This document shows positions 1-64,000 of a stretch of 64,000 bases of DNA, piece by piece. The notes beneath the pieces are model-generated. The model ran no database searches and was not told where the DNA came from. It saw nothing but the letters and a program-made list of their open reading frames with translations. The stretch covers positions 67,701 to 131,700 of the forward strand of contig CAZDWN010000002.1 in NCBI GenBank assembly GCA_964509365.1, given 5' to 3'. Position 1 is the first letter of the stretch. Each line of letters starts with the position of its first letter. The stretch is from an uncultured Pseudomonadales bacterium (GTDB lineage Bacteria > Patescibacteriota > Microgenomatia > UBA1400 > UBA12028). Position numbers and translations under genes: made by a program.

Positions 1-391
1 GGACGCGTTTTTGATCTTCAATTTGCTGTTCTTCTACTTCCCGCTTGATCGTCTGCAGTGCAAAATATGTCTGCCCAAGCGCAACTACTTTTTTGGTTGC
101 ATCGGCGTTTTGGGTAATTAAATAGCATGCGTATCGAGAGAGTAAAATGTCTTGTACCGCACGTGATGCAGTTCTACCTATTTCGATCATATCGGTGACA
201 TCAACAAAATGTTTTTTGGTTGGTTGACCGCTATTTTTACACGCTATTTTGGCTTTTTTGACTGCTGTCTCAAAATTACGATAGTCACTATATTCAAGTG
301 TCTTCGATAATTCTCTACCAGACCAGTATTCTCTTCCAGATTCGGTCGTTTTTTTGATACTTTCAAAAATAGAAAACGAGTTATCACTCAT
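1..391 (-). CDS. DinD/RhuM (Virulence_RhuM) family protein, N-terminal 130 aa; C-terminus runs off the window
   Basis: Minus-strand translation from ATG 391-389 (MSDNSFSIFESIKKTTESGREYWSGRELSKTLEYSDYRNFETAVKKAKIACKNSGQ...HFVDVTDMIEIG...LSRYACYLITQNADATKKVVALGQTYFALQT) aligns by eye with E. coli DinD (WSARELAPLLGYRDWRNFQKV...ACEASGQ...HFVETTKMV...LSRYACYLVVQNGDP...GQTYFAIQT). The start overlaps the hsdM stop (ATGAGTGA). It is absent from the ORF track because it is truncated. Confidence 0.5.
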   Translation of the reverse strand, partial: MSDNSFSIFESIKKTTESGREYWSGRELSKTLEYSDYRNFETAVKKAKIACKNSGQPTKKHFVDVTDMIEIGRTASRAVQDILLSRYACYLITQNADATKKVVALGQTYFALQTIKREVEEQQIEDQKRV

Positions 392-2087
392 AGCCTAGCT
401 CCTTTATAAAACTAGCAACTTTTGCGTCAATTTCGATACGTTCCTTTTCGAGGGCTTGAAGCTCTTTCCAGACGGTCTTGACATCGATTACTTTGACATC
501 ATCATTGGAGTCGATATAACGTCGGACGTTTAAGTTGTACTCGTTCTCGGCGATATCTTTGTGCTCTACCACTTTTGCATACTTTTCAATGTCTTGAAAA
601 TTGTCATAGGCTTCGACAATCTTTTCGATGTCTTGATTGCGAAGTGTATTTTGATTTTTTCCTTCTTGATACTCTTTCTCTGCATCGATGAATAAGATCT
701 TCTTTTTTCTTCCTGCCGGTTTGTTCTTGTTGAGTATCCATACAGCCGCAGGAATTCCCGTCCCAAAAAATAGCTTTGGAGGAAGGGCAATGATTGCCTC
801 GATCAAATCATTTTTGATGATAGCTTCTCGAATTCGACCCTCACTGCCTCCGCGAAAAAGCGCCCCGTGAGGGAGGACGATGCCAGCACGACCATTTCCG
901 TTCATTGATTTGATGATATGCAGGATGAAAGCAAAATCTGCATTCTTTTGTGGTGGAAGTTCGTATCCATCTATCCGACCATATCTATCATTACGAAAAA
1001 TTTCATATTCCCAATCCTTAATAGAATAAGGAGGATTTGCGACAGTGATATCGAATGTTTGCAAACTTCCTGATGCTGTAAGAAATTGCGGAGCTGCCAA
1101 GGTATCTCCTCTTCGGATATCGGCACTATCAAGACCGTGCACAAACATGTTGATCTTTGCGATCGCGAAAGTGCCGATATTAATCTCTTGACCGTACAGG
1201 TATAGCGTTCGAGCGACCTGTTCACCAGACTTCTTCTTTAAGTAACTATACGCTTCGAGTAAGAAACCTCCACTACCGACTGTCGGATCATAAATATGAT
1301 CCTTTTGATGAGGCTTTAAGATACCTATGATAACTCTCTCTACTTCTCGAGGTGAATAAAATTCACCTCCCTTTTTACCGCTATCAGCTGCAAACTCTCC
1401 GATCAAATACTCATACGAGTCACCCAAAAGATCCGAGCTAATATAGGTATCGCCAAAATTATATTGAGAGAAATGATTGATGAGCTTTTGTAAGGTCTCA
1501 TTTGGAAATCGGTCCTTATTGGCAAAGTCCAGATCGTCAAATATTTTGTCGAGTTTGGGACTATTTGAATTTGCTAGCTTTTCAAATATCTCATTGAGTT
1601 TTTTTCCAATATTATCGGGAGTATTGACAATCTCCGACCATCTGCAGTCGCGAGGCACCTGAAATCGGTGGTTATAGTCAGCTGATGCCAAGTCAGTGTC
1701 GTGATACTCACCGAGCACCATTTCGAATTCTTCGTCCCATACATCGCTGATCCGTTTATAGAACAGAAGCCCAAAAATGTATTTCTTGTAGTCAGAGCTG
1801 TCAATTTTCCCTCGTAGAATGTCTGCACTTTTCCATAGGAACTGCTTTAACTGTGTTAAGGTAAGTTTCTCATCACTGATCTGTGTCAAAAGAGCTCCCA
1901 TGTCCGAATGGATTATTTTCTCAACATCGTCCTGCTTATATCGTCGATCTTTGCGCGGCCCAATCCGAAGTGGAGTAAGTACTCCTTTCTTTTCCCAGTT
2001 TCTTAATGTGTCCGCATGAATGTGAAAGAGTTTAGACACTTCTCCAATAGAAAGTAGTGTTGGTTCATTCGCGGTAATATCAGTCAT
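384..2087 (-). CDS. hsdM: Type I restriction-modification N6-adenine DNA methyltransferase subunit (HsdM) with an extra N-terminal MerR/HTH_17-like helix-turn-helix
   Basis: HsdM_N signature (LWKSADILRGKIDSSDYKKYIFGLLFYKRISD) and catalytic NPPY motif (VANPPYSIKDWEYE). The N-terminal 60 aa (LSIGEVSKLFHIHADTLRNWEKKGVL) look like a MerR-type HTH. 567 aa. No hsdS or hsdR is visible in the window; they may lie beyond coordinate 1. Confidence 0.82.
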   Translation of the reverse strand: MTDITANEPTLLSIGEVSKLFHIHADTLRNWEKKGVLTPLRIGPRKDRRYKQDDVEKIIHSDMGALLTQISDEKLTLTQLKQFLWKSADILRGKIDSSDYKKYIFGLLFYKRISDVWDEEFEMVLGEYHDTDLASADYNHRFQVPRDCRWSEIVNTPDNIGKKLNEIFEKLANSNSPKLDKIFDDLDFANKDRFPNETLQKLINHFSQYNFGDTYISSDLLGDSYEYLIGEFAADSGKKGGEFYSPREVERVIIGILKPHQKDHIYDPTVGSGGFLLEAYSYLKKKSGEQVARTLYLYGQEINIGTFAIAKINMFVHGLDSADIRRGDTLAAPQFLTASGSLQTFDITVANPPYSIKDWEYEIFRNDRYGRIDGYELPPQKNADFAFILHIIKSMNGNGRAGIVLPHGALFRGGSEGRIREAIIKNDLIEAIIALPPKLFFGTGIPAAVWILNKNKPAGRKKKILFIDAEKEYQEGKNQNTLRNQDIEKIVEAYDNFQDIEKYAKVVEHKDIAENEYNLNVRRYIDSNDDVKVIDVKTVWKELQALEKERIEIDAKVASFIKELGYE

Positions 2088-2150
2088 TCATTTACTATAC
2101 CAAAGAATAATTCAGTGTCAAATATAAATATATTCATAGGTTCTCATAGG

Positions 2151-3572
2151 TTAGGGCTCCGAAATTACTTCTATAAGTTTTTCCCATATCCTCACCATGG
2201 CAAGGGTATCGAGACCGCAGTAGGTCAGCAGATCCGCTCTGATTTTTTCTTTTTCCTCTGGATTACAATCTCCGAAGACCATTTTCCACCAGGCATTCAT
2301 TGCCGTAGCTCCTTCCCCGATGTCGAGAGTTTTATACGAAAGATCTGGACACAGGACTGGGAGGACATTTTTGATGGACCAGGATCCCTTAAATTCTGGG
2401 AGGACATACATATTGTTGTTCTTGAACGGATCGCCGAGATCATACATCCGGTCATTTACATCGAGCAAGAAATCTCGATACCCAGGATACAGCTCAGACA
2501 TCGATCGATTACATCCTTGCTCAAAGGTCTTATTCCACGCGATCACCGTACCAGTCTTTGGCATATCCTGCTCGAGCGCTTGCACGATCTCTCGACCTGG
2601 ATCGACTTGTGTCGTGACGAGATGCTCATAGTGCTTGATCGGCTGATCAAGATGCTCGACGACATGAAGTGAATACTGAAAGACCATCGTCCCATAGGGT
2701 CGATACCCGTCAAATTGGGGGATGCCAGGATTGAATGTCTCGTAATCCATAAATGCGATCGGCGTCGTGATCTGTTCCAGCTCATGACGAATCAGATCAC
2801 GATCAATAAGTGGCACACCTGATCGTGTGACGTCGATTTGCGCTCGTTGCTTTGGCTTGAGCGAGTAGTCATCTGGGATATCGAGCATCGCTGTGATGCC
2901 CATACTTCGAAGCTCTTTCTTTTGAGAGGATGCAAGTCCGGAAATACTAAAGATAGAGAGATCAGGGAGATTTGGATGGCAATGATCGGGACATGGGCAG
3001 GATTTGGGCTCCAGACAAGCTTCGAGGCTGCTGCACTCGTCACGCATACAGACGAGCCACGCTTCCTCACGTTTTGCACTCACCTCTTCCAAAAGTCCTT
3101 TGACGGACATATCTACCAGATTGATGGTGAAGAATGAGTCGACATCGATCGCACCGTCGCGGACATACTCGCTGTTCACTGTGACGATGTATATGTGGCG
3201 GAGATTGAGTTCCTCTTTGAGAATAAGTGTCTGATAGGCAGCATCATACAGATGCGTAGTATCCCGAGGATTCGTGCTACTTTTGATCTCGTACAAGTCA
3301 TAGCAGTCATCTACCGTGTCGTAGACGAGTGCGTCCGTCCTGCACTGGAAATGATCGGCTGTGAATGTCCGCTGCCAGAAAAGCTGCGTCGAATCGGTCT
3401 GATATTTTGATCGTAGAAACTCTTGTGCCAGGGCCTCGACCTCGTACCCTTGCTTGGTCAAATGCTCCTGAAACGGATCCGTCTTCGCAGCTTGCAAGTC
3501 CTCATGTTTGAGAGACCAGAGATGCATGGGCGAGGAAAGGAAGAGGATAAAGTCTGATTTTGTGAGCAGCAC
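2151..3572 (-). CDS. Cas4/RecB-like PD-(D/E)xK nuclease fused to a DUF2779 (RNase-H-like exonuclease-fold) domain
   Basis: N-terminal half has D...D...EIK (CRTDALVYDTVDDCYDLYEIKSS) and a Cas4-style Cys cluster (CMRDEC...CLEPKSCPCPDHC). C-terminal half has DYET...FQYSLH motifs typical of DUF2779. 473 aa. Confidence 0.55.
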   Translation of the reverse strand: MLLTKSDFILFLSSPMHLWSLKHEDLQAAKTDPFQEHLTKQGYEVEALAQEFLRSKYQTDSTQLFWQRTFTADHFQCRTDALVYDTVDDCYDLYEIKSSTNPRDTTHLYDAAYQTLILKEELNLRHIYIVTVNSEYVRDGAIDVDSFFTINLVDMSVKGLLEEVSAKREEAWLVCMRDECSSLEACLEPKSCPCPDHCHPNLPDLSIFSISGLASSQKKELRSMGITAMLDIPDDYSLKPKQRAQIDVTRSGVPLIDRDLIRHELEQITTPIAFMDYETFNPGIPQFDGYRPYGTMVFQYSLHVVEHLDQPIKHYEHLVTTQVDPGREIVQALEQDMPKTGTVIAWNKTFEQGCNRSMSELYPGYRDFLLDVNDRMYDLGDPFKNNNMYVLPEFKGSWSIKNVLPVLCPDLSYKTLDIGEGATAMNAWWKMVFGDCNPEEKEKIRADLLTYCGLDTLAMVRIWEKLIEVISEP

Positions 3573-3589
3573 AGGCTAAAAGTATATCA

Positions 3590-3793
3590 CTACCCTCTCT
3601 TGCGGTTCTTTCTGTGATGATTTTTCGGGTCCCAATTTTTACCATTGGCATCCACATTTGCCTGCGCTTCGTCACGACGTCTCTGAAGTTCCTGCATATA
3701 TTTTTCCATATCAGAAAGACTGTGACTGACTTCTTCGATTGGTTTGGACGGATCTGGCGTATCACCTTTGATATATACTTCATTTCTTCCCAT
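3590..3793 (-). CDS. small basic hypothetical protein (67 aa)
   Basis: Intact ORF in the gap between flanking genes, Lys/Arg-rich C-terminus. No recognisable domain. Confidence 0.2.
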   Translation of the reverse strand: MGRNEVYIKGDTPDPSKPIEEVSHSLSDMEKYMQELQRRRDEAQANVDANGKNWDPKNHHRKNRKRG

Positions 3794-3828
3794 AATTTTC
3801 TCCCTACTATTTTGGAAAGATGATACGA

Positions 3829-4230
3829 CTAAAACTCAAATTGGTCGAGCGCAAAACGCTGACTGAGCAATTGTAAAAAAAGTATTCGCATCTGACTCTC
3901 TTCTGTTGACGCAATCGCTTCGATCTCGCTTCCAAAAAAGATCACATAGCGACCGCCATGGCCAGCGAGTCGCATCGTCTTGTGCTGTTTGCTTTTCCTG
4001 CCTGTTTTTTTGTCGCCCGAGGCGATCTCAATATAGAGGTCTTGTTCGTCTGCATTGGTCAGCAGAAAATCTGGACGTGTAGTACGCACACGTGCTCCAC
4101 TACGCGCGGTGATCGTCACTTCATGGTGGATGGTAAGCGTGGGAAACGCGCGAAGCAAGATGCTTGCAAAGAGTCGTTCGGTCGGATCAGTTATTTTTTG
4201 GATGTCTTGGTGTGAGGAGATTTCGCCCAT
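3829..4230 (-). CDS. hypothetical protein
   Basis: ORF 3829..4290. Start moved to the internal Met (MGEISSHQ) at 4230 to avoid a 100-nt overlap with the upstream membrane-protein gene. No clear domain. Confidence 0.25.
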   Translation of the reverse strand: MGEISSHQDIQKITDPTERLFASILLRAFPTLTIHHEVTITARSGARVRTTRPDFLLTNADEQDLYIEIASGDKKTGRKSKQHKTMRLAGHGGRYVIFFGSEIEAIASTEESQMRILFLQLLSQRFALDQFEF

Positions 4231-5291
4231 GTCTTCCGGACAATAGCATATTGAGGGGATGAGCGTAAGCCTTGTCCGATGATCCACCAAAACGAGACGA
4301 GGACAGCGATACTCACCGGATTAAAAAGCATGACCGCAAGCACTCCAAACAAACTCGCGAGTAGCGCAGTCTCTTTATGGATGATGAGGCCAGTGATAGA
4401 AAAACCCAAAAGTGTAGTAAACAAAATGAGTCCGATGATCCCTCCCTGCACCCACCAATCCAAAAAGACATTGTGACTACTATCGACATACTGATAGCGA
4501 AGAAAGGTCTGCGTATGCTCGGCGGCAGCTTTCAGTCCCACTTCTGTATTCCCGATGCCCCAGCCAGTGAGGGTCTTCTCTTTGCCAGCTTCGATCGCAG
4601 TACGCCAGATGTCGGCGCGAAAATCAAAGTCTTGCTTGGTATCCAAAAATGGGAGAAATAAAGTAGCGAGTAGGCAGCAGCAGGCAGTAAGGACGAGTAG
4701 TGTATGTGAAAACTTTTTTGCACCGAGCCAGATGCCGAGACTCACACAGAGTCCGATGAGTGCAGACCGTGATCCAGAAATAAAGATAGTGACGAGAGCT
4801 GGCATCGCAGCCCAAATACTTGAAGTCAGAGGCAAGATAAAGAGCGTAAATGCACCGAGCGCATTTGCTTCGCCGATACTTCCGACAGCTCTGCCGGCAC
4901 TATCTGTCCGACCGATGAGTGCGATGATAAGTGTCGCGATCAGGACGACCCAGGACAGGAGTGCGAGTTTGCGGGGTCTTTTGAGTTGTGAGCTTACGAC
5001 GCTCCAGATGAGGAGTGCCCAGAGCGTCAGGATCCCTTGGAGACGAAATGGATTCCCAAAAAATGTCGTCGGTGTCCATTGAGCGATCAGACTATAGAGT
5101 GAGAGACCGATGATACCAAGATGCAAGAAATAGACGCGCTTCCAAGTCCCTCCGCGCCAAAAGAACGTAGCGGCAAGGAGAGCAATAGCGATCAGGGACA
5201 GGAGTACTTTGGGGATCTCATACCATGAGGATCCAAATGGGAGGACCACAAACGGCAATCCAAACAGAATAATCGATGCAAGATACTCCAT
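4191..5291 (-). CDS. Wzy_C domain membrane protein (O-antigen ligase / O-oligosaccharyltransferase family)
   Basis: About 10 predicted TM helices. Wzy_C-type motifs ISGSRSALIGL and SHNVFLDWWVQGGIIGL (HN..L...G..G) lie in the large extracytoplasmic loop. 366 aa. Confidence 0.5.
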   Translation of the reverse strand: MEYLASIILFGLPFVVLPFGSSWYEIPKVLLSLIAIALLAATFFWRGGTWKRVYFLHLGIIGLSLYSLIAQWTPTTFFGNPFRLQGILTLWALLIWSVVSSQLKRPRKLALLSWVVLIATLIIALIGRTDSAGRAVGSIGEANALGAFTLFILPLTSSIWAAMPALVTIFISGSRSALIGLCVSLGIWLGAKKFSHTLLVLTACCCLLATLFLPFLDTKQDFDFRADIWRTAIEAGKEKTLTGWGIGNTEVGLKAAAEHTQTFLRYQYVDSSHNVFLDWWVQGGIIGLILFTTLLGFSITGLIIHKETALLASLFGVLAVMLFNPVSIAVLVSFWWIIGQGLRSSPQYAIVRKTWAKSPHTKTSKK

Positions 5292-5321
5292 GTGTATTAG
5301 CCTAGCAGAATTGCAAAGCCT

Positions 5322-6341
5322 TTAGCGATGCGAGATTTGTGTAAACCAATGTTTGCACGTCTCGACCCAGCGCTGGATGACCTTTTCAAACTTGTGTCCG
5401 TGGTCATCGTCCTTGTGTGGCTCTGGCTTTGGAGTTGGCTTCGCGGTCGGCGTCGGCTTTGGCTTGGCTGTGGCTTTTGGTGTCGCAGTTGGGAGTGGAG
5501 TCGCTGTCGGTCGTGGTGTGGCTGTCGCACGAGGCGTCGCTGTCGGTGTCACGGTTGGTGTGGCAGTCGGAGCTGGCGTCGGCGTGGCAGTTGGCTCTGG
5601 AGTCGGGGTCGCTGTGGCGACTGGAGTTGGTGTCGGTGTAGCAGTCGGGACAGGAGTCGGCGCCGCGGTTGGTACTGGGGTGGCAGTTGGCGCGATCGTC
5701 GGTCCTGGCGTGCGCATCAAAAATGCTCGCAATTTCAAATTCTTAAAGGTGACTTTGCCCAGACCATTATCAGACGTCATGGTGAAATCACCAGGAGCGA
5801 AGGTCGATCCGAGAGCGATTTGCGGTGTCTCATTGTAGTAGAGCCAGTTATTACCATTCGTACCGTCAAACGTACGGAACGACGTCGCTTTCCAGTAGTT
5901 ATTATATTGCGAGAAGTAAAAATTCATCCACATCTGGACTCCATTTTCCATCCACTCCATCTCCAGTGAGCAGTAATACTCTCCCCCTGGATCAGAATGC
6001 AAGCTCGTGAGCACGTCACCTACAAATGTTTTGCCATTGGCTTCGATCGTCATGCCATCTGCTACCAGAAACGCATAGTTGGTATGCCAACTGATTGGGT
6101 GCATGACTGCTGGAGTTGGTGTAGGAGTCGAAGTAGGCAAAGCTGTAGGAGCGATCGTCGGGACTGCAGTTGGTGCTGGTGTCGGGGTCGGTGTGCTGAG
6201 TGGACCACTGATAGGAGCGGTGTCAGGTCCGCCGCCGGCAAAGGCAGTCATATTGGATCGTTGCAGTTGCGAGATGAGCAAAGCACCGATCGCGAGAGTA
6301 GACGTGGTTACGAGAATTTGAGATTTATTCATAAGCGGCAA
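5322..6341 (-). CDS. secreted Pro/Thr-rich protein with a central beta-rich domain and a conserved basic C-terminal tail
   Basis: Signal peptide (MPLMNKSQILVTTSTLAIGALLISQL). Two long (P-T/A)n linkers flank an ~150-aa globular domain. C-terminus is DDDHGHKFEKVIQRWVETCKHWFTQISHR. Paralog of 6386..6820. Confidence 0.5.
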   Translation of the reverse strand: MPLMNKSQILVTTSTLAIGALLISQLQRSNMTAFAGGGPDTAPISGPLSTPTPTPAPTAVPTIAPTALPTSTPTPTPAVMHPISWHTNYAFLVADGMTIEANGKTFVGDVLTSLHSDPGGEYYCSLEMEWMENGVQMWMNFYFSQYNNYWKATSFRTFDGTNGNNWLYYNETPQIALGSTFAPGDFTMTSDNGLGKVTFKNLKLRAFLMRTPGPTIAPTATPVPTAAPTPVPTATPTPTPVATATPTPEPTATPTPAPTATPTVTPTATPRATATPRPTATPLPTATPKATAKPKPTPTAKPTPKPEPHKDDDHGHKFEKVIQRWVETCKHWFTQISHR

Positions 6342-6385
6342 TTATACCGCCTATTATAGGACTGCCAAGTGATCTGCATCACATT

Positions 6386-6820
6386 TTAGCGATGAGGAAT
6401 TCGAGAGAAAAAGCCTCGACACGACTCTACCCAACGATTGATGACCTGTTGGAATTTATGTCCTCTATCGTCATCTTTGCGGCCGTGCATGAGATCCTCG
6501 TGGTCGTCTTTCTCTTTTTTGTCATGCTTTGGTTTTGGCGTCGATGTCGGCTTTGGACTATGTGTCGGCTTAGGAGTGCTTGTCGGAGACGTGGTAGGCG
6601 TCGGTGTTGCGGTGGCGACTGGTGTAGCCGTCGGACTGGTCTCTGGGGTGGCACTCGGAGTCGGGGTCGGACTGTCGATTGGTGAGGTGATGGGTGCCGT
6701 GATCGGACCTGTGATTGGGCCTTCTGCAAACGCCTTCAGACTTGAGTGCGCGAGCTGGCTCGTGACCAAGACGGTCAAAGCAAGTGCGGAAGTGGTGAGG
6801 ACGATGCGTGATGTATTCAT
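6386..6820 (-). CDS. secreted Pro/Thr-rich protein, short paralog sharing the signal peptide and C-terminal tail
   Basis: Start placed at MNTSRIVLTTSALALTVLV (internal Met of ORF 6386..6922). PT linker then DDDRGHKFQQVINRWVESCRGFFSRIPHR, near-identical in pattern to the tail of 5322..6341. Confidence 0.45.
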   Translation of the reverse strand: MNTSRIVLTTSALALTVLVTSQLAHSSLKAFAEGPITGPITAPITSPIDSPTPTPSATPETSPTATPVATATPTPTTSPTSTPKPTHSPKPTSTPKPKHDKKEKDDHEDLMHGRKDDDRGHKFQQVINRWVESCRGFFSRIPHR

Positions 6821-6908
6821 ATGTTGATTATAGGATATATTGACCCTCTGGTGCAAGGTGGAAAAGAGCCCCGCAGTGGCGGGGCTCAGTTTGGTGCCGG
6901 CGAGTCGG

Positions 6909-7385
6909 CTACTGTAGTGCACGAAGAACCGCCTGGATCGTCAACATAAAGATGAACGCGGTCATTCCGCCGTAAATGACACCCGCGGCTCGAGACTCCA
7001 CAGGCAGCACATAATATGCCACTGCTCCGCAGATGAACATTGCGACCCAAGTCGAGATCTTCCAAGCAGAGCTCATTGCTCTCACTCGAGTGCCATCCGT
7101 CTTCTTTGGCCCCAGCAATAGCGCTGCGACGATGAGAGCTATCGCGAACGCTCCAGCTGGGATGCCAAGTACGACGGGCCAAGGTTGACCTAAGTATTTG
7201 TCGAGCTGAGACTGGCTGCAGAGGAAATACGCGAATCCTGCACAGATGGCAGTCTTAACGAAATCTGACAGACAGCCTTCGTCCTTCTTCGGTACTTCGT
7301 TTCCCAAAATTGCACGCACCTTTCTCGCTTTTTGATAGTTGCTTTCGCAGTGAAAGCTCTTTCGAAGGCAAAGTATAGCATTCAA
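6909..7385 (-). CDS. hypothetical membrane protein
   Basis: 158-aa ORF with 3-4 hydrophobic helices. No recognisable motif. Confidence 0.3.
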   Translation of the reverse strand: MNAILCLRKSFHCESNYQKARKVRAILGNEVPKKDEGCLSDFVKTAICAGFAYFLCSQSQLDKYLGQPWPVVLGIPAGAFAIALIVAALLLGPKKTDGTRVRAMSSAWKISTWVAMFICGAVAYYVLPVESRAAGVIYGGMTAFIFMLTIQAVLRALQ

Positions 7386-7388
7386 GAG

Positions 7389-8114
7389 TTAGGCCGGGAT
7401 GAGTTGGATGTCGGTAGCAAGTTCTGGCTCCTCAACTTTGATGGGAGGCTTGGGATTGAGGAGGAATAAGTGCATGATGATGGAAGGATCTAGACATTCA
7501 GTCCACGCTGCATACAGATGATTGGCAAATTCCATATCCGTTGGCTGATCTCCGATGACCACGACATCCGTATACTGTATGGAGTCATGTTTTGGAGGAT
7601 GCGACCTGACATAGTCGAGCGTTTGATCGATAGCTAGCTGTGTGCTCTTGTACGGTGGAAACATCAAGGGCGGCTGAAACGGCGGAGCAGCAAGATAATC
7701 GATCTCATTTTCCTGTAATACTTTGGGGAAATAATCATAATTTTGGAGCTCTCCAAAAAACTTCGCGACCAAGTGACCACAATCTGTTTGATTGGTGATG
7801 ACCAGCAACCTGCACCACTGGCGCGCTATCTCCAGCAGCAGCGCGACATCCTCTGGCCTGATCTCACCGAAACGACCAAGTAATTTGCCGAGATTTTGAT
7901 CTCGTACAGTGTTGTCATAATCAGTGATGACAAGTGTGGTGTCATTGCGAATGAGATCCAAATACTGAAGGTAGCGAAAGACGGAGCGAAGGGATGAGTG
8001 AGTGAAATCAGGTTGGATTTTCCAATCTGGATTTAGGTGGTCGGTGGACGAAAAGTATTGCGTCCACGCTCGGAGAGTATCGAGTTGTGTCACTGTAAGT
8101 ACTGAGTATAGCAA
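7389..8114 (-). CDS. HAD-superfamily hydrolase-like protein
   Basis: Motif I DxDxT (LVITDYDNTV) and motif IV GDxxxD (VVVIGDQPTDMEF). 241 aa. Stop lies 6 nt upstream of the helicase start. Confidence 0.5.
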   Translation of the reverse strand: MLYSVLTVTQLDTLRAWTQYFSSTDHLNPDWKIQPDFTHSSLRSVFRYLQYLDLIRNDTTLVITDYDNTVRDQNLGKLLGRFGEIRPEDVALLLEIARQWCRLLVITNQTDCGHLVAKFFGELQNYDYFPKVLQENEIDYLAAPPFQPPLMFPPYKSTQLAIDQTLDYVRSHPPKHDSIQYTDVVVIGDQPTDMEFANHLYAAWTECLDPSIIMHLFLLNPKPPIKVEEPELATDIQLIPA

Positions 8115-8120
8115 ATGTGA

Positions 8121-9698
8121 TCAACTCACACGAAGGATCTTGTCCGCATTGAATGTCAGCACACGTCCAGACTCTGCCGTCGCAGACAGACCGATGAATC
8201 GCTTGCCTTCATGATGCATCTCCCCGACTTTTTGCGGAGTCACCGTCTGCGTCGACTCTTCTCCGATATTTTTGAGATACGTGATAGTGATCTGCGTCCC
8301 CATATCGATCGCATCCTCGATCCGTTGATATTTTTCTTCTCGCGATTGATACAGATTTGACTGTTTCATCGCATACGCGGTCAAGAATTGATTTACCCGC
8401 CAATTCAGCTTGATGTCATTGTGAGTGACAGGATGCGTGAGAGAGATCCCAGCCAGAGTCGTCGAGCGAGAAAGCGCCACATAGACTTGTCCGTGCGCGA
8501 ATGCACCGCGCTCCAAGTTGATCACCACGCGATCAAAAGTCTTCCCTTGCGATTTGTGGATCGTCACCGCCCATGCGAGCATGAGTGGTAGCTGCGTAAA
8601 CTCTCCGAGCTTTTCTTTTTCAAGTTCTTGTTTTTCAGAGAGGACCGTGTGCGTGAGTTCCCACGTATGTGGATCAATTTCTTCCAGACCTCCGTCATCA
8701 ATTTTCACAACGACACTTTTTTCTTTCAGCTTGCGGATGGTCCCGAGGGTGCCATTGACATATCTGCCCTCCGGGTCATTTGCGACGAACATGACGCGCG
8801 CTCCGACTTTGAGAATGAGTTGATTGATGGTCGGCAGATGCCCATCGGGAAATGTCCCGCTGTGCGTCCCATCATAGATATGCTCCTTGGTCTTGAGTCG
8901 AGCCAAATGCTCTTGATTTATCTCCGCAGCCGTATCGCGTCTTCCTGTGAGAGTAATGGGTGGCAGCGACTCTTCGATCTCACTTGACGATCTGACTCGC
9001 TCGTTCAGTTGCAAGAGGTGTTCATCCGTCGCAGTCTTCATCCGGATCGCAGCCAAAAGATCGATAAACTCTTGATCTTGTTGGCGATAGATCGTGGTCA
9101 GCTCAATGAGCTCGAGGCTCTCAGTCTCACTATTGAGGATGCCTTGGATCACCTGTGAATCAAAGAACCACTCGCTCGGATACAAGGTACGAAAGGTCAA
9201 ATACTCGCGACTCGTGACGACTGGAGGTAATTGGTACAGATCTCCAAAAAAGATCATGCGCACGCCGCCAAAGGATCGATCATCATCTCGAATAACTCGC
9301 AAAAAGGTATCGACACAATCCAAGAGATCCGATCGGACCATCGAAATCTCATCGATGATAATCATCTCAAGTTTGCGATACAGCTCTCGATCTTCCGTAA
9401 AGTGTGCGTCACTTCGCGCTTCTTTTTTGGTGACATTGGGAGCAAATTTAAAAAACGAATGAATTGTCTCACCACCGATATGCACAGCTGCCACGCCAGT
9501 CGGAGCGAGGATGACCAACGGGATTTTCGTATGAAGCCTGAAATGTTGAAGCAATGTCGACTTCCCTGTCCCCGCTTTGCCGGTGATAAAGAGATGACCA
9601 GAGCCGTTTTCAAGTTTGTCGATGATCGCTTCAAATTGTGGGGAGATAGTGATACCAGGCATCTTCCGATGATAGCGTATTTTGTGTGCTATATTCAC
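8121..9698 (-). CDS. PIF1/RecD-family SF1 DNA helicase
   Basis: Walker A GKAGTGKST, DEISMV (Walker B), motif VI-like region WAVTIHKSQGKTFDRVVI, plus a C-terminal ~90-aa extension. 525 aa. Confidence 0.75.
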   Translation of the reverse strand: MNIAHKIRYHRKMPGITISPQFEAIIDKLENGSGHLFITGKAGTGKSTLLQHFRLHTKIPLVILAPTGVAAVHIGGETIHSFFKFAPNVTKKEARSDAHFTEDRELYRKLEMIIIDEISMVRSDLLDCVDTFLRVIRDDDRSFGGVRMIFFGDLYQLPPVVTSREYLTFRTLYPSEWFFDSQVIQGILNSETESLELIELTTIYRQQDQEFIDLLAAIRMKTATDEHLLQLNERVRSSSEIEESLPPITLTGRRDTAAEINQEHLARLKTKEHIYDGTHSGTFPDGHLPTINQLILKVGARVMFVANDPEGRYVNGTLGTIRKLKEKSVVVKIDDGGLEEIDPHTWELTHTVLSEKQELEKEKLGEFTQLPLMLAWAVTIHKSQGKTFDRVVINLERGAFAHGQVYVALSRSTTLAGISLTHPVTHNDIKLNWRVNQFLTAYAMKQSNLYQSREEKYQRIEDAIDMGTQITITYLKNIGEESTQTVTPQKVGEMHHEGKRFIGLSATAESGRVLTFNADKILRVS

Positions 9699-9704
9699 GC
9701 CAAT

Positions 9705-10061
9705 ATGACCATCTATACAAAGCCAGGCAATTTATTTGGAATGATCAATGGAAAAGAATTAGCACTCACTTCGGGAGATCAGCTCGTCTTGGAGTACACG
9801 TCGACTCCTGGTGAAGTAGTCAGAGCCTGGCAACAGACCCTGACCGTGCTCGGTGAGAATAAGGTCGAATATTCTGAAGTGCCAGTGAAGTGGGACTCTG
9901 ACGGCAAGATCTATTCGGATTATAAAAGTCGAAAAAATACTCGCATATTCACTGGCGAAGAGATCAATGAGATGCGATTTATCACTTCTGCTGATCTTCT
10001 CTTTCGTATGTGGCATCTGTATTGGCGAGCGACAATCGCTCCAGTCGTTGAGCGGATGTGA
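9705..10061 (+). CDS. hypothetical protein (118 aa)
   Basis: Only the 3' 118 codons of ORF 9231..10061 are free of the helicase on the opposite strand. First ATG in the non-overlapping part is at 9705 (MTIYTKPGN...). Confidence 0.3.
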   Translation: MTIYTKPGNLFGMINGKELALTSGDQLVLEYTSTPGEVVRAWQQTLTVLGENKVEYSEVPVKWDSDGKIYSDYKSRKNTRIFTGEEINEMRFITSADLLFRMWHLYWRATIAPVVERM

Positions 10062-10166
10062 AAATGCCCCAGCTTGTGACTGGGGCATTGAGTAGTGTAT
10101 AGGATCAGCATCCCTATACAAAAAATATGGTTAAAAAAGGGCCACCTTTCATACTCGACTCCCTCC

Positions 10167-10508
10167 TCATGAAAAGAAGTGAATTGTGAGCCACGCCGAA
10201 ACAGTTGCGGCAAAATACACTTTCGCTGCCACTGACTCACCGTAGAAGCCATAGCTGATGGTCAGCCATAGCAGCACGAGTGCCACTACAAACACAAGTG
10301 CAAGATATGCCAGGTAGACGCTCGCAGTCGAGCGAAGTGATCCTGGCACGACGTTGCTGAACGCATGGAAGTTCATCCATGCGATCAGCCCAATGATCAG
10401 AGGGAAGAACGCAGCATCTCCTCTCGCCATGTGGATCTCCGCGTTGTGTGAAGCGCCGATAGCGCCCACAAATAGCAGGAGGATACCTATCACATATTGT
10501 TGGCGCAT
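10167..10508 (-). CDS. small membrane protein
   Basis: ORF 10167..10547. Internal start MRQQYVIGILLLFVGAIG at 10508 would overlap the upstream gene's stop (ATGA-type coupling). 3-4 TM helices. Confidence 0.3.
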   Translation of the reverse strand: MRQQYVIGILLLFVGAIGASHNAEIHMARGDAAFFPLIIGLIAWMNFHAFSNVVPGSLRSTASVYLAYLALVFVVALVLLWLTISYGFYGESVAAKVYFAATVSAWLTIHFFS

Positions 10509-10894
10509 CAGTCGCTCTCCCCAATCACCTGGAATGTGATAGCCCAAGTGATCACCAATAAAAAACCGTGTATGAGATACACCAACAGTTTCTCAGGCGC
10601 ATAGGTACGTACCGCTGAGATGAAAATCGGCAACAAACCGTTGAGGACCGACAGGACAACATACACTCCAATTTTTGCAAACGGTTTCTTCTCTTCTGGA
10701 GTGATGTGTTTTTTTGCCCAAAGATGAGCCTGGCCAGTGATAGTTGCTGCGATCAATACAAGCAGTGTGAGAAGTGCACTGCCTAGCGGAGTCAACCCCA
10801 AGAGGGGTGAAACCAACATCTGGTAGGTAAGAACTGCCACCGTACCAATAATCACATACACAATATACTTTTGGCTGTATCCGTTACTCTTCAT
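10508..10894 (-). CDS. small membrane protein
   Basis: 128 aa, 4 predicted TM helices. Tandem with two other small membrane-protein genes on the same strand. Confidence 0.35.
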   Translation of the reverse strand: MKSNGYSQKYIVYVIIGTVAVLTYQMLVSPLLGLTPLGSALLTLLVLIAATITGQAHLWAKKHITPEEKKPFAKIGVYVVLSVLNGLLPIFISAVRTYAPEKLLVYLIHGFLLVITWAITFQVIGESD

Positions 10895-10896
10895 GA

Positions 10897-11223
10897 CTAC
10901 GCCTCCTTAAAATAGAAGTTGAACCAGAAGCAGATCACTGTCAGCATCCACAACATGGTGAAGTAGAGCCTCCAGGAATGTTCAGATACGATTAGCATTG
11001 CCATCCCGAGTACGAAGAGCAGTCCGACCCAGGCCAGTCCCGATTTTCCGAGTATAGGAAGTGGCCGAGCCGCAATCTCCTTCTGGCAAATTGCATTGAG
11101 CCGAAACACTGCGAGCGCGAGTGCTCCTGAGAGCACACCGGCCAAAATCCAAGAAATCCCTGACGGCGCCAAGATGGCACCGAGGGCCGCAAAGAAACAC
11201 ACTACGCCATTCTGAATCTTCAT
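10897..11223 (-). CDS. small membrane protein
   Basis: 108 aa, 3 TM helices. First of three tightly packed small membrane-protein genes. Confidence 0.35.
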   Translation of the reverse strand: MKIQNGVVCFFAALGAILAPSGISWILAGVLSGALALAVFRLNAICQKEIAARPLPILGKSGLAWVGLLFVLGMAMLIVSEHSWRLYFTMLWMLTVICFWFNFYFKEA

Positions 11224-11337
11224 GAGTGAATCCTTTTTAACTTACGCTGAAATGAGCAAGTCTGGCCGAAACACCAGAAATCGCTCCCGACGCTTTGTCA
11301 GGAACTCGACAATTATACCCTATAAGTGGAATAAAGA

Positions 11338-11973
11338 TTAGCTATGGGATAGTGTGGGAAGTAGCAGGCACGAAGAGACGAGGCCAAGCGCAAGAAAGAT
11401 CCCCCCGAGGACATCAGTCGTCCAGTGTTTCCCCAAGAGCACCAGTCCAGTCATCACGAGTGTGGCGGACGCAAAGGAGAGCGCCGAGAGCGCGAGATGG
11501 AGTGTAGTCCTGATTTTGGCGACGAGTGCGGTGCCAGCGACGACGGCAAACAAATACATCACTCTGAAGGTATGTCCTGATGGGTAGCTAGCATCGACTT
11601 GCACATGTGAGGAAGGAAACATAAAGCCAGTGGTCCCTCGTTGCAATAAAAATGGCGGAGCTGGTTGCGGTAAGAAATTTTTCCCAAGCAATGTGACGAT
11701 CAATCCCACTACATATGCCCCGCCCAGGAAAAGCTTTGTCTTCTTGGAGATTGGTGCCAAGAGGATCGCTGCGATGATGAGAATGGTCTGGATTTCCATG
11801 CTCCCAAAGTCGACGATCGTGACAAATTTGTTGTCAAAGCGTGGAGAGACTTTGTCTTGCAGTTTGACCGTGAGCGCAAAATCGGTTGATCGCAAGTGAT
11901 CTTTGATCACAAAACCCGTGAGGATCAAAAATGCGATGGTGGAAGCGATCCAAGTCGCTTGGATATATTTCAT
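11338..11973 (-). CDS. PAP2-superfamily (phosphatidic acid phosphatase type 2 / undecaprenyl-PP phosphatase-like) membrane protein
   Basis: PSGH motif (SYPSGHTFRVMY) and downstream H...D motif (LLGKHWTTDVLGG). 6 TM helices. 211 aa. Confidence 0.55.
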   Translation of the reverse strand: MKYIQATWIASTIAFLILTGFVIKDHLRSTDFALTVKLQDKVSPRFDNKFVTIVDFGSMEIQTILIIAAILLAPISKKTKLFLGGAYVVGLIVTLLGKNFLPQPAPPFLLQRGTTGFMFPSSHVQVDASYPSGHTFRVMYLFAVVAGTALVAKIRTTLHLALSALSFASATLVMTGLVLLGKHWTTDVLGGIFLALGLVSSCLLLPTLSHS

Positions 11974-12023
11974 GAGCGTTCTATTGTACTAAATCCTGAG
12001 TGTCTAGGATACAATAGTATGTC

Positions 12024-12464
12024 ATGTCAGTCTCTCGCGTATTTGATGAGATCTCCGACGCGATCACTCGCGCGATGGGATCTACCATCTCGATCATCCT
12101 CCACACGACGCTCTTTATCTGCATTTTTATGCCGGTCCTGTTTGGGTGGTCGATGGATAAGATCTTACTCGTACTGACGACGGCTGTATCGCTGGAAGCG
12201 ATCTACATGTCCATTTTTATTCAGCGATCCGTAAACAAGCAATCTGCTCGTCTTGATGAAGTGGTCGAGGAGATCAGACAGACAGTCAAAGAAACTCACC
12301 AAGCGGTGATCAAAGTGATCGCACAAGAGACTGATGATGTCGTCCGCGAGATCTCAGAACACGTCACCGAGGAAACCGACGAACTTGCGCAAGAGATTAG
12401 CGAGCACGTCACTGAGGAAAATGATGAGTTGGTGGACGAGCTCAAACATAGTAAATCACGGTGA
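12024..12464 (+). CDS. DUF1003-like small membrane protein with an acidic coiled-coil tail
   Basis: Two TM helices followed by IQRSVNKQSARLDE (resembles the DUF1003 SQNRQ..DR core), then a duplicated EISEHVTEE(T/N)DEL motif. Confidence 0.35.
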   Translation: MSVSRVFDEISDAITRAMGSTISIILHTTLFICIFMPVLFGWSMDKILLVLTTAVSLEAIYMSIFIQRSVNKQSARLDEVVEEIRQTVKETHQAVIKVIAQETDDVVREISEHVTEETDELAQEISEHVTEENDELVDELKHSKSR

Positions 12465-12518
12465 GATTGATCACAATCAATCAGCAAAAAATCAGAATTC
12501 GCATGATATAGTTGGTGT

Positions 12519-13949
12519 ATGTCCAACGCATTTTCCTTTTTCCTCTTTGGTGTCACAGGCAACTTAGCGCAGATCAAAGTCATCCCGGCGATTTATGATC
12601 TCTTTGAAGCTGGCAAGATCCCTGCTGGAAGTAAGATTATCGGTGTCGCCCGAAAAGAGATGAGCCAGCCAGAGTTTGAAGCATACATCTGGGATATCTT
12701 AAAACTTCCCAATCGACATCACACACATCCGATCAAAGAAGAAGTGTGGCAGGAGATGCGTTCATCACTCTCCTATATGAGCGGCGATTTTGGCGATGCC
12801 AAGCTGTATGCCGATATCTCCACACGCTTGATCGATGAAGGTATCGCCAACAAGATCTTTTATCTCGCGACGTATCCACAGCTCTATGAAACTATTTTTG
12901 AAAATATTCAAAAAGCAGAACTCAATCTAGAGCGTATCGGCTTTACTCGTCTGATGCTGGAAAAACCAATTGGGACGGACTTGGAGTCCGCAAAAAAACT
13001 CAATGTGCAAGTCGCGAAGTTTTTCCAGGAGACGCAAGTCTTCCGCCTCGATCACTATCTTGGAAAAGACACGCTTCAAAATATTTTGACGTTTCGTTTC
13101 GGCAATGGTTTGCTGGAGCATTTATTTAATAAAGAATTTGTTGATCACATTCAGATCACGGCGACAGAAAATTATGGCATCGGCAGACGCGGCGTGTACT
13201 TTGATAGTGTCGGCATGCTTAAAGATGTCGGTCAAAATCATAGTCTGCAGATGCTCACTGCCGTGACCATGGATGCGCCGAGTGAGTTTAGTAATGAAGC
13301 AGTGACGAGAGAGCGTGTCCGCATACTCGAGCGATTGGTCCCTGAGACAGACAAAGTCGTCTTTGGGCAGTACGAAGGCTACACCAGTGATGAGTTTGTT
13401 TCGCCTGAATCTGTGCAAGATACATTTTTTGCATTACGCACTCATATCGACAATGAGCGATGGAATGGTGTCCCGATCTACATTCGTGCAGGGAAAAATC
13501 TCAAAGACACGTTTACGGAGATCTCTATAGTGTTTAAGAATCCAGTGAATCGACTGTTCAAACATTTAGATGCAGGCAATGAGCCAAATATTTTGACGTT
13601 TCGCATCCAACCAAACGAAGGGATCGTCTTGCGCTTCTTATCGAAAGAGCCTGGACACGATCTCAAACTCGAGCGCCAATCGATGCAGTTTTGTTACAAA
13701 CGCCGCGGTGGAGATCTTCCCGATGCATATGAGCGTTTGATCGCAGACGTCATCAGTGGCGATCAAACATTTTTCAATGAAGCGGTGGAAGTCGAGCATC
13801 AATGGGCGTTTACCGATGTGCTCTCGGCTGTCCGTCGCGCACCTACTCCCTACGAAAAACATACTTGGGGACCATTGGAAGCACTAGAACTTCTCAAAGC
13901 TGACGGTCGCGATTGGCTCGAGCCATCATTAGATGTCTGCCCTATTTGA
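12519..13949 (+). CDS. zwf: glucose-6-phosphate 1-dehydrogenase
   Basis: N-terminal dinucleotide-binding FGVTGNLAQIKVIPAIYDL and the G6PD active-site motif RLDHYLGKD. 476 aa. Confidence 0.9.
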   Translation: MSNAFSFFLFGVTGNLAQIKVIPAIYDLFEAGKIPAGSKIIGVARKEMSQPEFEAYIWDILKLPNRHHTHPIKEEVWQEMRSSLSYMSGDFGDAKLYADISTRLIDEGIANKIFYLATYPQLYETIFENIQKAELNLERIGFTRLMLEKPIGTDLESAKKLNVQVAKFFQETQVFRLDHYLGKDTLQNILTFRFGNGLLEHLFNKEFVDHIQITATENYGIGRRGVYFDSVGMLKDVGQNHSLQMLTAVTMDAPSEFSNEAVTRERVRILERLVPETDKVVFGQYEGYTSDEFVSPESVQDTFFALRTHIDNERWNGVPIYIRAGKNLKDTFTEISIVFKNPVNRLFKHLDAGNEPNILTFRIQPNEGIVLRFLSKEPGHDLKLERQSMQFCYKRRGGDLPDAYERLIADVISGDQTFFNEAVEVEHQWAFTDVLSAVRRAPTPYEKHTWGPLEALELLKADGRDWLEPSLDVCPI

Positions 13950-13955
13950 AGCGTC

Positions 13956-14004
13956 ATCCTAGCCTGCCTAACGGACAAGCAGGCTTGACTAGGATCTACT
14001 TTTT
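13956..14004. terminator. candidate rho-independent, possibly bidirectional, terminator between zwf and the convergent gene
   Basis: Nested palindrome ATCCT-AGCCTGC-(11-nt loop)-GCAGGCT-tgact-AGGAT followed by TTTTT at 14000-14004. Lies between two convergent stop codons (13949 and 13996). Confidence 0.45.
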
Positions 14005-14493
14005 CGGGAGGGATTCGCAGGCTTGGCCGTCTTTGTTGCCATCGAGGCGATTGACGTCATTTTTGGTGCCACCGACTTTTTCAAAGAAGCTTTGCGCTTC
14101 TGGCTGAGTTGAGAAGTCACTACAGTTGTAGTCGTTTGCTTGTTTTCCTTTGGTCGTATCAGTGGTGATATTTCCAAGCTTATCAAAAAGAATGTTCCCA
14201 GTAGAGTCGCGAGACACTTTTGATTCTTGGACGGATCCAGTTTGGATCATTTTGCCGAGATCAAAATCAGTTTTGCCGACTTCAAGACCGAGTGCGGCAG
14301 CAAGCGCGATAAATGCCACGACAAGTGCGATGCGAGCTTTGGTCCAAAACACAAACATCACCGCGACGATCGCCATAAGGACGAGGATGACGCCGATACG
14401 TACTTTATGATTGCCCCGAAGTTCTTGGACCTTTGACACTTTTGGCTGTGTGTCTGCAGTTTTGTTTGATGCGTCAGCGTGTTCTGTGCTCAT
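13996..14493 (-). CDS. membrane-anchored protein with a C-terminal Excalibur calcium-binding domain
   Basis: C-terminus [19 protein letters not shown] matches the Excalibur DxDxDGxxCE motif. One TM helix. Start moved to MSTEHADAS (14493) to avoid overlapping the gnd 3' end. Confidence 0.45.
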
Positions 14494-14539
14494 AATATCC
14501 CTAAGTATAGATGAGTTGTGCGAATTTGAAAAGAGATGA

Positions 14540-15457
14540 TCACTTCGTGCTATGACCGCCGAACTGTCCACGTAATGCTGTCACCACTTTGTTTCTAAAA
14601 TTTTCAGGCTCATTTGCCGATTGTTTTCTCACAGTGAGTGACTCTTCGATAATCGGCACGCTGACACCAAATTCTTTGGCGGCATCGATCGTCCACTCTC
14701 CTTCGCCACTATGTGCGATGGTAGAGCTGATGCCAGTGAGTGTCGGGTTGTCGGTAAATGCTTGCTGAGCCCAGCCGACGAGTCGTGATTCGATCACTGA
14801 CTTGTTGTTGTAGAGAGTAAATATTTTTGCGAGATCGAAATGAAATGGAGATTTTTCAAGTACGGCTGCACCTTCTGCGATCGCTTGCATCATCCCATAT
14901 TCGATCCCATTGTGAACCATTTTGGCAAAATGCCCGGATCCTATACTTCCGCAATATTGATATGCAGTCGGAGCTGCTATATGTTCGATCAAATTTTTCA
15001 CTTCATGGAAATCTTTTTCTTCACCGCCTATAAATAGGCATGCTCCAGTTCGAGCCCCACTGGGACCTCCGGAGACTGCCACGTCCATGAATCGTATGCC
15101 CTTCGCTTGTAATTTTTCCGCTCGTCTCAGCGTGTCTTTATAGTTACTATTTGCTCCATCAATGACGAGATCTCCACTTTGAAGAAGTGGAACCAACTGA
15201 TCGATATGTTCATCAGTGACTTGCCCAGCTGGTAACATGAGCCAAACTATTGTTGAGGGTTGAGAGTCGAGAGTGGAGAGTTCTCTTGTACGAGTTACGA
15301 GATCTTCAATTGATGTTGCACCTGTTGCACCAGTAGTCACGACTTCAGCCACTGGTTCTGGGGACCGATTGTAGGCGACGACCTGTTCGCCTTGCTCCAA
15401 GAGATGAAGCACCATGTTTTTACCCATTTTCCCAAGACCGATGTAGCCAATAGTCAT
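14540..15457 (-). CDS. gnd: 6-phosphogluconate dehydrogenase (decarboxylating), short ~300-aa form
   Basis: N-terminal Rossmann motif [17 protein letters not shown] and a 6PGDH-like C-terminal domain. Start taken at MTIGYIG (15457). Confidence 0.8.
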
Positions 15458-15523
15458 AGGCCACCAGAATATCATGCTGTATCTGGAATTGAAAGATTCT
15501 CATACGCGTTTCTTATTCTATTC

Positions 15524-15919
15524 ATGTCATCCATTACTACTTCATCATTCATACTACTGTCTATGAAAGATATCGAAGAACATCTCAAACTCGCCCGTGC
15601 ACTCTCCAAACTCTTAGACTCCCAGTTTTCCATATTTGGATTTCATTTTGGATTGGACCCAGTTTTTGATCTGATCCCTGCCATCGGGACGCTCGTCCCT
15701 ACATTTTTATCGCTCTATGTTGTTTGGATCGGTTATACCTGCGGTTTGCCACGCATCCTCATCGCTCGCATGATCTTCAATTGTCTCGTCGATGGCACGA
15801 TCGGCTCCGTGCCCATCATCGGGACGATCGCCGATGCCGTCTTCAAAGCGAATGAAAAAAATATGAAAATCATTGATACGTATCGCGACCATCACCCAAT
15901 CATTCTTCACACACGCTAA
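15524..15919 (+). CDS. DUF4112-like membrane protein
   Basis: GLDPVFDLIPAIG...GLPRILIARMIFNCLVDGTIGSVPIIGTIADAVFKAN pattern. Start uncertain (15524 or 15563). The longer ORF from 15392 overlaps the divergent gnd start. Confidence 0.4.
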   Translation: MSSITTSSFILLSMKDIEEHLKLARALSKLLDSQFSIFGFHFGLDPVFDLIPAIGTLVPTFLSLYVVWIGYTCGLPRILIARMIFNCLVDGTIGSVPIIGTIADAVFKANEKNMKIIDTYRDHHPIILHTR

Positions 15920-16004
15920 GTTTGTGCGCGAGATCACAAAAGAGTAGTCAATCCATCTTTTTCATCTTGACAACGATGAGCTTCCTAGAGTGTAATAAAA
16001 CTCT

Positions 16005-16913
16005 ATGGATACATCTGTACATCAAATCAAACCCCACGATGAAGACTGCAAGGGACCAAACTGTGGACAATGTCTCAAAGGTGGGATGCCGATGCGCAAA
16101 GACGCCCTCTCATTGCTCCTGGTACTGTTTATCGTCATGACGACAATCATGGGAGTCCTGTATATCAATGCCAAACGTGAACTCAAAGCTGGAGCTCGCA
16201 CTCAAGGAGGAACTGTGAGTGAACAACCCAAGACCGCGACAACTTATCCTACCGCTGCAGCTCGCACGTTTACGAGCGTGATACCGCTGCCAAAGCCAAT
16301 CGTCGATGGAAAGTTCTCGCTGGATAGAGCCATCGCAACTCGTCGTTCGCGCCGAGAATTCTCGGCCGCTCCAGTCACACTTTCGCAGATCTCGCAAATG
16401 GCATGGAGTGGCCAGGGGCAAACCGACCCCACCGGGAAGCGCACTGCTCCGTCAGCTCGTGAGTCCTACAGCATGACGATCTTTGTGTTTGTCAAACAAG
16501 CCCAAGGGATCGAACCTGGCATCTACGAATATCTCCCAGCGACTCACTCGCTTGGTGCGCTTGCCCCAATCGATGTAACGAGCGCGATGACCACCGCTGG
16601 AGTTCAGGAAGGAGCTGTCAATGCACCGGTCGTCTTTTTGATCGCTTCTGATTTTGGAGTGTATCAAACCAAAACTAAGTCCTCAGAAGTGACGCCTACC
16701 TATATGGAAGCAGGACACATCGGACAAAACATGTATCTTGAAGCCGAAAGCCTTGGGATGGCGACGGTCACCATGGCCGGTTTTGATAGTGCGAAAGTAA
16801 CCACTGCAGTGAACTTAGATCCAGCATTCAAGATTGAGTATTTAATGCCATTTGGTCATCGCGCTGATGCCGCCCTAGACGAAGAGGCGAAAGAAGTCCT
16901 CGGGAAAGAATAA
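16005..16913 (+). CDS. SagB/ThcOx-type nitroreductase-family protein, membrane-anchored
   Basis: LDRAIATRRSRREFSAAPVTLSQISQMAWSGQGQTD is a typical nitroreductase/SagB N-terminal motif. N-terminal TM segment. True start may be the internal Met (MRKDALS). Confidence 0.55.
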   Translation: MDTSVHQIKPHDEDCKGPNCGQCLKGGMPMRKDALSLLLVLFIVMTTIMGVLYINAKRELKAGARTQGGTVSEQPKTATTYPTAAARTFTSVIPLPKPIVDGKFSLDRAIATRRSRREFSAAPVTLSQISQMAWSGQGQTDPTGKRTAPSARESYSMTIFVFVKQAQGIEPGIYEYLPATHSLGALAPIDVTSAMTTAGVQEGAVNAPVVFLIASDFGVYQTKTKSSEVTPTYMEAGHIGQNMYLEAESLGMATVTMAGFDSAKVTTAVNLDPAFKIEYLMPFGHRADAALDEEAKEVLGKE

Positions 16914-16916
16914 CTA

Positions 16917-17573
16917 ATGAAACGCACATTCACGGTCATTATTGCAGTCCTCCTTTGTACCGTGGTGAGTGTGTGCGGTGCGACGAGCATCCATGCGCAA
17001 GACAAAGTATTTAGTGTCAGTGAGCTTGCGGCCAATGATGGTCTTGATGGGCACAGTGCGCTCTTTGCGTACAACGGCAAGGTCTATGACGTGACCGGTA
17101 GCAAATCCTGGAAACTTGGAGTCCATTTTGGCTTACACGCAGGGATGGATCTGACTGGCATGATGGCAAAAGCTCCGCATGGGGAAGAAGTCTTGGCTCG
17201 TTTCCCTGTCGTCGGTACATTTGCGTCCACAAATGCGCCTGCACTCACGGTGAGTACTGCCTCCGCGACAGCAAATGAACGATCTTGGTATGACGCACCG
17301 ATCCGGATTCTGGGTATCTCGATTCTCGGATGGACGGGAATCTTGCTCGGCATCACTTTTCTTCTCAATTTTGCGACCTGTTTTGCGCTCCCTTGGTCAA
17401 AATTTGATCTCCCCTGGACTGGGACTCGACCAGGTGCAGATGCGCTTGATTCCAGTGGCATCCACATGAAGTGGACGATGCTTCACAAATATTTTGCTTG
17501 GGCCACGCTTATACTTGGTGTGATACATGGCATCCTTGGCTTCTTGCAAGTCTTTGTAAAAATGTATCTCTAG
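16917..17573 (+). CDS. cytochrome b5-like heme/steroid-binding domain membrane protein
   Basis: Signal peptide then VFSVSELAANDGLDGHSALFAYNGKVYDVTGSKSWKLGVHFGLHAGMDLT (cyt-b5-like fold pattern). C-terminal TM helices. Confidence 0.45.
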   Translation: MKRTFTVIIAVLLCTVVSVCGATSIHAQDKVFSVSELAANDGLDGHSALFAYNGKVYDVTGSKSWKLGVHFGLHAGMDLTGMMAKAPHGEEVLARFPVVGTFASTNAPALTVSTASATANERSWYDAPIRILGISILGWTGILLGITFLLNFATCFALPWSKFDLPWTGTRPGADALDSSGIHMKWTMLHKYFAWATLILGVIHGILGFLQVFVKMYL

Positions 17574-17588
17574 TTGTACACTTGATTC

Positions 17589-17951
17589 ATGAAAACGATA
17601 CTCATCATTGAAGATGATCATTTTTTGGCGGATGCGTACAAGATCGCGTTTGACGAGCAAAAACATACGATCGCGCAAGCGTTTGATGGCGAAGAAGGCT
17701 TGAAACAAATCAAAGCGCTGCATCCCGCCGTCGTGATCTTGGATCTCATGCTCCCGATCAAAGATGGATTTAGTGTCCTCGAAGATATCAGAAAAGATCA
17801 TGCATTTGATGACGTTTCGATCATTATCGCCAGTAATCTAGGTCAACAATCAGAGATTGATAGAGGGAAGAACCTCGGTGCCAATGATTTTATCGTCAAG
17901 TCGCAAACCTCGATCGAAGATGTGATCAAAAAAGTGGAGTCATTCCTGTAA
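17589..17951 (+). CDS. single-domain response regulator (receiver only)
   Basis: MKTILIIEDD...ILDLMLP. CheY-like, 120 aa, no output domain. Confidence 0.8.
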   Translation: MKTILIIEDDHFLADAYKIAFDEQKHTIAQAFDGEEGLKQIKALHPAVVILDLMLPIKDGFSVLEDIRKDHAFDDVSIIIASNLGQQSEIDRGKNLGANDFIVKSQTSIEDVIKKVESFL

Positions 17952-18305
17952 CGCTTGTTTGACTTTCTGCCCAATGTCATCGATAGACACATCAGTCTTC
18001 ACGCAAAAATCAGATATTCCATACTGCTCGCAGACTTGGCGCTCGCCTTCCCGATTGAGATTGGTCGCGACGATGACGGGAATAGTCGAATGTTTCTCGA
18101 TCTCACGTAGCTGCTGCAAAAAGACGATGCCAGTCTTTTTTGGCATCACGAGATCCAAGATGATGAGATCAATCTCATTGAGCTTGAGCATCTCCAGCGC
18201 TTCATCTCCATCGCTTGCGACCACAAGCCGGTAGTCAGACTCAAACTTGGCTTTGTAGGCTTTGAGTAAAAAGCGATCGTCTTCGACCAATAAAATGGTT
18301 TTCAT
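17940..18305 (-). CDS. single-domain response regulator (receiver only)
   Basis: MKTILLVEDD...IILDLVMP. 121 aa. Overlaps the 3' end of the + strand receiver by 12 nt. Confidence 0.8.
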   Translation of the reverse strand: MKTILLVEDDRFLLKAYKAKFESDYRLVVASDGDEALEMLKLNEIDLIILDLVMPKKTGIVFLQQLREIEKHSTIPVIVATNLNREGERQVCEQYGISDFCVKTDVSIDDIGQKVKQALQE

Positions 18306-18314
18306 AAAAGTTGG

Positions 18315-20369
18315 CTAAGTTATACGTACACTTCCAGATTTTTTCTCCATACCTGAAAGTGGCAACGTAAACCAAAAAGTCGCACCTGTTCCTTCAGTGC
18401 TCTCAAATCCCACGTCACCGTGTGATGAGGTGATGATGGACTTGACGAGATACAGGCCCAATCCAGTCCCATCAGTCTCCAGTGATGTGACATTTTTCGC
18501 GCGAAAGAATTTTGAGAAGACTTTGTCACTCTCACCTTTGGGGATGCCGACACCCGTATCACTGACTTCACTTCTGATCGAGTCTCCTGACGTCTTGATC
18601 GAGAGTGTGACGGTCCCTCCCTCTGGAGTGTATTTGACGGCGTTGGTAAGGAGATTACTGTACACTTCCCGAACGAGCTGTGGATCGACATTGATGACGG
18701 GCAAGTTCGTATCGATCTCGCGGTGCAAGACGAGTTTTTTGGCATCGATACGAGCTGATAACTCTACGATGATGCTTTCGACAAGGTTCTCGAGATGCGT
18801 CGGCACTGGCTCCACGATCATCCGTCCCGATTCGATACGGGAGATATTGAGGAGTGCATTGACCAGAGAGATCATACGAAGTGTAGAGTCGTAAAAATTT
18901 TGCACGAGTTCAGACTGTTTTGGATTGAGATCGCCAGCTTTTTTTTGCAGCAGCAGTTCCCCAAACCAGCGCATGGCTGAGAGTGGCGTACGCAACTGAT
19001 GTGAGGCCATGGAGATAAATTCTGTTTTCATCCGATCGACTTCTTTGCGATGCGAAATATTTTGTTGGATACCGACGTAGCCCACGGTGCTTCCATGTTC
19101 GGTGATCGGATAGACTGACAAGCGACAGTCATACTCACTCCCATCTTTACGTTTGTTGACGATAGATTCAGTAGTAAATGAGTGTCCAGCTTTCAGCTCA
19201 TTCCACATCGTGGTGTAGACTTCTTGCGGAGTCTTCCCGCTATGCAAAAGCCTTGGGTTACTGCCCATTGCTTCCTTGCTCGTGTAGCCATTCAGCCTGG
19301 TCCAGGAATCATTCACATACTCGATGGTGCCATTGAGATCCGTAATGGCGATCCCATTCGTACTTGCTTCGACTGCCAGTGACAGTCGTTTATTGAGTTG
19401 CAATTTTTCGATGTGGTCAGCGACAACGAAACTCAAGATCTCCAGTTCATCGTGAGAGACGAGGACGGCTGCTTCCTCTCGCTCATCGCCATACTCATTC
19501 TTGAGTGACGTGATCAGTTTGGCAATGGGGTCGACAAACCAGTGATATTGGATCGTGTAGGAGACATAGATGAGTCCACCTCCGAGCACGAATGTAATCA
19601 GGATCATCGTAAGGAGACTATCTCTGGTCAGTTGGAGCGAGTGGTCGATAAACGTAAACTGAGCGGTGCTGACGACGGCGCCACGTTGGTCCTTGAAGTG
19701 CTCCAGTATATGGACATGTTCATCCAAGTGAGACTCTACTTTTCCGTCATCAGAAAAGATCGCGGTAGATCCGACGATGCCACTAATCATGTCAAGCGAT
19801 GATTGATCCCAAATTTTTGCCACCACCATAAACCCATTTGATTTGAGTTCTGGTCGAGTCGGATCAGTGATCGGCGTGGCAGCAAAATGCACCAGTTGCC
19901 CATTTTGAATCTCAAAGTATTCGACTGGTGTCCCCAATTTGTAGGATTGGACAATGTTTGGCTGGAGCGTGACAGGCTTCTCCAACCCAGTGAGGCTCTC
20001 TTCATGCATGAGGGTCCCGTCATTGCGATAGATCCAGTAGCCGCTCGCCTGAAATGTCTCCAAAGAGCCTGTCGTGGAGTGGACAAACCAATCTCGATCA
20101 TTTGCCGCTACTGCGGTATACATCTCATCCCAGTAGGCATAGTCATCGGCAAAGATGCGAATCGAATCTCCATGGAGAGAGACAGCTTTGTCGACGCGGT
20201 TTTGATAGTCGGTGACTAGTTGCGTACGAACTTTGGAGTACTCAGTTGTGACGACGCCAAGCGCGAGCACAATCGAGCCAAGTGAGACAAATGTCGTCGT
20301 CAGTCCGAGGAAGATGATCTTTTTCCCGATGCTCCAGTTCTTTGGATGAAAGCCAACTGCAAATCGCAT
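18315..20369 (-). CDS. sensor histidine kinase with extracytoplasmic sensor domain, PAS domain, HisKA and HATPase_c
   Basis: Two TM segments flank a ~230-aa periplasmic region. PAS region follows. H-box SHQLRTPLSAMRWFGELL and G-box GTGLGLYLVK. 684 aa. Confidence 0.8.
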   Translation of the reverse strand: MRFAVGFHPKNWSIGKKIIFLGLTTTFVSLGSIVLALGVVTTEYSKVRTQLVTDYQNRVDKAVSLHGDSIRIFADDYAYWDEMYTAVAANDRDWFVHSTTGSLETFQASGYWIYRNDGTLMHEESLTGLEKPVTLQPNIVQSYKLGTPVEYFEIQNGQLVHFAATPITDPTRPELKSNGFMVVAKIWDQSSLDMISGIVGSTAIFSDDGKVESHLDEHVHILEHFKDQRGAVVSTAQFTFIDHSLQLTRDSLLTMILITFVLGGGLIYVSYTIQYHWFVDPIAKLITSLKNEYGDEREEAAVLVSHDELEILSFVVADHIEKLQLNKRLSLAVEASTNGIAITDLNGTIEYVNDSWTRLNGYTSKEAMGSNPRLLHSGKTPQEVYTTMWNELKAGHSFTTESIVNKRKDGSEYDCRLSVYPITEHGSTVGYVGIQQNISHRKEVDRMKTEFISMASHQLRTPLSAMRWFGELLLQKKAGDLNPKQSELVQNFYDSTLRMISLVNALLNISRIESGRMIVEPVPTHLENLVESIIVELSARIDAKKLVLHREIDTNLPVINVDPQLVREVYSNLLTNAVKYTPEGGTVTLSIKTSGDSIRSEVSDTGVGIPKGESDKVFSKFFRAKNVTSLETDGTGLGLYLVKSIITSSHGDVGFESTEGTGATFWFTLPLSGMEKKSGSVRIT

Positions 20370-20463
20370 TCAATTATCATGCACTCTTTTAGCCCAACAA
20401 TAAAGAGGAATTCCAGTATTTAAGAAGCTTAACAAATCGGAGTAATTTTGTGATGATACCCCC

Positions 20464-20496
20464 TTGACACTTCACTTCAAAATTCGTCATTATAAA
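20464..20496 (+). promoter_or_regulatory. candidate sigma70-like promoter upstream of the surface-protein cluster
   Basis: Perfect TTGACA at 20464-20469, 18-nt spacer, CATTAT at 20488-20493, only ~12 nt before the ATG at 20505. It lies in the 135-bp gap after the divergent histidine kinase. Weak call. Confidence 0.25.
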
Positions 20497-20504
20497 GTCT
20501 GATT

Positions 20505-21593
20505 ATGACTCTGCCCGCCAAACATCAGTTCCTTTCATTTTCGCGATTCCTGATGGTCCTCGTGACATTATCTTCGATGTCAATTGGCTTTTTCGTCGCA
20601 GCGACGACTCCCGTGCAAGCGGTTGCCGCTGGTGAGACGTATATGCGCTGTGATCGCATGAAAGCTGCGATCGCACCAGGTGCCTGTCTCGTCGTGTTTA
20701 CAACATCGTCGACGACGGCGACGGAGACATCAATCAAAATTACCTTGGATGCTGAGTGGGTCAGCACCACCAATTTCTCCACGACCGCAGGAAACTACAC
20801 CGTGGCGACATCCGGCACAGGGACGACGCTGCCATCAGGTGTGACGGCGATGCCAGGTATCGCGACCGCGGATCTCGTCTCGGGGAATACGATCCGCTTT
20901 CCGGTCACCGCATTGGCCAATAGTACCAAGTACGGATTTTTTATCACTGGATCTGGACTTATCTCCAATCCGGCTGCATCGACCACGATCTTTCATACGA
21001 TCTTTACGCGCACCGGCTCAGATGCGGCGACAGCAGACACGAAAGATGTCGCGGTGCCAACGATCGCAGACGATCAGATCGTCGTGACTGCCACGGTCTC
21101 TCCATCATTCACCTTTGTCTTCAACAACAATGCGCAAGCGTTGGGTGCTCTTTCGTCCTCTGCGCCTGTCTCTGGCTCTGGGACGACGATCACGATTACG
21201 ACCAATGCTCCAAACGGGTGGTTTGCCTGGGTGAAAGATAGCAATGCTGGTTTGACTTCGGCCAACGCATCCAAGACGATCGCGACGACTGGGACAATCA
21301 ACGCCGCGCCGTCTTCGCTCTCCAACGGTGTAGAAGGATACGTGCTCGATACTGATCTGACGACCGACTTCGCCGCTGGTGGCACCGTCACAATCGATCC
21401 AGAATATTTGGGTGCTGACACAGTCTCTGGAGGTACGTTATCGGCGACCGATTACCAGCCAATTGCATCGTCAGGTGGGACTGCTGGTGGTGACGTCCTG
21501 ACTTTGATACCTCGTGCGTCGATCGCAGGGAATACTCCGGCTGCGAGTGACTATACCGACACCTTGACGGTTGTCGGAGCTGGTCGATTTTAA
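20505..21593 (+). CDS. secreted surface protein, family A (N-terminal RMKAGIAPG domain plus C-terminal ...TPAASDYTDTLTVVGAGRF domain)
   Basis: Signal peptide. Low-complexity T/S/A/G-rich beta-type sequence. 362 aa. Near-identical protein encoded immediately downstream. Confidence 0.5.
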   Translation: MTLPAKHQFLSFSRFLMVLVTLSSMSIGFFVAATTPVQAVAAGETYMRCDRMKAAIAPGACLVVFTTSSTTATETSIKITLDAEWVSTTNFSTTAGNYTVATSGTGTTLPSGVTAMPGIATADLVSGNTIRFPVTALANSTKYGFFITGSGLISNPAASTTIFHTIFTRTGSDAATADTKDVAVPTIADDQIVVTATVSPSFTFVFNNNAQALGALSSSAPVSGSGTTITITTNAPNGWFAWVKDSNAGLTSANASKTIATTGTINAAPSSLSNGVEGYVLDTDLTTDFAAGGTVTIDPEYLGADTVSGGTLSATDYQPIASSGGTAGGDVLTLIPRASIAGNTPAASDYTDTLTVVGAGRF

Positions 21594-21658
21594 AAAATCA
21601 AACAGACTATTGACAGCATACTCATCCATTCGTCATGCTAGCTACAGATATTGCATGT

Positions 21659-22735
21659 ATGAAAAAATTCCTCACTTCAGTTCTTCGTTTGTTTGTCATG
21701 ATCGTCACGTTGTCGTCACTGACAATGGGCTTTTTTGTAGCTGCCACCACTCCAGTAGAGGCTGTCGCCGCGGGTGAGACGTACATGCGCTGTGATCGGA
21801 TGAAAGCAGGGATTGCACCTGGCGCGTGTCTCGTCGTCTTTACGTCATCTTCGACGGCCGCGACTGAGACGACCATCAAGATTACGTTGGACGCTGAGTG
21901 GGTCAGCGCGACAAATTTTTCCACGAGCGCAGCAAACTATACAGTGGCCACTTCTGGGACGGGGACGACGCTCCCTGCTGGTGTCACGGCGATGCCAGGC
22001 ATCACCACAGCAGACAACGTGACTGGCAATACGATTCGTTTCCCAGTCACGAACCTCACGAATAGTACAAAATATGGCTTTTATATCACGGGAACTGGCT
22101 TGCTGCTCAATCCGGCTGCCTCGACCACCATCTATCACACGATCTTTACGCGCACTGGTGCTGATGCGGCGACTGCCGATACGAAAGATGTTGCCGTGCC
22201 GACCATTGCGGATGATCAGATCGTCGTGACCGCCACTGTTTCCCCGTCATTTACGTTTGTTTTTAACAACAATGCACAAGCGTTAGGTGCTCTCTCATCC
22301 TCAGCTCCGGTATCTGGGTCTGGCACGACGATCACGATCACGACCAACGCTCCAAATGGCTGGTTTGCTTGGGTGCGGGACAGCAACGCGGGACTGACGT
22401 CTGCCAACGCCTCGAAAACGATTGCCACAACAGGGACGATCAATGCGGCACCATCTTCGCTCTCCAACGGTGTAGAAGGATACGTACTCGATACGGATCT
22501 GACGACTGACTTTGCTGCCGGTGGCACAGTGACAATCGATCCAGAGTACCTTGGTGCTGATACCGTCTCTGGGGGTACATTATCGGCGACTGATTACCAG
22601 CCGATCGCCTCTTCAGGTGGGACTGCTGGTGGCGATGTGCTTACCTTGATCCCACGCGCCTCGATCGCGGGCAATACTCCTGCTGCCAGTGATTACACTG
22701 ATACCTTGACGGTGGTCGGGGCTGGACGATTCTAA
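21659..22735 (+). CDS. secreted surface protein, family A, tandem paralog
   Basis: Start taken at MKKFLTSVLRLFVMIV (signal peptide). About 92% protein identity to 20505..21593 but only about 80% nucleotide identity, with many synonymous changes. Confidence 0.5.
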   Translation: MKKFLTSVLRLFVMIVTLSSLTMGFFVAATTPVEAVAAGETYMRCDRMKAGIAPGACLVVFTSSSTAATETTIKITLDAEWVSATNFSTSAANYTVATSGTGTTLPAGVTAMPGITTADNVTGNTIRFPVTNLTNSTKYGFYITGTGLLLNPAASTTIYHTIFTRTGADAATADTKDVAVPTIADDQIVVTATVSPSFTFVFNNNAQALGALSSSAPVSGSGTTITITTNAPNGWFAWVRDSNAGLTSANASKTIATTGTINAAPSSLSNGVEGYVLDTDLTTDFAAGGTVTIDPEYLGADTVSGGTLSATDYQPIASSGGTAGGDVLTLIPRASIAGNTPAASDYTDTLTVVGAGRF

Positions 22736-22758
22736 AAAGTCCAGTACACTAAAGTACA

Positions 22759-24927
22759 GTGATGAAGTATATTATTCCCCTTACGATCGGACTTTTTCTT
22801 TTTGCTTTTCCCGTGCGTGCCGTTGAGCTTGAGGCGAGCCAATCCGCCCAAATCCCGATTCTCCCTGCTCCCGACACTCCTATCAATTTGACAGTCTCGC
22901 CCGTGAGTTTGAGTCTAGAGACAGATCCAGGCGTCCCGGTAAAGTCAGAGATCAAAGTGCGCAACAACTCGACGAGTTCTGAACAACTGCAGATCACCAT
23001 CGGTACCTTTGTCGCCGATAGCAACGGTGATAAACCGAAGCTGCTGGATGCAAAACCTGCAGATACCTTTATCCCTTGGCTGTCCGTGGATCCTGAACCA
23101 TTTGTCCTCAATCCTGGTGAGTGGAAGACGATGCCAGTGAGTTTTTCGCCTCCGAAAGAAGCGTCACTTTCCTACTACTACACGATCCAAGTGAGACGGA
23201 CGAGCACGATCAAAGGTGCTGATGGGAAAGCCATCGTCTCTGGTGTCCCGGCGATCCTGGTCCTGGCGACAGTGAACTCTCCAGATTCGCGTCGAGAGTT
23301 ACAGCTCGATTCATTTGTAGCGAAATCTCCGTTTTTGGAGTTTTTGCCTCAGGAGTTTGTGCTATCGATCAAAAATAGTGGCAATGTCCATATCGCACCG
23401 ACTGGAAATATTTTTATCGATGGCCAAGGCAAAAAAGATTTAGCAGTTCTCTCGTTTAACCCTGGATCGAGTGTGATCTTACCGCAGACAACTAGGCAGT
23501 TTCCGATCGTCTGGGATGATGGATTTCCGGTTCGTGTCAAAAATGTGACGGGGGAAAAAGATCAAAAGACTGGTGATGAAAAACAAGCGATGACGCTGGA
23601 ATGGAACCCAGATAAAGTGAAATCACTTCGGTTTGGGAAGTACACTGCGCATTTGATTATGGTGTATGACAATGGCGAGCGAGATGTCCCGATCGAGTCG
23701 ACAGTCTCGTTTTGGGTAATTCCGGTTCGCATCATCATTGCGATCATTGCTGTCCCGACGTTACCGACACTCCTGGTCTATCTGATCATGCGCCGGCGCA
23801 TGCGAAAACTGCAGGCCAAAGCGACAGTTCCGGTGGTCATATTGTGCATCGGAGTGGCATGTCTGTTTGCACCTGCAGTCCATGCACAGGAGCCAGTGGC
23901 CAGTGCGAGTGCGCAAGAGTCGATTCAGATCTTACCTGTCCCTGACACTCCCATTAATTTGACTGTCTCGCCAGTGAGCTTGAGTCTCGAGACCGATCCT
24001 GCGGTGCCAGTAAAATCAGAGATCAAGATTCGAAACAATGCGACCAGTTCCGAGCAGCTTCAGGTGACTGTGGGGACGTTTATCGCTGACGAAAGTGGTG
24101 ACAAACCAAAACTACTCGATCCGAAGCCGACCGATGCTTTTATCTCCTGGATGCATGTCGATCCGGCACCTTTTGTCATCAATCCTGGTGAATGGAAAAC
24201 GATGAGTGTCGAGTTTACCCCACCCAAAGAAGCGTCACTTTCCTATTACTATACGATCATGGTCAAGCGTACGAGCACCGTCAAAGGGGCAGATGGCAAA
24301 GCGGTTGTCTCAGGTGTCCCGGCGATCCTCGTCCTGGCGACCGTCAACTCGCCTGATGCCGTCAGACAACTCGAAGTTGAATCTTTTACTGCCAAGCATG
24401 CATTCCTGGAATACTTGCCAGAGGAGTTTGAAGTCACACTCAAAAATACCGGCAACGTGCACTTGAGTCCGAGTGGAAATATTTTCCTCGATGGCCAAGG
24501 GAAAAAAGACCTCGCCGTGCTCTCGCTCAATCCAGCGTCGAGTCTTGTCCTCCCCGGTACCAGTCGAAAGTTTACGATCTCCTATGACGATGGTTTTCCA
24601 GTTTTCGAGCCGGTCAGCGAAGCCGGGAAAGATGTGCAGAGTGCAAATGGTCAGCAAGAGCGAAAACTCAAATGGGACTTCTCCAAAGCCGATCGATTGC
24701 GCATTGGGAAGTTTACGGCGCACCTACTCATGGTCTATGATAATGGTGAGCGTGATGTCCCCGTAGAATCATATGTTAGTTTTTGGATCATACCTTGGAA
24801 ATTGCTATGCGTCGCTATTCTCATCATGAGCTTTGCGCTCTTCGGTTTGTACTCCATCGTCCGCACCATCGTGCGCGCGGTGAAGGCAAAGAAAAAAGTC
24901 TCGCAATCTCCGCCGCTTGCTTCCTGA
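22759..24927 (+). CDS. fusion of two DUF916/DUF3324-like cell-surface units (each: signal peptide, Ig-like ectodomain, C-terminal TM anchor with basic tail)
   Basis: GTG start. Unit 1 (aa 1-~350) ends in a TM plus RRRMRK and runs in frame, without stop, into the signal peptide of unit 2 (VVILCIGVACLFAPAVHAQEP). The two units are ~70% identical. The ORF ends 30 nt after an A6 tract. Confidence 0.5.
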   Translation: MMKYIIPLTIGLFLFAFPVRAVELEASQSAQIPILPAPDTPINLTVSPVSLSLETDPGVPVKSEIKVRNNSTSSEQLQITIGTFVADSNGDKPKLLDAKPADTFIPWLSVDPEPFVLNPGEWKTMPVSFSPPKEASLSYYYTIQVRRTSTIKGADGKAIVSGVPAILVLATVNSPDSRRELQLDSFVAKSPFLEFLPQEFVLSIKNSGNVHIAPTGNIFIDGQGKKDLAVLSFNPGSSVILPQTTRQFPIVWDDGFPVRVKNVTGEKDQKTGDEKQAMTLEWNPDKVKSLRFGKYTAHLIMVYDNGERDVPIESTVSFWVIPVRIIIAIIAVPTLPTLLVYLIMRRRMRKLQAKATVPVVILCIGVACLFAPAVHAQEPVASASAQESIQILPVPDTPINLTVSPVSLSLETDPAVPVKSEIKIRNNATSSEQLQVTVGTFIADESGDKPKLLDPKPTDAFISWMHVDPAPFVINPGEWKTMSVEFTPPKEASLSYYYTIMVKRTSTVKGADGKAVVSGVPAILVLATVNSPDAVRQLEVESFTAKHAFLEYLPEEFEVTLKNTGNVHLSPSGNIFLDGQGKKDLAVLSLNPASSLVLPGTSRKFTISYDDGFPVFEPVSEAGKDVQSANGQQERKLKWDFSKADRLRIGKFTAHLLMVYDNGERDVPVESYVSFWIIPWKLLCVAILIMSFALFGLYSIVRTIVRAVKAKKKVSQSPPLAS

Positions 24928-25817
24928 TCACTGCAGTGCTGTCACTGTGTGCCCCGCAGTTGGTGCATGCAGCTGAAGGTATCCGTATCCAACCACTGTA
25001 CATGGAGCTCACTCTCTCGGAGACGATTCAATCGGCTTCAGACATGTTGATCCTTGAAAATCAAACAACCTCGACCCAGCGAGTCTCTTTTTCAGCGTTG
25101 GATGTGCATGGTGAAGATGAGCAAGGGAATGTCCAGTTTGCCAGTGGCGTCGGTGGCAAAGATTCTCAAGCGGTTTCCTATGTATCGTTGGCGACTGATT
25201 CGGCTGTGTTGGCTCCTGGTGAGAAATACAGTCTGACGGTAACGGTAAAAAATTCCCAAGAACTTTCGCCTGGCGGACATTACAGCGCTCTCGTTGCTAG
25301 ATTCTTCGATCAAAATGAGACTGCTACTTCCCCACGGGTGCAACCAGCTGTGTCGACGCTCTTACTCACGCGAAAAATTGGAGGCGAGCGCTATCACATT
25401 TCATTGACCTCTATTGCAGGAAGTGAACGATGGATCCACTACGCCCTTCCAAAGCATTTTGAATTGACATTTACAAACGACGGAAACATTCACCTCGTGC
25501 CGCACGGCACGATCAGCGTCGTTGATATGTTTGGGAGACAAGTGGAAAAAGGAATCATCAATGAAGCCTCGACGATCATCTTGCCACAAAATCGCCGTAC
25601 CTTGCAGCAAGAGTTGTATACGGTCTCACGCTCACTGCCACTAATGCTCTACACGGTCAATGTCTCCGGAGCGACCACGCCAGGGGACGTACCGTTCTCT
25701 CGCCAGTTCTCCTTTATCTACGTCTCTTCGATCGGGCTGGTCGTCTTGGCGCTTTTCGTGATCTTGATTGTACTCGTCATCTGGAAGTTGAGACGTCGCC
25801 GACGGAGCCACTTATGA
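24783..25817 (+). CDS. third DUF916/DUF3324-like surface unit; probably the frameshifted continuation of 22759..24927
   Basis: Signal peptide (KEKSLAISAACFLITAVLSLCAPQLVHAAEG) lies in the -1 frame relative to the upstream ORF, directly after the A6 tract 24892-24897. C-terminal TM plus RRRRRSHL. First in-frame ATG at 24807 precedes the signal peptide awkwardly. Confidence 0.4.
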   Translation: MDHTLEIAMRRYSHHELCALRFVLHRPHHRARGEGKEKSLAISAACFLITAVLSLCAPQLVHAAEGIRIQPLYMELTLSETIQSASDMLILENQTTSTQRVSFSALDVHGEDEQGNVQFASGVGGKDSQAVSYVSLATDSAVLAPGEKYSLTVTVKNSQELSPGGHYSALVARFFDQNETATSPRVQPAVSTLLLTRKIGGERYHISLTSIAGSERWIHYALPKHFELTFTNDGNIHLVPHGTISVVDMFGRQVEKGIINEASTIILPQNRRTLQQELYTVSRSLPLMLYTVNVSGATTPGDVPFSRQFSFIYVSSIGLVVLALFVILIVLVIWKLRRRRRSHL

Positions 25818-26470
25818 TCGCACTCAATCGAAAAAAGAAACTCAGCATGTTCGCCATCGCAGGGGGGATCGTCCTCATTCTGCTTGGTGTCGCTTGGTTT
25901 CGCATGTATCGTGATGCATTTGGGAAGATCCAGACAGATTTGTCAAAACGCTCCCAGGAATTTATAGATGCAGAGCGGGCAAAATCGCAAAGTAGTTGGA
26001 AAGAAATTCACTTGGGGACTCCAGTACCGCAAGCTGGCGATGTCGGGACGAGATTTTCAACTCCGTGTTTTACGATTGCACTGCCGTTTACGATTCGCGA
26101 TCAGCATATCGACAACAAAGATGGCTCATGTACCTTTGCGGTTCGCGTCCTCTTCCCTCCAGCACGGTTAGTAGTTTGGGCTCGCCCACTTCGCATCACT
26201 TTATCCGAAGATACGGCGGTGACGCTGCGTCGCTCAAAACGAGATGTGTACACCGAGTCACAGTTGAGTACTTCGACAGTTCCTGATGTCGTGCAGTTTC
26301 GCTCAAGCGATGAATTGATTCTGTTTTTTACCAAAGGAACGATGGAGTATTCCTTTGCATTTACCAATGTCGTCAGTGAAAAGCTCAAAGCTTCCGATTT
26401 GCAAGCGATGCTCGATGGCTTTACCCCGTTCACACAACCTACTCTAGCTCCGAAACCACTCAAGCCGTAA
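25814..26470 (+). CDS. membrane-anchored hypothetical protein
   Basis: ATGA overlap with the upstream stop. N-terminal TM (FAIAGGIVLILLGVAWF). 218 aa. No motif recognised. Confidence 0.4.
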   Translation: MIALNRKKKLSMFAIAGGIVLILLGVAWFRMYRDAFGKIQTDLSKRSQEFIDAERAKSQSSWKEIHLGTPVPQAGDVGTRFSTPCFTIALPFTIRDQHIDNKDGSCTFAVRVLFPPARLVVWARPLRITLSEDTAVTLRRSKRDVYTESQLSTSTVPDVVQFRSSDELILFFTKGTMEYSFAFTNVVSEKLKASDLQAMLDGFTPFTQPTLAPKPLKP

Positions 26471-26528
26471 AGTTCTATTGTCAGAATGTGAGAACGGGGT
26501 TTACTATTACCTTGGCAGTCCAGAAATT

Positions 26529-27581
26529 ATGAAACGAAAACAGCTCTCACTTTTTTTGATGTTCTTCCTCTTCGCGATGCCCGCCTCTACGACGTATGAG
26601 ATGCACGATTTCGGCTTTGGTGCTGGTGGGAGTGGCGTCTCTGACTCTACGACCTATTCAGGCATTGGAATCGTTGGTGAGCAAGGCGGATCGCAGCAAA
26701 ATATTGGGTCGACGTATAACCTTGGTCCTGGCCTCATCTTTACGCAGCAGACCAATGTCCCTGGTGCGCCTACATTTACCAATCCAGCCAGCTACTACAA
26801 CAAATTGAAATTTGTATTGGACACCGGAAGCAATCCTACAGATACGCTCTATGCGATTGCCATCTCGACAGACAACTTTACCACGACCAATTTTATTCAA
26901 GCTGACAATACCATTGGCTCCAGTGCTGTGTATCAGACGTATTCTGCCTGGGGTGGTGGGACGGGTGCAAACGTCATTGGACTTGCGGTCTCCACGACGT
27001 ACAAGATCAAAGTCAAAGCGGTCCAGACCAAATATACCGAGACAGAATATAGTGCCGAGGCGTCAGCGACGACGAGCGCTCCTACATTGACGTATGATAT
27101 CGACGTCTCGCCGACCGACAATGATACCAGTGCTCCCTATATCGTCGCCTTTGGCACACTCAATGTCGGCAGCGTGACCACGGCCTCAGACAAAGTCTGG
27201 GTCGACGTCGATACCAATGCCGAGAATGGCGCGGCCGTCTATGTCTATGATGGATCCGCGGGCTTAGTGAGTGCAAATGCGAGCGCGACGATCACGTCTG
27301 CGACTGCAGATCTTTCGTCAGCATCCACAGGGTATGGATTACAGATTGCTTCCGTTGCACAAAGTAGTGGTGGCCCCCTAGCAAAGGTCTCGCCATTTAA
27401 TGGCAGTGGAGAAAATGTCGGCGCGATTACGACGGCATCGACGCAGATATTCTCGACGACCTCACTTCCGATCACTGCTGGACGAGGCTCGGTGTATGTC
27501 AAAGCGCGTGCGAGCTCCTCGACGCCAGCCGCGAGTGATTACTCTGATACCATCACCATGATTGCAAGTGGCTCATTTTAA
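26529..27581 (+). CDS. secreted surface protein sharing the family-A C-terminal domain (...STPAASDYSDTITMIASGSF)
   Basis: Start at MKRKQLSLFLMFFLFAMPA (signal peptide). The C-terminal ~170 aa align with the C-terminal domain of 20505 and 21659 (NGAAVYVYDGSAGLVSANASATI vs NGWFAWVKDSNAGLTSANASKTI). The last 31 nt are duplicated at 28252. Confidence 0.5.
   Translation: MKRKQLSLFLMFFLFAMPASTTYEMHDFGFGAGGSGVSDSTTYSGIGIVGEQGGSQQNIGSTYNLGPGLIFTQQTNVPGAPTFTNPASYYNKLKFVLDTGSNPTDTLYAIAISTDNFTTTNFIQADNTIGSSAVYQTYSAWGGGTGANVIGLAVSTTYKIKVKAVQTKYTETEYSAEASATTSAPTLTYDIDVSPTDNDTSAPYIVAFGTLNVGSVTTASDKVWVDVDTNAENGAAVYVYDGSAGLVSANASATITSATADLSSASTGYGLQIASVAQSSGGPLAKVSPFNGSGENVGAITTASTQIFSTTSLPITAGRGSVYVKARASSSTPAASDYSDTITMIASGSF
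27551..27581. repeat. 31-bp perfect direct repeat, copy 1 (CATCACCATGATTGCAAGTGGCTCATTTTAA)
   Basis: Identical 31-mer recurs at 28252-28282. Flanking bases differ on both sides. The TA cassette lies in the 670 bp between the copies. Confidence 0.9.
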
Positions 27582-27611
27582 GTTTCCCTATGCTTGCTTC
27601 AATGATACAAT

Positions 27612-27908
27612 TTGTGTATGACAAATATCATCAAAGACTCTCGAGCTGATGTGGAGCAAGTGTGCAAAGATGCGGGTATTACGTACCTTGCTGTTTTTGG
27701 GTCACAGGCACGTGGGGATCAAAAGTCCGAGAGTGATGTAGATCTGCTGGTAGAATTTAAAGAGGCACCTGGCCTTATTGGCTTTATCCGAACCAAGCAG
27801 CGATTTGAGGATATCTTTGATCGTAAAGTAGATTTGGTAACGCGAAAAGGCCTCTCACCATATATTAAACCGTACATCCAAAAGGACTTACAGATATTGT
27901 ATGGATAA
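27612..27908 (+). CDS. mntA: MntA-type minimal nucleotidyltransferase (antitoxin of a HepT/MntA type VII TA pair)
   Basis: GSxxRGxxxxxSDxD motif (AVFGSQARGDQKSESDVDLLVEF). 98 aa. Confidence 0.8.
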   Translation: MCMTNIIKDSRADVEQVCKDAGITYLAVFGSQARGDQKSESDVDLLVEFKEAPGLIGFIRTKQRFEDIFDRKVDLVTRKGLSPYIKPYIQKDLQILYG

Positions 27909-28239
27909 ATCTCCGTCTGTCTTCTTACTCCACATTCGTGATGCAATCACTCAAATTGAAGTCTATGTTGACGGATATACGTATGCACAGTTCGTGGTAG
28001 ATAAGAAGACTCAAGACGCGGTGATACGTCAACTTGAAGTGATAGGTGAAGCTACTACAAACCTCGAAGATGTATTTAAGCGTGAAAATGCAACTATCCC
28101 CTGGCGAGAAATATCGGATTTTCGAAATGTACTCTCACACGAATATTGGGATGTAGATCTTGATATTGTATGGAACGCTGCCCACGAAGATGTCCGAACA
28201 CTCAAAGATGCCCTGCTCCCTCTAATTGAAACTAACTAG
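27901..28239 (+). CDS. hepT: HepT-like HEPN-domain (DUF86) toxin
   Basis: R-x4-HxY HEPN motif (FRNVLSHEYWDVD). 112 aa. 8-nt overlap with mntA (ATGGATAA). Confidence 0.8.
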   Translation: MDKSPSVFLLHIRDAITQIEVYVDGYTYAQFVVDKKTQDAVIRQLEVIGEATTNLEDVFKRENATIPWREISDFRNVLSHEYWDVDLDIVWNAAHEDVRTLKDALLPLIETN

Positions 28240-28251
28240 TTTCCTTTGGAT

Positions 28252-28282
28252 CATCACCATGATTGCAAGTGGCTCATTTTAA
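28252..28282. repeat. 31-bp perfect direct repeat, copy 2
   Basis: Identical to 27551-27581. Lies 13 nt after the hepT stop. Contains the last 29 nt (…KMSHLQSW*) of the minus-strand 941-aa gene. Confidence 0.9.
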
Positions 28283-30995
28283 AAGACCACAGATGCTTCC
28301 AGTACGTCCATACTCCGATACACAGGAGAGTGAGGACGAAGAAACTTCCAAATAGCGCGAATTTATTTGCGAGGAGCAGATACAGCTCGCAGAGCAGCGC
28401 CAGCACGATAAAAAATTCTAGTCCAAAGTCGATCAACAGATATGCCGCTTCATCTAGCAGTTCGTGCGCTTTGAGCCCCATGGGATGAGTGTTGGGCCGG
28501 ATGGTCAATGCATGAGAAACATCATAACCCGATGGTACACATTCGGAGAGCGCATCAAACCCTTTCTTGTCGACCGAAAAACAGAGCGACTGCGTGCTCG
28601 TCGGCACTAGTAGTGCAAATTCGCCAAGCATATTTGTCGTCGCAAATCGATGGACTGCATTCTTCTCAGATTCTTTGAGCGTCACTCGTGCACCAGCGAT
28701 GGCTTCCCCGGTGACACTATTATGGATGGTCCCATGGAAAATCTGATGAGTATGGACTGACTTCATGTACGAGAGGTGCTCCAGGAAGGCTGGAATCAGC
28801 TCGATGACGGGGATACCAAGTCGCAGTGAGACAGAGGTAACCAAGCAAAAGAGAATAAAAAGCAGCATGCACAAAAAGAACAGATCCCAAAATCGTGGTG
28901 AGTCAGTAAGAGTCTGCAAAAATGTCTCGCCGGCTTCGACGATGTTTTGTCCAATATTGGTGTAGTACGAAGTAAACAAAGCGAGTGAAAATGGAAGTCT
29001 CTTGAGCGTCAGCGTCGGATAGGGTATGACAGTATCAAAGGAAATTGTAACTCTAATTGTCTGAGTCGCATAGCCGATCGATCGCAGTTCGATCTCATAC
29101 TGTCCAGCTGAGAGATTAAATGGCAATCGACCTCGATGATCAGAGAGCAAGAGACCTTTCACTGAGCTGCCTCCTGGTCGGATCGGGAGATAGATTCTCG
29201 CTGACTTGTCATAGCGCTTCACAGAAGCATGCACATTTTCGATGGGGTTCCCTTTCTCATCTTGGATGATGAGCGGTTGAATAAGCCGGATCGTTGCAAT
29301 GGGTTTTTCTTCCACGGATCCAGTTTTTGACTCGACGCGAAGCATCAATAGATAGGTGTCAGTTTGTTCAGGTGTCCTCATCTTGCCGACGAACTTATCT
29401 GGAGCGATTTGCATCAATGTGGCGATCGCCAGATCTGGCTCGCTGGTGGCATCGTCGGTGAGTCCGAGTATTTTTGCAGGTCGGAGCGAAGTGACTGCTG
29501 ACTTCACGCGGTCCCCGTGTGAGATGGAAAGTTGCAGATCGATCAGCTGATTGGCGACGATGCTCAGTCGTTGGCCATTTTGATCCGATTGCTCTCCATA
29601 AATTGGACTTCCATCTTGCAGCAAGACAAATGACTCAGTGATCGCTTTTGGCATCAAGGCATCGGTTTTGGCAGTCTTAAACGTAAAGATATCCGACGAG
29701 GTGATTTTCCTGCCATCTTGATACACGTCAAACACGACATAGTAGTGAGTGTCATCTTTTAGGCCCGGGATATTTATTTCGTGCACCGTTAGAGGTGCGG
29801 TTGTTGAAAAACTTCCAGTGAGAGCCTTGGGAGCGAGGCCATATCTGACGGTCAGATTGGCAGGGGCACTCAAACGGACTGAAAAAATCGCTGAGGTATC
29901 AAATAATGATCCCAGCGCAATACTGGTAAACGGATGTGAACCCAACGGCGCTGATACTGTTGGACTGCCAGTGCTTGTGACTGCAATCGGCGTGGGAGTC
30001 GGTGTGTTCGTGCTCGTATTCACGTAGAGATACGTGATTGTTTGCGTCGCGACTTCACTTTGTGCTGGTGCGATGATCTGGGCGTGGATGGGGATCACCA
30101 CTTTTTTTTCTCCAGTGTACTGCTCATTTGTTTTGAGAGTGAAGTGAACCGATTGATTTGGCAAATTCGCCGGATAGCTGGCAATACTCCAAGTGATCGT
30201 TCGATTCACCGTATCGATGACTGGAGGAGTGTTCCCATAGGCGTTTGTAGCGCTACCGATGACATACTCCAAGATGTCTTGGCTCGCGGTGGTTTGCCCT
30301 TCTGGCGTCCCGAGGTCCCACGATGCTTGGAGAGTCATTGGTCCAGTCACCATTGCGTCAGTCCCATAGGTGAACGTATAGCCAAGCTCGGTATCTTGGC
30401 GATTGAGCTCATTATGCTGATCAGGAGTGAGTGTGGCCGTGAGATTTGAGGTCGCCGGTGGGACGATCGCATTGATGACGATTTGATCGTTTGCGGTGGT
30501 CTCGGTCCAGACGTTTTGTGTATCGATGACGGTACTGCCTGCATCTTGAGTGCTGACGACCGTCAAGTATTCCGCCGCCGACCGATTGAGAGGAAACCCC
30601 CCAGAAATAAAAAATGCATAGGTGGTCCCAGGGCTTAGATCGCCGATGGCAAATGTCAGTGTGTGCCCCGTGATACTACTCGCTGTGAACCCAGTCAATG
30701 GAAGTGGAGTCAAGCCTGAGGGGATGCCGACGGTCGTCGTGGTGTAGTCTGATGCAGTGGTCGAAAAATGAGTTCCAGCAGTCCAGCGGCTATCGAGCTG
30801 AAGGACAAGTTTGGATTCCGTCCCGATGCTCGCTGGATTGACCTCTACTAGTATGTCACCAGGAGCGATTCCCGCTTTGGTTCGATCGGGTCGGATCAAG
30901 ACTTCGGTAAAGTTTCCTGCGTGGACAGTTTGGATGAAAAAAGACCCACTGAAGATGAGTAAAAAGCAAGCCAGAATCCGCGTCAAAAATCGCAT
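28254..30995 (-). CDS. large secreted/membrane surface protein: family-A N-terminal domain, CarboxypepD_reg-like beta-sandwich repeats, C-terminal multi-TM region
   Basis: Start at MRFLTRILACFLLIFSGSFF. N-terminal 190 aa (RPDRTKAGIAPGDILVEV...TANDQIVINAIVPP) is homologous to the N-terminus of 20505 and 21659. YEIELRSIGYATQTIRVTIS resembles the CarboxypepD_reg fold. 3-4 C-terminal TM helices. Confidence 0.5.
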   Translation of the reverse strand: MRFLTRILACFLLIFSGSFFIQTVHAGNFTEVLIRPDRTKAGIAPGDILVEVNPASIGTESKLVLQLDSRWTAGTHFSTTASDYTTTTVGIPSGLTPLPLTGFTASSITGHTLTFAIGDLSPGTTYAFFISGGFPLNRSAAEYLTVVSTQDAGSTVIDTQNVWTETTANDQIVINAIVPPATSNLTATLTPDQHNELNRQDTELGYTFTYGTDAMVTGPMTLQASWDLGTPEGQTTASQDILEYVIGSATNAYGNTPPVIDTVNRTITWSIASYPANLPNQSVHFTLKTNEQYTGEKKVVIPIHAQIIAPAQSEVATQTITYLYVNTSTNTPTPTPIAVTSTGSPTVSAPLGSHPFTSIALGSLFDTSAIFSVRLSAPANLTVRYGLAPKALTGSFSTTAPLTVHEINIPGLKDDTHYYVVFDVYQDGRKITSSDIFTFKTAKTDALMPKAITESFVLLQDGSPIYGEQSDQNGQRLSIVANQLIDLQLSISHGDRVKSAVTSLRPAKILGLTDDATSEPDLAIATLMQIAPDKFVGKMRTPEQTDTYLLMLRVESKTGSVEEKPIATIRLIQPLIIQDEKGNPIENVHASVKRYDKSARIYLPIRPGGSSVKGLLLSDHRGRLPFNLSAGQYEIELRSIGYATQTIRVTISFDTVIPYPTLTLKRLPFSLALFTSYYTNIGQNIVEAGETFLQTLTDSPRFWDLFFLCMLLFILFCLVTSVSLRLGIPVIELIPAFLEHLSYMKSVHTHQIFHGTIHNSVTGEAIAGARVTLKESEKNAVHRFATTNMLGEFALLVPTSTQSLCFSVDKKGFDALSECVPSGYDVSHALTIRPNTHPMGLKAHELLDEAAYLLIDFGLEFFIVLALLCELYLLLANKFALFGSFFVLTLLCIGVWTYWKHLWSFKMSHLQSW

Positions 30996-31057
30996 AGATT
31001 CATCATAGATGAATTTGCACAAAAGCAAAACAAGAAGACTGGTATTTTCGTCTTTAT

Positions 31058-34000
31058 TTGGCGTATTCACACGCCTCAAATGTTGCTACAGTTGAGATTG
31101 TGTCAAACACTTTTCGCAGACACATTGCTACCCTTCTATTACTGACAGGGGTCTTTTTCTTATGGAGACCTACTGCGGTTTTTGCTGCCACCGGAACCTT
31201 CAAACAGATCAATTTCCAGGGGAAAGTGGTCAATAAGACCACAGGAACGAATGTCGCCGACGGATCGTACACATTTGTGTTTAGTTTGTATACTGTCTCA
31301 TCGGCAGGCTCAAATATTTGGACCGAGTCAAAGAGTGTGACAGTCACCAATGGTATTTTTCAGACGTTTTTGGGCGATACAACGTCTCTTCCAGGATCGG
31401 TTGATTTCAATACTGACAATTTGTACCTGGGGATCAACTTCAATGGCGATGGTGAGATGAGTCCTCGGGTCCGATTTACCGCTGTTCCGCAAGCGATGAA
31501 TGCGCTCAAAGTCGCAGGTCTCACGGTCACAGATACGACTGGTACGTTGACGATCCCAAATGGCACGACGATCGCCTTCTCTGGGACAAACAATTTGACC
31601 TTTACGACCACGGGATCGACTGGCTTGACGTTGCCGACGACTGGTACCTTGGCGACCCTGGCCGGTTCAGAAGTCCTGACCAACAAGACCATTGGCTCGA
31701 CTGGTTTGGTCTTCTCTGGCGCCTCGACTGATATCGATACTGCAGCAGCCGAAGGGTTGGTGTTGCAGGGTCGCGCGGCATCTTCCTTCAACACGACGAG
31801 TGGTGCGATCTCGTTTCAAGCTGCTGGCTCGGGCACAATCTCGACTGTACAGATCGGTGCAGGTGGCGCTGGATCGACGACTCCCGATTACTTGGCATTA
31901 GATGTGAAAAGTGATACTGGAGATCCTGCAGGTGGAGCCGAAGGCTACATTTACTACAACACGTTTGATAACAAATTCCGCTGCTACCAAAACTCTGGCT
32001 GGACTGATTGTGTCGGCAGTGGAGTCACAGGGACTGGGACAGCTGGTACATTACCGATTTACACTGGTGCTGGTGCGACTATTGGCGATTCTTGGCTATC
32101 GCAAGCCAGTACCACTTTGACCCTGAGTACCGCGACGATTATCAGTGATGCGAGTCTCGCAACACTGACGTCCTCGACGGCATTGAGTCTCAATCCAAAT
32201 ACAGGGACGAGTTACACGTTGGATTCTACCGCCACAACTTTGAGTTTGTTCGGGACGGCAACAGCCCTGACATTTGGAAACTCCGCTTCGACGTTGGCAG
32301 TTGGTGCGTCTGGTGGCTTGACGGTCACTCCAGGTGGAGATATGACGTTTTCTGAAGCCCACAACAAAGGCTTCACGATCTCTGGGACGACCGCGACAAA
32401 TCGGACGACAGACCTCATGACCATCACACAAGCATCTGGTGCAGGCACTGGCACTGGAAATTTATTGCAATTGATAAATAATGACACCGATTCGACTGCA
32501 GCCCTCTTGGATATCAATCAAGGGACGGCTGGTGGTACAGGTATCAACTTCCCATTGGGTATCAGTACCGGTAATGCGATTAACATTTTTAGTACCATTA
32601 CGACTGGAAATGCGATCGCCATTCCTGCGATCGCGACCGTCACATCAGGCTCGGCCATCAACCTCAGTGGAGGTGTTACCGGAGCAGTAGCTGCCATGAC
32701 TGGAAGTTACATCAGTGTCTCACCGACTCGATCGAAGACATCTGGTGCGACGCTGATATCTGATACTGGTCATTTCCTCAGTCTCGTGCGTAGCAACTCA
32801 AATACTATTGCCGGTGGGACACTCGATATGCAAGGTGACGTGGCCGTGATCTCGTCCACATGTTCGCAAAGTGCGGGCACCTGCAGTGACTCATCACATA
32901 TTTTGTCACTGGCACAAAGTTACACTGCTGCTACAGGAAATGTCTTTGACGTGACCAATGCCGGCACGGGCAAAGGATTATTCCTCACTTCTTCTTCGAC
33001 GGGAAATTTGATGGAGCTTGATAGCTCAGGAGCAGTGACTACTCCAAAGGGCATCGTGATTGCCGCGACGAATGGCGCTGGTGTGATTACTGACGCACTG
33101 GATGTCTCTGATGCTGAGATCGTGAACGGTATCAATCTGGGAGCTAACAATATTTATTCTGTCGGCAATGTGAATTTTGCCGGAACTGCTACTGGTACAT
33201 CAGCAACAGGAATTGTACTTCCAGTAAAAACAGACTCTGGAGATCCGACCGTCACGCAAGCAAATGGAGAAATGTACTACAACAGTAATAGTGGCAAATT
33301 CCGCTGCTATCAAGCTTCCGCTTGGGTAGATTGTATAAACACGAGTAGTGGCATCACTGGGACGGGGACCGCTGGCACGCTGCCAATCTATACTGGTGCT
33401 GGTGCCACGATTGGAGATTCTTGGCTCTCGCAAGCAAGTACCACGTTGACACTCAGTACTGCTACTGCGATTAGCGACTCCGTCCTAGCGACATTGACTT
33501 CATCAACTGCATTAAGTCTCAATCCAAATACAGGAACCAGTTACACGCTCGATTCCACTGCGACGACACTCAATCTTTTCGGGACGGCAACAGCCCTGAC
33601 ATTTGGCAATTCCGCTTCGACGTTGGCAGTTGGCGCTTCTGGTGGATTGACTGTGACTCCAGGAGGTAATTTGACGATTGCTGAAGCTGCGACCAAAGGG
33701 ACCACGTTTACATCTGACTTGACCAGCGCAGGTCGCACGACAGATGTGGTGACGATTTCTCAGGCCAATGATGCGACTAATAATAGTACTGGAAATTTAC
33801 TTCAACTCACAAACTCAGATACCAGCTCAACCACTGCATTGCTTGATTTGAATCAAACTGCCCCTGCCGGCGGAATGATTAATATACCCGCAGGTATGTC
33901 CACTGGGACAGCGATCAATTTTGGAATGGGCATAACTACTGGGAAAATAATGCAGGTAATTGCTGCTTCCGTGACTTCGGGCAATGTGCTGGGATCATCT

Positions 34001-37000
34001 GGTGGCGACAATATTTCTGGAACATTAACAGCATTTTCCGGAAAGTACATTAGTTTGTCTCCGGTAAGAACTCACGTTGGAAACACGACCATTACTGAGT
34101 CTGGAAATTTTTTGAGTTTGGCAAGAAACGATGTGCAGGTGACAGGAACAGGCACTATCGCAATTACAGGAGACATGGCACTTCTGACATCTACATGCAG
34201 TCAGAGTGGTGGTTCATGTACTGACTCCTCACATATTTTGAACTTGCAGCAAAACTATGCTGCGGCGAATGGAAACGTATTCGAGCTCACCAATGCTGGG
34301 ACTGGCAAAGGAGTCTCACTCACTTCTTCATCGACCGGTACATTGATGGAATTGGATTCCTCTGGAGCGGTGACGACGGCAAAAGGATTGGTTATCGCCG
34401 CGACCAATGGCGCTGGAGTAATCACGGATGCGCTCGATGTCAGTGATGCAGAGATCGTCAATGGTATCAATGTGGGAGCGAACAATATCTATTCTGTCGG
34501 AAATGTGAATTTTGCTGGGACAGCGACTGGTACATCAGCAACAGGAATTGTACTTCCAGTAAAAACAGATTCTGGCGATCCGACCGTCACGCAAGCAAAT
34601 GGAGAAATGTACTACAACAGCAATAGTGGCAAATTTAGATGCTACCAAGCATCTGCATGGACTGATTGTATCGGGAGTGGAAGTGGTATTACTGGGACTG
34701 GGACCGCTGGGACATTACCGATTTATACGGGTGCTGGTGCGACGATTGGTGATTCTTGGTTGTCCCAGGCCTCGACGACGTTGACTCTCAGTACTGCGAC
34801 CATCATCAGTGATGCTTCACTCGCCACGTTGACGACTTCGACAGCATTTAATCTCAATCCAAATACTGGTACCAGTTATACGCTTGATTCCACAGCCACG
34901 ACTCTCAATCTCTTCGGTACAGCGACTGCGCTGACGTTCGGAAATTCAGCGACGACACTTGCATTCGGTGCCTCTGGAGGCACGACCATAACGCCTGGCG
35001 GAACCTTGACTATCGCAGAAGCGGCAACAAAGGGCACTATTCTGACTTCTACACTTACTAGTGGAGCCAGAAGTACATCTGTCTTCAGTATTACGCAAGC
35101 CAATGATGGGACCAATGACTTCGACTCTAGCACCACTGGATTGGTAAACCTAGTCAACGATGACCTTGGTTCTGCCTCTGCAATCGTATGGATCGATCAA
35201 AATGGGACTTCAAGCAGTGGTGATGAATCTGGTATCCACATCTCTGCTCCAAATACTGGCTCAGCTACCGGTATGGAGATCAATGTCGGAGATAATGCAT
35301 CAAACAACTATTCCGGAGGTGGTGGTCTGATTATTGATGACGCGTATGAAATGACGTCAGGCTCAGGGATAAGAATTGGAACTAGTACAGGCATTGGCTC
35401 TGGTACGACTCAGACTTTCTCGGGTAATTACATGGATATCTCTACTGAACTCGGTGCAGGTACGTTCTCACAGAGCTCTGGCACCAGAACTGAAAGCGGT
35501 CACTATCTCAACGTAGGGAGAGCGTACACCACGAGTGGCACAGGTACAGTCACAATTACGGGTGATTTAGCTTCCTTGGCTGCCACCTATACCGAGACCG
35601 CCGGTACCATTACTGATACATCAAATATCCTTTCATTGGCTCAGAACTGTGATGCGACGTCTACGGATTGTACAGGTGCAGTAATTGATTTGACCAACTT
35701 CGGTACTGGTGCAGCGCTTGATCTGGCGCAAACGAATACATCAGGGACACAAACAAATGGAATCTTTTTCAATCGAAACGGTACGAGTGGCACGACGACA
35801 AATGGAATTAACATCACCAATACCGCCGGCACACTTACGTATGGATTGACTTTTACGGGTACGACCGCGATTGGTACAGACATCAAACTACAAGGTGGGG
35901 AAACCATTAGCAACTCTGTTGCTGATACCATAGTGCTCGCCTCTGATGCCACGAATGGTGCTGGCGTAGCGAGACTTCCAGTGAAGACGGATACTGGAGA
36001 CCCAACGCTTAACGTCGAGGGGAACATTTACTACAATACCTTCGACAATAAATTCCGATGCTATCAAAACGCTGCCTGGACCGACTGTATCGGCTCTGGT
36101 GGAGCGACTGCTTTTGATACGATCAGTGATCCGACTGGGACCGGTGCGATCGCGATGGGCAACAACGCTCAGACACTTGATTTCATCTCTCCCTCGACTG
36201 CGACCGCGATGGATGGTTTGACCGTCACGTATACGAATGGCTCCGCGACTGACGTGACCACTCAACGCGGTTTTGTCGTAGCGAATCTCAATGATGCAGC
36301 GTCTACGGGTACTCTGGAATCTTTGGCTGTGATCGAAAACCGCGATATCAATGAGACATTAGGCAATGCACTATTGATCGATCAAGCTGGCGCGGGTACG
36401 ACGACCAATGCCCTTAAGATCAGTAATTCTGGAGGAAATATCACGACGGGTATCGCCATCGTCGACGGTGCTGGCGGCACTCTGACGACGGGCATCTCAG
36501 TCACGGGTGCGATGACCACCGGATTGACGATAGGCAGTGGGTCGGACGCGATCACCAGCGGCATCGTCCTTGGATCGACGGGTATTTCGACAGATATCAC
36601 CTTACAAAATGGAGAGAAGATCGACAATGATACCGACGGATATATCCAGTTTTCCGTCGGATCAAACTCCGGTCTTGTGATCAATGATGGCGGTCAGTCA
36701 TTTGGATTGGCGACCGCTGCAAGTGATGGCGGCGTATTTGGAGGTGCCGCGTATTATGGATTCAAAGACGCAGCCAACTCAGTCCAGTACTTTCTCTTGA
36801 CGCAAGCCGCGACCGCGAATACGGGGACGACGAGTCAAGCTGCACTCACATTTGCGACTCCAGTGAATACGACGGGTACAAACGTAAACGAAGGACTTGC
36901 GATCGCGACGACGATCGGCAATGCGAGTGCCGGGGCGAACACCGCCAACATCATCTCGATCGCGGCGCTTACTGGCGATGACCAAGTGACACTTAACGGA

Positions 37001-39820
37001 ATCAGTATCGGGACGCTGACTCCGAGTGCGGGGACAGAGACTGCGATCAAGATCGCATCAGGCTGGGACAAAGATATCTCTGGCGCTTCCTGGAATATCA
37101 CCAGTGGAGGTGTCTTGACCGTCACTTCCTGCAGTGGCTGTGGCGGCGGAGGGAGCACTTTACAGCAGGCCTATGATGCAGATGCGGATGGATCCGATGC
37201 AATCATTCTGATGACGACGACCGACGGCTCAATCATTTTCCAAACAGTAGCTGGTACACAATTTAAAATTGCAGCGACGGTCGCTCCGACAGTAGACTTG
37301 CAAGCAATCACGAACACAGGCTTTGGGACGGTGACCGATGGCGTCAATGGTCTCTCGATCGCCTTTACGCAAGCCGACGATGCGGATGCGACTGACACCA
37401 ATGCCGGTGCGAAGATCACGTTAACGTCCTCATCTGGTGATGCGGATACTCTGGTCGGACTTGATGTAGCCAATATTACTGGTGGCGCTGCAACGGAGAA
37501 AGGGATTCGTATTGGCTCTGGATTCGACCAAGACCTTGAGTTTGTCGATACCACGCCGGTTATCCGAATTCCGGATGCAAGTAGTCTGACGATACAAGGC
37601 GGCCAAGGAAATACACTGGCACAGATGACAGAATATTTCTCAGGAGCGAATTACGGTACATTTGAAGCCGGTGGATTTATCAATATTGATGGAAGTTACT
37701 ATGAAGATCAATTTATGAGTGGAGCTACGACAGCTACTGCTGACGTCGCTTTGTACTCAATCCGCTATGGAGACAAGCACGACTGGGTCTTTGATGAAGC
37801 AGGTGTCGCTTCTATCGGGAATGGGAGTGCAGCTTCAAACTCCTATGGCTGTTCGGTCAACCAAAACTCTGTAGGGCTCGGAAACATCAATGGAATGGTT
37901 CAATTGACACCTGAATTGACTACAAGTACTGCTGGAGTACGTGGAGCGGATTGTCGACTCACGATTGGCTCACAGACAGGCGCGTCAACGATTGGCATTT
38001 TGAATGTGGCAAACAAATGGGTGATGTATTGGAAAGTGAAGCCGAGTTCAAACTGGACCAATGCAAAAAGTGCCAGAGCAATGTATTTCGGTGCCAACAA
38101 CTTCTCAATGGCTTGGGATGGGACTATTCCCTACGGTACATCCGCAAACCCAGCACAATCAGGCGCTGCAATCATGATGTATAACGGAGACGCCACAAAT
38201 AATAATGTGGGCTCAAATTGGCGAGGAATTGTGGTAAATGGAACGCTTGCGAATCAAACAGGTGTCCCATGTGGCGTGAGTGTCGTGACGACTGCATTTG
38301 CTCTTCTGAGGATTGAAGCTCGAGCGACTAACGAAGTTGGCTTCTTTGTTGATCCTGATATGTCCAATGGTATCAGTATGACAAATTGTGGCAATGCGAC
38401 CGTAAACGTCCCGTCTGTCAACTTGGCACCAGCTCTCAATGTCGGAAATTCTCTAGCGACAGGTCAAGTGGGTTGGGGGTCGTGGTCAGCTCAAGTGGAC
38501 TTGTTTGCCTATGTCCAGGACGACCCACGTGATTTTTCGACGCCGCAGTCTTTGGTTTCGAGTGAATCTAGTACGCCTTCGAATCCAATTCCACCAAATC
38601 CAATAACTGGTGCTGACTTAGCTGAACACTACTATTTTCATTCTGAACATGATTTTGGCGATATCGTCACGTTTGGGACTGCCCCAGGGACTGCAAGTCG
38701 TTCGGCAACTCCATATGATCGAAAGATTCTCGGAGTAGTCTCGCAATCTCCTGGGCTGACGATCGGAGAGGCTGATGAGACGAGCTCCCCAATCGCGCTC
38801 ACTGGTCGTGTCCCCACGAAGATCAATTCCAAAGGTGGCTCAATACACATAGGTGATCCGATTACGACTTCTGACATTGCCGGGTATGGTATGCGCGCGA
38901 AAGGACCGGGAAAGATCGTTGGCACAGCGATGGAAAATTTTGAGTGTGAACGCAGCTATTGCGAAGGTACGATCATGGTGAATGTGAATGTGGGATATTA
39001 TCTCGGTGATGAGGGAGATACTGCTCTCTTGGTGCAAAAAGAAGTCGCCTCTTTTGGAGCCACACTTTCACAATCTGAACTCACATCTTTGACTGCGTCA
39101 GCAAGTGGAGTACTCGGTGTCAGTTCAGAAGCGACTCAAGGGCTTATTGCAAAATTTATGGAGATGACGGGAGGATTGAGAGTTGCTTCGGCTTTTGAAA
39201 GTATCGGGACTGCCATTTTTCGAGGACCATCAGATTTCTTCTCTAAAGTGATGTTCAAGGATAAAGTGGGTTTTGAAAATCAAGTGACGTTTAACTCTGA
39301 TACAGCTGGAAATGCGGTCATAAAGTCAGGTGAGCGATTCGTCGATGTGACCTTCGATCACGAATATGATGTCGATCCAATTGTCAGCGCAAATCTCATT
39401 ATTGCTAGAGTCACACAGGAAAACATTCCAGAATATATTGAGAAGAAATTATGTGAGGCTGATGACACCATAGATGCTTGTCAAGATAAAGTCTCGAGCA
39501 GCACTTTGAGTGTCGATGTCCGCTACGCAGTAGTGAGTCGTTCAAAGCAAGGGTTTATGATCCTGCTCTCAAAAGAGACACCGGTAGACATGTTGTTTAG
39601 CTGGAGCGCTGTGACTGTCAAAGGTGCGAAGACGTCAGTGAGTCGCACCTCCGTAAGCAGCGGCTCTGCTCTCTTATCACCGATCTCTACCCAACATCCG
39701 AGCGCAAGTCCGCTCGTATCACCTCTGCCGATTTTGTCGCCGCTGCCGACTTCACTCCCTGTACTTGCGACACCTTCCGCTACAATAGCTCCTGTTGCGA
39801 CTTCTTCCGGTCAACTGTAA
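31058..39820 (+). CDS. giant (2,920 aa) cell-surface protein with four ~440-aa tandem internal repeats and a P/S/T-rich C-terminal tail
   Basis: Signal peptide/anchor (RRHIATLLLLTGVFFLWRPTAVFAATG). Uninterrupted 8.76 kb ORF, G/T/S/A-rich. Motif (S/T)GDP...(M/I)YYN..(N/G)KFRCYQ..(A/G)W(T/V)DC at aa ~289, 727, 1167 and 1650. Confidence 0.7.
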   Translation: MAYSHASNVATVEIVSNTFRRHIATLLLLTGVFFLWRPTAVFAATGTFKQINFQGKVVNKTTGTNVADGSYTFVFSLYTVSSAGSNIWTESKSVTVTNGIFQTFLGDTTSLPGSVDFNTDNLYLGINFNGDGEMSPRVRFTAVPQAMNALKVAGLTVTDTTGTLTIPNGTTIAFSGTNNLTFTTTGSTGLTLPTTGTLATLAGSEVLTNKTIGSTGLVFSGASTDIDTAAAEGLVLQGRAASSFNTTSGAISFQAAGSGTISTVQIGAGGAGSTTPDYLALDVKSDTGDPAGGAEGYIYYNTFDNKFRCYQNSGWTDCVGSGVTGTGTAGTLPIYTGAGATIGDSWLSQASTTLTLSTATIISDASLATLTSSTALSLNPNTGTSYTLDSTATTLSLFGTATALTFGNSASTLAVGASGGLTVTPGGDMTFSEAHNKGFTISGTTATNRTTDLMTITQASGAGTGTGNLLQLINNDTDSTAALLDINQGTAGGTGINFPLGISTGNAINIFSTITTGNAIAIPAIATVTSGSAINLSGGVTGAVAAMTGSYISVSPTRSKTSGATLISDTGHFLSLVRSNSNTIAGGTLDMQGDVAVISSTCSQSAGTCSDSSHILSLAQSYTAATGNVFDVTNAGTGKGLFLTSSSTGNLMELDSSGAVTTPKGIVIAATNGAGVITDALDVSDAEIVNGINLGANNIYSVGNVNFAGTATGTSATGIVLPVKTDSGDPTVTQANGEMYYNSNSGKFRCYQASAWVDCINTSSGITGTGTAGTLPIYTGAGATIGDSWLSQASTTLTLSTATAISDSVLATLTSSTALSLNPNTGTSYTLDSTATTLNLFGTATALTFGNSASTLAVGASGGLTVTPGGNLTIAEAATKGTTFTSDLTSAGRTTDVVTISQANDATNNSTGNLLQLTNSDTSSTTALLDLNQTAPAGGMINIPAGMSTGTAINFGMGITTGKIMQVIAASVTSGNVLGSSGGDNISGTLTAFSGKYISLSPVRTHVGNTTITESGNFLSLARNDVQVTGTGTIAITGDMALLTSTCSQSGGSCTDSSHILNLQQNYAAANGNVFELTNAGTGKGVSLTSSSTGTLMELDSSGAVTTAKGLVIAATNGAGVITDALDVSDAEIVNGINVGANNIYSVGNVNFAGTATGTSATGIVLPVKTDSGDPTVTQANGEMYYNSNSGKFRCYQASAWTDCIGSGSGITGTGTAGTLPIYTGAGATIGDSWLSQASTTLTLSTATIISDASLATLTTSTAFNLNPNTGTSYTLDSTATTLNLFGTATALTFGNSATTLAFGASGGTTITPGGTLTIAEAATKGTILTSTLTSGARSTSVFSITQANDGTNDFDSSTTGLVNLVNDDLGSASAIVWIDQNGTSSSGDESGIHISAPNTGSATGMEINVGDNASNNYSGGGGLIIDDAYEMTSGSGIRIGTSTGIGSGTTQTFSGNYMDISTELGAGTFSQSSGTRTESGHYLNVGRAYTTSGTGTVTITGDLASLAATYTETAGTITDTSNILSLAQNCDATSTDCTGAVIDLTNFGTGAALDLAQTNTSGTQTNGIFFNRNGTSGTTTNGINITNTAGTLTYGLTFTGTTAIGTDIKLQGGETISNSVADTIVLASDATNGAGVARLPVKTDTGDPTLNVEGNIYYNTFDNKFRCYQNAAWTDCIGSGGATAFDTISDPTGTGAIAMGNNAQTLDFISPSTATAMDGLTVTYTNGSATDVTTQRGFVVANLNDAASTGTLESLAVIENRDINETLGNALLIDQAGAGTTTNALKISNSGGNITTGIAIVDGAGGTLTTGISVTGAMTTGLTIGSGSDAITSGIVLGSTGISTDITLQNGEKIDNDTDGYIQFSVGSNSGLVINDGGQSFGLATAASDGGVFGGAAYYGFKDAANSVQYFLLTQAATANTGTTSQAALTFATPVNTTGTNVNEGLAIATTIGNASAGANTANIISIAALTGDDQVTLNGISIGTLTPSAGTETAIKIASGWDKDISGASWNITSGGVLTVTSCSGCGGGGSTLQQAYDADADGSDAIILMTTTDGSIIFQTVAGTQFKIAATVAPTVDLQAITNTGFGTVTDGVNGLSIAFTQADDADATDTNAGAKITLTSSSGDADTLVGLDVANITGGAATEKGIRIGSGFDQDLEFVDTTPVIRIPDASSLTIQGGQGNTLAQMTEYFSGANYGTFEAGGFINIDGSYYEDQFMSGATTATADVALYSIRYGDKHDWVFDEAGVASIGNGSAASNSYGCSVNQNSVGLGNINGMVQLTPELTTSTAGVRGADCRLTIGSQTGASTIGILNVANKWVMYWKVKPSSNWTNAKSARAMYFGANNFSMAWDGTIPYGTSANPAQSGAAIMMYNGDATNNNVGSNWRGIVVNGTLANQTGVPCGVSVVTTAFALLRIEARATNEVGFFVDPDMSNGISMTNCGNATVNVPSVNLAPALNVGNSLATGQVGWGSWSAQVDLFAYVQDDPRDFSTPQSLVSSESSTPSNPIPPNPITGADLAEHYYFHSEHDFGDIVTFGTAPGTASRSATPYDRKILGVVSQSPGLTIGEADETSSPIALTGRVPTKINSKGGSIHIGDPITTSDIAGYGMRAKGPGKIVGTAMENFECERSYCEGTIMVNVNVGYYLGDEGDTALLVQKEVASFGATLSQSELTSLTASASGVLGVSSEATQGLIAKFMEMTGGLRVASAFESIGTAIFRGPSDFFSKVMFKDKVGFENQVTFNSDTAGNAVIKSGERFVDVTFDHEYDVDPIVSANLIIARVTQENIPEYIEKKLCEADDTIDACQDKVSSSTLSVDVRYAVVSRSKQGFMILLSKETPVDMLFSWSAVTVKGAKTSVSRTSVSSGSALLSPISTQHPSASPLVSPLPILSPLPTSLPVLATPSATIAPVATSSGQL
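31915..36110 (+). repeat. approximately 1.3 kb tandem intragenic repeats (3 full copies plus a partial fourth) within the giant gene
   Basis: Motif copies at nt ~31922, 33236, 34556 and 36005 (spacing 1314, 1320, 1449). About 75-80% nucleotide identity overall, but 33150-33300 vs 34485-34635 are ~95-97% identical. Confidence 0.75.
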
Positions 39821-39836
39821 TTCAGAGACAGTCCGC

Positions 39837-41612
39837 TTAATGGAGTTCTTGCAGCTTGTTGAGATTTTGTTTGGCGCTCTCTAATGAAGGGTTAATCTGG
39901 AGGGCTTTTTCAAAAGCCTGGCGTGCTAGTGAGTATTCTCCCGACAGGGCGTAGACAGCACCAATGTTGTTGAGGATTGATGTGTCACTCGGCGCAATTT
40001 GTAATGCGCCCGTATAGGCTCGCAGTGCCAACTCATATTTTCCCAATTGCCTATAGGCGTTGGCGAGAATGATCAGGCGCTCGAACTCATTCACAGGATG
40101 TTCAGTTGAGCGCAATAGGAGCTCAACCGCTTTCGCATGATCGCCTTTTGAGTCATACAGTAATCCCAATGTTGTTCGAATTTCTGGGTAATCTGGGTTG
40201 GTTTTGTATGCTTGTTGGTACTGATATAACCCAGCGTCCATTCTGTTTTGCGATAGATAATAATTTCCCAAATAAATCCTTGCCAAAACCGCGTTCGGAT
40301 TGACAGCCACAGTCCTAGTCCACAGCGTCACGTCATCTTTCCAATCCAAATTACGCTGAGAACTTAGAACCGAGTATGCCAAGACAATGCAGATGAGTGC
40401 TATCCAGGCAAATTGCTGTTTTGAAGACTTGAGTGGTCCACTGGTTAGTGGGAGTACTTGAGTAAACAGTGTGGTTATGAGCAGAAGAAATCCATACGAG
40501 GGGACATACGCAAATCGTTCGACCATAATTGCTTCAGTTGGAATGATATTTAGAGTAGTCAAGAAACTTACAAAGAACCATAGGATAGCAAACGAGAGAA
40601 TTGGGTTTTTCTTGCGGAATGTGATCGCCACACAGAGTGAAAAAAAGATGATAGTGATCGCGGCAATACTTTCTAATTGAAAGAGAGAGAGTGAGTACAT
40701 GACTTGTTTAGTAGAAAGGCTAGCGCGCTCCATTTCGACGACCCAGGATGAAATCCCAGATCCCAGACTGTGGTTTATGGTCAAACCGAGAGGAATGAGT
40801 AGCACGTGTAGATAGCGCAAAAATGCTTTGAGCATGACAAAAAATTGGACTGAGGGATGACCCAATAAGAATCCAGCGCGAGCACCTGCATGAGCGAGGA
40901 AAGTACGCATTGCAAGATATACAACCAAAACGATTGCGAAGGGTATGTTTCTTCCGAATCGCTTCCAGATTGATTGACCAGGATAGAGAAAATAAATATC
41001 GACCAAAAAAAGCAAACCGGGAAGTGTCAGAGTCACTTCATTGGTGCCAAACGCCAAAAATGCGAACAAGATGGCTCCACAAGCTAGAGCTATTCGATAT
41101 CGAGGATCTTCACTCAGTCGAATGTAAAGATACACCGAGAGAAACATAAACACGATCCCAAACATATCCATGCTTGACGTGATCCACGTGACTGCTTCTA
41201 CATGAATGGGATGGAGCGCAAACAGGAGTGCGACTACAAATGGAAAATACGCATCTTTGGTCAATCGTCTGGTTATCAAATAGACCAAAATCGATGTACT
41301 CATCTCGATGCCAATGCTTTGCAGGTGATATCCAAAAGGATTTTTCCCCCAAATCTTATCGTCGATGATGTAGAGAATGTTACGTACGGGACGATAATTG
41401 CCTCCATGCGTGGGTGGCGTTTCGCCTAGAATGAAACGTGGAATACTGCTCCACTCTTGCTTCGCTTCCCAATTGATCACCGTATCCTTATCATCCCAGG
41501 CAAATCCATTTCCGAAGATATTAGCGTAGGTAAGCAGTACACTGATGATGATTACGAAGACTTGAAGATCTTTACGCTTCAGCTTATGGAGGAGGTACGA
41601 AATATAGTTCAT
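39837..41612 (-). CDS. TMTC-like GT-C glycosyltransferase: N-terminal multi-TM domain with FAWDD motif plus C-terminal TPR repeats
   Basis: ANIFGNGFAWDDKDTVINW after TM1 (TMTC/DUF1736-type F-x-W/F-DD loop-1 motif). About 11 TM helices. About 5 TPR repeats at the C-terminus (YYLSQNRMDAGLYQYQQAYKTNP...). 591 aa. Confidence 0.5.
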   Translation of the reverse strand: MNYISYLLHKLKRKDLQVFVIIISVLLTYANIFGNGFAWDDKDTVINWEAKQEWSSIPRFILGETPPTHGGNYRPVRNILYIIDDKIWGKNPFGYHLQSIGIEMSTSILVYLITRRLTKDAYFPFVVALLFALHPIHVEAVTWITSSMDMFGIVFMFLSVYLYIRLSEDPRYRIALACGAILFAFLAFGTNEVTLTLPGLLFLVDIYFLYPGQSIWKRFGRNIPFAIVLVVYLAMRTFLAHAGARAGFLLGHPSVQFFVMLKAFLRYLHVLLIPLGLTINHSLGSGISSWVVEMERASLSTKQVMYSLSLFQLESIAAITIIFFSLCVAITFRKKNPILSFAILWFFVSFLTTLNIIPTEAIMVERFAYVPSYGFLLLITTLFTQVLPLTSGPLKSSKQQFAWIALICIVLAYSVLSSQRNLDWKDDVTLWTRTVAVNPNAVLARIYLGNYYLSQNRMDAGLYQYQQAYKTNPDYPEIRTTLGLLYDSKGDHAKAVELLLRSTEHPVNEFERLIILANAYRQLGKYELALRAYTGALQIAPSDTSILNNIGAVYALSGEYSLARQAFEKALQINPSLESAKQNLNKLQELH

Positions 41613-43285
41613 TATGTGCGTCTATGAAGTTCTTTCAGTTCTAGCCCAGCATATTTCGGATTGTCGCCTTTCGGATAAGAATCGAAGGTGAATCGCTTGA
41701 GAATTTCTTGGCATTTCTCAGGATAGATGTCACAAGTATGAGTTTCAAACATGAAGACAGGTTTCCCTTTGCTCAGATAATCGTCGACAAAATCCATGAC
41801 ATGGACATCTGTCATAAAGTTATCGGTATAAATTGCCGTTTTCCCATGGAGATGGATTGGCGCTAATACTCCAAAAATGAATGCACTGTCGGGCGGCGTT
41901 TGAGGAATCATCACATCTTCAATGTATGCGTGCAAAGTTCGTGGACCGACTTCTACTAAAGAATCCCAGGGTGATGTAGTAATGAGTCTTCGATACGAAG
42001 TAATCGTGGGGACGATGCTGAGAAGCAACACTCCTGCTCCGATCAGCATCCAATTTCGAGTTTGAAATGATGCTTTTCGAAACGACTGATTCAGGTCCCT
42101 GAGCGCAATGCTTGCGAAGATAGTAAGCGGGACACTCTCCATGAGAAAAAATCGTCCGTAGGAACCCGAAAAAGTATATGAGTAAAACTGACCTGCATAA
42201 TAAAATGAATAGATAAAAAAGAAACCACACATCCAGTAGACAAATATGAGAAGACGAAAATCTCGACTTCTCCTCGTCCAGCGTATCGAAAATAGCGTCA
42301 GAGATGCAAGGATGGTGATTGCTAGAGGAAACTCTGGTCGATTCACAAAAGTTAACACATTCGGAAGAGTGTTTCGCATAACATAACTTGTCGTAAATAT
42401 CTCTAATGGCGTCGCTTCGGCGCAGCACCAAATGCTTGAAAATACAGGCACCGAGACGAGTGCTCTGATGAGAACGACAGGGACAAGCAGTGCAAGCACC
42501 AGTCGATCCATGCCAACAAACAGTTTTTGCTTGCGATAATGCCTCATACTTAGTGCGGCAATTCCAAGCGCCGGCAACATGAGGAAGCTCTCGAATCGAA
42601 CCATAAGCAGTAGAAAAACAGAAAGCCAAACGAACGCTGCATCGAATAGTGATTGTTTTCTAGAGTAGAGGATGACTGCAAGTAGTGAAAGCAGCGAGAA
42701 CGTGACAAAGTACACATCAATATTTGTACTCACTGACCAATAGACTGTCAGAGGTGCAAATGCGAAAATACTGGATGAAAATAGTGCAGTAAGTTGATCA
42801 TCAAAAAGTTCTAGGACAACAATAAAAAGTAGTAGTATCTGTACCGTACTCGCGAGCTTTGCGAATCGAAACAAATTGAGTTCATCAAAGCCAAAGAGTT
42901 TTAAGACCCATGCATTGATAACGGGTACCGTGATACGAGCAGCAGGGTCCGGATCGCCTAAAAGTATTTGAGATTCAGTGGAAAGTAATAAGCTGACTGC
43001 TTGCCCATGTCGTGCGAAATTGATGGAATACGATAAGTATCTATCCTCATCAAAATAGACTCTATGCCCATTTGGTACCCATGCAAATCGAATGAGTCCA
43101 CCTAGAATGCAGATACTTACCAATCCAAGTGATACTCCTCGATGCATGGACTTCACTCGTTTCAGGAGTAATGGGAAGTACGATGCACACACGCCAAGTA
43201 GCAGCAAGAGCATGACGCTGACAGACCAAGGTGCGATAACAGCTATCAAATATCGAGTTGCTAGAAGTAAGTATGCGCTAATCAT
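41612..43285 (-). CDS. PMT/GT39-like GT-C membrane glycosyltransferase
   Basis: Loop-1 motif VYFDEDRYLSYSINFARHG resembles the protein-O-mannosyltransferase DE motif (VFDEVHFGGFASQYI). At least 11 TM helices. 557 aa. Start overlaps the downstream stop. Confidence 0.45.
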   Translation of the reverse strand: MISAYLLLATRYLIAVIAPWSVSVMLLLLLGVCASYFPLLLKRVKSMHRGVSLGLVSICILGGLIRFAWVPNGHRVYFDEDRYLSYSINFARHGQAVSLLLSTESQILLGDPDPAARITVPVINAWVLKLFGFDELNLFRFAKLASTVQILLLFIVVLELFDDQLTALFSSSIFAFAPLTVYWSVSTNIDVYFVTFSLLSLLAVILYSRKQSLFDAAFVWLSVFLLLMVRFESFLMLPALGIAALSMRHYRKQKLFVGMDRLVLALLVPVVLIRALVSVPVFSSIWCCAEATPLEIFTTSYVMRNTLPNVLTFVNRPEFPLAITILASLTLFSIRWTRRSRDFRLLIFVYWMCGFFFIYSFYYAGQFYSYTFSGSYGRFFLMESVPLTIFASIALRDLNQSFRKASFQTRNWMLIGAGVLLLSIVPTITSYRRLITTSPWDSLVEVGPRTLHAYIEDVMIPQTPPDSAFIFGVLAPIHLHGKTAIYTDNFMTDVHVMDFVDDYLSKGKPVFMFETHTCDIYPEKCQEILKRFTFDSYPKGDNPKYAGLELKELHRRT

Positions 43286-45294
43286 TTTGAATCCAATTCT
43301 ATAGTGAACTTTTTAGCCAACTGTGTCGCTCGCTCGCGTTCCTCCTCAGGCAAAGGATATGACATGTAGCGTTCTAGGTAGTGCTTCGCTTTCGACATGT
43401 CGTGGAAGCAGGCTGCATAGAGGATAGCGATGTCTAAGACAGTTTTGCTCACATTTTGTTCTCCACGGATAGACAGTGCGGTCAAGAAATAGTGTTCAGA
43501 CGCTTCGCAGTCACCTTGAGCTGCTTTGATTCGCCCCATCTCCGTATTGAGGGGGAAATTCCACTGGGATTCTGGGATCTTTTTTAACGTGCTCTCAGCT
43601 GCACGAAGTTGACCATCAAATCGATACAAGGATGAAAGCTGACCCAATGCCAGAATATTTTGAGGATACCTGCTGGTGAAATTTTCCATCTCTGTAATCG
43701 CGTCTTTGATTCGAGTTGGATCGAATCCCAAATTTCGGCTTAAATCCACGAAATTGAGTTTTTTATGGGCGAGCGTATTGGGGTCGACTTGTGAGCTTCG
43801 CAGAAATAGGATTCCATCATAATCGATATAAAATAGAGCCCAATCTGACTTCTTTCCAAAATAAGTAGTGACGTAATCGTTCTCCTTGCTCGTAAGAATT
43901 GCGTTGATCTCATTATCATCTACAAATTCACGGATATTTTCATCGGAAATAGTTGAAAGCCTTCCATAAGCTCCTATCGTGTCATTTGAATCAAAAAAAT
44001 CATCTCGAGCATCAATCTGTTGTTTCTGCGGAAACAGACAATAATAGATATAGCCTGTAATTTCAGTTGAGACGAGGATATTTGGAGGAACTTTATTTTC
44101 TTTTAGAATCTTGCATTGTTCGCTCGGTGGCGCAAAGCGAGTCTGCCTCGGCGGAAACGCCGCCCAGACGCACATGACTAGTATGGCAGAAAATAATGAC
44201 AATACGGGCCAAATTTTCCGTTGTCGAAAATGCTTTGGGAGGCTCTTAATTAACGAGTCGATTGTAACGCCAAACAACGGTAAGGTGACGAATACTGCAA
44301 GCGGGATGAAGCGCACGAAAAAGAAACCGAACCATAAAAAAATACCAGTTGGGATGAGAGGATATATTTTCGTCAAGAATTTTTGCTTTGTTCGAATGAG
44401 TAAAAACGTAAATGAGATGACAGTGACGAGACCGTAGAGCAAAAAAAGAATGTAGTACGCTGGTGAAACATCAGACTTGAAAATACTCGTGTTCGTGACC
44501 TCGAGAGCCCCGGCGAGTGTGCTGTACCACTTCGCATTTCCTAACAGCGCATAGCCGGTGAGACCGTAGAGATACAGCCGAAAGCCGTATGGGTTGATGA
44601 GTGTAGCCAACAATGTGATTGTACCGAGTAGCGGAGCTATCCATGAAGTCGTCGTTGGAAATAGTCTAGCCATCAGCACCTGTCGAAATGTAAATGCGGT
44701 GACGAGCAAGGCGAACAGCAGAATATATCCGCCTGAAACGTTAGCAAAGAGGATGCCTACAAAAGGAAGAAGATAGAGCAATTTGGATCGGTGTAGTCTC
44801 CATTCCTCGAAGAGGACTTCAACAGATAGTAGGAGGATCAACGAAGCGATCAATGGATGCATTTTCCAAAAACTTAAAAGTAGTAGCGCGCCAATTGTTG
44901 TCGACACTGTTTCTGAACAACGAGAGATATGGTGAAGAGAGAATAGATGCTGCAGCAGGACAAAAGCTCCTATAGTAATCGGAATCAGCACTAGGAGTGG
45001 ACCGAATGTCTCACTAGGTCGAAACGACATATACGCGAGGACATCAAATAACCAGCTATGGCTTATCCATTCGAGCGAAGGGGCTGCTTCCTTATAGGAG
45101 ATATCAGTTTGACCAGGAATACTGTGCCTGGAGAGTATGTACCTGCCAATGCCAAAATGGAGGTATGAATCTGGCACGAGCAGGTTTCCCATTCCAATTA
45201 CAACAACGAAAATGATACTGAAAACCAAGAACAAGCGAAAAGTAGCATTATTGCTGATAGGTTGAGACATAGGTAAACACCAATTTGGAGACAT
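43282..45294 (-). CDS. multi-TM membrane protein with C-terminal TPR repeats (GT-C-like, family unclear)
   Basis: About 12 TM helices then TPR-like repeats (LGQLSSLYRFDGQLRAAESTLKKIPE...). 670 aa. 4-nt overlap with the downstream gene. Confidence 0.4.
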   Translation of the reverse strand: MSPNWCLPMSQPISNNATFRLFLVFSIIFVVVIGMGNLLVPDSYLHFGIGRYILSRHSIPGQTDISYKEAAPSLEWISHSWLFDVLAYMSFRPSETFGPLLVLIPITIGAFVLLQHLFSLHHISRCSETVSTTIGALLLLSFWKMHPLIASLILLLSVEVLFEEWRLHRSKLLYLLPFVGILFANVSGGYILLFALLVTAFTFRQVLMARLFPTTTSWIAPLLGTITLLATLINPYGFRLYLYGLTGYALLGNAKWYSTLAGALEVTNTSIFKSDVSPAYYILFLLYGLVTVISFTFLLIRTKQKFLTKIYPLIPTGIFLWFGFFFVRFIPLAVFVTLPLFGVTIDSLIKSLPKHFRQRKIWPVLSLFSAILVMCVWAAFPPRQTRFAPPSEQCKILKENKVPPNILVSTEITGYIYYCLFPQKQQIDARDDFFDSNDTIGAYGRLSTISDENIREFVDDNEINAILTSKENDYVTTYFGKKSDWALFYIDYDGILFLRSSQVDPNTLAHKKLNFVDLSRNLGFDPTRIKDAITEMENFTSRYPQNILALGQLSSLYRFDGQLRAAESTLKKIPESQWNFPLNTEMGRIKAAQGDCEASEHYFLTALSIRGEQNVSKTVLDIAILYAACFHDMSKAKHYLERYMSYPLPEEERERATQLAKKFTIELDSK

Positions 45295-46186
45295 CGGTCA
45301 TGTGTTTTCGTGCGTTATCCTCAGTGTCTCTATCCATCAGACAGAGAATGTAGGGGCGTTTCGGATAGTACACGATCCCGCAGTCAGTGAAAACAGATTT
45401 TTGAGGATTTCCTTGGTCATACACTCCTATCTTGTGAGCAACTGGTATTTCTTTGGGAATTGGAGCGGCAAGTTTGTCATTAAATGGTGACTTCGTCATA
45501 ATCGATAAAATTTCATCGGAGCTCGATTTATCTAAGTAGGATGAGAGATATAAACTTCGCAAGATCGAAGAATAATTCTTCGGTGAAACTACTGGGAGAA
45601 CACCATCAAGTTCCTTGGGGATGTCCAGATAGTCAAAGACATCTTCGAGTGCGCCGTCTGGGAGGTGAGAATAGATGATGCTTTTAGCCGTATTATCAGA
45701 ATTTATCAGTGTAAGATCGATTGCTTCATGCAAAGTTATTTTTGCACCGGCCCCTCTTTTATACAGGTCACCGAAATGAGAGTCGAGATCGGATTTTTCT
45801 ATTGTGAGAACATCATCTTTATTCCAAGTTCCATTTTCGATTTGACGGTACACAGCCATGACCATAGGAGTCTTGAGTAAACTTGCTAAAAAGTAATTTT
45901 GCTTTTCATTTACACCGGCTGACACGCCTGAAGGTAAATATTCGAAATACAGTCCAAAACCAGGCAAGCTGGAAGCATAGTCTTTCAAATCTTTCCTCAG
46001 TAGAACAAAGTTCAAAATAATATCATTTTTATTTTCAATAAAGATTCGAGGTGAAAGGAAAGAATACGTCATTGCCGGAGGGACGTACTCTGATTCCTGT
46101 GATGGAGAACTAGTCAACACAAAAAAGAGAAGGATTATGTTTACCACTAGACTAGTGCTCAAAATAATTATGAGGATTTTTCGCAT
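45248..46186 (-). CDS. class A beta-lactamase-related serine hydrolase, membrane-anchored
   Basis: SxxK (ASLLKTP), SDN (LINSDNTAK) and KxG-like (HKIGVYD) motifs. Start at MRKILIIILSTSLVV (46186). The longer ORF would overlap the divergent GT2 gene. Confidence 0.5.
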   Translation of the reverse strand: MRKILIIILSTSLVVNIILLFFVLTSSPSQESEYVPPAMTYSFLSPRIFIENKNDIILNFVLLRKDLKDYASSLPGFGLYFEYLPSGVSAGVNEKQNYFLASLLKTPMVMAVYRQIENGTWNKDDVLTIEKSDLDSHFGDLYKRGAGAKITLHEAIDLTLINSDNTAKSIIYSHLPDGALEDVFDYLDIPKELDGVLPVVSPKNYSSILRSLYLSSYLDKSSSDEILSIMTKSPFNDKLAAPIPKEIPVAHKIGVYDQGNPQKSVFTDCGIVYYPKRPYILCLMDRDTEDNARKHMTDVSKLVFTYVSTYQQ

Positions 46187-46219
46187 ATTCCTATGAACTT
46201 CATATTGTATACTTGAGCT

Positions 46220-46984
46220 TTGAAAATGAAAAAGCTCCCTACCGTCTCGATCATCGTACCAGCTCGTGATGAAGCTGGAAATATAGAATCGCTCATCAAA
46301 CGCATCCCTATCCTCGGCGGTCACACGGAACTGGTCTTTGTCGAAGGCTTTTCACAGGACGGGACTTGGGAGATGATCCAACGGGTGAAAAAATCAACCA
46401 AGCTAAAAGGTCTGTCTGTTGTCGCATTCAAGCAAGAAAAGCGCAGAGGCAAAGAAGCGGCCACTCGGCTCGGCTTTGACAAAGCGGCTGGAGCTGTCCT
46501 GATGATCTTGGATGCAGATCTTTCCGTCGAACCGGAGCGTCTCAAACTATTTTATGACGCATTGATACAAACTCCTCATCGGTTTGTGAATGGATCGAGA
46601 TTTATCCATCCCCAAGAGCCATTGGCGATGCGATACTTAAATAATATTGGAAACATTGCCTTTGCGCGTATTTTCAGTCTCATCCTGGGCATGCGAGTGA
46701 CTGATACGCTCTGTGGGACAAAAGTGCTCTGGCGCAAAGATTGGAAAAGATTGAAAGCGGCCGTGGCTCCGTTCGCGCGTCATGATCCGTATGGGGACTT
46801 TGAACTCTTCCTGGGAGCTCATGTGCTTGGTCTCCAGATAGTCGAAGTGCCCGTGGTGTACAAAGCGCGTACATATGGACAGACAAAAATCTCCCGCTTT
46901 CGCGATGGTTTACGTCTGCTCGCGGTACTTGGTTCCTTTTTATTATTTTTAACCCGTCGCCGCCTCTCTTCCCTTTCCCTTTGA
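46220..46984 (+). CDS. GT2-family glycosyltransferase, polyprenol-phosphate mannose/glucose synthase-like
   Basis: VSIIVPARDEAGNIESLI and DxD-type motif VLMILDADLS. Dpm1/Ppm1-like architecture with a C-terminal TM. 254 aa. Confidence 0.7.
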   Translation: MKMKKLPTVSIIVPARDEAGNIESLIKRIPILGGHTELVFVEGFSQDGTWEMIQRVKKSTKLKGLSVVAFKQEKRRGKEAATRLGFDKAAGAVLMILDADLSVEPERLKLFYDALIQTPHRFVNGSRFIHPQEPLAMRYLNNIGNIAFARIFSLILGMRVTDTLCGTKVLWRKDWKRLKAAVAPFARHDPYGDFELFLGAHVLGLQIVEVPVVYKARTYGQTKISRFRDGLRLLAVLGSFLLFLTRRRLSSLSL

Positions 46985-47070
46985 CCTTTCCCCCTTTCCC
47001 TTGCCTCTTTACCCTTCCCCTTTCGCGCTTCTCCCTTACCTCTTTACCCTTTCCCTTTCTCTCTTCTTAT
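46961..47070. repeat. polypyrimidine (CCCTTT-like) low-complexity tract, ~110 bp
   Basis: ...cctctcttccctttccctttgacctttccccctttcccttgcctctttacccttcccctttcgcgcttctcccttacctctttaccctttccctttctctcttctt. Plus strand has almost no purines. Overlaps the GT2 stop and the annotated start of the next ORF. Confidence 0.7.
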
Positions 47071-49283
47071 GTTGTACACTTAATTCTACCGTGTATCTCC
47101 GTCCTTATTGCCGACTCTATCTCGTCTCTATTTGTTTGATAAGTTGCTTCTTCGTTTTTCCTCAGTCGGTCTTTGCGGATACGAGTTGCAGTGCATCGAT
47201 ATCAGTGAGTTCAATTTTTGTGAGTCAGTCACTGTCTCTGACACTACGTGTTGAGAACACTGGGACTAGTCCGCTAGTTTTGGCATATTTATACAAACCC
47301 GGACCAGGGTATGTTCTATCAGGCGCATCAAGTAGCGGATGGGATGCGACTTTGTCGGATGAATCCCGCCTTTCACTTCAAAATGGGTCGATCGCGCCGG
47401 GAGAATCACAAGACTTTTCGATCCAGATCACTGCGGATGCAGAACCAGTAGACCTTGCTTCACTGAATGTCCAAGCCACAGAATTACCTGACGGCAATGG
47501 CTTAATTGATTGTGGCACTCCGACGTTTGCAGTTGTCCAAACCACCGCACCTGTGATATCCAGTATCACGATTTCTGACGTCACTGACTCATCTGCAAAA
47601 ATCAGTTGGGTCACAGATAAAGCCTCAACTGGTGCACTAATGTATGGCACGACAAGTACATATGGGTTGACCAGGTCTGAGAGTGGCACAGGCACCACAC
47701 ACAGTCTCGTGGTCGACGGACTGTCAGCAAACACGACGTATCACGCGAAACTTTCAGGGACTGATAGTGATGGGTTTACTGGGGAAACCGCTGACTTTAT
47801 CTTCGCGACGGCAGCTCCTGGTCTGACGATCACCAATACCGTGACCGTGACGGCGACGACCACCAAGACAGTGACCGTCACAGCACCAGTGGCGACACCG
47901 ATTCCTGACAAGACTCCTCCAAAGATAGTGATCGACACGAAATTTGAGAAGGTCTACGAAAGTGCGCCTGATATTTCTGGGAAAGTAACTGATGCAGGTG
48001 GTCTTGCAATGATTGAGTACTCGATCGACGCTGGCAAAAATTGGTTGCCCATTGAGCAGTCCTTTCTCTCAGGATCAAAATCCGTTGCCTTCTCTTTCTC
48101 ACCGCAAATGGAGATGGACGGTAATTATCAGATGATGTTGCGCTCAAAAGATGTGGCGGGAAATACCAAGAAGACGCCAGTCGTCCCGCTCGTCATCGAT
48201 CGACTCCCTCCTAGACTGGGAGGCTTCGTCTATTCAATTGGGTCTTTCCCACTCGAGCCAGATGGTGATGGGACCATCGCTTCGATTGACGGAGTCCCGC
48301 TCCAGCTTTCATTTGCCGCGGTCGGTGGGCCGACCAACATAGATCTCAAGATTGGCGATAGTGCAGTCCCTCTCCAATACGATCTCGAGAGAAGTTTGTG
48401 GACTGGCAGTTATACGCCAAGAATCACAGGAGATCTGCAAGTCCAGTATGCAGCAGTGGATGGTGCTGGAAATGCGGTGAACGGAAACGTTGAACCCGTA
48501 CACGTCAATGAGCCAGGGACGGTAGAGACGACAGCCTGCCGTTCCAAGGACGCGACTATTTCCGTCTTTGCTTACGATCCTCTCCTTGGGAACTACTCGC
48601 TGTGGAATGCCTCGCAATATGGCGAGCAAAACCCACAGGTGACGGATGATCAACGTCAATATGCGTTTGTCTTACCTTCGGGAAAGTACTATCTGCGTGT
48701 ACAAGCCACTGGGTGCACGACACAAGAGACTGATATCTTCACGGTGAAGAGTCGCGAATTTATCTTCCAAGACTTTGTCTTGCGACCAACGGCCAAGCTT
48801 CAGATTGGTTCTTGGACACTTCCGATGCCTTCATTTTTCACGACACTTATCCCTCACCACTCACAGAAACAACCGCAAGAAAAGAGTACTGATCAATATG
48901 TAGGATCAGCTTTTCCTGATCTTGACGACGTATCGTTCGATGTTGCGACCCTTCGTGGGAAAGCCAGTGTCGTCACAGTCTTGTCGACATGGGTTCCTCA
49001 GACATCTTCGCAAATGCAAGCTTTGGTGCGGGCATCCACTGCTCGGAGGATGAACAGCTTGGTCATTATGGAAGAAGAAAGCGCTTCGAGCGTGAAGGTA
49101 TTCGCCAAGCAAGGAGCATATACCAATCAAGTCATCGCCGATCCTGATGGAATCCTGCTCGCCCCGCTCTCCGTGCACTCCTATCCAACGCATTTTTTCC
49201 TGGACCGTCGAGGCATCATTCGCCGAGTCTATCGAGGATTTTTGAATGATGAGCAAATTGATGAGTACCTTACTGATGAGTAG
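47001..49283 (+). CDS. secreted multidomain protein: Fn3-like domain(s) plus C-terminal thioredoxin-like (TlpA/redoxin-like) domain lacking the CxxC motif
   Basis: ITISDVTDSSAKISWVTDKASTGALMYGTTSTYGL...TTYHAKLSGTDSDG is Fn3-like. C-terminal KASVVTVLSTWVPQTSSQMQAL has a redoxin scaffold with WVPQT in place of WCxxC. The annotated 5' end runs through the polypyrimidine tract, so the true start is probably downstream (signal-like LVSICLISCFFVFPQSVFA, non-ATG start?). Confidence 0.45.
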   Translation: MPLYPSPFALLPYLFTLSLSLFLCCTLNSTVYLRPYCRLYLVSICLISCFFVFPQSVFADTSCSASISVSSIFVSQSLSLTLRVENTGTSPLVLAYLYKPGPGYVLSGASSSGWDATLSDESRLSLQNGSIAPGESQDFSIQITADAEPVDLASLNVQATELPDGNGLIDCGTPTFAVVQTTAPVISSITISDVTDSSAKISWVTDKASTGALMYGTTSTYGLTRSESGTGTTHSLVVDGLSANTTYHAKLSGTDSDGFTGETADFIFATAAPGLTITNTVTVTATTTKTVTVTAPVATPIPDKTPPKIVIDTKFEKVYESAPDISGKVTDAGGLAMIEYSIDAGKNWLPIEQSFLSGSKSVAFSFSPQMEMDGNYQMMLRSKDVAGNTKKTPVVPLVIDRLPPRLGGFVYSIGSFPLEPDGDGTIASIDGVPLQLSFAAVGGPTNIDLKIGDSAVPLQYDLERSLWTGSYTPRITGDLQVQYAAVDGAGNAVNGNVEPVHVNEPGTVETTACRSKDATISVFAYDPLLGNYSLWNASQYGEQNPQVTDDQRQYAFVLPSGKYYLRVQATGCTTQETDIFTVKSREFIFQDFVLRPTAKLQIGSWTLPMPSFFTTLIPHHSQKQPQEKSTDQYVGSAFPDLDDVSFDVATLRGKASVVTVLSTWVPQTSSQMQALVRASTARRMNSLVIMEEESASSVKVFAKQGAYTNQVIADPDGILLAPLSVHSYPTHFFLDRRGIIRRVYRGFLNDEQIDEYLTDE

Positions 49284-49318
49284 TAGCAACTGCTCATCTA
49301 TTCGTCTAGGATGATAGT

Positions 49319-50884
49319 ATGTGGTCGATTTTTGTGCTTCAAAATATTCACTTCGCAGTCCATCTGTGCGTGGCTCTCGTGTGTTTTGCCTGTTTCTGGC
49401 TCTACTTTGATGCCTGGAAGAGCCATAAACGCATGACCGATGGCATTCGAGTGCTTGGGTTTCTCATTTTGGCGATCTCATTTGTGATCGAAGGGACGAT
49501 GATCGAAGGAAATATTGAGAAATTCGGAATACTCGAATTGGTCTTGCGTTCAGTTGGATATCTGGGAGTGTTTGTTGGAATTTGTTGCGAAAATGTCCAA
49601 GATAAGCCAAAGAGTAAGCGAGAAATAGTCAGAGCTATCGCGCCGATCTCTATCCCTACCTATGTATGGTTGGGAGTAATCCCTGTCGTGTTGACAGCGA
49701 TGATCAGTGTCTTTTACGTAAGAAAAGCGATTTTTGGACTAGAGGCACACGTGAAGCCCGTGGCGATCGCTTTTACTCTCTTTTGCCTAGCGCAGTTTCT
49801 CTCACTTGCATGTTTCCTGCAAGCGTCGCCTCAAATTATGCTCTTTACGCTGTTTCATCCGTATGGTGCAGTGTGGAGTGTCGAACTACTATTGTATGGA
49901 ATCGCAGCACTCATCCTTGGGCGATGGGTATTTGGATATCTCCTCAAACAATTTGAGACGCAGCTCTTCATGATCTTGAGTTTGTTAATTGTCGTGATCT
50001 TTTTGGTGACTGCAGTGACATTTACCGGCTTATTACTTGGGAATATCCAAACTGAATCGATGCGTCAACTGATGCATGACGCCAAAGTGCTTCAGTACGC
50101 GCTTGATACCAAGCGCGAGGCAAGCATCGCAGATGCACAAGTGCTGGCGCAAAATCCAGTTGTCCTGTCAGCATCGCAGCAAGCGTCTCGAAGTGGAGAA
50201 CTTACGATCCAAGCAGAGCAATTTTTACTTTCAAAACAGCACTCGTACGTCGTCATTACCGATGCAAATGGACAGATTATCGCCCGAGGTGATGATGCTC
50301 AAAAAATTGGCGATTCCATCTCCAGTGACACGATGTTTCGGCGTGCGAAGGATGGAAATGTGAGCTCGACGATCGTGACCAGTGCGGGCGTCTTGGCCCC
50401 AGTCGTGTCACTTCGAGCTGCGGCTCCAATCATGGCAGACAAAAAAGTCGTCGGTACCGTGATCATCGGGACGGCGATAGACAATGCGTTTGTGGATGGC
50501 ATCCGTACTGCCACTGGACTCGAAGCTTCGGTCTATGGTGATTTCACGGTCAGTGCGACGACACTTGTCGAGAGCGATGGCACGACCAGACTCGTCGGCA
50601 CCAAAGCGGTGGACTCAGCTATCAAAGAGCGGGTGTTGCATCTCGGCGAGACATTCTCAGGATCAACGACGATTGGATCGACCGCGTACTCTGCAGTATT
50701 TGTCCCGCTGGTAGACGTGGACACCAATCCAGTAGGGATGCTCTTTGTCGGGAGGCCACAGGCGGTTGTGATGCAGGCAGCCAGTCATTCCATCGAACTG
50801 ACGTTTATCGCCACGTCAATTTTGGTGATGCTTTCTCTCGTCCCTTCGTATCTCATCGCACGCTCTATTGCAAATCAACTGTAG
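49319..50884 (+). CDS. membrane sensor protein: 6 N-terminal TM helices, extracytoplasmic Cache-like domain, final TM; ends where a HAMP/kinase would start
   Basis: Multi-TM N-terminus. A ~250-aa region between TM helices (VITDANGQIIARGDD...VVGTVIIGTAIDNAFVDGI) resembles a dCache domain. Last TM LTFIATSILVMLSLVPSYLIA is followed by RSIANQL and then a stop. Confidence 0.5.
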   Translation: MWSIFVLQNIHFAVHLCVALVCFACFWLYFDAWKSHKRMTDGIRVLGFLILAISFVIEGTMIEGNIEKFGILELVLRSVGYLGVFVGICCENVQDKPKSKREIVRAIAPISIPTYVWLGVIPVVLTAMISVFYVRKAIFGLEAHVKPVAIAFTLFCLAQFLSLACFLQASPQIMLFTLFHPYGAVWSVELLLYGIAALILGRWVFGYLLKQFETQLFMILSLLIVVIFLVTAVTFTGLLLGNIQTESMRQLMHDAKVLQYALDTKREASIADAQVLAQNPVVLSASQQASRSGELTIQAEQFLLSKQHSYVVITDANGQIIARGDDAQKIGDSISSDTMFRRAKDGNVSSTIVTSAGVLAPVVSLRAAAPIMADKKVVGTVIIGTAIDNAFVDGIRTATGLEASVYGDFTVSATTLVESDGTTRLVGTKAVDSAIKERVLHLGETFSGSTTIGSTAYSAVFVPLVDVDTNPVGMLFVGRPQAVVMQAASHSIELTFIATSILVMLSLVPSYLIARSIANQL

Positions 50885-50888
50885 TTCT

Positions 50889-51992
50889 ATGCACCCACTT
50901 TTATCCAAACTTCTGACGAGTACACCAGCAAATACCAATGATCTGATCAAAGAGCAAATCAAATTGCATGCGTCGATTACTGCCCTCCCTGTCGGATTTG
51001 TCATTGTCGACAGTAGCGAAGGCATCCAGACGATCAACCCTGCCGCTCAGCTGATCATTGGCAGTCTCGTCGTCCCGACGAAGCTCTCACAACTTCCTCG
51101 CGACCTCACAGATATGCTCCGGACACATTGTCAGACCGTCCAGCAAACGCAACGTGTGCATGAGGAAAATGAAGTGACCTATGGAAGTAAATTTCTCAAA
51201 TTGTATTTTGCTCCGATAATCGCGCATGGTACACGTTCTGAGTATCTCGGGACAGTGATCGTCATGGAAGATGTGACCGAAGCAAAAATACTAGAGCGAT
51301 CCAAAGATGAGTTTTTTTCAATTGCGTCCCATGAGCTTCGCACGCCTTTGACGGCGATCCGCGGAAATACGTCGATGATGATGGACATGTACGCCGACAA
51401 ACTGTCGGATCCAGATCTTTCAGAGATGGTGCATGATATTTATGATTCCAGTGTCAGGCTCATTGGCATCGTGAATGATTTCTTAAATATGTCGAGACTC
51501 GAGCAGGGAAAAATCGAGTATAAGAAAGAGTCATTTGATATGGTCGCACTTGCCAAGGAGGTGACGACGGAACTTGTGGGTGCGAAGACACACCCGTCAG
51601 TAAGTCTCGTGGTGAAAGAACCGAGTGTGTCACTTCCAAATGTAGTTGCCGATCGAAATAAGACCAAAGAAATTATTATTAACCTTGTTGGCAATGCGTT
51701 GAAGTGTACGGAGTCAGGATCCATTGAGCTTTCATTTGCAGCCGGCGACCAACGAGTCAAGTTATTCGTCACAGATACAGGTCGCGGGATGAGTCCAGAA
51801 AATCAAACGATTTTATTTCATAAGTTTCAGCAAGCCAGTGACAACATCCTCGTTCGTGATACGAGTAAAGGAACTGGATTGGGTCTGTATATTTCAAAAC
51901 TCATGATCGAAGGTATGGGAGGTAGAATTTGGTTGGAACGGTCTGAAATTGGGAAGGGTTCTACATTTGCAATTGATGAGCCCACAGGGTAA
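50889..51992 (+). CDS. cytoplasmic PAS-domain histidine kinase (HisKA plus HATPase_c), no TM
   Basis: ATG 5 nt after the upstream stop (a TTG at 50868 also gives an ORF). H-box IASHELRTPLTAIRGN. N, G1 and G2 boxes (LVGNALKCT, DTGRGM, GTGLGLYISK). N-terminal PAS-like region. Confidence 0.75.
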   Translation: MHPLLSKLLTSTPANTNDLIKEQIKLHASITALPVGFVIVDSSEGIQTINPAAQLIIGSLVVPTKLSQLPRDLTDMLRTHCQTVQQTQRVHEENEVTYGSKFLKLYFAPIIAHGTRSEYLGTVIVMEDVTEAKILERSKDEFFSIASHELRTPLTAIRGNTSMMMDMYADKLSDPDLSEMVHDIYDSSVRLIGIVNDFLNMSRLEQGKIEYKKESFDMVALAKEVTTELVGAKTHPSVSLVVKEPSVSLPNVVADRNKTKEIIINLVGNALKCTESGSIELSFAAGDQRVKLFVTDTGRGMSPENQTILFHKFQQASDNILVRDTSKGTGLGLYISKLMIEGMGGRIWLERSEIGKGSTFAIDEPTG

Positions 51993-52001
51993 TCTACAAA
52001 T

Positions 52002-52400
52002 ATGGCACGCATACTTATTGTCGAAGACGACCCACTCATGTTACGGATGTATCAAAAGATATTTGCATTTGCAAAATATGAAGTCGATACCGCGGTCAAT
52101 GGTGTGGAAGGCGTCGAAAAAGCACGAAGTTTCAAACCGACCGTCATCGTCATGGACGTGATGATGCCAAAGATGGATGGATTGGCAGCATTGGATAGTA
52201 TCAAAGCTGATCCAAATACAAAACATATTCCGGTCATTATGCTGACCAATCTTGCGAGTGAAAAAGATGCAGAAAATGCTATGCTCAAAGGCGCGATCAA
52301 ATACATCGTCAAGAGTGAGCACGATCCAAAAGAAGTAGAAAGTATGGTGCGCGAGATCATCGCAGCGAGCACCCGTGATGCTGTGCCTTCAGCAGCCTGA
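52002..52400 (+). CDS. single-domain response regulator (receiver only)
   Basis: MARILIVEDDPLMLRMY...VIVMDVMMPKMDG. 132 aa. 9 nt after the kinase stop. Confidence 0.8.
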   Translation: MARILIVEDDPLMLRMYQKIFAFAKYEVDTAVNGVEGVEKARSFKPTVIVMDVMMPKMDGLAALDSIKADPNTKHIPVIMLTNLASEKDAENAMLKGAIKYIVKSEHDPKEVESMVREIIAASTRDAVPSAA

Positions 52401-52435
52401 AACAATCAGTAGTCGTTAGTAGTGAGGATACCAAT

Positions 52436-53173
52436 ATGGAAACTTCAGAAAAAAAACCACGATTTTTGGCCAAGAAACTCGGTAAGGGAGTCCTCGCGCT
52501 TGTAGTCGTCTTGGCTGTCTTGGTGCTTGGTGGTGTACTCACCGTCGTCGCATACAAAGTAAAGCCTTCATTATTTGCACGTTGGATCGGTGCGCCATCG
52601 CAAAATGCTGCAGCCCAAAAAGATGCTCAAAATCTCGTTGATGAGGTCGGCAAGTACATCGATCTGCCTGGTGATGAGACTCCGACGATCGCAACCGTTT
52701 CTGATGCTGAAAAGCTCAAGGGCCAAGCGTTCTTCGCGAAAGCTCAAAATGGCGATAAGGTCATGTTCTATACCAAGGCAAAAAAAGCATTTTTGTATCG
52801 ACCAAGTACCAAGAAGATTATTGATGTCGCCCCGCTTTCCGTCGGTCAAAATCCGACCGATACCGCGTCTGGAAGTGCGACACCACAAGCCACGCCTGCA
52901 CCAGCGAAAGTATCTTTACTCAATGGATCGGCGGTCACAGGTCTGACCACGACTGCAGAGCGCAAACTAAAAACTGTCGCTGGTATCGTCGTGAGTGGCA
53001 AGGGCAATGCCAAGAGTACGACTTATACCAAGACCACGGTCATCAATGTGAAAAATGTCAAAGCTGATTTGGTCGCGAAAGTCGCTACCGCTGTCGGTGG
53101 GACGGTCGACTCGCTCCCTGCGGGTGAGACCGCTCCAGTCGATGCTGATATCGTGGTGATCCTCGCTCCGTAA
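52436..53173 (+). CDS. membrane-anchored protein with a LytR_C (LytR/CpsA/Psr C-terminal) domain
   Basis: N-terminal TM. C-terminal LLNGSAVTGLTTTAERKLKTVAGIVVSGKGNA...VATAVGGTVDSLP...DADIVVIL fits the LytR_C pattern. Confidence 0.45.
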   Translation: METSEKKPRFLAKKLGKGVLALVVVLAVLVLGGVLTVVAYKVKPSLFARWIGAPSQNAAAQKDAQNLVDEVGKYIDLPGDETPTIATVSDAEKLKGQAFFAKAQNGDKVMFYTKAKKAFLYRPSTKKIIDVAPLSVGQNPTDTASGSATPQATPAPAKVSLLNGSAVTGLTTTAERKLKTVAGIVVSGKGNAKSTTYTKTTVINVKNVKADLVAKVATAVGGTVDSLPAGETAPVDADIVVILAP

Positions 53174-53174
53174 A

Positions 53175-53597
53175 CTACTTCAGACTGACGAGAATTGCGC
53201 CGAAGACGACGAATACGATCCCCACCATGCTTCTGGGTGTGATTTTCTCACCCAAAAAAAGCACAGACATGATGGCGATGAAGACGAGGCTGGTGCGATC
53301 AATGACGCTCACTTTTGCGGTCTCACCTGCTTTGAGGGCGGCGAAATAAAAGATCAGTGAGGCTGCTCCTGCGACTGCTGACAAGACGATGTATGCAATC
53401 TCTTTCCCCGATAAATTCGCGATGACCGTAGTGTCAAATTTCTTAAGCCCTATCGTCACTCCGATCATCAGCACTGCCATGATGATCGTGCGCAGTGTGG
53501 TGACCAGAGTCGAATCGACATCTTTGACTCCCATCTTTGCAAAGATCGTGACGAGTGCCGCGGTGAATGATGAGAGGATTGCTAAAGTGAGCCACAT
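53175..53597 (-). CDS. EamA-like (DMT superfamily) 4-TM small transporter
   Basis: 140 aa, four TM helices, EamA-type half-domain sequence (AKMGVKDVDST...VLFLGEKITPRSMVGIVFVVFGAILV). Confidence 0.55.
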   Translation of the reverse strand: MWLTLAILSSFTAALVTIFAKMGVKDVDSTLVTTLRTIIMAVLMIGVTIGLKKFDTTVIANLSGKEIAYIVLSAVAGAASLIFYFAALKAGETAKVSVIDRTSLVFIAIMSVLFLGEKITPRSMVGIVFVVFGAILVSLK

Positions 53598-53604
53598 TCT
53601 TTAG

Positions 53605-54111
53605 TTATACACTTTTTCTTGACTTTAATCTTATTCTGACACTTGGCTCAGTCACGATTTCAAGCTCACCCTGCTCATCCAGAGCGAGCTGAAACTCCCA
53701 CAACGCAGTTGAGAGTACATCAAGATTTGAGAAAGTCGAACATATAAACGTGCTTTTTAAAACAGGATGAAGCTTATTTTCTTTGAGAACAGACCAAATA
53801 TGAGGAAATTTCGTCAGCGGTCGCCTCGATTGACTCTGTTTCTTTAAAAGAATACTCTCGACAATTTGAGAAATATATCGTATGTTCACCTCAGATATTG
53901 GTTCGCTCGCAAACGAAAGGTCACTTCCCAAGAGCAAAGAAACATCCTGTTTGACCGAAGGTTTCAATTCATTCTGGAGTACTGCAATCATTTGTTGTGC
54001 TATAAGAGCCTGTGTCGATTCATCGACGGATCGCAACAACACTGTGAGTTCGTCAGCAAGATCCGAAGCCCTCTCAAAAACTCTAGAGGTGTTTCTCTGA
54101 AATTCTGCCAT
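53605..54111 (-). CDS. hypothetical protein (168 aa)
   Basis: Intact ORF between the EamA and C39-like genes. No motif recognised. Confidence 0.3.
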   Translation of the reverse strand: MAEFQRNTSRVFERASDLADELTVLLRSVDESTQALIAQQMIAVLQNELKPSVKQDVSLLLGSDLSFASEPISEVNIRYISQIVESILLKKQSQSRRPLTKFPHIWSVLKENKLHPVLKSTFICSTFSNLDVLSTALWEFQLALDEQGELEIVTEPSVRIRLKSRKSV

Positions 54112-54135
54112 AGTGCAAGATTATATCAAATGTTA

Positions 54136-54795
54136 TTAAAGAGGGCGCATGCCCATCAATTTTGGAAACGGTGTCCCTTTGAGCGTGATGATAAACGAAA
54201 GCTTCTCGTCTCGTTTGGCGAAAATATGTCCAGTATGAGGGTCTTTCATCGGATTGACGTCCCACCATCGGGCTAGAAACCAACGGAAACTAAAATACCG
54301 AAACTCGTCATTGAACTCGTGATACGGATCCACCATGACGATCTCGTCAGCTTCGACATCGATGTGGGACACGATACTGTAATGTCCGAAATCGTACTGC
54401 TCAGGATGCCCGTCAGTGTCTTGGTACTCTTCCTCAATGGACTCGTAAAAGAGGTTTTGCCACTCTACCCCGACCGGATACTTGTAGAGCTGCACTAGAG
54501 CCTCGAGCTCCTGGACGGTCGTGTGCTCTTTGCACCACAGCTGCGCTTGAGGTGCCACGATCGAGACCGCCCGTCCAAGTTCATCAGGGCGAGTCCCTCG
54601 CTCATCGATAAAATCCCTGGCATTGATGGCATTGTCGATGTCTGGCTGCGAGACATTGATGTCGAGGTGCGTCAAGAGCATTTGGATGGTCGCCGGGCCA
54701 CAATGGACGTCATCGATCTGTTTCACTCGATGGAATTTGCTCAGTGGGCTGGTCTGGACGGTTGGGGCGATCCACTCGTCCCATGGGTTTGCCAT
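54136..54795 (-). CDS. papain-like cysteine peptidase (Peptidase_C39_2-like)
   Basis: Catalytic-type Cys context VHCGPATIQMLL and downstream His (FGHYSIVSHID). Start placed at MANPWDEW (54795). Confidence 0.45.
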   Translation of the reverse strand: MANPWDEWIAPTVQTSPLSKFHRVKQIDDVHCGPATIQMLLTHLDINVSQPDIDNAINARDFIDERGTRPDELGRAVSIVAPQAQLWCKEHTTVQELEALVQLYKYPVGVEWQNLFYESIEEEYQDTDGHPEQYDFGHYSIVSHIDVEADEIVMVDPYHEFNDEFRYFSFRWFLARWWDVNPMKDPHTGHIFAKRDEKLSFIITLKGTPFPKLMGMRPL

Positions 54796-54829
54796 ATGGT
54801 TTTGACCTCTCCTGTATACTATACCAGTT

Positions 54830-55207
54830 ATGGAACGCAAAATTCTCAAAGGAAAAGAAATTCAACGTAGTCTGCTTGGACTTGATGGTTTGACATTTGC
54901 TGAGGCAATTGTAATGCTTGCGGACCAGGGAGTTGATATACAAGTGAGTGCTCTGAAAAGTCAGCTCGAACACATTGGCTACGAATATGTGACCTTTGAT
55001 GACACGTATATCACAGTTACCAACGCCGAGCTGTTCGTAGCCGCATTCACTCCAGAGATTGAAAAAACTACAAAACGCCAGTTCAGCAATCCGAACCCTG
55101 TAGTCTCTAATGTCACGTTAGCGAGACGCCGAGCTGCACAAGATTCTGACACATTTCATTCAAACCTTCGCAAAGGTTTCGGAACAAACGGTGGATTTCG
55201 AGACTAA
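54830..55207 (+). CDS. hypothetical protein (125 aa)
   Basis: Intact ORF divergent from the peptidase and convergent with the ATP-grasp gene. No motif recognised. Confidence 0.3.
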   Translation: MERKILKGKEIQRSLLGLDGLTFAEAIVMLADQGVDIQVSALKSQLEHIGYEYVTFDDTYITVTNAELFVAAFTPEIEKTTKRQFSNPNPVVSNVTLARRRAAQDSDTFHSNLRKGFGTNGGFRD

Positions 55208-55208
55208 C

Positions 55209-56285
55209 TTACTCCAATTGTCTTGCGTATTTACTCATCATACTGGCGAGGACATCCTGGAATTTGATTCCATTGAGTGCCAACACTTCCGTAAATGGCA
55301 ATCCGATATCCGGTCCAAACGCAGTGTTTGGATTTGAATCGGTAAAGTACACCGTATTGGTCGACTCTTCGATTCGCAGATCAAACTTGGCGTAATCCTT
55401 AAACTCACAAGCTTTGAAGGCTTTGACTGCGAGCTTCTTGATCTTGGTCGCCAGTGGTTCTTCTGGGATGACATAGGTATATGCATCGCGAGCGTTACTG
55501 TACGACTCGAGTGACGTGAATTGATGCTTCCCGTCTGGTTTGAAATGAAACTTCTTCTGTCCGAGGAAGACATGTTTTTTATACCCGTCATCAAAGACGC
55601 ATGCGGTGACTTCAAGTCCATCAATAAATTTCTCCACGACGACTGGGATGTGATACAGCGTGAGCATTTTATCGACTTTTTTCTCTGCTTCGACGATCGT
55701 CTCTTTGACAGCTTTGTTATCGATACCGACACTTCCTCCGCCTTCATTGAGTTTCACGATCAGTGGGACCCCGAGTGTCTCATCGATGCGAGTTCCTGCT
55801 CTTCGTATGAATTGATATGGAGGGGTCGGAATATCGTACGAGAGGAGCATTCTTTTGGTGATGTTGCGACTATTACCGATCACCATGCCTTCGATGCCTG
55901 ATCCCGTGTATGGGATTTGTGCAAGCTCGAGCGCTGCAGGGACTGATGGCTGCAGCTTGTCACGACCACGCAGGGTATCGACGAGATTGAGCACGAGATC
56001 TGGTTTATCGACCAACAGATTTGTGAAGAAATATTGATCGCCAGGATATCCCTTTGCATGGATGCCCAGCTCGCCGAGCGCTTCGATGACTTCTTGCGCA
56101 CGATCTTCGACTTCAAGCTCTGCTTCGTACGATTCTTCAGTAGGAAACCATTCTCGATCGACATGACTGTACGCGACTGCAACCAATCGCAATTTTTTGA
56201 GAGCCTCTTTATCGATTGCGAGTTCTACTTTCTCTGGTTTGGCTTCTGCTTTTTTCTCGGGTTCAGTTTGTTTGACATCAGACAT
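55209..56285 (-). CDS. ATP-grasp ligase of the D-alanine--D-alanine ligase family
   Basis: Ddl-like layout: N-terminal pre-ATP-grasp domain (LRLVAVAYSHVD...), central GSVGID region, C-terminal FDLRIEESTNTVYFTDSNPNTAFGP. 358 aa. Confidence 0.55.
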   Translation of the reverse strand: MSDVKQTEPEKKAEAKPEKVELAIDKEALKKLRLVAVAYSHVDREWFPTEESYEAELEVEDRAQEVIEALGELGIHAKGYPGDQYFFTNLLVDKPDLVLNLVDTLRGRDKLQPSVPAALELAQIPYTGSGIEGMVIGNSRNITKRMLLSYDIPTPPYQFIRRAGTRIDETLGVPLIVKLNEGGGSVGIDNKAVKETIVEAEKKVDKMLTLYHIPVVVEKFIDGLEVTACVFDDGYKKHVFLGQKKFHFKPDGKHQFTSLESYSNARDAYTYVIPEEPLATKIKKLAVKAFKACEFKDYAKFDLRIEESTNTVYFTDSNPNTAFGPDIGLPFTEVLALNGIKFQDVLASMMSKYARQLE

Positions 56286-56371
56286 AAAAATTTCCTGCTA
56301 TGGGTACAGTGTATTTCATACTCACAGTAGCTCATTTTATTGTATGAATCAAGTTGTTATACTGGTCTTCT

Positions 56372-57493
56372 ATGTTCAAAAAATTACTCGCACTGTGTGC
56401 TTTTTGTATCTTCACATTGATTTGCATTCCGACCACTCGTGTACGTGCGCAAGGTGGGGCGCTCTCCTGCACTGTCGTCCAGTCGATGACTCCTTTGTCG
56501 AAATTGCCACTCAATGGAATAGCGACACAACTCCCAGCAAACTCTCCGATCTCAATTGGATCAAATTACTTGTATTCTTTTGATTTGAGTAATCCCGAGG
56601 GTTCCGTTGACCACATCCGATCAATCTATATGCAGATGCAGGCCGGTGCCAAGGAGCCTCTCGATATCTTGGGAGTACGATTTGTAGGCGGCACATGCAG
56701 CATCGATGCTGACAAGCGAATCAGTTGTGAAAATCTCGACTACCAATACCCGGGATCAGCCCCGCAAGTCATTGATGTCTTGGTGCGCGTCAATGGTCCA
56801 TCGACCAATGCCTACTCATCAGTACTCTTTGCGGTGTTTACTGATATCGGCAAAGCGACGTGCGCGTCAATGAACAAAGTGGATAGTCCGATCATCCCGA
56901 CAGCGACGCCAGGCATCGTACCGCAGGCAGTCACCAATCTACGAGTCAAAGGATATCGTAGCGTCATCGGCGGATACGTGCCAAATTACAAAGAAGCGGT
57001 GTTGACGTGGAATGCAATTCCCGGTATCCCATGGTATACCCTCGAGCGACAGAATGCCGAGACTCCATACTCCTTTGGAGGTACCAAAGATACGACCTAC
57101 GCCGTGAGATTCATGCCAGAGACGCAGTGGGATATCGCAGTGTACGCATCTGATATGAACTGGGTGCAAGGACTTCGCAGTCAGATTGTTCACGTCGCCT
57201 ATCCTGGCTATGATACGTTGCCAGCTGTCCCCGACTCGTATTCGACTCCATCGCCGACGAGCGCTCCGCTCGCTTCTCCGTTTGCTACTCCACAACTCAT
57301 AGCGACGCCTGTCATCACACCGAAACCCTATGACTCCACGAAAGTCGCAGTGCTTGAAGATAAAGTGAGTCAACTGGAGCAGAAGCTTCAGGATGTCCAG
57401 CAGACGAATATCGATCAGACGCAACGTATCGAGAAGACTGAGTCGCTCCTGACGCGCATTCGTAATCTCTTGACTCGTTGGTTTCGGATATAA
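56372..57493 (+). CDS. secreted hypothetical protein with C-terminal coiled coil
   Basis: Signal peptide MFKKLLALCAFCIFTLICIPTTRVRAQG. C-terminal heptad-like region (KVAVLEDKVSQLEQKLQDVQQTN...). Confidence 0.4.
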   Translation: MFKKLLALCAFCIFTLICIPTTRVRAQGGALSCTVVQSMTPLSKLPLNGIATQLPANSPISIGSNYLYSFDLSNPEGSVDHIRSIYMQMQAGAKEPLDILGVRFVGGTCSIDADKRISCENLDYQYPGSAPQVIDVLVRVNGPSTNAYSSVLFAVFTDIGKATCASMNKVDSPIIPTATPGIVPQAVTNLRVKGYRSVIGGYVPNYKEAVLTWNAIPGIPWYTLERQNAETPYSFGGTKDTTYAVRFMPETQWDIAVYASDMNWVQGLRSQIVHVAYPGYDTLPAVPDSYSTPSPTSAPLASPFATPQLIATPVITPKPYDSTKVAVLEDKVSQLEQKLQDVQQTNIDQTQRIEKTESLLTRIRNLLTRWFRI

Positions 57494-57502
57494 TAGGCGA
57501 CT

Positions 57503-58012
57503 ATGATCCGAAAACTGACTCAAGAAGACTGGAAGCAATACAAAGAGCTTCGGTTGCGCTCGCTGCAATCAGATCCTGATGTGTACTTTTCCACATTTGA
57601 CGAGGTATCCAAATGGCCGGATGGCAATTTCAAATCAGAGATTTACTCTCGTCCAGACAGCCGATTTGGCTACAGCGGATATTTTGATGGTGATTCACTG
57701 CTCGGGTACATTTCATTGTCTGGGCAATATTTTGTCAAGCAACAGCATATTGCTGATGTGTTCAATTTGTATGTTGACCCTGCTGCTCGAGGGAAAGGTG
57801 TCGCGCAAGCGTTGGTACGTGAGTTGATCGAGACTGCAAAGCGAGATGGGACGATCGAGAAATTGTTTCTCTCGGTGATGGGGCAAAATGTTCCAGCGAT
57901 TACGCTGTATAAGAGCTTTGGATTTGAGGTCTACGGCACCAAACATCGCTCGCTCAAAATCGGTGAGACGTATTTTGATGAAGTCCTGATGCAGCTTGAT
58001 GTACAAAAATGA
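57503..58012 (+). CDS. GNAT-family N-acetyltransferase
   Basis: Acetyl-CoA motif A region RGKGVAQALVRELIETAKRDG. 169 aa. Confidence 0.7.
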   Translation: MIRKLTQEDWKQYKELRLRSLQSDPDVYFSTFDEVSKWPDGNFKSEIYSRPDSRFGYSGYFDGDSLLGYISLSGQYFVKQQHIADVFNLYVDPAARGKGVAQALVRELIETAKRDGTIEKLFLSVMGQNVPAITLYKSFGFEVYGTKHRSLKIGETYFDEVLMQLDVQK

Positions 58013-58024
58013 TAGGATACGACT

Positions 58025-59248
58025 ATGAATCAACCACAAGTACTCAAAGGATTTCGAGATTTCTTGCCAAAAGAAAAGCGAGCGAGAGATTTTGTGATGG
58101 AAAAATTTGTCTCCACGTTTGCGGCGTTTGGATTTCAACCCATTGAGACACCTACGATTGAGTACAAGAGCACGATCATGGGAAAGTACGGCGAGGAAGC
58201 TGATAAACTCGTCTACTCATTTACTGATAACGGCGATCGTGAAGTCGCGCTTCGCTATGATCAGACGGTCCCGACGGCCCGCTTTATCGCCAACAATTTC
58301 AATGAACTCTCCTTCCCGTTCCGCAGATACCAGACGCAAAATGTCTTTCGTGCTGATAAGCCGCAACGTGGTCGATATCGAGAGTTCACGCAATGTGACA
58401 TAGATATATTTGGAAGTAGTGATGAGACTGCAGATGCCGAGATCCTCGCGTGCACCTACGCGGTATACAAGGCGGTCGGTTTCCGATCGATTCAGCTCGT
58501 GGTCAACGATAGACAGACACTGCTCTCTGTCCTGACTCCGTTCGCGACTGAGTCTGTGAGTGTGTTTTCTATCATTCAAACGATCGATAAGCTCGATAAA
58601 CTTCCAAAGGCTGAAGTGATCGCAGAGCTCGTCCGCAAAGGCTTAAGTGAGATCCAAGCTACGAAAGCGCTTGAAGACTTACTCTCCGTCGGTCCTTCTT
58701 CGACACTTGAACAAATCCTGTCACTCGCCAAAGAACTCGGAGTGGATGAATCGGAGATTACCTTCGAGCCGACACTTGCCCGAGGTCTTGATTACTACAC
58801 TGGGATGATATTTGAAGTGCGCATCCCTGAGTATACGGTCGGCTCAGTTGGCGGTGGCGGTCGCTATGATAATTTGATAAATCAACTTTCTGGAGTCGAG
58901 ATGACGGCGACGGGGATGGCGGTTGGGTTCGATCGTACGGTCGAAGCAGCGATTCAGTTTGGATTAGTGCCCACAGATGACGAATCTCAACGATTCTTAG
59001 TTACGGTTTTTGATCAATCACTGGTGGGTGAATCAGCTCGGGTAGCTCAAAGCTTGCGAGCCAAGGGTCTAGCTGTCGAGCTGTATCCTAAGTTTGCCAA
59101 GCTTGAAAAACAGTTTAAATATGCCGACAAAAAAGGTATCAGATTTTGCGTTGTCATCGGGTCACAAGAAGTGGAGTCAGGTACCATCGTCATCAAAGAC
59201 ATGCAGTCTGGTGAGCAAAGGAAAGTCACACTGTCAGAAATAGTATAG
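58025..59248 (+). CDS. hisS: histidine--tRNA ligase
   Basis: Class II aaRS motifs with HisRS-specific regions (LKGFRDFLP, RYDQTVPTARF, GGGRYDNL) and a C-terminal anticodon-binding domain. 407 aa. Confidence 0.9.
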   Translation: MNQPQVLKGFRDFLPKEKRARDFVMEKFVSTFAAFGFQPIETPTIEYKSTIMGKYGEEADKLVYSFTDNGDREVALRYDQTVPTARFIANNFNELSFPFRRYQTQNVFRADKPQRGRYREFTQCDIDIFGSSDETADAEILACTYAVYKAVGFRSIQLVVNDRQTLLSVLTPFATESVSVFSIIQTIDKLDKLPKAEVIAELVRKGLSEIQATKALEDLLSVGPSSTLEQILSLAKELGVDESEITFEPTLARGLDYYTGMIFEVRIPEYTVGSVGGGGRYDNLINQLSGVEMTATGMAVGFDRTVEAAIQFGLVPTDDESQRFLVTVFDQSLVGESARVAQSLRAKGLAVELYPKFAKLEKQFKYADKKGIRFCVVIGSQEVESGTIVIKDMQSGEQRKVTLSEIV

Positions 59249-59260
59249 GATGGAGGAAAT

Positions 59261-59467
59261 ATGTCAGCTGAAAAGAAGGAAAAAGTAAAGTTTGTGAGTG
59301 AATGGCCGACTCTTGAGAAATCAGTACTTACTTTACTCACCTGGGGGAATCCCATTGCCTGGCCTGCGATCTTCTCGGGAGATTACAAAGAGTCAAAAAT
59401 ATTTAAAGACTGGACAGAAGGAATTCATTCAGCGATAAGTAGGGTGTCACCTCGAACTCGTGCTTAA
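59261..59467 (+). CDS. small hypothetical protein (68 aa)
   Basis: Intact ORF 12 nt after hisS. No motif recognised. Confidence 0.2.
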   Translation: MSAEKKEKVKFVSEWPTLEKSVLTLLTWGNPIAWPAIFSGDYKESKIFKDWTEGIHSAISRVSPRTRA

Positions 59468-60207
59468 CCCTCGAGTAATCTGACCAAGAGCCACAGGATT
59501 GCTGCGCCGATAAGAAACGGCAATGTCTGCATCCATTTCCGCTGCGTTTGAAAATCGGTATGAAGCTCTGGTATGAGATCCGCACACGAGATGTACACAA
59601 ACATCCCTGCCGAGAATGCGAGGAAGATCCAAGTAACATGCTGGACCTTCTCCAAGAAAAAATATCCCGCGAGAGCACCAGCCAAAGCAGTCAAACCTGA
59701 AAAAAAATTATAGAGCAATGCTCTTCCAGTACTAAATCCGCCTTCGACTAAGACACTAAAATCGCCTATCTCCTGTGGGATCTCGTGCGCACAGATAGCA
59801 AGCGTGGTGGTGATGCCGAGGGTTGGTGATACCAGGAATGCAGCTGCGATCGCGACTCCATCAATAATGTTGTGAAATCCATCGCCAAACAGCACGAGAA
59901 GTGCAGAGGGCTTTTTACCATGGCCATCGTCATGGTGATGAAACCAGAGGACAAATCGCTCAAGTAAGAAAAATGAGACGATGCCGACGAACATATATCC
60001 AAAGATAGCTTCAGGAGTCCCTGCTCGACTTGCTTCCGGGAGCAAATCAAAAAAGGCAGAAGCCAACATGACACCCGCTGCAAAACTGACCAAGGACGTG
60101 AGATTACTTTTGGTGAAGAAATCTTTCCAGACGAGAAAAAGTGCTCCTGCAAACGAGATGGAGCTGACGACAATACTGGCGATGACGATGAGGATCAATG
60201 TGCTCAT
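59464..60207 (-). CDS. zupT: ZIP-family zinc/iron transporter (ZupT-like)
   Basis: Signature HEIPQEIGDFSVLVEGGFS. Eight TM helices. His-rich loop (HHHDDGHGKK). 247 aa. Confidence 0.8.
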   Translation of the reverse strand: MSTLILIVIASIVVSSISFAGALFLVWKDFFTKSNLTSLVSFAAGVMLASAFFDLLPEASRAGTPEAIFGYMFVGIVSFFLLERFVLWFHHHDDGHGKKPSALLVLFGDGFHNIIDGVAIAAAFLVSPTLGITTTLAICAHEIPQEIGDFSVLVEGGFSTGRALLYNFFSGLTALAGALAGYFFLEKVQHVTWIFLAFSAGMFVYISCADLIPELHTDFQTQRKWMQTLPFLIGAAILWLLVRLLEG

Positions 60208-60272
60208 GCGAGAATTATACGCAACTGAGTTGCGTAATGTCTAGAGCCGAAAAAAATGATAGCATCAATGCT

Positions 60273-61364
60273 ATGTTCAAACGAATACTATCGATACTCA
60301 TCCTTTTCTTGTGTTCTGCCGGGATGGTACACGCCAAGGGACCTTCTGACTACACGTACGCCACTGGTAGAGTAACAAGAATTATTGAGCAGACGGAAAT
60401 CCGCCGTAATCGCGATGTGAGCTACACCCAAAAACTGGAAATTACCGATGACAAGACCAAAAACTCGAGCCAGACCCAAGTTGGGAGTGAGACGATTCCG
60501 CTTGCTCCAGAACAACTGTATTCCGTAGGGCAACGAATCGTCATCGTTACGGATACTTCGAATGGTCAGGTTCACATCAATATTGCAGATCAATATCGTG
60601 TCCCAACAATGCTGGCGTTAAGCTTCGGATTCTTGATTGTCGTACTCGCGGTTGCTCGATTCAAAGGTTTGACGGCGCTGATAGGTATGCTGCTCTCGCT
60701 GGCGGTGCTCTTTTATTACATGGTGCCTCAGATTTTGTCGGGAGCCAATCCAGTGTTTATCAGTGTGATTGCATCAGGGATGATCAGCAGTTTGATCATC
60801 TATATCGGTCACGGATTCAACTACCGTTCCCACGTAGCGCTATTTTGCATGCTGACGACATTGGCAGTTGTGGCGCTTTTATCTTCAGTCGTTGTACATA
60901 GTGCATACCTCACTGGTCTTGGCGATGAGACCGCCACCTATTTGCAGTTTCCTGGAGTCCAAGCGATCAACCTGCAAGGTCTCTTACTTGGCGGTATCAT
61001 TTTGGCGGCATTAAGCGTCTTGGATGATAGTGTGGTCTCGCAAGTTTCTGTGATCTATCAGCTCAAAGAAGTGAAACCGTCGATTTCATTTCGAGAGCTC
61101 TGGACCCGTGGGATGGAAGTCGGGAGTGATCATATCTCTACGCTCGTAAATACGTTGATCCTTGCGTATGCTGGTGCCGCCTTACCACTCTTTATTTTAC
61201 TGTCGGTCAACACGACTGGTCAGCCGATTTGGGTGTCATTAAATGGTCAGACGATTGCTGAAGAAGTGGTTCGGACACTCACTGGTTCAATCGGATTGGT
61301 CTTGTCTATTCCGCTGACGACATTGGTCGCAAGTTATGTCGTGGGTAAAAGAAAATCAAAGTAA
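60273..61364 (+). CDS. YibE/F-like membrane protein
   Basis: Start at MFKRILSILILFLCSAGMVHA (signal peptide). N-terminal extracytoplasmic domain followed by 6-7 TM helices. YibE/F-like layout. Confidence 0.4.
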   Translation: MFKRILSILILFLCSAGMVHAKGPSDYTYATGRVTRIIEQTEIRRNRDVSYTQKLEITDDKTKNSSQTQVGSETIPLAPEQLYSVGQRIVIVTDTSNGQVHINIADQYRVPTMLALSFGFLIVVLAVARFKGLTALIGMLLSLAVLFYYMVPQILSGANPVFISVIASGMISSLIIYIGHGFNYRSHVALFCMLTTLAVVALLSSVVVHSAYLTGLGDETATYLQFPGVQAINLQGLLLGGIILAALSVLDDSVVSQVSVIYQLKEVKPSISFRELWTRGMEVGSDHISTLVNTLILAYAGAALPLFILLSVNTTGQPIWVSLNGQTIAEEVVRTLTGSIGLVLSIPLTTLVASYVVGKRKSK

Positions 61365-61868
61365 CAGTGCAATCTCATGGATCTTGCCATAGACTTTGCC
61401 GTAATCGGCCCAGCCTGGCGCGTCGACATCTGAGAGATCATACAGTCGATCAATCAATGCATGCATCTCCTCAGTCGTATAGTGCACGATGCCATCCAAG
61501 TCATCACTTGGCTTGAGTACCTCCCCATCTCGCTGTGTCGTCTTGAAAAGAAACATTGAAAGTTGCTTCTCATCCTTCTGACTCGTCAAATGCAGATGCA
61601 CGGTCTTTTCTGATTGCCACTCATCTTCGTTTCGACGTATCCCAAGCTCTTCAAAGAGTTCTCGTGAGGCAGCATATGCTGGCGCCTCATCACCTTCTCG
61701 TCCCCCTCCAGGAAGTCTCACAATGCCTTGTGGGTAGACATCCTTGCACCCGAGCACGTACTTTCCCTCGAGATCTTTCAGAACGATGAGAGCTCGATCC
61801 CCTCGAGTGAATGGCTTCGGGATTTTTTCAAAATGATACATGAGTCGTGTCTCTTGGTTTTGGTTCAT
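61356..61868 (-). CDS. NUDIX hydrolase
   Basis: Nudix box GGREGDEAPAYAASRELFEELGI. Start uncertain (61868, 61841 or 61928). Confidence 0.7.
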   Translation of the reverse strand: MNQNQETRLMYHFEKIPKPFTRGDRALIVLKDLEGKYVLGCKDVYPQGIVRLPGGGREGDEAPAYAASRELFEELGIRRNEDEWQSEKTVHLHLTSQKDEKQLSMFLFKTTQRDGEVLKPSDDLDGIVHYTTEEMHALIDRLYDLSDVDAPGWADYGKVYGKIHEIALLL

Positions 61869-61902
61869 AGATTCATTGTACCAAGCAGTACAATACAAGA
61901 GT

Positions 61903-62688
61903 ATGCAAAACAATTCTGCCTCGAGCAATAAAGGATCTTGGGACCACGTCGCGAGCTGGTATGACTCGATCGTCGGTCAAAAGGGTCAGTATTTCCACAC
62001 GCATGTGATCTTTCCAAAATTAGTGAGCTTACTTGAACTCAAACCAAACTTGAGAATTCTTGATGTCGCTTGCGGCCAAGGAGTGCTGTGCCGAGAGCTC
62101 GTGAAAAGTCACGCGGACGTCACCGGCGTCGATAGTAGTCCTCGCCTCATCGAAAGTGCCATGGGGTACGTCACCCCGACCGAGCGTAAGAGTCTTCACT
62201 ATTATGTCGACGATGCCAGATCGCTACATAAACTAGAGGAACAGACATTTGATCGTATCGTTTCGGTCCTCGCAGTCCAAAATATCGATCCGGTCGAAGG
62301 CATGTTTCGTCGCCTCGCTGAACTCTTGACACCTGGTGGCACATTTGTCGCGGTGATTTTGCATCCTTCTTTTCGCTCACCTCGTATCACTGGATGGGGA
62401 GAAGATACCGGAAGAAAGCTTCAGTTTCGCCGAGTCGATCGATATATGAACCCCATGAAGATTCCTATCGATATGCATCCAGGTCAAAGACAGCGACAAC
62501 TGACGTGGACCTATCACCGACCGCTTGAAACCTACGTGAAGCTCGGGGCGCACAATGGCATGATGATCGATGCCATGGAAGAATGGATCAGCGATAAGAC
62601 CAGTGAGGGGAAAAATGCCAAGATGGAAAATCTTGCACGATCCGAAATACCCATGTTCATGGCTATTCGTTATCGAAAAACTTCTTAA
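61903..62688 (+). CDS. class I SAM-dependent methyltransferase
   Basis: Motif I ILDVACGQGVLCREL and motif post-I VTGVDSS. Start at MQNNSASS (61903), divergent from the NUDIX gene. Confidence 0.7.
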   Translation: MQNNSASSNKGSWDHVASWYDSIVGQKGQYFHTHVIFPKLVSLLELKPNLRILDVACGQGVLCRELVKSHADVTGVDSSPRLIESAMGYVTPTERKSLHYYVDDARSLHKLEEQTFDRIVSVLAVQNIDPVEGMFRRLAELLTPGGTFVAVILHPSFRSPRITGWGEDTGRKLQFRRVDRYMNPMKIPIDMHPGQRQRQLTWTYHRPLETYVKLGAHNGMMIDAMEEWISDKTSEGKNAKMENLARSEIPMFMAIRYRKTS

Positions 62689-62993
62689 ATCATCGTCATA
62701 TTGATTTTTGAATGAAGTGCCTTTTGTTCAACCTTCGGAAGTTCATTCAGTCCTGCGCTAAATGCAGTCAAAAAATTGTCCCAAAGTACAGGGTGTTTAT
62801 AGGCATTTAAGACACAATTTATGAGAAGTCTATCAAGCTCGGGTGTGAGAACTAGATCAAGATTTATTGCTTCCGGCACTTTCAGCGTAGTATCAGAGAG
62901 GAAATCAAATCCAAGTTCTCCAAACTCGTGAATGTGTGAGAGGACGCTTCCAAGTGTTCTCGGTGCATATTCTGGCATACTTTTTCTCCCCAT
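62685..62993 (-). CDS. hypothetical protein (102 aa)
   Basis: Intact ORF with ATGA-type overlap to the upstream gene. No motif recognised. Confidence 0.25.
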   Translation of the reverse strand: MGRKSMPEYAPRTLGSVLSHIHEFGELGFDFLSDTTLKVPEAINLDLVLTPELDRLLINCVLNAYKHPVLWDNFLTAFSAGLNELPKVEQKALHSKINMTMI

Positions 62994-63009
62994 TTGCTAT
63001 GATGTGAGC

Positions 63010-63648
63010 ATGCGAAAGAATGCACTTTTCACAATCATACTTTGTATCCTACCACTTTGGTGGATTTTTCAAATCCTTTGGCTCCCTGGGTTCATGCATG
63101 TACTTGGTAATCTCGCGTATCGATTTGAGCCGATTCAGATCTCTGTAGAGACTGCGACCTCAGCTCGCAATCGAGCGTATGAATACGCGACGCGAGGAGG
63201 CAAGAGTAGTGACGATATCTATTTTACCGCTGCTGAGATCTCGCACCTTGACGATGTCAGTCGATTGTACAAGCCAACTGAGATCGTACTTAATACACTT
63301 GCGGTCTTTGCTTGGGCGATACTGTTCCTGGCTGTATACAGGAACGTTAATTTTCGGTTTGCCTTGCAGTTATCAGGAAAAATCCTTGCTGGCTTGCTGA
63401 TCGCCTGGTCAACTGGTCTCCTATTTTTCTCGATTTTCTTTGAAAAGTTTCACGAACTGCTTTTTCCTGGTGGGAACTGGTCGTTTCCTGCAGATTCCTT
63501 GCTCATTACCATCTTCCCCGAGACGTTTTGGAAACTTGAGCTTGGAGCAATACTGCTCTTTGTGTTTCTCTTTGTACTTTTGTACAGAGTACTGTCATCC
63601 TGGCTTGTCCAGGATCCTTTCGAAAAGATTCGGGATAAACCAGAATGA
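63010..63648 (+). CDS. DUF1461-like integral membrane protein
   Basis: Start at MRKNALFTII. Four TM helices with an extracytoplasmic loop. Resembles the TIGR01906/DUF1461 layout. Confidence 0.35.
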   Translation: MRKNALFTIILCILPLWWIFQILWLPGFMHVLGNLAYRFEPIQISVETATSARNRAYEYATRGGKSSDDIYFTAAEISHLDDVSRLYKPTEIVLNTLAVFAWAILFLAVYRNVNFRFALQLSGKILAGLLIAWSTGLLFFSIFFEKFHELLFPGGNWSFPADSLLITIFPETFWKLELGAILLFVFLFVLLYRVLSSWLVQDPFEKIRDKPE

Positions 63649-64000
63649 CTATGAAAGATTTTGCGAAGCGAAACTTCCATTATCTGGTCTTATTGATTCT
63701 CCTGATTGTGGTCCTGAATTTGGCCGGTTCGCGGATCCATTTTGAGAACATGCCGGATGTGCGACCGCGAGTGCTCGCGTTGTTTACGACAGTTCCAGAT
63801 GGCTACGTCAAAGTCGTTGAGAATGTGGATGGCGATACGCTGCATGTCATGCAAGATGGCAAACAAGAGACCGTGCGCTTGCTCGGAGTCGATACTCCAG
63901 AGACGAAAGACCCTCGCAAAAGCGTGCAATGTTTTGGGCACAACGCGTCGGAGTACACAAAGTCACTCGTGTCCGGGCGAGCGGTCAAACTTATTGCCGA
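63645..64000 (+). CDS. thermonuclease (staphylococcal nuclease-like) family protein; C-terminus runs off the window
   Basis: ATGA overlap with the upstream stop. N-terminal TM. SNase motif VVENVDGDTLHVMQDGKQETVRLLGVDTPET. Confidence 0.65.
   Translation, partial: MTMKDFAKRNFHYLVLLILLIVVLNLAGSRIHFENMPDVRPRVLALFTTVPDGYVKVVENVDGDTLHVMQDGKQETVRLLGVDTPETKDPRKSVQCFGHNASEYTKSLVSGRAVKLIA

Follow-up and report, generated by a model that had tools for sequence, protein, structure and literature searches.

A candidate giant trimeric surface fibre of Patescibacteria with a predicted phage phi29 gp12-type autochaperone

How the ultra-small CPR/Patescibacteria recognise and hold their hosts is largely open, and only type IV pili have been well studied as a factor (PMC12206443). 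In another phylum, the bacterium-attacking Bdellovibrio bacteriovorus carries the mosaic adhesive trimer (MAT) fibres. These are non-viral surface fibres with an invariant N-terminal domain that has no PDB homologue, a mosaic stalk and swappable lectin-type tips, and in many members the C-terminus is an S74 chaperone (PMC10769870). Among phages, gp12 of phi29 is a homotrimer whose intramolecular chaperone (IMC) domain is missing from the virion (PMC9863714, PMC4690869). The autochaperone of the P22 tailspike remains uncleaved (PMC4690869). We describe here a giant protein of a Microgenomates-type Patescibacteria bacterium that can be compared with each of these.

The window, which is the whole stretch of DNA analysed, comprises 64,000 nucleotides. 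Within it the giant reading frame reported in an earlier note does run uninterrupted on the + strand from 31058 to 39820, a length of 2920 codons. The real start is probably the GTG at 31100, giving a product of 2906 aa; we prefer it because the closest homologue, P0002, begins at the equivalent methionine. The features are as follows.

31100..31186, +, GTG start and Sec signal peptide, MSNTFRRHIATLLLLTGVFFLWRPTAVFA, with predicted cleavage before ATGT (from in-frame start codons and the start of P0002)
31187..31552, +, conserved N-terminal domain, INFQGKVVN...GEMSPRVRFTAVPQAMNA (anchor I-x-[FY]-Q-G-[KR] in relatives)
31910..32011, +, Cys-pair motif copy 1, subtype A, YIYYNTFDNKFRCYQNSGWTDC
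32012..33334, +, unit U1, 441 aa (aa 319-759), ending in motif copy 2, subtype B, at 33233-33334
33098..33320, +, high-identity tract, U1 copy (core 33191-33285; partner 34433-34655)
33335..34669, +, unit U2, 445 aa (aa 760-1204), ending in motif copy 3, subtype B, at 34568-34669
34433..34655, +, high-identity tract, U2 copy (partner of 33098..33320)
34670..36088, +, unit U3, 473 aa (aa 1205-1677), ending in motif copy 4, subtype A, at 35987-36088
36089..37747, +, non-periodic G/T/S/A-rich stalk, about 25% identical to the units
37121-37150, second junction motif within the non-periodic stalk, VTSCSGCGGGGSTLQQAYD
37760..38527, +, predicted concanavalin-A-like (L-type lectin/LamG-type) jellyroll domain (AF2 and Foldseek)
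38609..39007, +, 'GADLAE' domain, predicted Peptidase_G2-type intramolecular chaperone/autoproteolysis domain (profile A3, PF11962, BFVD, AF2)
38615-38617, +, codon of Asp2520 in the predicted scissile bond Ala2519-Asp2520, with Glu2523 the predicted catalytic residue (gp12 alignment)
39008..39289, +, low-confidence helical linker, longer and coiled-coil-like in many homologues
39290..39643, +, H-type-lectin-like beta domain with an insert of about 40 aa carrying a Cys pair (PF09458 in relatives)
39644..39820, +, P/S/T/L-rich C-terminal tail and stop codon, lacking LPXTG and a TM helix

The putative signal peptide has a hydrophobic core followed by VFA-A, where cleavage would occur. The anchor of the adjoining N-terminal domain is found by pattern search in 158 of 270 fetched relatives. 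A profile search of PDB with the alignment of this domain (A4) gave no significant relative, and there was no Pfam match. We propose that it is both the signature of the family and a cell-proximal docking domain.

Scoring of 8,000 candidates gave 261 relatives at E <= 1e-5. The best 120 of these are all 1,600-4,000 aa in length, and those with a named source are labelled as Patescibacteria lineages; members of the family reach more than 6,000 aa. The layout comprises the conserved N-terminal domain, a mosaic stalk and a conserved C-terminal module. The Cys-pair motif is present in 45 of the 128 proteins fetched first, at 0-10 copies per protein, and the relatives examined have 0-3 repeat units each. 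Some carry modules of known type. P0017 has collagen triple-helix repeats directly after the Cys motif, P0019 ends in Peptidase_S74, and M23 peptidase and SH3 domains lie downstream of the predicted cut in relatives. On sequence grounds the protein belongs to a family of giant Patescibacteria proteins that is large and has no name, and it is not described in the published literature that we searched on the KFRCY motif, CPR giant surface proteins and Patescibacteria tail fibres or chaperones.

The gene is surrounded by those for TPR proteins, a PMT_2 glycosyltransferase, a beta-lactamase-like protein and other secreted proteins, and four downstream genes are syntenic with a locus of Ca. Gottesmanbacteria (L001; 37-54% aa identity). 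In view of these cellular, syntenic neighbours and of the Sec signal peptide, we reject the reading of the gene as a tail fibre of a phage or prophage. No promoter or terminator was found by scans at either end of the gene, and tRNA and Rfam scans of the window gave no matches.

Comparison of the C-terminus with phage tail-fibre chaperones, put forward in the earlier note, proved productive, and led to phi29 gp12. Profile A3, built from 26 GADLAE domains, matches PDB chains 3gqh_A (E = 1.6e-4), 6qz9_A (4.4e-4) and 3suc_A (1.8e-3). In this alignment DLAE lies on D692-FA-E695 of gp12, with D2520 at the position of D692 and E2523 at that of E695. The aligned Asp is the very first residue of chain 3gqh, and in 3suc a Gln stands in place of the aligned Glu. 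The AF2 model of the domain is all-beta with pLDDT 80-89, and Foldseek comparison with BFVD finds a 'Preneck appendage protein barrel' (E = 1.7e-10, TMt 0.62). PF11962 is matched by the homologue P0172 at the start of its GADLAE domain (37.1 bits, cut-off 25); the sequence in the window gives no Pfam G2 match itself, and gp12, from which trimerisation and cleavage are extrapolated, is a distant homologue with a profile E of only 1e-4. The D, A and E of GADLAE are invariant in alignment A1, the Asp and Glu are at least 90% conserved in A3, and D-[LFYVI]-A-E is near-invariant across 387 copies of the domain. In PHROGs the domain finds only phrog_6427 (function not assigned) and a weak tail-fibre family, and a search of viral contigs found no close relative of it. 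Taking profile and model together, we assign the GADLAE domain as a homologue of the Peptidase_G2 intramolecular chaperone of gp12, for which autocleavage would occur between Ala2519 and Asp2520. A search with the G2-like domain alone gives 15,700 representatives of clusters at E <= 1e-3, and the domain is only just within reach of the current Pfam G2 model. Our analysis shows the phi29-type autochaperone to be widespread in cellular giant proteins, and stalk cassettes to be exchanged within and between genes.

The likeness to gp12 (PDB 3GQH, 3SUC, 6QZ9; PF11962) comprises homology of the chaperone by profile and fold, with D-x-x-E at the positions where gp12 has its cleavage site and its catalytic Glu, and a layout in common: an attachment domain at the N-terminus, a long beta stalk, a binding region just before the chaperone, and the chaperone itself. 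There are clear differences. Our protein is cellular, Sec-exported and 3.4 times longer, and its cleavage is a prediction. The P1 residue is Ala2519 in place of Ser (S691) in gp12, and the pair preceding the Asp varies within the family (GA, SY, AF, TY). A teichoic-acid-degrading domain was not detected. The predicted fragment released by cleavage would be 401 aa with the H-lectin-like domain and P/S/T tail, compared to about 163 aa for gp12. The Ala at P1 and its variability in the family speak against a self-cleavage model. So does the size of this segment, which is much to discard and may stay attached or be the business end.

Immediately upstream of the chaperone, aa ~2235-2490 are predicted to form the concanavalin-A-like domain. 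The AF2 model is of moderate confidence (pLDDT ~60-80), and Foldseek against PDB matches it to the Emp47p CRD, ERGIC-53, legume lectins and BoNT Hc, with E values of 2e-6 to 1e-4, probability ~1.0 and TMt ~0.55. The likeness to L-type and legume lectins and LamG jellyrolls (Emp47p, ERGIC-53, BoNT Hc-N) is one of fold; it differs from them in having no match at the level of sequence. The domain just upstream of G2 differs between relatives, which have ConA-like, LamG, Laminin_G, Toxin_R_bind_N or Kelch domains, with LamG, Laminin_G and Toxin_R_bind_N standing in the position of our jellyroll. On the basis of the model we predict that the ConA-like domain is the distal binding head of the mature fibre.

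Downstream of the linker lies the second lectin-like domain. H-type lectins (Helix pomatia agglutinin, discoidin II; PF09458) work as trimers. PF09458 is matched by 14 of 16 aligned relatives of our domain (best E = 1.9e-9), and P0015 and P0040 exceed its cut-off at the aligned residues. The copy in the window differs from H-type lectins in giving no Pfam match at E <= 1, in its Cys-pair insert, and in lying downstream of a predicted autocleavage site. A profile of the domain found no significant match in PDB. The composition of the tail that follows confirms the P/S/T-richness claimed for it earlier, with Leu also abundant. The P/S/T tail and the wall-binding-type domains found at C-termini fit an orientation of the fibre the reverse of that proposed below, and so speak against the latter. 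A sortase-anchored (LPXTG) adhesin was rejected, as nothing resembles LPXTG apart from LPTTG at aa 192 and the C-terminus ends ...PVATSSGQL, with neither a hydrophobic helix nor basic residues. An RTX/T1SS giant adhesin was likewise rejected; GG.G.D is absent, and there is an N-terminal Sec signal instead.

The stalk (aa 160-2230) contains 13.8% G, 17.6% T, 10.5% S and 11.3% A, in agreement with the Gly/Thr/Ser/Ala-rich character noted earlier. The motif (S/T)GDP..(M/I)YYN..KFRCYQ..W.DC is present in all four of its reported copies, with KFRCYQ at aa 306, 747, 1192 and 1665 (nt 31973, 33296, 34631 and 36050). Four repeats of ~1.3 kb had been claimed, but only three periods are complete, of 1323, 1335 and 1419 nt. 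Upstream of motif 1 the resemblance is limited to the last ~165 aa of a unit, and downstream of motif 4 identity to a unit falls to ~25%. The region lacking a long repeat is about 1240 aa in place of the C-terminal 450 aa originally given. A nucleotide identity of 75-80% between repeats holds for the first ~300 nt of each unit and fails over whole units, where it is 69.6% for U1/U2, 55% for U1/U3 and 56% for U2/U3, U3 being the most diverged. We propose that the units are old duplicates whose ends have been kept similar by selection on the protein.

Pfam and NCBIfam searches with the whole protein and seven pieces gave only a sub-threshold Gp38_N, which recurs where each unit begins. A phmmer search of PDB with the whole protein produced no match, and a search of metagenome contigs with a unit found no relatives. 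Word-indexed homologue searches were dominated by low-complexity words (1 match for unit U1, 8 for the C-terminal 691 aa). The AF2 monomer model of one unit, from an 8-row alignment, has a mean pLDDT of 49 and is unusable as a guide to the fold of the stalk.

All 24 cysteines of the protein fall into 12 tight pairs, an arrangement matched by none of 200,000 random placements and in keeping with secretion. With a pattern that ignores Cys, the motif in 270 related proteins has both cysteines in 107 instances, neither in 34 and a single one in none. The strict co-occurrence supports the disulfide suggested in the earlier note, in which the two motif Cys would be bonded to each other. Co-occurrence spans two subfamilies, and a single evolutionary event may be its cause. 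In the predicted beta-hairpin the two are separated by 9 residues, and the bond may simply be internal to one chain. In collagen cystine knots, Cys hold or register the chains of a trimer. The 'cysteine annulus' of the P22 tailspike is also reported to place Cys at defined points of a trimeric fibre (PMC3357383). The likeness of our motif to these, as cysteines at set points of a fibre that hold or register chains, is by analogy only, and it differs in the 9-residue spacing and possible intrachain pairing.

The G2-type autochaperone, together with the collagen and S74 modules of family members, points indirectly to a trimeric fibre, and so supports the 'beta-helix or fibre' suggested previously. 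We consider it reasonably likely that the protein is a Sec-exported giant trimeric surface adhesin fibre with an autochaperone, built on the tail-spike principle. We infer trimerisation, cleavage and host binding as follows. The precursor would be exported by virtue of its signal peptide. The C-terminal module (G2 chaperone, helical linker and H-lectin-like domain) would bring three chains into register, as suggested by the homology to gp12 and by collagen and S74 in family members. The long G/T/S/A-rich beta stalk would then fold, including the three units of ~445 aa, and the small hairpins (..GDP..YYN..KFRCY..W.DC) would be stapled by Cys-Cys disulfides, consistent with their strict co-occurrence. 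On the alignment with the gp12 cleavage site, the chaperone would cleave itself between Ala2519 and Asp2520 using the conserved Asp and Glu. This would leave a mature fibre of ~2,475 aa with the N-terminal domain on the cell and the ConA-like head distal, where it could bind a glycan of another cell. Since it would combine disulfide-stapled modules with a self-cutting assembly domain related to that of phi29, the fibre is a good candidate for a tool with which an episymbiont grips other cells. The locus is a candidate defined by sequence, in which maturation would depend on D2520 and E2523, stability on the Cys pairs and specificity on the ConA-like head.

The MAT fibres provide a parallel outside viruses. 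Like them, the family has an N-terminal domain lacking a PDB relative, a mosaic stalk and lectin-type heads that vary between members, and P0019 ends in S74. The MAT fibres belong to another phylum. The chaperone in the window is of the G2 type, not S74, and the proteins of this family are much larger; no Cys-stapled hairpins or units of ~445 aa have been described in MATs. A more far-reaching version of our model is speculative and we hold it with considerable doubt. Here Patescibacteria would have taken over phage tail-spike assembly, with its self-cleaving G2 chaperone, for a giant and fast-shuffling repertoire of trimeric fibres that are their main host-recognition organelles. Cleavage would free a trimeric lectin fragment, in some cases with an M23 peptidase, as an effector on the host wall, and the Cys-stapled hairpin of ~45 residues would be a new registration or junction module for cassette swaps.

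The C-terminus might instead be retained. The G2-like domain would then only nucleate the trimer, uncleaved or with its fragment still bound, and the H-lectin-like domain and P/S/T tail would be functional, either as a receptor-binding or lytic tip or as an anchor in the cell's own wall with the N-terminal domain outward. In the surface proteins of Gram-positive bacteria, tails rich in P/S/T typically span the wall, and the 401-aa fragment is large and conserved and carries an H_lectin-type domain, with M23 peptidase and SH3 in relatives. The P22 tailspike offers a precedent for an uncleaved autochaperone (PMC4690869). However, the near-invariance of the gp12-aligned Asp and Glu in 387 copies would be difficult to account for if there were no catalysis, the domain before G2 is variable among relatives as expected of a distal specificity head, and neither LPXTG nor another known anchor is present at the C-terminus. 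We therefore regard this as possible but rather unlikely.

It appears improbable that the protein is a monomeric beta-solenoid, whether an adhesin or associated with the S-layer, of the kind seen in FHA, in autotransporter passengers and in the giant adhesins of Gram-positive bacteria, with its G2-like domain a degenerate relic. The composition of the stalk and its periodicity of ~20-25 residues do resemble beta-solenoids, and giant repetitive monomeric adhesins are common. Yet the G2 catalytic-site motif is conserved, relatives sharing the N-terminal domain and motif contain collagen and S74 modules, H-type lectins act as trimers, and the protein has no Pfam adhesin-repeat match, no RTX and no C-terminal LPXTG.

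A tract of ~150 nt had been reported as ~95-97% identical between 'repeats 2 and 3'. As sequence it stands, with 142 of 151 nt (94%) identical between 33150-33300 and 34485-34635, while the repeats in question are in fact the 3' ends of units U1 and U2. The 95-nt stretch with two mismatches was found at 33191-33285, and holds an exact run of 44 nt. Identical amino acids have identical codons at 52 of 70 positions in the tract compared to 108 of 253 elsewhere (Fisher p = 2e-6), and the best window of 30 codons has 28 identical (permutation p about 1e-4). Four-fold sites differ at 10 of 36 (28%) in the tract and at 38 of 71 and 54 of 87 in the remainder of U1/U2, the divergence outside the tract being about 54-66%.

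It is very improbable that the tract has another origin, such as an assembler mis-join between repeats, or selection at the nucleotide level or codon bias on a highly expressed conserved peptide: the contig does derive from a metagenome assembly, but the reading frame is maintained throughout 8.7 kb, and collapse of identical reads is unlikely because the tract keeps 9 mismatches in 151 nt and its flanks are ~70% identical. The tract does fall on the peptide that is best conserved in the unit (100% aa identity). Against selection as the cause, the N-terminal block of the units, at 88-100% aa identity, differs at 54% of four-fold sites compared to 28% in the tract (Fisher p = 0.001). Constraint on the protein alone is therefore insufficient to explain the low synonymous divergence, which supports the gene conversion or unequal exchange originally suggested and, at the level of sequence, indicates a later exchange between U1 and U2. 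For surface proteins of this sort, a local conversion tract among intragenic repeats is nothing unusual, and the message of this original finding is modest. A segment of ~220 nt at the 3' ends of U1 and U2 would have been homogenised after the duplication, by either process, and module shuffling of the same kind would diversify the stalks of the family.

The giant gene lies at 31058..39820 (+) as a single unbroken ORF in the window, of 2920 codons counted from the first TTG. This agrees with the 2,920-aa protein of the earlier note, although translation more likely starts from an in-frame GTG at 31100: that is where P0002, the closest homologue, has its initial Met, and the residues after it form a classic Sec signal peptide, MSNTFRRHIATLLLLTGVFFLWRPTAVFA/ATGT. 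The divergent neighbor (28254-30995, minus strand) is a large secreted protein with a signal peptide of its own and CarboxypepD_reg and FN3-like matches. Its longest ORF overlaps the TTG of the giant ORF and its actual start is an ATG near 30995, and therefore the two genes diverge from a spacer of ~100 nt. No paralogue of the giant gene was found within the window, and tRNA and Rfam searches of the window gave no match.

An AF2 model of aa 2225-2880 (17-row alignment, mean pLDDT 62) resolved three beta domains, the second of which opens with an invariant GADLAE and has a pLDDT of 80-89. Pfam did not detect this GADLAE domain in the window protein. In the related protein P0172 Pfam Peptidase_G2 ('IMC autoproteolytic cleavage domain') passes the threshold where the domain begins, and P0153 is near threshold. 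The earlier note had suggested comparing the C-terminus with phage tail-fiber and chaperone families, and a profile of 26 diverse GADLAE copies searched against the PDB revealed homology to the autochaperone of phi29 gp12 (3gqh, E = 1.6e-4; 6qz9, 4.4e-4; 3suc, 1.8e-3), with D2520-L-A-E2523 aligned to gp12 D692-F-A-E695. The released autochaperone (3gqh) starts at the aligned Asp, and the uncleaved form (3suc) has Gln at the aligned Glu. Independently, Foldseek against viral models found a 'preneck appendage protein barrel' (E ~1e-10, TMt ~0.6), and tblastn pointed weakly to a PA5oct-like jumbo-phage virion/baseplate protein. Homology and conservation of the active site place the giant protein in the G2-chaperone domain family. 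The gp12 protein forms homotrimers, and its intramolecular chaperone is missing from the virion (PMC9863714); the body of that chaperone consists of beta strands, in contrast to the S74 type (PMC4690869).

A full HMMER scan with the GADLAE domain returned 15,700 cluster representatives at E <= 1e-3 and 3,022 at 1e-10, mostly proteins of 500-6,800 aa. In related proteins, 387 copies lie a median of 360 residues from the C-terminus, with two copies in some proteins. Many of P0130-P0270 have tandem G2-like domains (first GADLAE, then SYDFAE), and some also match Pfam Phage_cement_2.

The first domain of the model (aa ~2235-2490) matches L-type and legume lectins, Emp47p, ERGIC-53 and the botulinum Hc jellyroll (Foldseek against the PDB, E = 2e-6). 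Immediately upstream of the G2 domain relatives carry variously LamG, Laminin_G, Toxin_R_bind_N or Kelch, a variability that would suit a specificity head. Domains homologous to the third one (aa ~2745-2862) match Pfam H_lectin in 14/16 cases (best E = 1.9e-9), with P0015 and P0040 above the cut-off at the aligned position. The window copy has no score against Pfam H_lectin, probably because of a ~40-residue Cys-pair insert. The protein ends in a P/S/T/L-rich tail, and no LPXTG or TM helix was found at its C-terminus, nor any RTX repeat; a sortase or RTX adhesin is ruled out by the lack of a C-terminal LPXTG and of RTX repeats. In P0005-P0007, P0010, P0049, P0050, P0062 and P0073 an M23 peptidoglycan endopeptidase (with SH3 in some) follows the H-lectin-like domain, downstream of the predicted cut, and there the released fragment could be a lytic effector.

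The homologue search gave 261 proteins at E <= 1e-5 (8,000 candidates scored). Among the 120 matches listed all are of 1,600-4,000 aa, and all those with a source name are labelled as Patescibacteria lineages (Levyibacteriota, Moranbacteria, Woesebacteria). From N to C, the family plan is a signal peptide, a conserved N-domain of ~120 aa, a mosaic G/T/S/A-rich stalk, a variable globular domain and a conserved C-terminal module, with M23 peptidase, SH3, LamG, H_lectin, collagen and Peptidase_S74 as assorted extras. The N-domain anchor I-x-[FY]-Q-G-[KR] occurs in 158 of 270 related proteins, and a PDB search found no relative of this domain. Just past it lies an internal, sortase-type LPTTG (31631-31645, aa 192-196), kept in many homologues as TLPT[TS]GTLATLAG, far from the C-terminus and with no membrane anchor after it.

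The nearest relatives, P0002 (71% identity) and P0003 (56%), have only the first ~220 and last ~1,000 residues in common with the window protein, and they lack its KFRCYQ-containing Cys-pair motif. P0004 has one repeat unit and P0014 three. The syntenic giant ORF of Candidatus Gottesmanbacteria nzgw408 (locus L001, 2498-12244, 3248 codons as listed) has only the C-terminal ~900 aa in common (45%), has a different, TM-anchored N-terminus instead of the conserved N-domain, and is also without the Cys motif; the gene at the locus is therefore itself mosaic. On these comparisons, the stalk is a cassette region. C-terminal modules of the family, 44-47% identical, also occur on CAZNKB010000009.1 and CAZNKB010000006.1, labelled 'uncultured Gammaproteobacteria', probably a mis-binned MAG.

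Four repeats had been described, and the motif indeed occurs exactly four times, with KFRCYQ at aa 306, 747, 1192 and 1665 (spacing 1323, 1335 and 1419 nt). What precedes the first copy amounts to no more than the final ~165 residues of a unit, and there are just three complete units.

Complete repeat units of the giant protein
U1: aa 319-759, plus strand, ends in the motif
U2: aa 760-1204, plus strand, ends in the motif
U3: aa 1205-1677, plus strand, ends in the motif

Amino acid identity is 74% for U1/U2, 47% for U1/U3 and 50% for U2/U3. The nucleotide identity of 75-80% reported earlier holds for the first ~300 nt of each unit and not for whole units, at 69.6, 55 and 56%, respectively. The conserved GTLPIYTGAGATIGDSWLSQ opening each unit (32075-32146, aa 340-363) gives a sub-threshold match to Pfam Gp38_N, a phage tail-fiber adhesin N-domain (20.4 bits against a cut-off of 25).

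Between U1 and U2 a ~150-nt tract, previously put at 95-97% identity, was recovered with 142/151 identical positions (33150-33300 and 34485-34635), as was its 95-nt stretch with two mismatches, at 33191-33285 and including a 44-nt exact run. Mere protein conservation was tested using synonymous variation alone, comparing codons at positions where U1 and U2 share a degenerate amino acid and taking alignment columns 400-476 (nt ~33098-33320 and 34433-34655) as the tract. Such codons are 49.5% identical overall, with 52/70 in the tract and 108/253 outside it (Fisher p = 2e-6). Among windows of 30 codons, the best has 28 identical codons (permutation p about 1e-4), and the tract differs from the equally conserved N-terminal block of the unit (50/100 codons identical) with p = 0.001. 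In the U1/U2 tract, 10/36 (28%) of four-fold degenerate sites differ; all other zones and unit pairs reach an essentially saturated 54-66%. This segment of U1 and U2 therefore has a much younger common ancestor. The units are old duplicates with ends kept alike by selection on the protein, and the one recently homogenized tract in these modular repeats is as expected from gene conversion or unequal exchange, in agreement with the earlier proposal. An assembly artefact is unlikely, as nine mismatches remain, identity in the flanks is ~70% and the reading frame is unbroken.

The motif is a signature of the family, with 108 occurrences in 45 of the first 128 related proteins (0 to 10 copies per protein) and the consensus (P)D(Y/F)L(A/G)LDVKSDTGDP-x4-6-G-x-(M/I)YYN-x5-KFRCY-x4-W-x-(D/N)C-IGSGG. 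In the giant protein it has two subtypes, YYNTFDNKFRCYQ in copies 1 and 4 and YYNSNSGKFRCYQ in copies 2 and 3. A Cys-agnostic pattern found both Cys in 107 instances, neither in 34 (a 'GYLAWD..GNQLI.YNG.AW' variant) and a single Cys in none. This all-or-none occurrence is what the disulfide suggested earlier predicts; the two classes are subfamilies, so it may reflect a single evolutionary event. All 24 Cys of the giant protein fall in 12 tight pairs, 3-39 residues apart and with at least 106 residues between pairs, a pattern reproduced by 0/200,000 random placements.

Cys pairs of the giant protein
aa 309/318, 602/609, 750/759, 1047/1054, 1195/1204, 1531/1538
aa 1668/1677, 2025/2028, 2265/2299, 2405/2444, 2630/2635, 2799/2808

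The second pair of the units, C-x6-C, is lost in U3, with a new C-x6-C ~20 residues downstream, and P0014 has the same alternation of position. An AF2 model of one unit was poor overall, with the motif as the sole recurrent confident piece (three short strands, pLDDT 64-78). A second junction motif, VTSCSGCGGGGSTLQQAYD (37121-37177, aa 2022-2040), is found again in homologues, as ASCTGCGGG. It seems able to swap with the end of the KFRCY motif (..W.DCIGSGGS.TLQQAYD), so that the two look like alternative links to one downstream module.

We consider it reasonably probable that the protein is a secreted fiber, trimerized and matured by a G2-type chaperone, for cell attachment. It would trimerize from its C-terminal module, as suggested by the gp12 homology, by collagen repeats right after the Cys motif in P0017 and by Peptidase_S74 in place of the module in P0019. 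The stalk would zip up and be stapled by disulfides, and the chaperone would cut between Ala2519 and Asp2520, giving a mature fiber with the ConA-like head distal and the conserved N-domain docked on the cell. Attachment would be to the cell of a host or a partner, which would match the episymbiotic lifestyle seen in cultivated Patescibacteria. We place more confidence in a secreted fiber with a G2-type chaperone domain than in the whole, and less in the cut itself, the orientation and the binding to a host. Xiang et al. 2009 (Mol Cell) reportedly described autocleavage of gp12 at S691/D692 after trimerization, and are said to have predicted the same route for bacterial adhesins. The main alternative keeps the same protein without the cleavage; its 401-aa C-terminal fragment could be the functional tip, an effector that is released, or an anchor in the wall that leaves the N-domain facing outward. 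That fragment (a lectin-like domain and P/S/T tail, with M23/SH3 in relatives) seems too elaborate to discard, and the residue before the Asp (P1) is Ala, unlike phi29, and variable across the family. A monomeric solenoid adhesin is less likely than this alternative.

The chaperone-matured fiber would work like a phage tailspike or tail fiber, with an invariant N-domain, mosaic stalk, swappable lectin tips and C-terminal chaperone, a plan also found in the mosaic adhesive trimer fibers of Bdellovibrio (PMC10769870). Our literature search, of incomplete coverage, found no paper on the Patescibacteria family, the Cys hairpin module or a wide cellular spread of the G2-like domain. The repeats and conversion tract are real but ordinary among giant surface proteins; the added interest lies in the phage-type assembly domain and the hint of how Patescibacteria cells build host-binding fibers.

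The giant gene has cellular neighbors, which encode TPR proteins, a PMT_2 (GT-C) glycosyltransferase, a beta-lactamase-like protein and further secreted multi-domain proteins. A phage gene is ruled out by this cellular, syntenic setting and the secretion signal. Four downstream genes are syntenic with L001 13602-20024, where they adjoin the giant gene, at 37-54% aa identity.

Syntenic genes, window 39837-46324, minus strand
TPR protein
PMT_2 GT-C glycosyltransferase
TPR protein
beta-lactamase-like protein

Glycosylation of the S/T-rich fiber may be their role. Further large proteins, with Ig-like/ASH, Big_13, FN3-like and thioredoxin-like (AhpC-TSA) matches, lie at 22759-24927 and 47001-49283, and the region is rich in probable surface proteins.

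Follow-up and report, generated by a model that had tools for sequence, protein, structure and literature searches.

Background

The Pgf cluster of Streptococcus mutans unites in one locus the GT-A enzyme PgfS, the epimerase PgfE, the GT-C enzymes PgfM1 and PgfM2 and, as substrates, the adhesins Cnm, CnaB and CbpA (PMC11092751). In Caldicellulosiruptor bescii, a GT39 gene (Cbes_1864) lies near celA (PMC6151902). Further points of comparison are the streptococcal GtrB/PgtC2 system, actinobacterial Pmt/Ppm1, metazoan TMTC1-4, PglB/STT3/AglB and DPY19.

Here we describe a putative glycosylation module found in a stretch of 64,000 nucleotides (the window), next to the gene of a giant Ser/Thr-rich secreted protein. 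Like Pgf and GtrB/PgtC2, the module combines a putative lipid-phosphate sugar synthase with more than one GT-C enzyme, with transfer predicted outside the membrane, and like Pgf it has candidate Ser/Thr-rich surface-protein substrates in the same locus, the epimerase association being found here in relatives. In contrast to Pgf and GtrB/PgtC2, whose GT-C enzymes belong to the YfhO family without TPRs, it carries a TMTC-like protein, a PMT_2 protein and a member of an unmodelled TPR-bearing family, together with a beta-lactamase-fold partner of which none is known in those systems. Its host, also unlike theirs, is taken to be an uncultured candidate-phyla (Microgenomates) bacterium.

Organisation of the locus

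The module consists of a four-gene minus-strand operon, D-C-B-A, and a divergent GT2 gene (Table 1). Gene starts and stops overlap inside the operon, the ATGA overlap of the B start with the C stop codon indicating translational coupling of B and C, and a gap of ~35-40 bp separates D from GT2. The preliminary description had reported three consecutive large membrane proteins, a divergently transcribed GT2 gene and a lower GC content of the block. ORFs A, B and C were recovered with exactly the coordinates of Table 1 and are all polytopic, with 12, 12 and 10 hydrophobic segments, respectively, in a hydropathy scan; GT2 lies on the opposite strand; and the GC content of the module genes is 0.40-0.44 (GC3 0.40-0.46), against ~0.49-0.55 in most neighbours. 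Gene D, between C and GT2, was absent from that description. The module had also been placed immediately downstream of the giant gene: the two are indeed adjacent, with the stop codons of the giant gene and A 16 bp apart, but they converge, so that the module does not follow the giant gene on a common transcript.

Table 1 Features of the module and of the adjacent giant gene, with positions counted from the first nucleotide of the window
Feature	Position	Strand	Remarks
Giant secreted Ser/Thr-rich protein	31058-39820	plus	2920 aa (start codon uncertain by ~20 codons); convergent with A
A, TMTC-like putative GT-C glycosyltransferase	39837-41612	minus	591 aa; closes operon
B, PMT_2-type putative GT-C glycosyltransferase	41612-43285	minus	557 aa
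C, predicted GT-C-fold glycosyltransferase	43282-45294	minus	670 aa
D, membrane-anchored Beta-lactamase2-fold serine hydrolase-like protein	45248-46186	minus	312 aa; opens operon
GT2, putative polyprenyl-phosphate sugar synthase	46220-46984	plus	divergent from D

Proposed synthesis of the lipid-linked donor

GT2, which probably begins with the ATG at 46226, matched PF00535 (69.8 bits) and combines a cytoplasmic GT-A domain, bearing a DAD motif ('LDADLS'), with a C-terminal hydrophobic tail. Its best solved relatives were the Pyrococcus DPMS (5mlz, E 2.4e-11), ArnC and GtrB, in agreement with the Dpm1/Ppm1-like polyprenol-phosphate-sugar synthase initially proposed, and GT2 is a probable polyprenyl-phosphate sugar synthase. 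No equivalog-level NCBIfam assignment that would fix its sugar (e.g. Dol-P-Man, Und-P-Glc) was reached: the best model, AglJ, remained below its cut-off (75.5 bits for 325), and the Dol-P-hexose transferase model scored 44.8 bits for a cut-off of 375. GT2 orthologues that are 47-65% identical to it keep the divergent position, and in one lineage (L008) the protein is fused to a methyltransferase. Genes for an NAD-epimerase, a C-methyltransferase-type protein, a SAM-methyltransferase and a carbamoyltransferase were found beside the module in relatives.

Neither the operon nor the related loci contain a GtrA-like small flippase; the sole flippase candidate is a 140-aa EamA protein (53175-53597), ~6 kb off and not conserved near the module. 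The locus had been read as the minimal enzyme set for protein O-mannosylation. The GT2 and GT-C enzymes of such a set are present, while mannose is not supported, nothing specific pointing to this sugar, the flippase is missing and D had been overlooked.

Three predicted GT-C glycosyltransferases

B has ~12 TM helices and matched Pfam PMT_2 (PF13231) over residues 123-272 with 41.8 bits (gathering threshold 26.1), which supports its assignment as a putative GT-C-type enzyme of the PMT_2 family. A positive-inside topology puts both its FDEDRY loop (residues 78-83) and its Cys-containing C-terminal domain outside. D79, E80, D81, R82 and Y83 are invariant in seven orthologues, as are the stretches YFDEDRYL, WCCAEATPLE and FSGSYGRFF and the C518/C525 pair. 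The loop motif, first described as PMT-type, thus holds, with PMT_2 rather than PF02366 as the family. A classical PMT (GT39) was ruled against, neither PF02366 nor a MIR beta-trefoil domain in a large loop being found and PMT_2 being the sole match even at E ≤ 10; a sequence search of solved structures with B gave no match to Pmt1/2/4. B nevertheless resembles actinobacterial Pmt/Ppm1 and C. bescii Cbes_1864 in its DE-type loop-1 motif and its length (557 aa vs 556 aa), and it shares with Pmt/Ppm1 the pairing with a polyprenyl-phosphate sugar synthase and with C. bescii the closeness of a glycosyltransferase gene to a substrate gene, here a proposed one. It differs from both by belonging to PF13231, by lacking MIR and by sharing an operon with two more GT-C proteins and D.

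As in metazoan TMTC1-4, an N-terminal domain of ~11 TM helices (residues 1-418) is followed in A by a non-cytoplasmic TPR domain (~440-590), whose repeats gave strong Pfam matches; in a positive-inside 11-TM topology, the TPRs and the DD loop are both outside. The FAWDD motif occupies residues 37-41, and among 25 family members D40, P75, H134 and P135 are all invariant and D41 nearly so (at least 90%). Unlike the metazoan proteins, A was not matched by PF08409 (DUF1736), even at E ≤ 10. Within its family, PMT_2 matched the membrane domains of 5 of the 25 members and TMTC_DUF1736 (PF08409) that of one, and hhalign related the A and B families with 94.6% probability. These family links to PMT_2, TMTC_DUF1736 and B support A as a putative GT-C-type glycosyltransferase.

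Compared with the TMTC motifs M1-M7 (definitions from PMC7801869), A has the loop-1 DD of M1 and the loop-5 ERxxY of M7 (ERFAY) in full and M2-M4 in part, with only YRP retained from M2 (SHKSYRP). M3, RxD in TMTCs, reads SMD in A and RxD in the A-family consensus, and M4 reads NEVTLT, vs KE(T/Q)xxT in TMTCs and SKE in the A-family consensus, which places an R-to-S and a K-to-N substitution in phosphate-/sugar-contact motifs of TMTCs; the latter and the SW found in place of DW (M5) are shared with close orthologues. The donor lipid, in another departure from TMTC1-4, would be a bacterial polyprenol. Of the TMTC/DUF1736-type loop plus TPRs first recognised in A, the DD and the TPRs therefore stand, and the DUF1736 model and the DW motif do not. 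The substitutions in M3, M4 and M5 would suit membrane proteins that have lost transferase activity and, as TPR scaffolds or chaperones, help to export or assemble the giant fibre, with GT2 working in an unrelated pathway. We consider this very improbable, given that the loop-1 acidic residues and the polar residues of GT-C-active-site type are invariant, from orthologues to thousands of distant relatives, and that GT2 and the operon form a divergent pair in nearly all relatives, L008 being the exception, with GT2 also occurring in fusions with partner domains.

C belongs to a large family absent from Pfam and NCBIfam: HMMER recovered 8,417 representative clusters at E ≤ 1e-3, and neither database matched the membrane domain of C or of 10 distant relatives. 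Its AF2 model (pLDDT 92.7, pTM 0.92) has ~11-13 membrane helices and shows a GT-C membrane domain, an alpha/beta domain (~391-511) and a TPR-like domain (~526-662). The family shows little or no variation at D42, H46, G50, P60, W81, P147, N185, R328 and D428; D42, kept in at least 90% of 112 members, sits 4-5 residues past TM1 in the model, on a loop located outside by the positive-inside rule. The top Foldseek matches were PglB, DPY19, AftA and Emb, and every one of the top structural neighbours is a GT-C enzyme that uses a lipid donor, the majority having proteins as acceptors (PglB, Pmt4, STT3B, Pmt2, DPY19). The model thus supports C as a GT-C-fold protein with predicted glycosyltransferase activity. 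It shares with PglB/STT3/AglB and DPY19 the fold, a long first external loop that starts from a conserved Asp, and an extracytoplasmic domain at the C-terminus, and differs from them by a sequence identity of 7-13% and by the TPR-like nature of that domain. Unlike in PglB/STT3/AglB systems, no genes for lipid-diphosphate oligosaccharide assembly occur nearby, and N-x-S/T sequons are under-represented in the giant protein (35 vs 47.6 ± 6.1).

The GT-C architecture suggested from the outset for the three proteins is consequently upheld by the PMT_2 match of B, the family links of A and the model and Foldseek matches of C. Profile searches assigned glycosyltransferase families, and topology prediction located the acidic loop-1 motifs of A (D40/D41), B (D79-E80-D81) and C (D42) outside.

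A beta-lactamase-fold partner

D, which starts at Met47 of its ORF according to an orthologue alignment and an identical 312-aa called gene, matched Beta-lactamase2 (PF13354) with 119.8 bits (E 1.4e-34), and its best solved relatives are the class-A-like 6v4w and Tll2115. The motifs ASLLK (SxxK), SDNT and HKIG are invariant in seven orthologues, the third being a variant of K[TS]G. A true class A beta-lactamase was rejected on the NCBIfam bla_class_A score (69.3 bits vs a cut-off of 200), and by this test D is a relative in fold rather than a resistance enzyme. In all related loci that continue beyond C on its upstream side, D is the gene next to C, except in L008, where an opposite-strand methyltransferase-GT2 gene separates the two; in L001, D and a GT2 domain form one fusion protein. 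D is a membrane-anchored protein exposed outside and an integral, co-translated member of the module with an intact SxxK/SDN/KxG triad; processing, anchoring and de-acylation are possible roles. The D-GT2 fusion (L001) and the GT2-methyltransferase fusion (L008) were counted in favour of a link of D and GT2 to the pathway.

The giant protein and its conserved neighbourhood

The giant protein (25.9% Ser+Thr) has an N-terminal signal or anchor, four ~440-aa repeats, each with an FRCYQ...DC Cys pair, and a Ser/Thr/Pro-rich C-terminal tail, which all the module-linked giants compared retain. Over the C-terminal ~900 aa, it shares 42-56% identity with the module-adjacent giants of L001, L002, L006 and L008. 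The gene order, with GT2 divergent from D-C-B-A, is kept at 35-62% identity in some seven independent lineages known from metagenomes or MAGs (L001, L002/L003, L006, L007, L008, L010/L011 and L012/L013), with the exceptions of L006, which is without A, and L008, where the orthologous methyltransferase-fused GT2 stands between D and C. Including the orthologous giant, this order recurs at 35-60% identity in Gottesmanbacteria, Levyibacteriota (from whose locus A is absent) and other metagenomic relatives, and a convergent orthologous giant is present in all five related lineages whose contig reaches far enough. Synteny between module and giant was thus found wherever it could be seen, although common descent, and not selection, could account for part of it, since the syntenic genomes all come from one superphylum.

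Predicted function and acceptors

Altogether, we favour extracytoplasmic glycosylation from a polyprenyl-phosphate sugar as the probable function, most likely with the giant protein as acceptor. By family resemblance, GT2 would load one nucleotide-sugar-derived sugar on polyprenyl phosphate at the cytoplasmic face, and a flippase would bring the lipid-sugar across the membrane. C, B and A, as their GT-C fold and motifs suggest, would then pass the sugar to acceptors outside, where the extracytoplasmic TPR domains of A and C most plausibly hold a polypeptide. Conserved synteny points to the adjacent giant, and there above all to the Ser/Thr/Pro-rich tail and the Thr-rich repeats, as the likeliest acceptor. 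This synteny agrees with the earlier proposal that Thr/Ser-rich surface proteins are the substrates; that the sugar goes to a protein and not to an envelope polymer, we infer. Counted against the proposed function were the convergence of the giant gene, which is not co-transcribed, the lack of a GtrA-type flippase in the cluster, the M3/M4 substitutions and missing DW of A, and the absence of A from the Levyibacteriota locus.

D and the LytR_C-domain proteins that recur near the module were also counted against it, as hints of a cell-wall connection. The module might accordingly glycosylate an envelope or cell-wall polymer, in the manner of CsbB/GtcA/YfhO or GtrABC, with D and LytR_C reflecting wall chemistry and the giant being incidental. 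A GT2 with GT-C enzymes is the exact enzyme logic of such systems (for reviews, see PMC8035078 and PMC11127046), ArnT, AftA, Emb and AftD are likewise among the structural neighbours of C, and the fold of D, with its intact triad, is that of penicillin-binding proteins and beta-lactamases. The TPRs carried by both A and C are nevertheless more in keeping with the binding of a polypeptide, the structures that C matches best are those of enzymes acting on proteins, and the orthologous giant, Ser/Thr/Pro tail included, has remained next to the module while other genes came and went; moreover, genes of polymer synthesis (polymerase, initiating phosphotransferase, TagF-like) were not seen in the window's neighbourhood. 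We therefore regard a polymer acceptor as unlikely.

Within a protein-directed function, the three GT-C enzymes would either act in distinct acceptor contexts or build on the first sugar. That the module keeps so closely and consistently to a single orthologous giant suggests a dedicated relationship and makes it unlikely that the giant is one substrate among many secreted Ser/Thr-rich proteins of a general O-glycosylation system whose GT-C enzymes split the proteome by domain type. Such a system would accord with several other Ser/Thr-rich (25-27%) ORFs without a Pfam match in the window, and with streptococcal GtrB/PgtC2, which has a large number of disordered Ser/Thr-rich regions as targets. 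Animal O-mannosylation is known to be shared out between enzymes by domain (PMC11292533), and the split would be akin to that between POMT, TMTC and TMEM260 in animals.

Organization of the module

The interval 39837-46984, read in the preliminary description as a four-gene protein O-mannosylation set, carries five genes: A, B, C and the glycosyltransferase gene GT2 had been described correctly at these coordinates, and D had been missed. The starts and stops of D, C, B and A overlap or abut (an ATGA is common to B and C, and the A start codon overlaps the B stop by one base), indicating an operon, while GT2 is divergent from D, with just about 35-40 bp between them. As a long ORF of 358 aa, D would run into GT2; its start is placed at Met47 by orthologue alignment and by an identical 312-aa called gene in a public collection. 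The module, first described as immediately downstream of the gene for the giant Ser/Thr-rich secreted protein (hereafter the giant), is convergent with it, the end of the giant lying 16 bp from the A stop codon, so that the giant gene is not upstream in the same transcript. The lower GC remarked for the block is correct, the module genes having a GC of 0.40-0.44 against about 0.49-0.55 in most neighbours. GC3 is lowered as well (0.40-0.46), so amino-acid composition cannot alone account for the difference; a few other genes of the window have GC3 values just as low.

Coordinates of the module genes, of other features of the window and of features at related loci
Locus	Feature	Position	Strand	Description
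Window	PAP2-family phosphatase	11338-11973	-	
Window	Ser/Thr-rich ORF	20505-21593	+	
Window	Ser/Thr-rich ORF	21635-22735	+	
Window	Ser/Thr-rich ORF	26478-27581	+	
Window	941-aa membrane protein	28254-31079	-	CarboxypepD_reg domain; divergent from giant gene
Window	Giant	31058-39820	+	2920 aa
Window	A	39837-41612	-	last in transcription order
Window	B	41612-43285	-	third in transcription order
Window	C	43282-45294	-	second in transcription order
Window	D	45248-46186	-	first in transcription order
Window	GT2	46220-46984	+	start probably ATG at 46226
Window	760-aa exported protein	47001-49283	+	
Window	Small protein, weak LytR_C	52436-53173	+	
Window	EamA protein	53175-53597	-	140 aa, single EamA domain
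Window	Lit homologue	62932-63648	+	lipoprotein intramolecular transacylase
L001	GT2-D fusion	4573-6285		
L006	Small protein, weak LytR_C	23-1481		
L006	SAM methyltransferase	3874-4617		Methyltransf_11
L006	Module	7560-15412		no A; the locus as a whole has GT2, methyltransferase, D, C and B
L008	Methyltransferase-GT2 fusion	4913-6328		
L010	Small protein, weak LytR_C	6546-7244		
L012	Small protein, weak LytR_C	2171-2908		

Proteins A and B and membrane topology

Protein A combines strong TPRs (residues 440-590, Pfam) with a membrane domain that matched no Pfam model, even at E <= 10, and whose profile found nothing among PDB sequences. Used as a query, this domain retrieved 307 relatives at E <= 1e-5, nearly all composed of a membrane domain and TPRs. 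Trimmed membrane domains of this family matched PMT_2 in 5 of 25 cases and TMTC_DUF1736 in one of 25, and the profile of the B orthologues aligned with the A family at 94.6% probability (hhalign). Measured against the seven motifs that Eisenhaber et al. (PMC7801869) described for TMTCs, A carries the DD of motif 1 (D40 D41, D40 being invariant across the A family) and the ERxxY of motif 7 (ERFAY), only the YRP (73-75) of motif 2 (SHKSYRP), SMD for the RxD of motif 3, NEVTLT for the KE(T/Q)xxT of motif 4 and SW for the DW of motif 5, with RxD and SKE kept in the wider family. The initial assignment to a TMTC/DUF1736 type with TPRs therefore holds for the DD loop and the TPRs, and fails on the DUF1736 model and the DW motif; judged from its sequence, A is TMTC-like, short of a demonstrated TMTC member. 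Its invariant HPxHxE stretch (H134, P135, E139) presumably also resembles TMTCs.

Protein B matched PMT_2 (Pfam) at 41.8 bits, above the curated threshold of 26.1, and the PMT-type FDEDRY loop recognized earlier is invariant in the seven orthologues (as YFDEDRYL), together with WCCAEATPLE, FSGSYGRFF and a C-terminal Cys pair. The classical PMT Pfam model was not matched and the MIR domain is absent; against PDB sequences, B gave nothing as a single sequence and only noise (E > 0.4) as a profile.

A hydropathy scan with the positive-inside rule, admittedly a crude method, predicted 11 TM helices for A with the N-terminus inside. Its short K/R-rich loops (4, 3, 2, 3, 3 and 2 K/R residues) fall inside, and its DD, HPxHxE, NE and ERxxY loops and TPRs outside, which equals the published TMTC topology provided that helix 257-273 counts as the loop-4 non-spanning helix. 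B has an additional N-terminal helix, and the inside location of its K/R-rich loop (30-50) places the FDEDRY loop, the Cys-rich loop and the C-terminal domain outside. For C, an outside location of D42 follows from the structural model as well as from the distribution of K/R residues. The acidic motifs of A, B and C are thus all predicted in extracytoplasmic loops, as anticipated for GT-C enzymes.

Protein C, a GT-C fold outside curated families

The membrane domain of C matched no curated model in Pfam or NCBIfam. A word-indexed search returned only five close relatives; exhaustive HMMER searching returned 8,417 representative clusters at E <= 1e-3, including 2,539 at E <= 1e-10. Many of these clusters carry long TPR arrays, and ten distant members had Pfam/NCBIfam matches to TPR only. 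Among 112 sequences of the family, G50 is invariant and D42, H46, P60, W81, P147, N185, R328 and D428 are at least 90% conserved, the first external loop reading D-x-W-x-H-L-x2-G ... I-P-x2-D ... W-x2-H-x-W-L. The AlphaFold model based on these 112 sequences, taken from the HMMER representative search, reached a pLDDT of 92.7 and a pTM of 0.92 (a 5-sequence version reached only pLDDT 56, with an unusable membrane domain). Its best solved Foldseek matches were PglB, DPY19, AftA, Emb and AftD, and structural comparison scored 18.1 with PglB (408 residues aligned), 17.1 with Pmt4, 16.2 with STT3B, 16.1 with ALG12, 15.5 with Pmt2, 15.4 with ArnT, 15.0 with DPY19 and 14.5 with AglB. Against PDB sequences, C gave only noise as a single sequence (E > 0.1) and only TPR matches as a profile. 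As hhalign found no match between B and C and a probability of only 61% between A and C, it is the fold and not the sequence that links C to A and B. C is a GT-C-fold enzyme whose family (about 8,400 clusters) escapes Pfam and NCBIfam.

Probable sugar donor synthesis and protein D

In GT2, a DAD motif is present and the C-terminus forms a hydrophobic tail. Among solved structures it is closest to the Pyrococcus Dol-P-Man synthase (E 2.4e-11), ArnC and GtrB, and its best NCBIfam models, AglJ and Dol-P-hexose transferase, are both far below cut-off; it is probably a polyprenyl-phosphate sugar synthase. Mannose, the sugar initially proposed, is not specifically supported. Related loci have epimerase and methyltransferase genes next to the module, which point to a modified hexose or hexosamine. 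No GtrA flippase was found among the small hydrophobic ORFs. The sole flippase candidate near the module is the EamA protein, which we take to resemble ArnE/ArnF lipid-sugar flippase subunits in size and family; it was not seen beside the module in relatives.

Protein D crosses the membrane once and carries, on the outside, a Beta-lactamase2 domain (E 1.4e-34) in which ASLLK, SDNT and HKIG are invariant among seven orthologues; it scores well below the class A beta-lactamase equivalog cut-off. Its fold favours the main rival interpretation, namely that a system of three-component type modifies a polymer of the cell envelope. So do the small proteins with weak LytR_C matches (232-245 aa) found at distances of a few kb from the module in several genomes, which hint at a nearby role in cell-wall attachment. 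The analysis shows three proteins of GT-C type whose external acidic motifs are conserved, a GT2 resembling DPMS, ArnC and GtrB, and an operon that is itself conserved, as is its giant neighbour. The module is very probably one of lipid-linked-donor glycosylation.

Conservation in related genomes

Searching for encoding contigs and scanning genome collections recovered the module from Logan assemblies (L001, L012/L013), a 1.2-Mb contig of Candidatus Gottesmanbacteria (L002/L005, with the near-identical L003), Candidatus Levyibacteriota (L006), a JGI metagenome (L007), an NCBI MAG (L008/L009) and ENA (L010/L011), in addition to one short contig with D-C only. Proteins are 35-62% identical to those of the window, and the gene order is the same (GT2 divergent, then D, C, B, A) with the sole exception of L008, where an orthologous methyltransferase-GT2 gene lies between D and C on the opposite strand. 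These relatives place the organism of the window among the candidate-phyla bacteria of the Microgenomates group. Wherever a contig continues past the module (L001, L002, L006, L008 and L010/L011), a convergent giant of 1328 to >3100 aa follows, so that the suspected synteny with giant-protein genes is borne out. The C-terminal ~900 residues of the giants of L001, L002, L006 and L008 are 42-56% identical to those of the window giant, a Ser/Thr/Pro-rich tail (27-56% S+T+P over the last 110 residues) terminates all six giants, including that of the window, and the four with an available N-terminus have the N-terminal signal and first domain in common.

The surroundings are more variable. Most relatives have a C-methyltransferase-type gene between A and the giant, absent in the window; L007 and L010 carry a second A paralogue, four lineages an NAD-epimerase beside GT2, and L002 a carbamoyltransferase farther from the module. 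A is missing from L006, where a convergent 2063-aa giant gene directly follows the B stop, so that at least one lineage can dispense with the TMTC-like enzyme. A separate SAM methyltransferase gene heads the operon in L006; SAM-methyltransferase domains are fused to the module GT2 in L008, and a Dpm1-like GT2 domain is fused to D in L001, fusions which tie D and GT2 into one pathway. That the core has been retained despite such turnover speaks for functional coupling, though inheritance contributes to the observed synteny, as all syntenic genomes belong to one superphylum.

Proposed function and implications

In the glycosylation pathway that we propose, GT2 would make a polyprenyl-phosphate monosaccharide, which would then be flipped, and A, B and C would transfer the sugar on the outer side of the membrane, with A and C probably holding polypeptide acceptors by their TPRs. 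We lean towards the giant as the principal acceptor. The three enzymes could extend a first sugar or serve different acceptor contexts, as reported for POMT, TMTC and TMEM260 in animals (PMC11292533). This logic mirrors that of the S. mutans Pgf cluster, in which a GT-A, an epimerase, two GT-C enzymes and adhesins share one locus (PMC11092751), as well as that of actinobacterial Pmt/Ppm1 and of the C. bescii GT39 gene located near celA (PMC6151902).

Lipid-donor GT-C protein glycosylation is already known; new here are the combination of a TMTC-like, a PMT_2 and an unmodelled TPR-bearing GT-C protein, the obligatory beta-lactamase-fold partner and the candidate-phyla setting beside a giant surface protein. 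In the literature that we searched, neither this cluster nor protein glycosylation by GT-C enzymes of candidate-phyla bacteria was described. A bolder scenario, which we regard as speculative and rather unlikely in its entirety, is that C typifies a large and widespread unmodelled family of TPR-bearing GT-C enzymes, a further protein-directed lipid-donor branch alongside PMT, TMTC, TMEM260 and DPY19. In Microgenomates, it would form an obligate four-protein machine with the TMTC-like and PMT_2 enzymes and D, the latter having been taken over from cell-wall chemistry for processing or anchoring of the glycosylated giant fibre. If true, this would be a glycosylation-and-attachment system of a composition undescribed in any organism.

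Candidate-phyla bacteria are mostly uncultured epibionts, whose giant surface proteins are believed to mediate contact with the host, and a conserved dedicated cluster beside such a protein offers a testable handle on how their surface is built. It also supplies relatives from bacteria for the TMTC enzymes of animals, for which catalysis is so far largely a matter of inference, and a beta-lactamase-fold protein constant in a glycosylation operon, occasionally fused to GT2, may reveal a new accessory activity.

The giant protein and neighbouring genes

N-glycosylation of the giant is disfavoured, its 35 N-x-S/T sequons being fewer than expected by chance (47.6 +/- 6.1 in shuffles) and D/E-x-N-x-S/T occurring at chance level. 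The protein contains four repeats of ~440 aa (at residues about 307, 748, 1193 and 1666), each ending in G-x-(I/M)-Y-Y-N-x4-5-K-F-R-C-Y-Q-x3-W-x-D-C, and its sole Pfam match is a weak Gp38_N (phage tail-fibre adhesin); orthologues in L002 and L010 have collagen-like G-x-x runs instead. The TTG start of the giant and the start of the 941-aa ORF, which is divergent, overlap by 22 bp; one of the two ORFs has therefore probably been called too long at its start. The 941-aa protein has a 32%-identical counterpart at the same position in L001 and may accordingly belong to the giant's own assembly or anchoring apparatus.

The 760-aa exported protein, conserved directly beside GT2 in L001, L007, L010 and L012, bears Ig-like/fn3 repeats and, at its C-terminus, a thioredoxin-fold domain of AhpC/TSA type (DsbE/ResA-like). 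Possible targets of oxidation by this protein are the Cys pairs conserved in the giant repeats. The three Ser/Thr-rich ORFs (~360 aa, 25-27% Ser+Thr, without Pfam match) may be further surface proteins and glycosylation substrates. Two envelope-lipid enzymes are also encoded in the window, the PAP2-family protein, which could be a polyprenyl-diphosphate phosphatase, and the Lit homologue.
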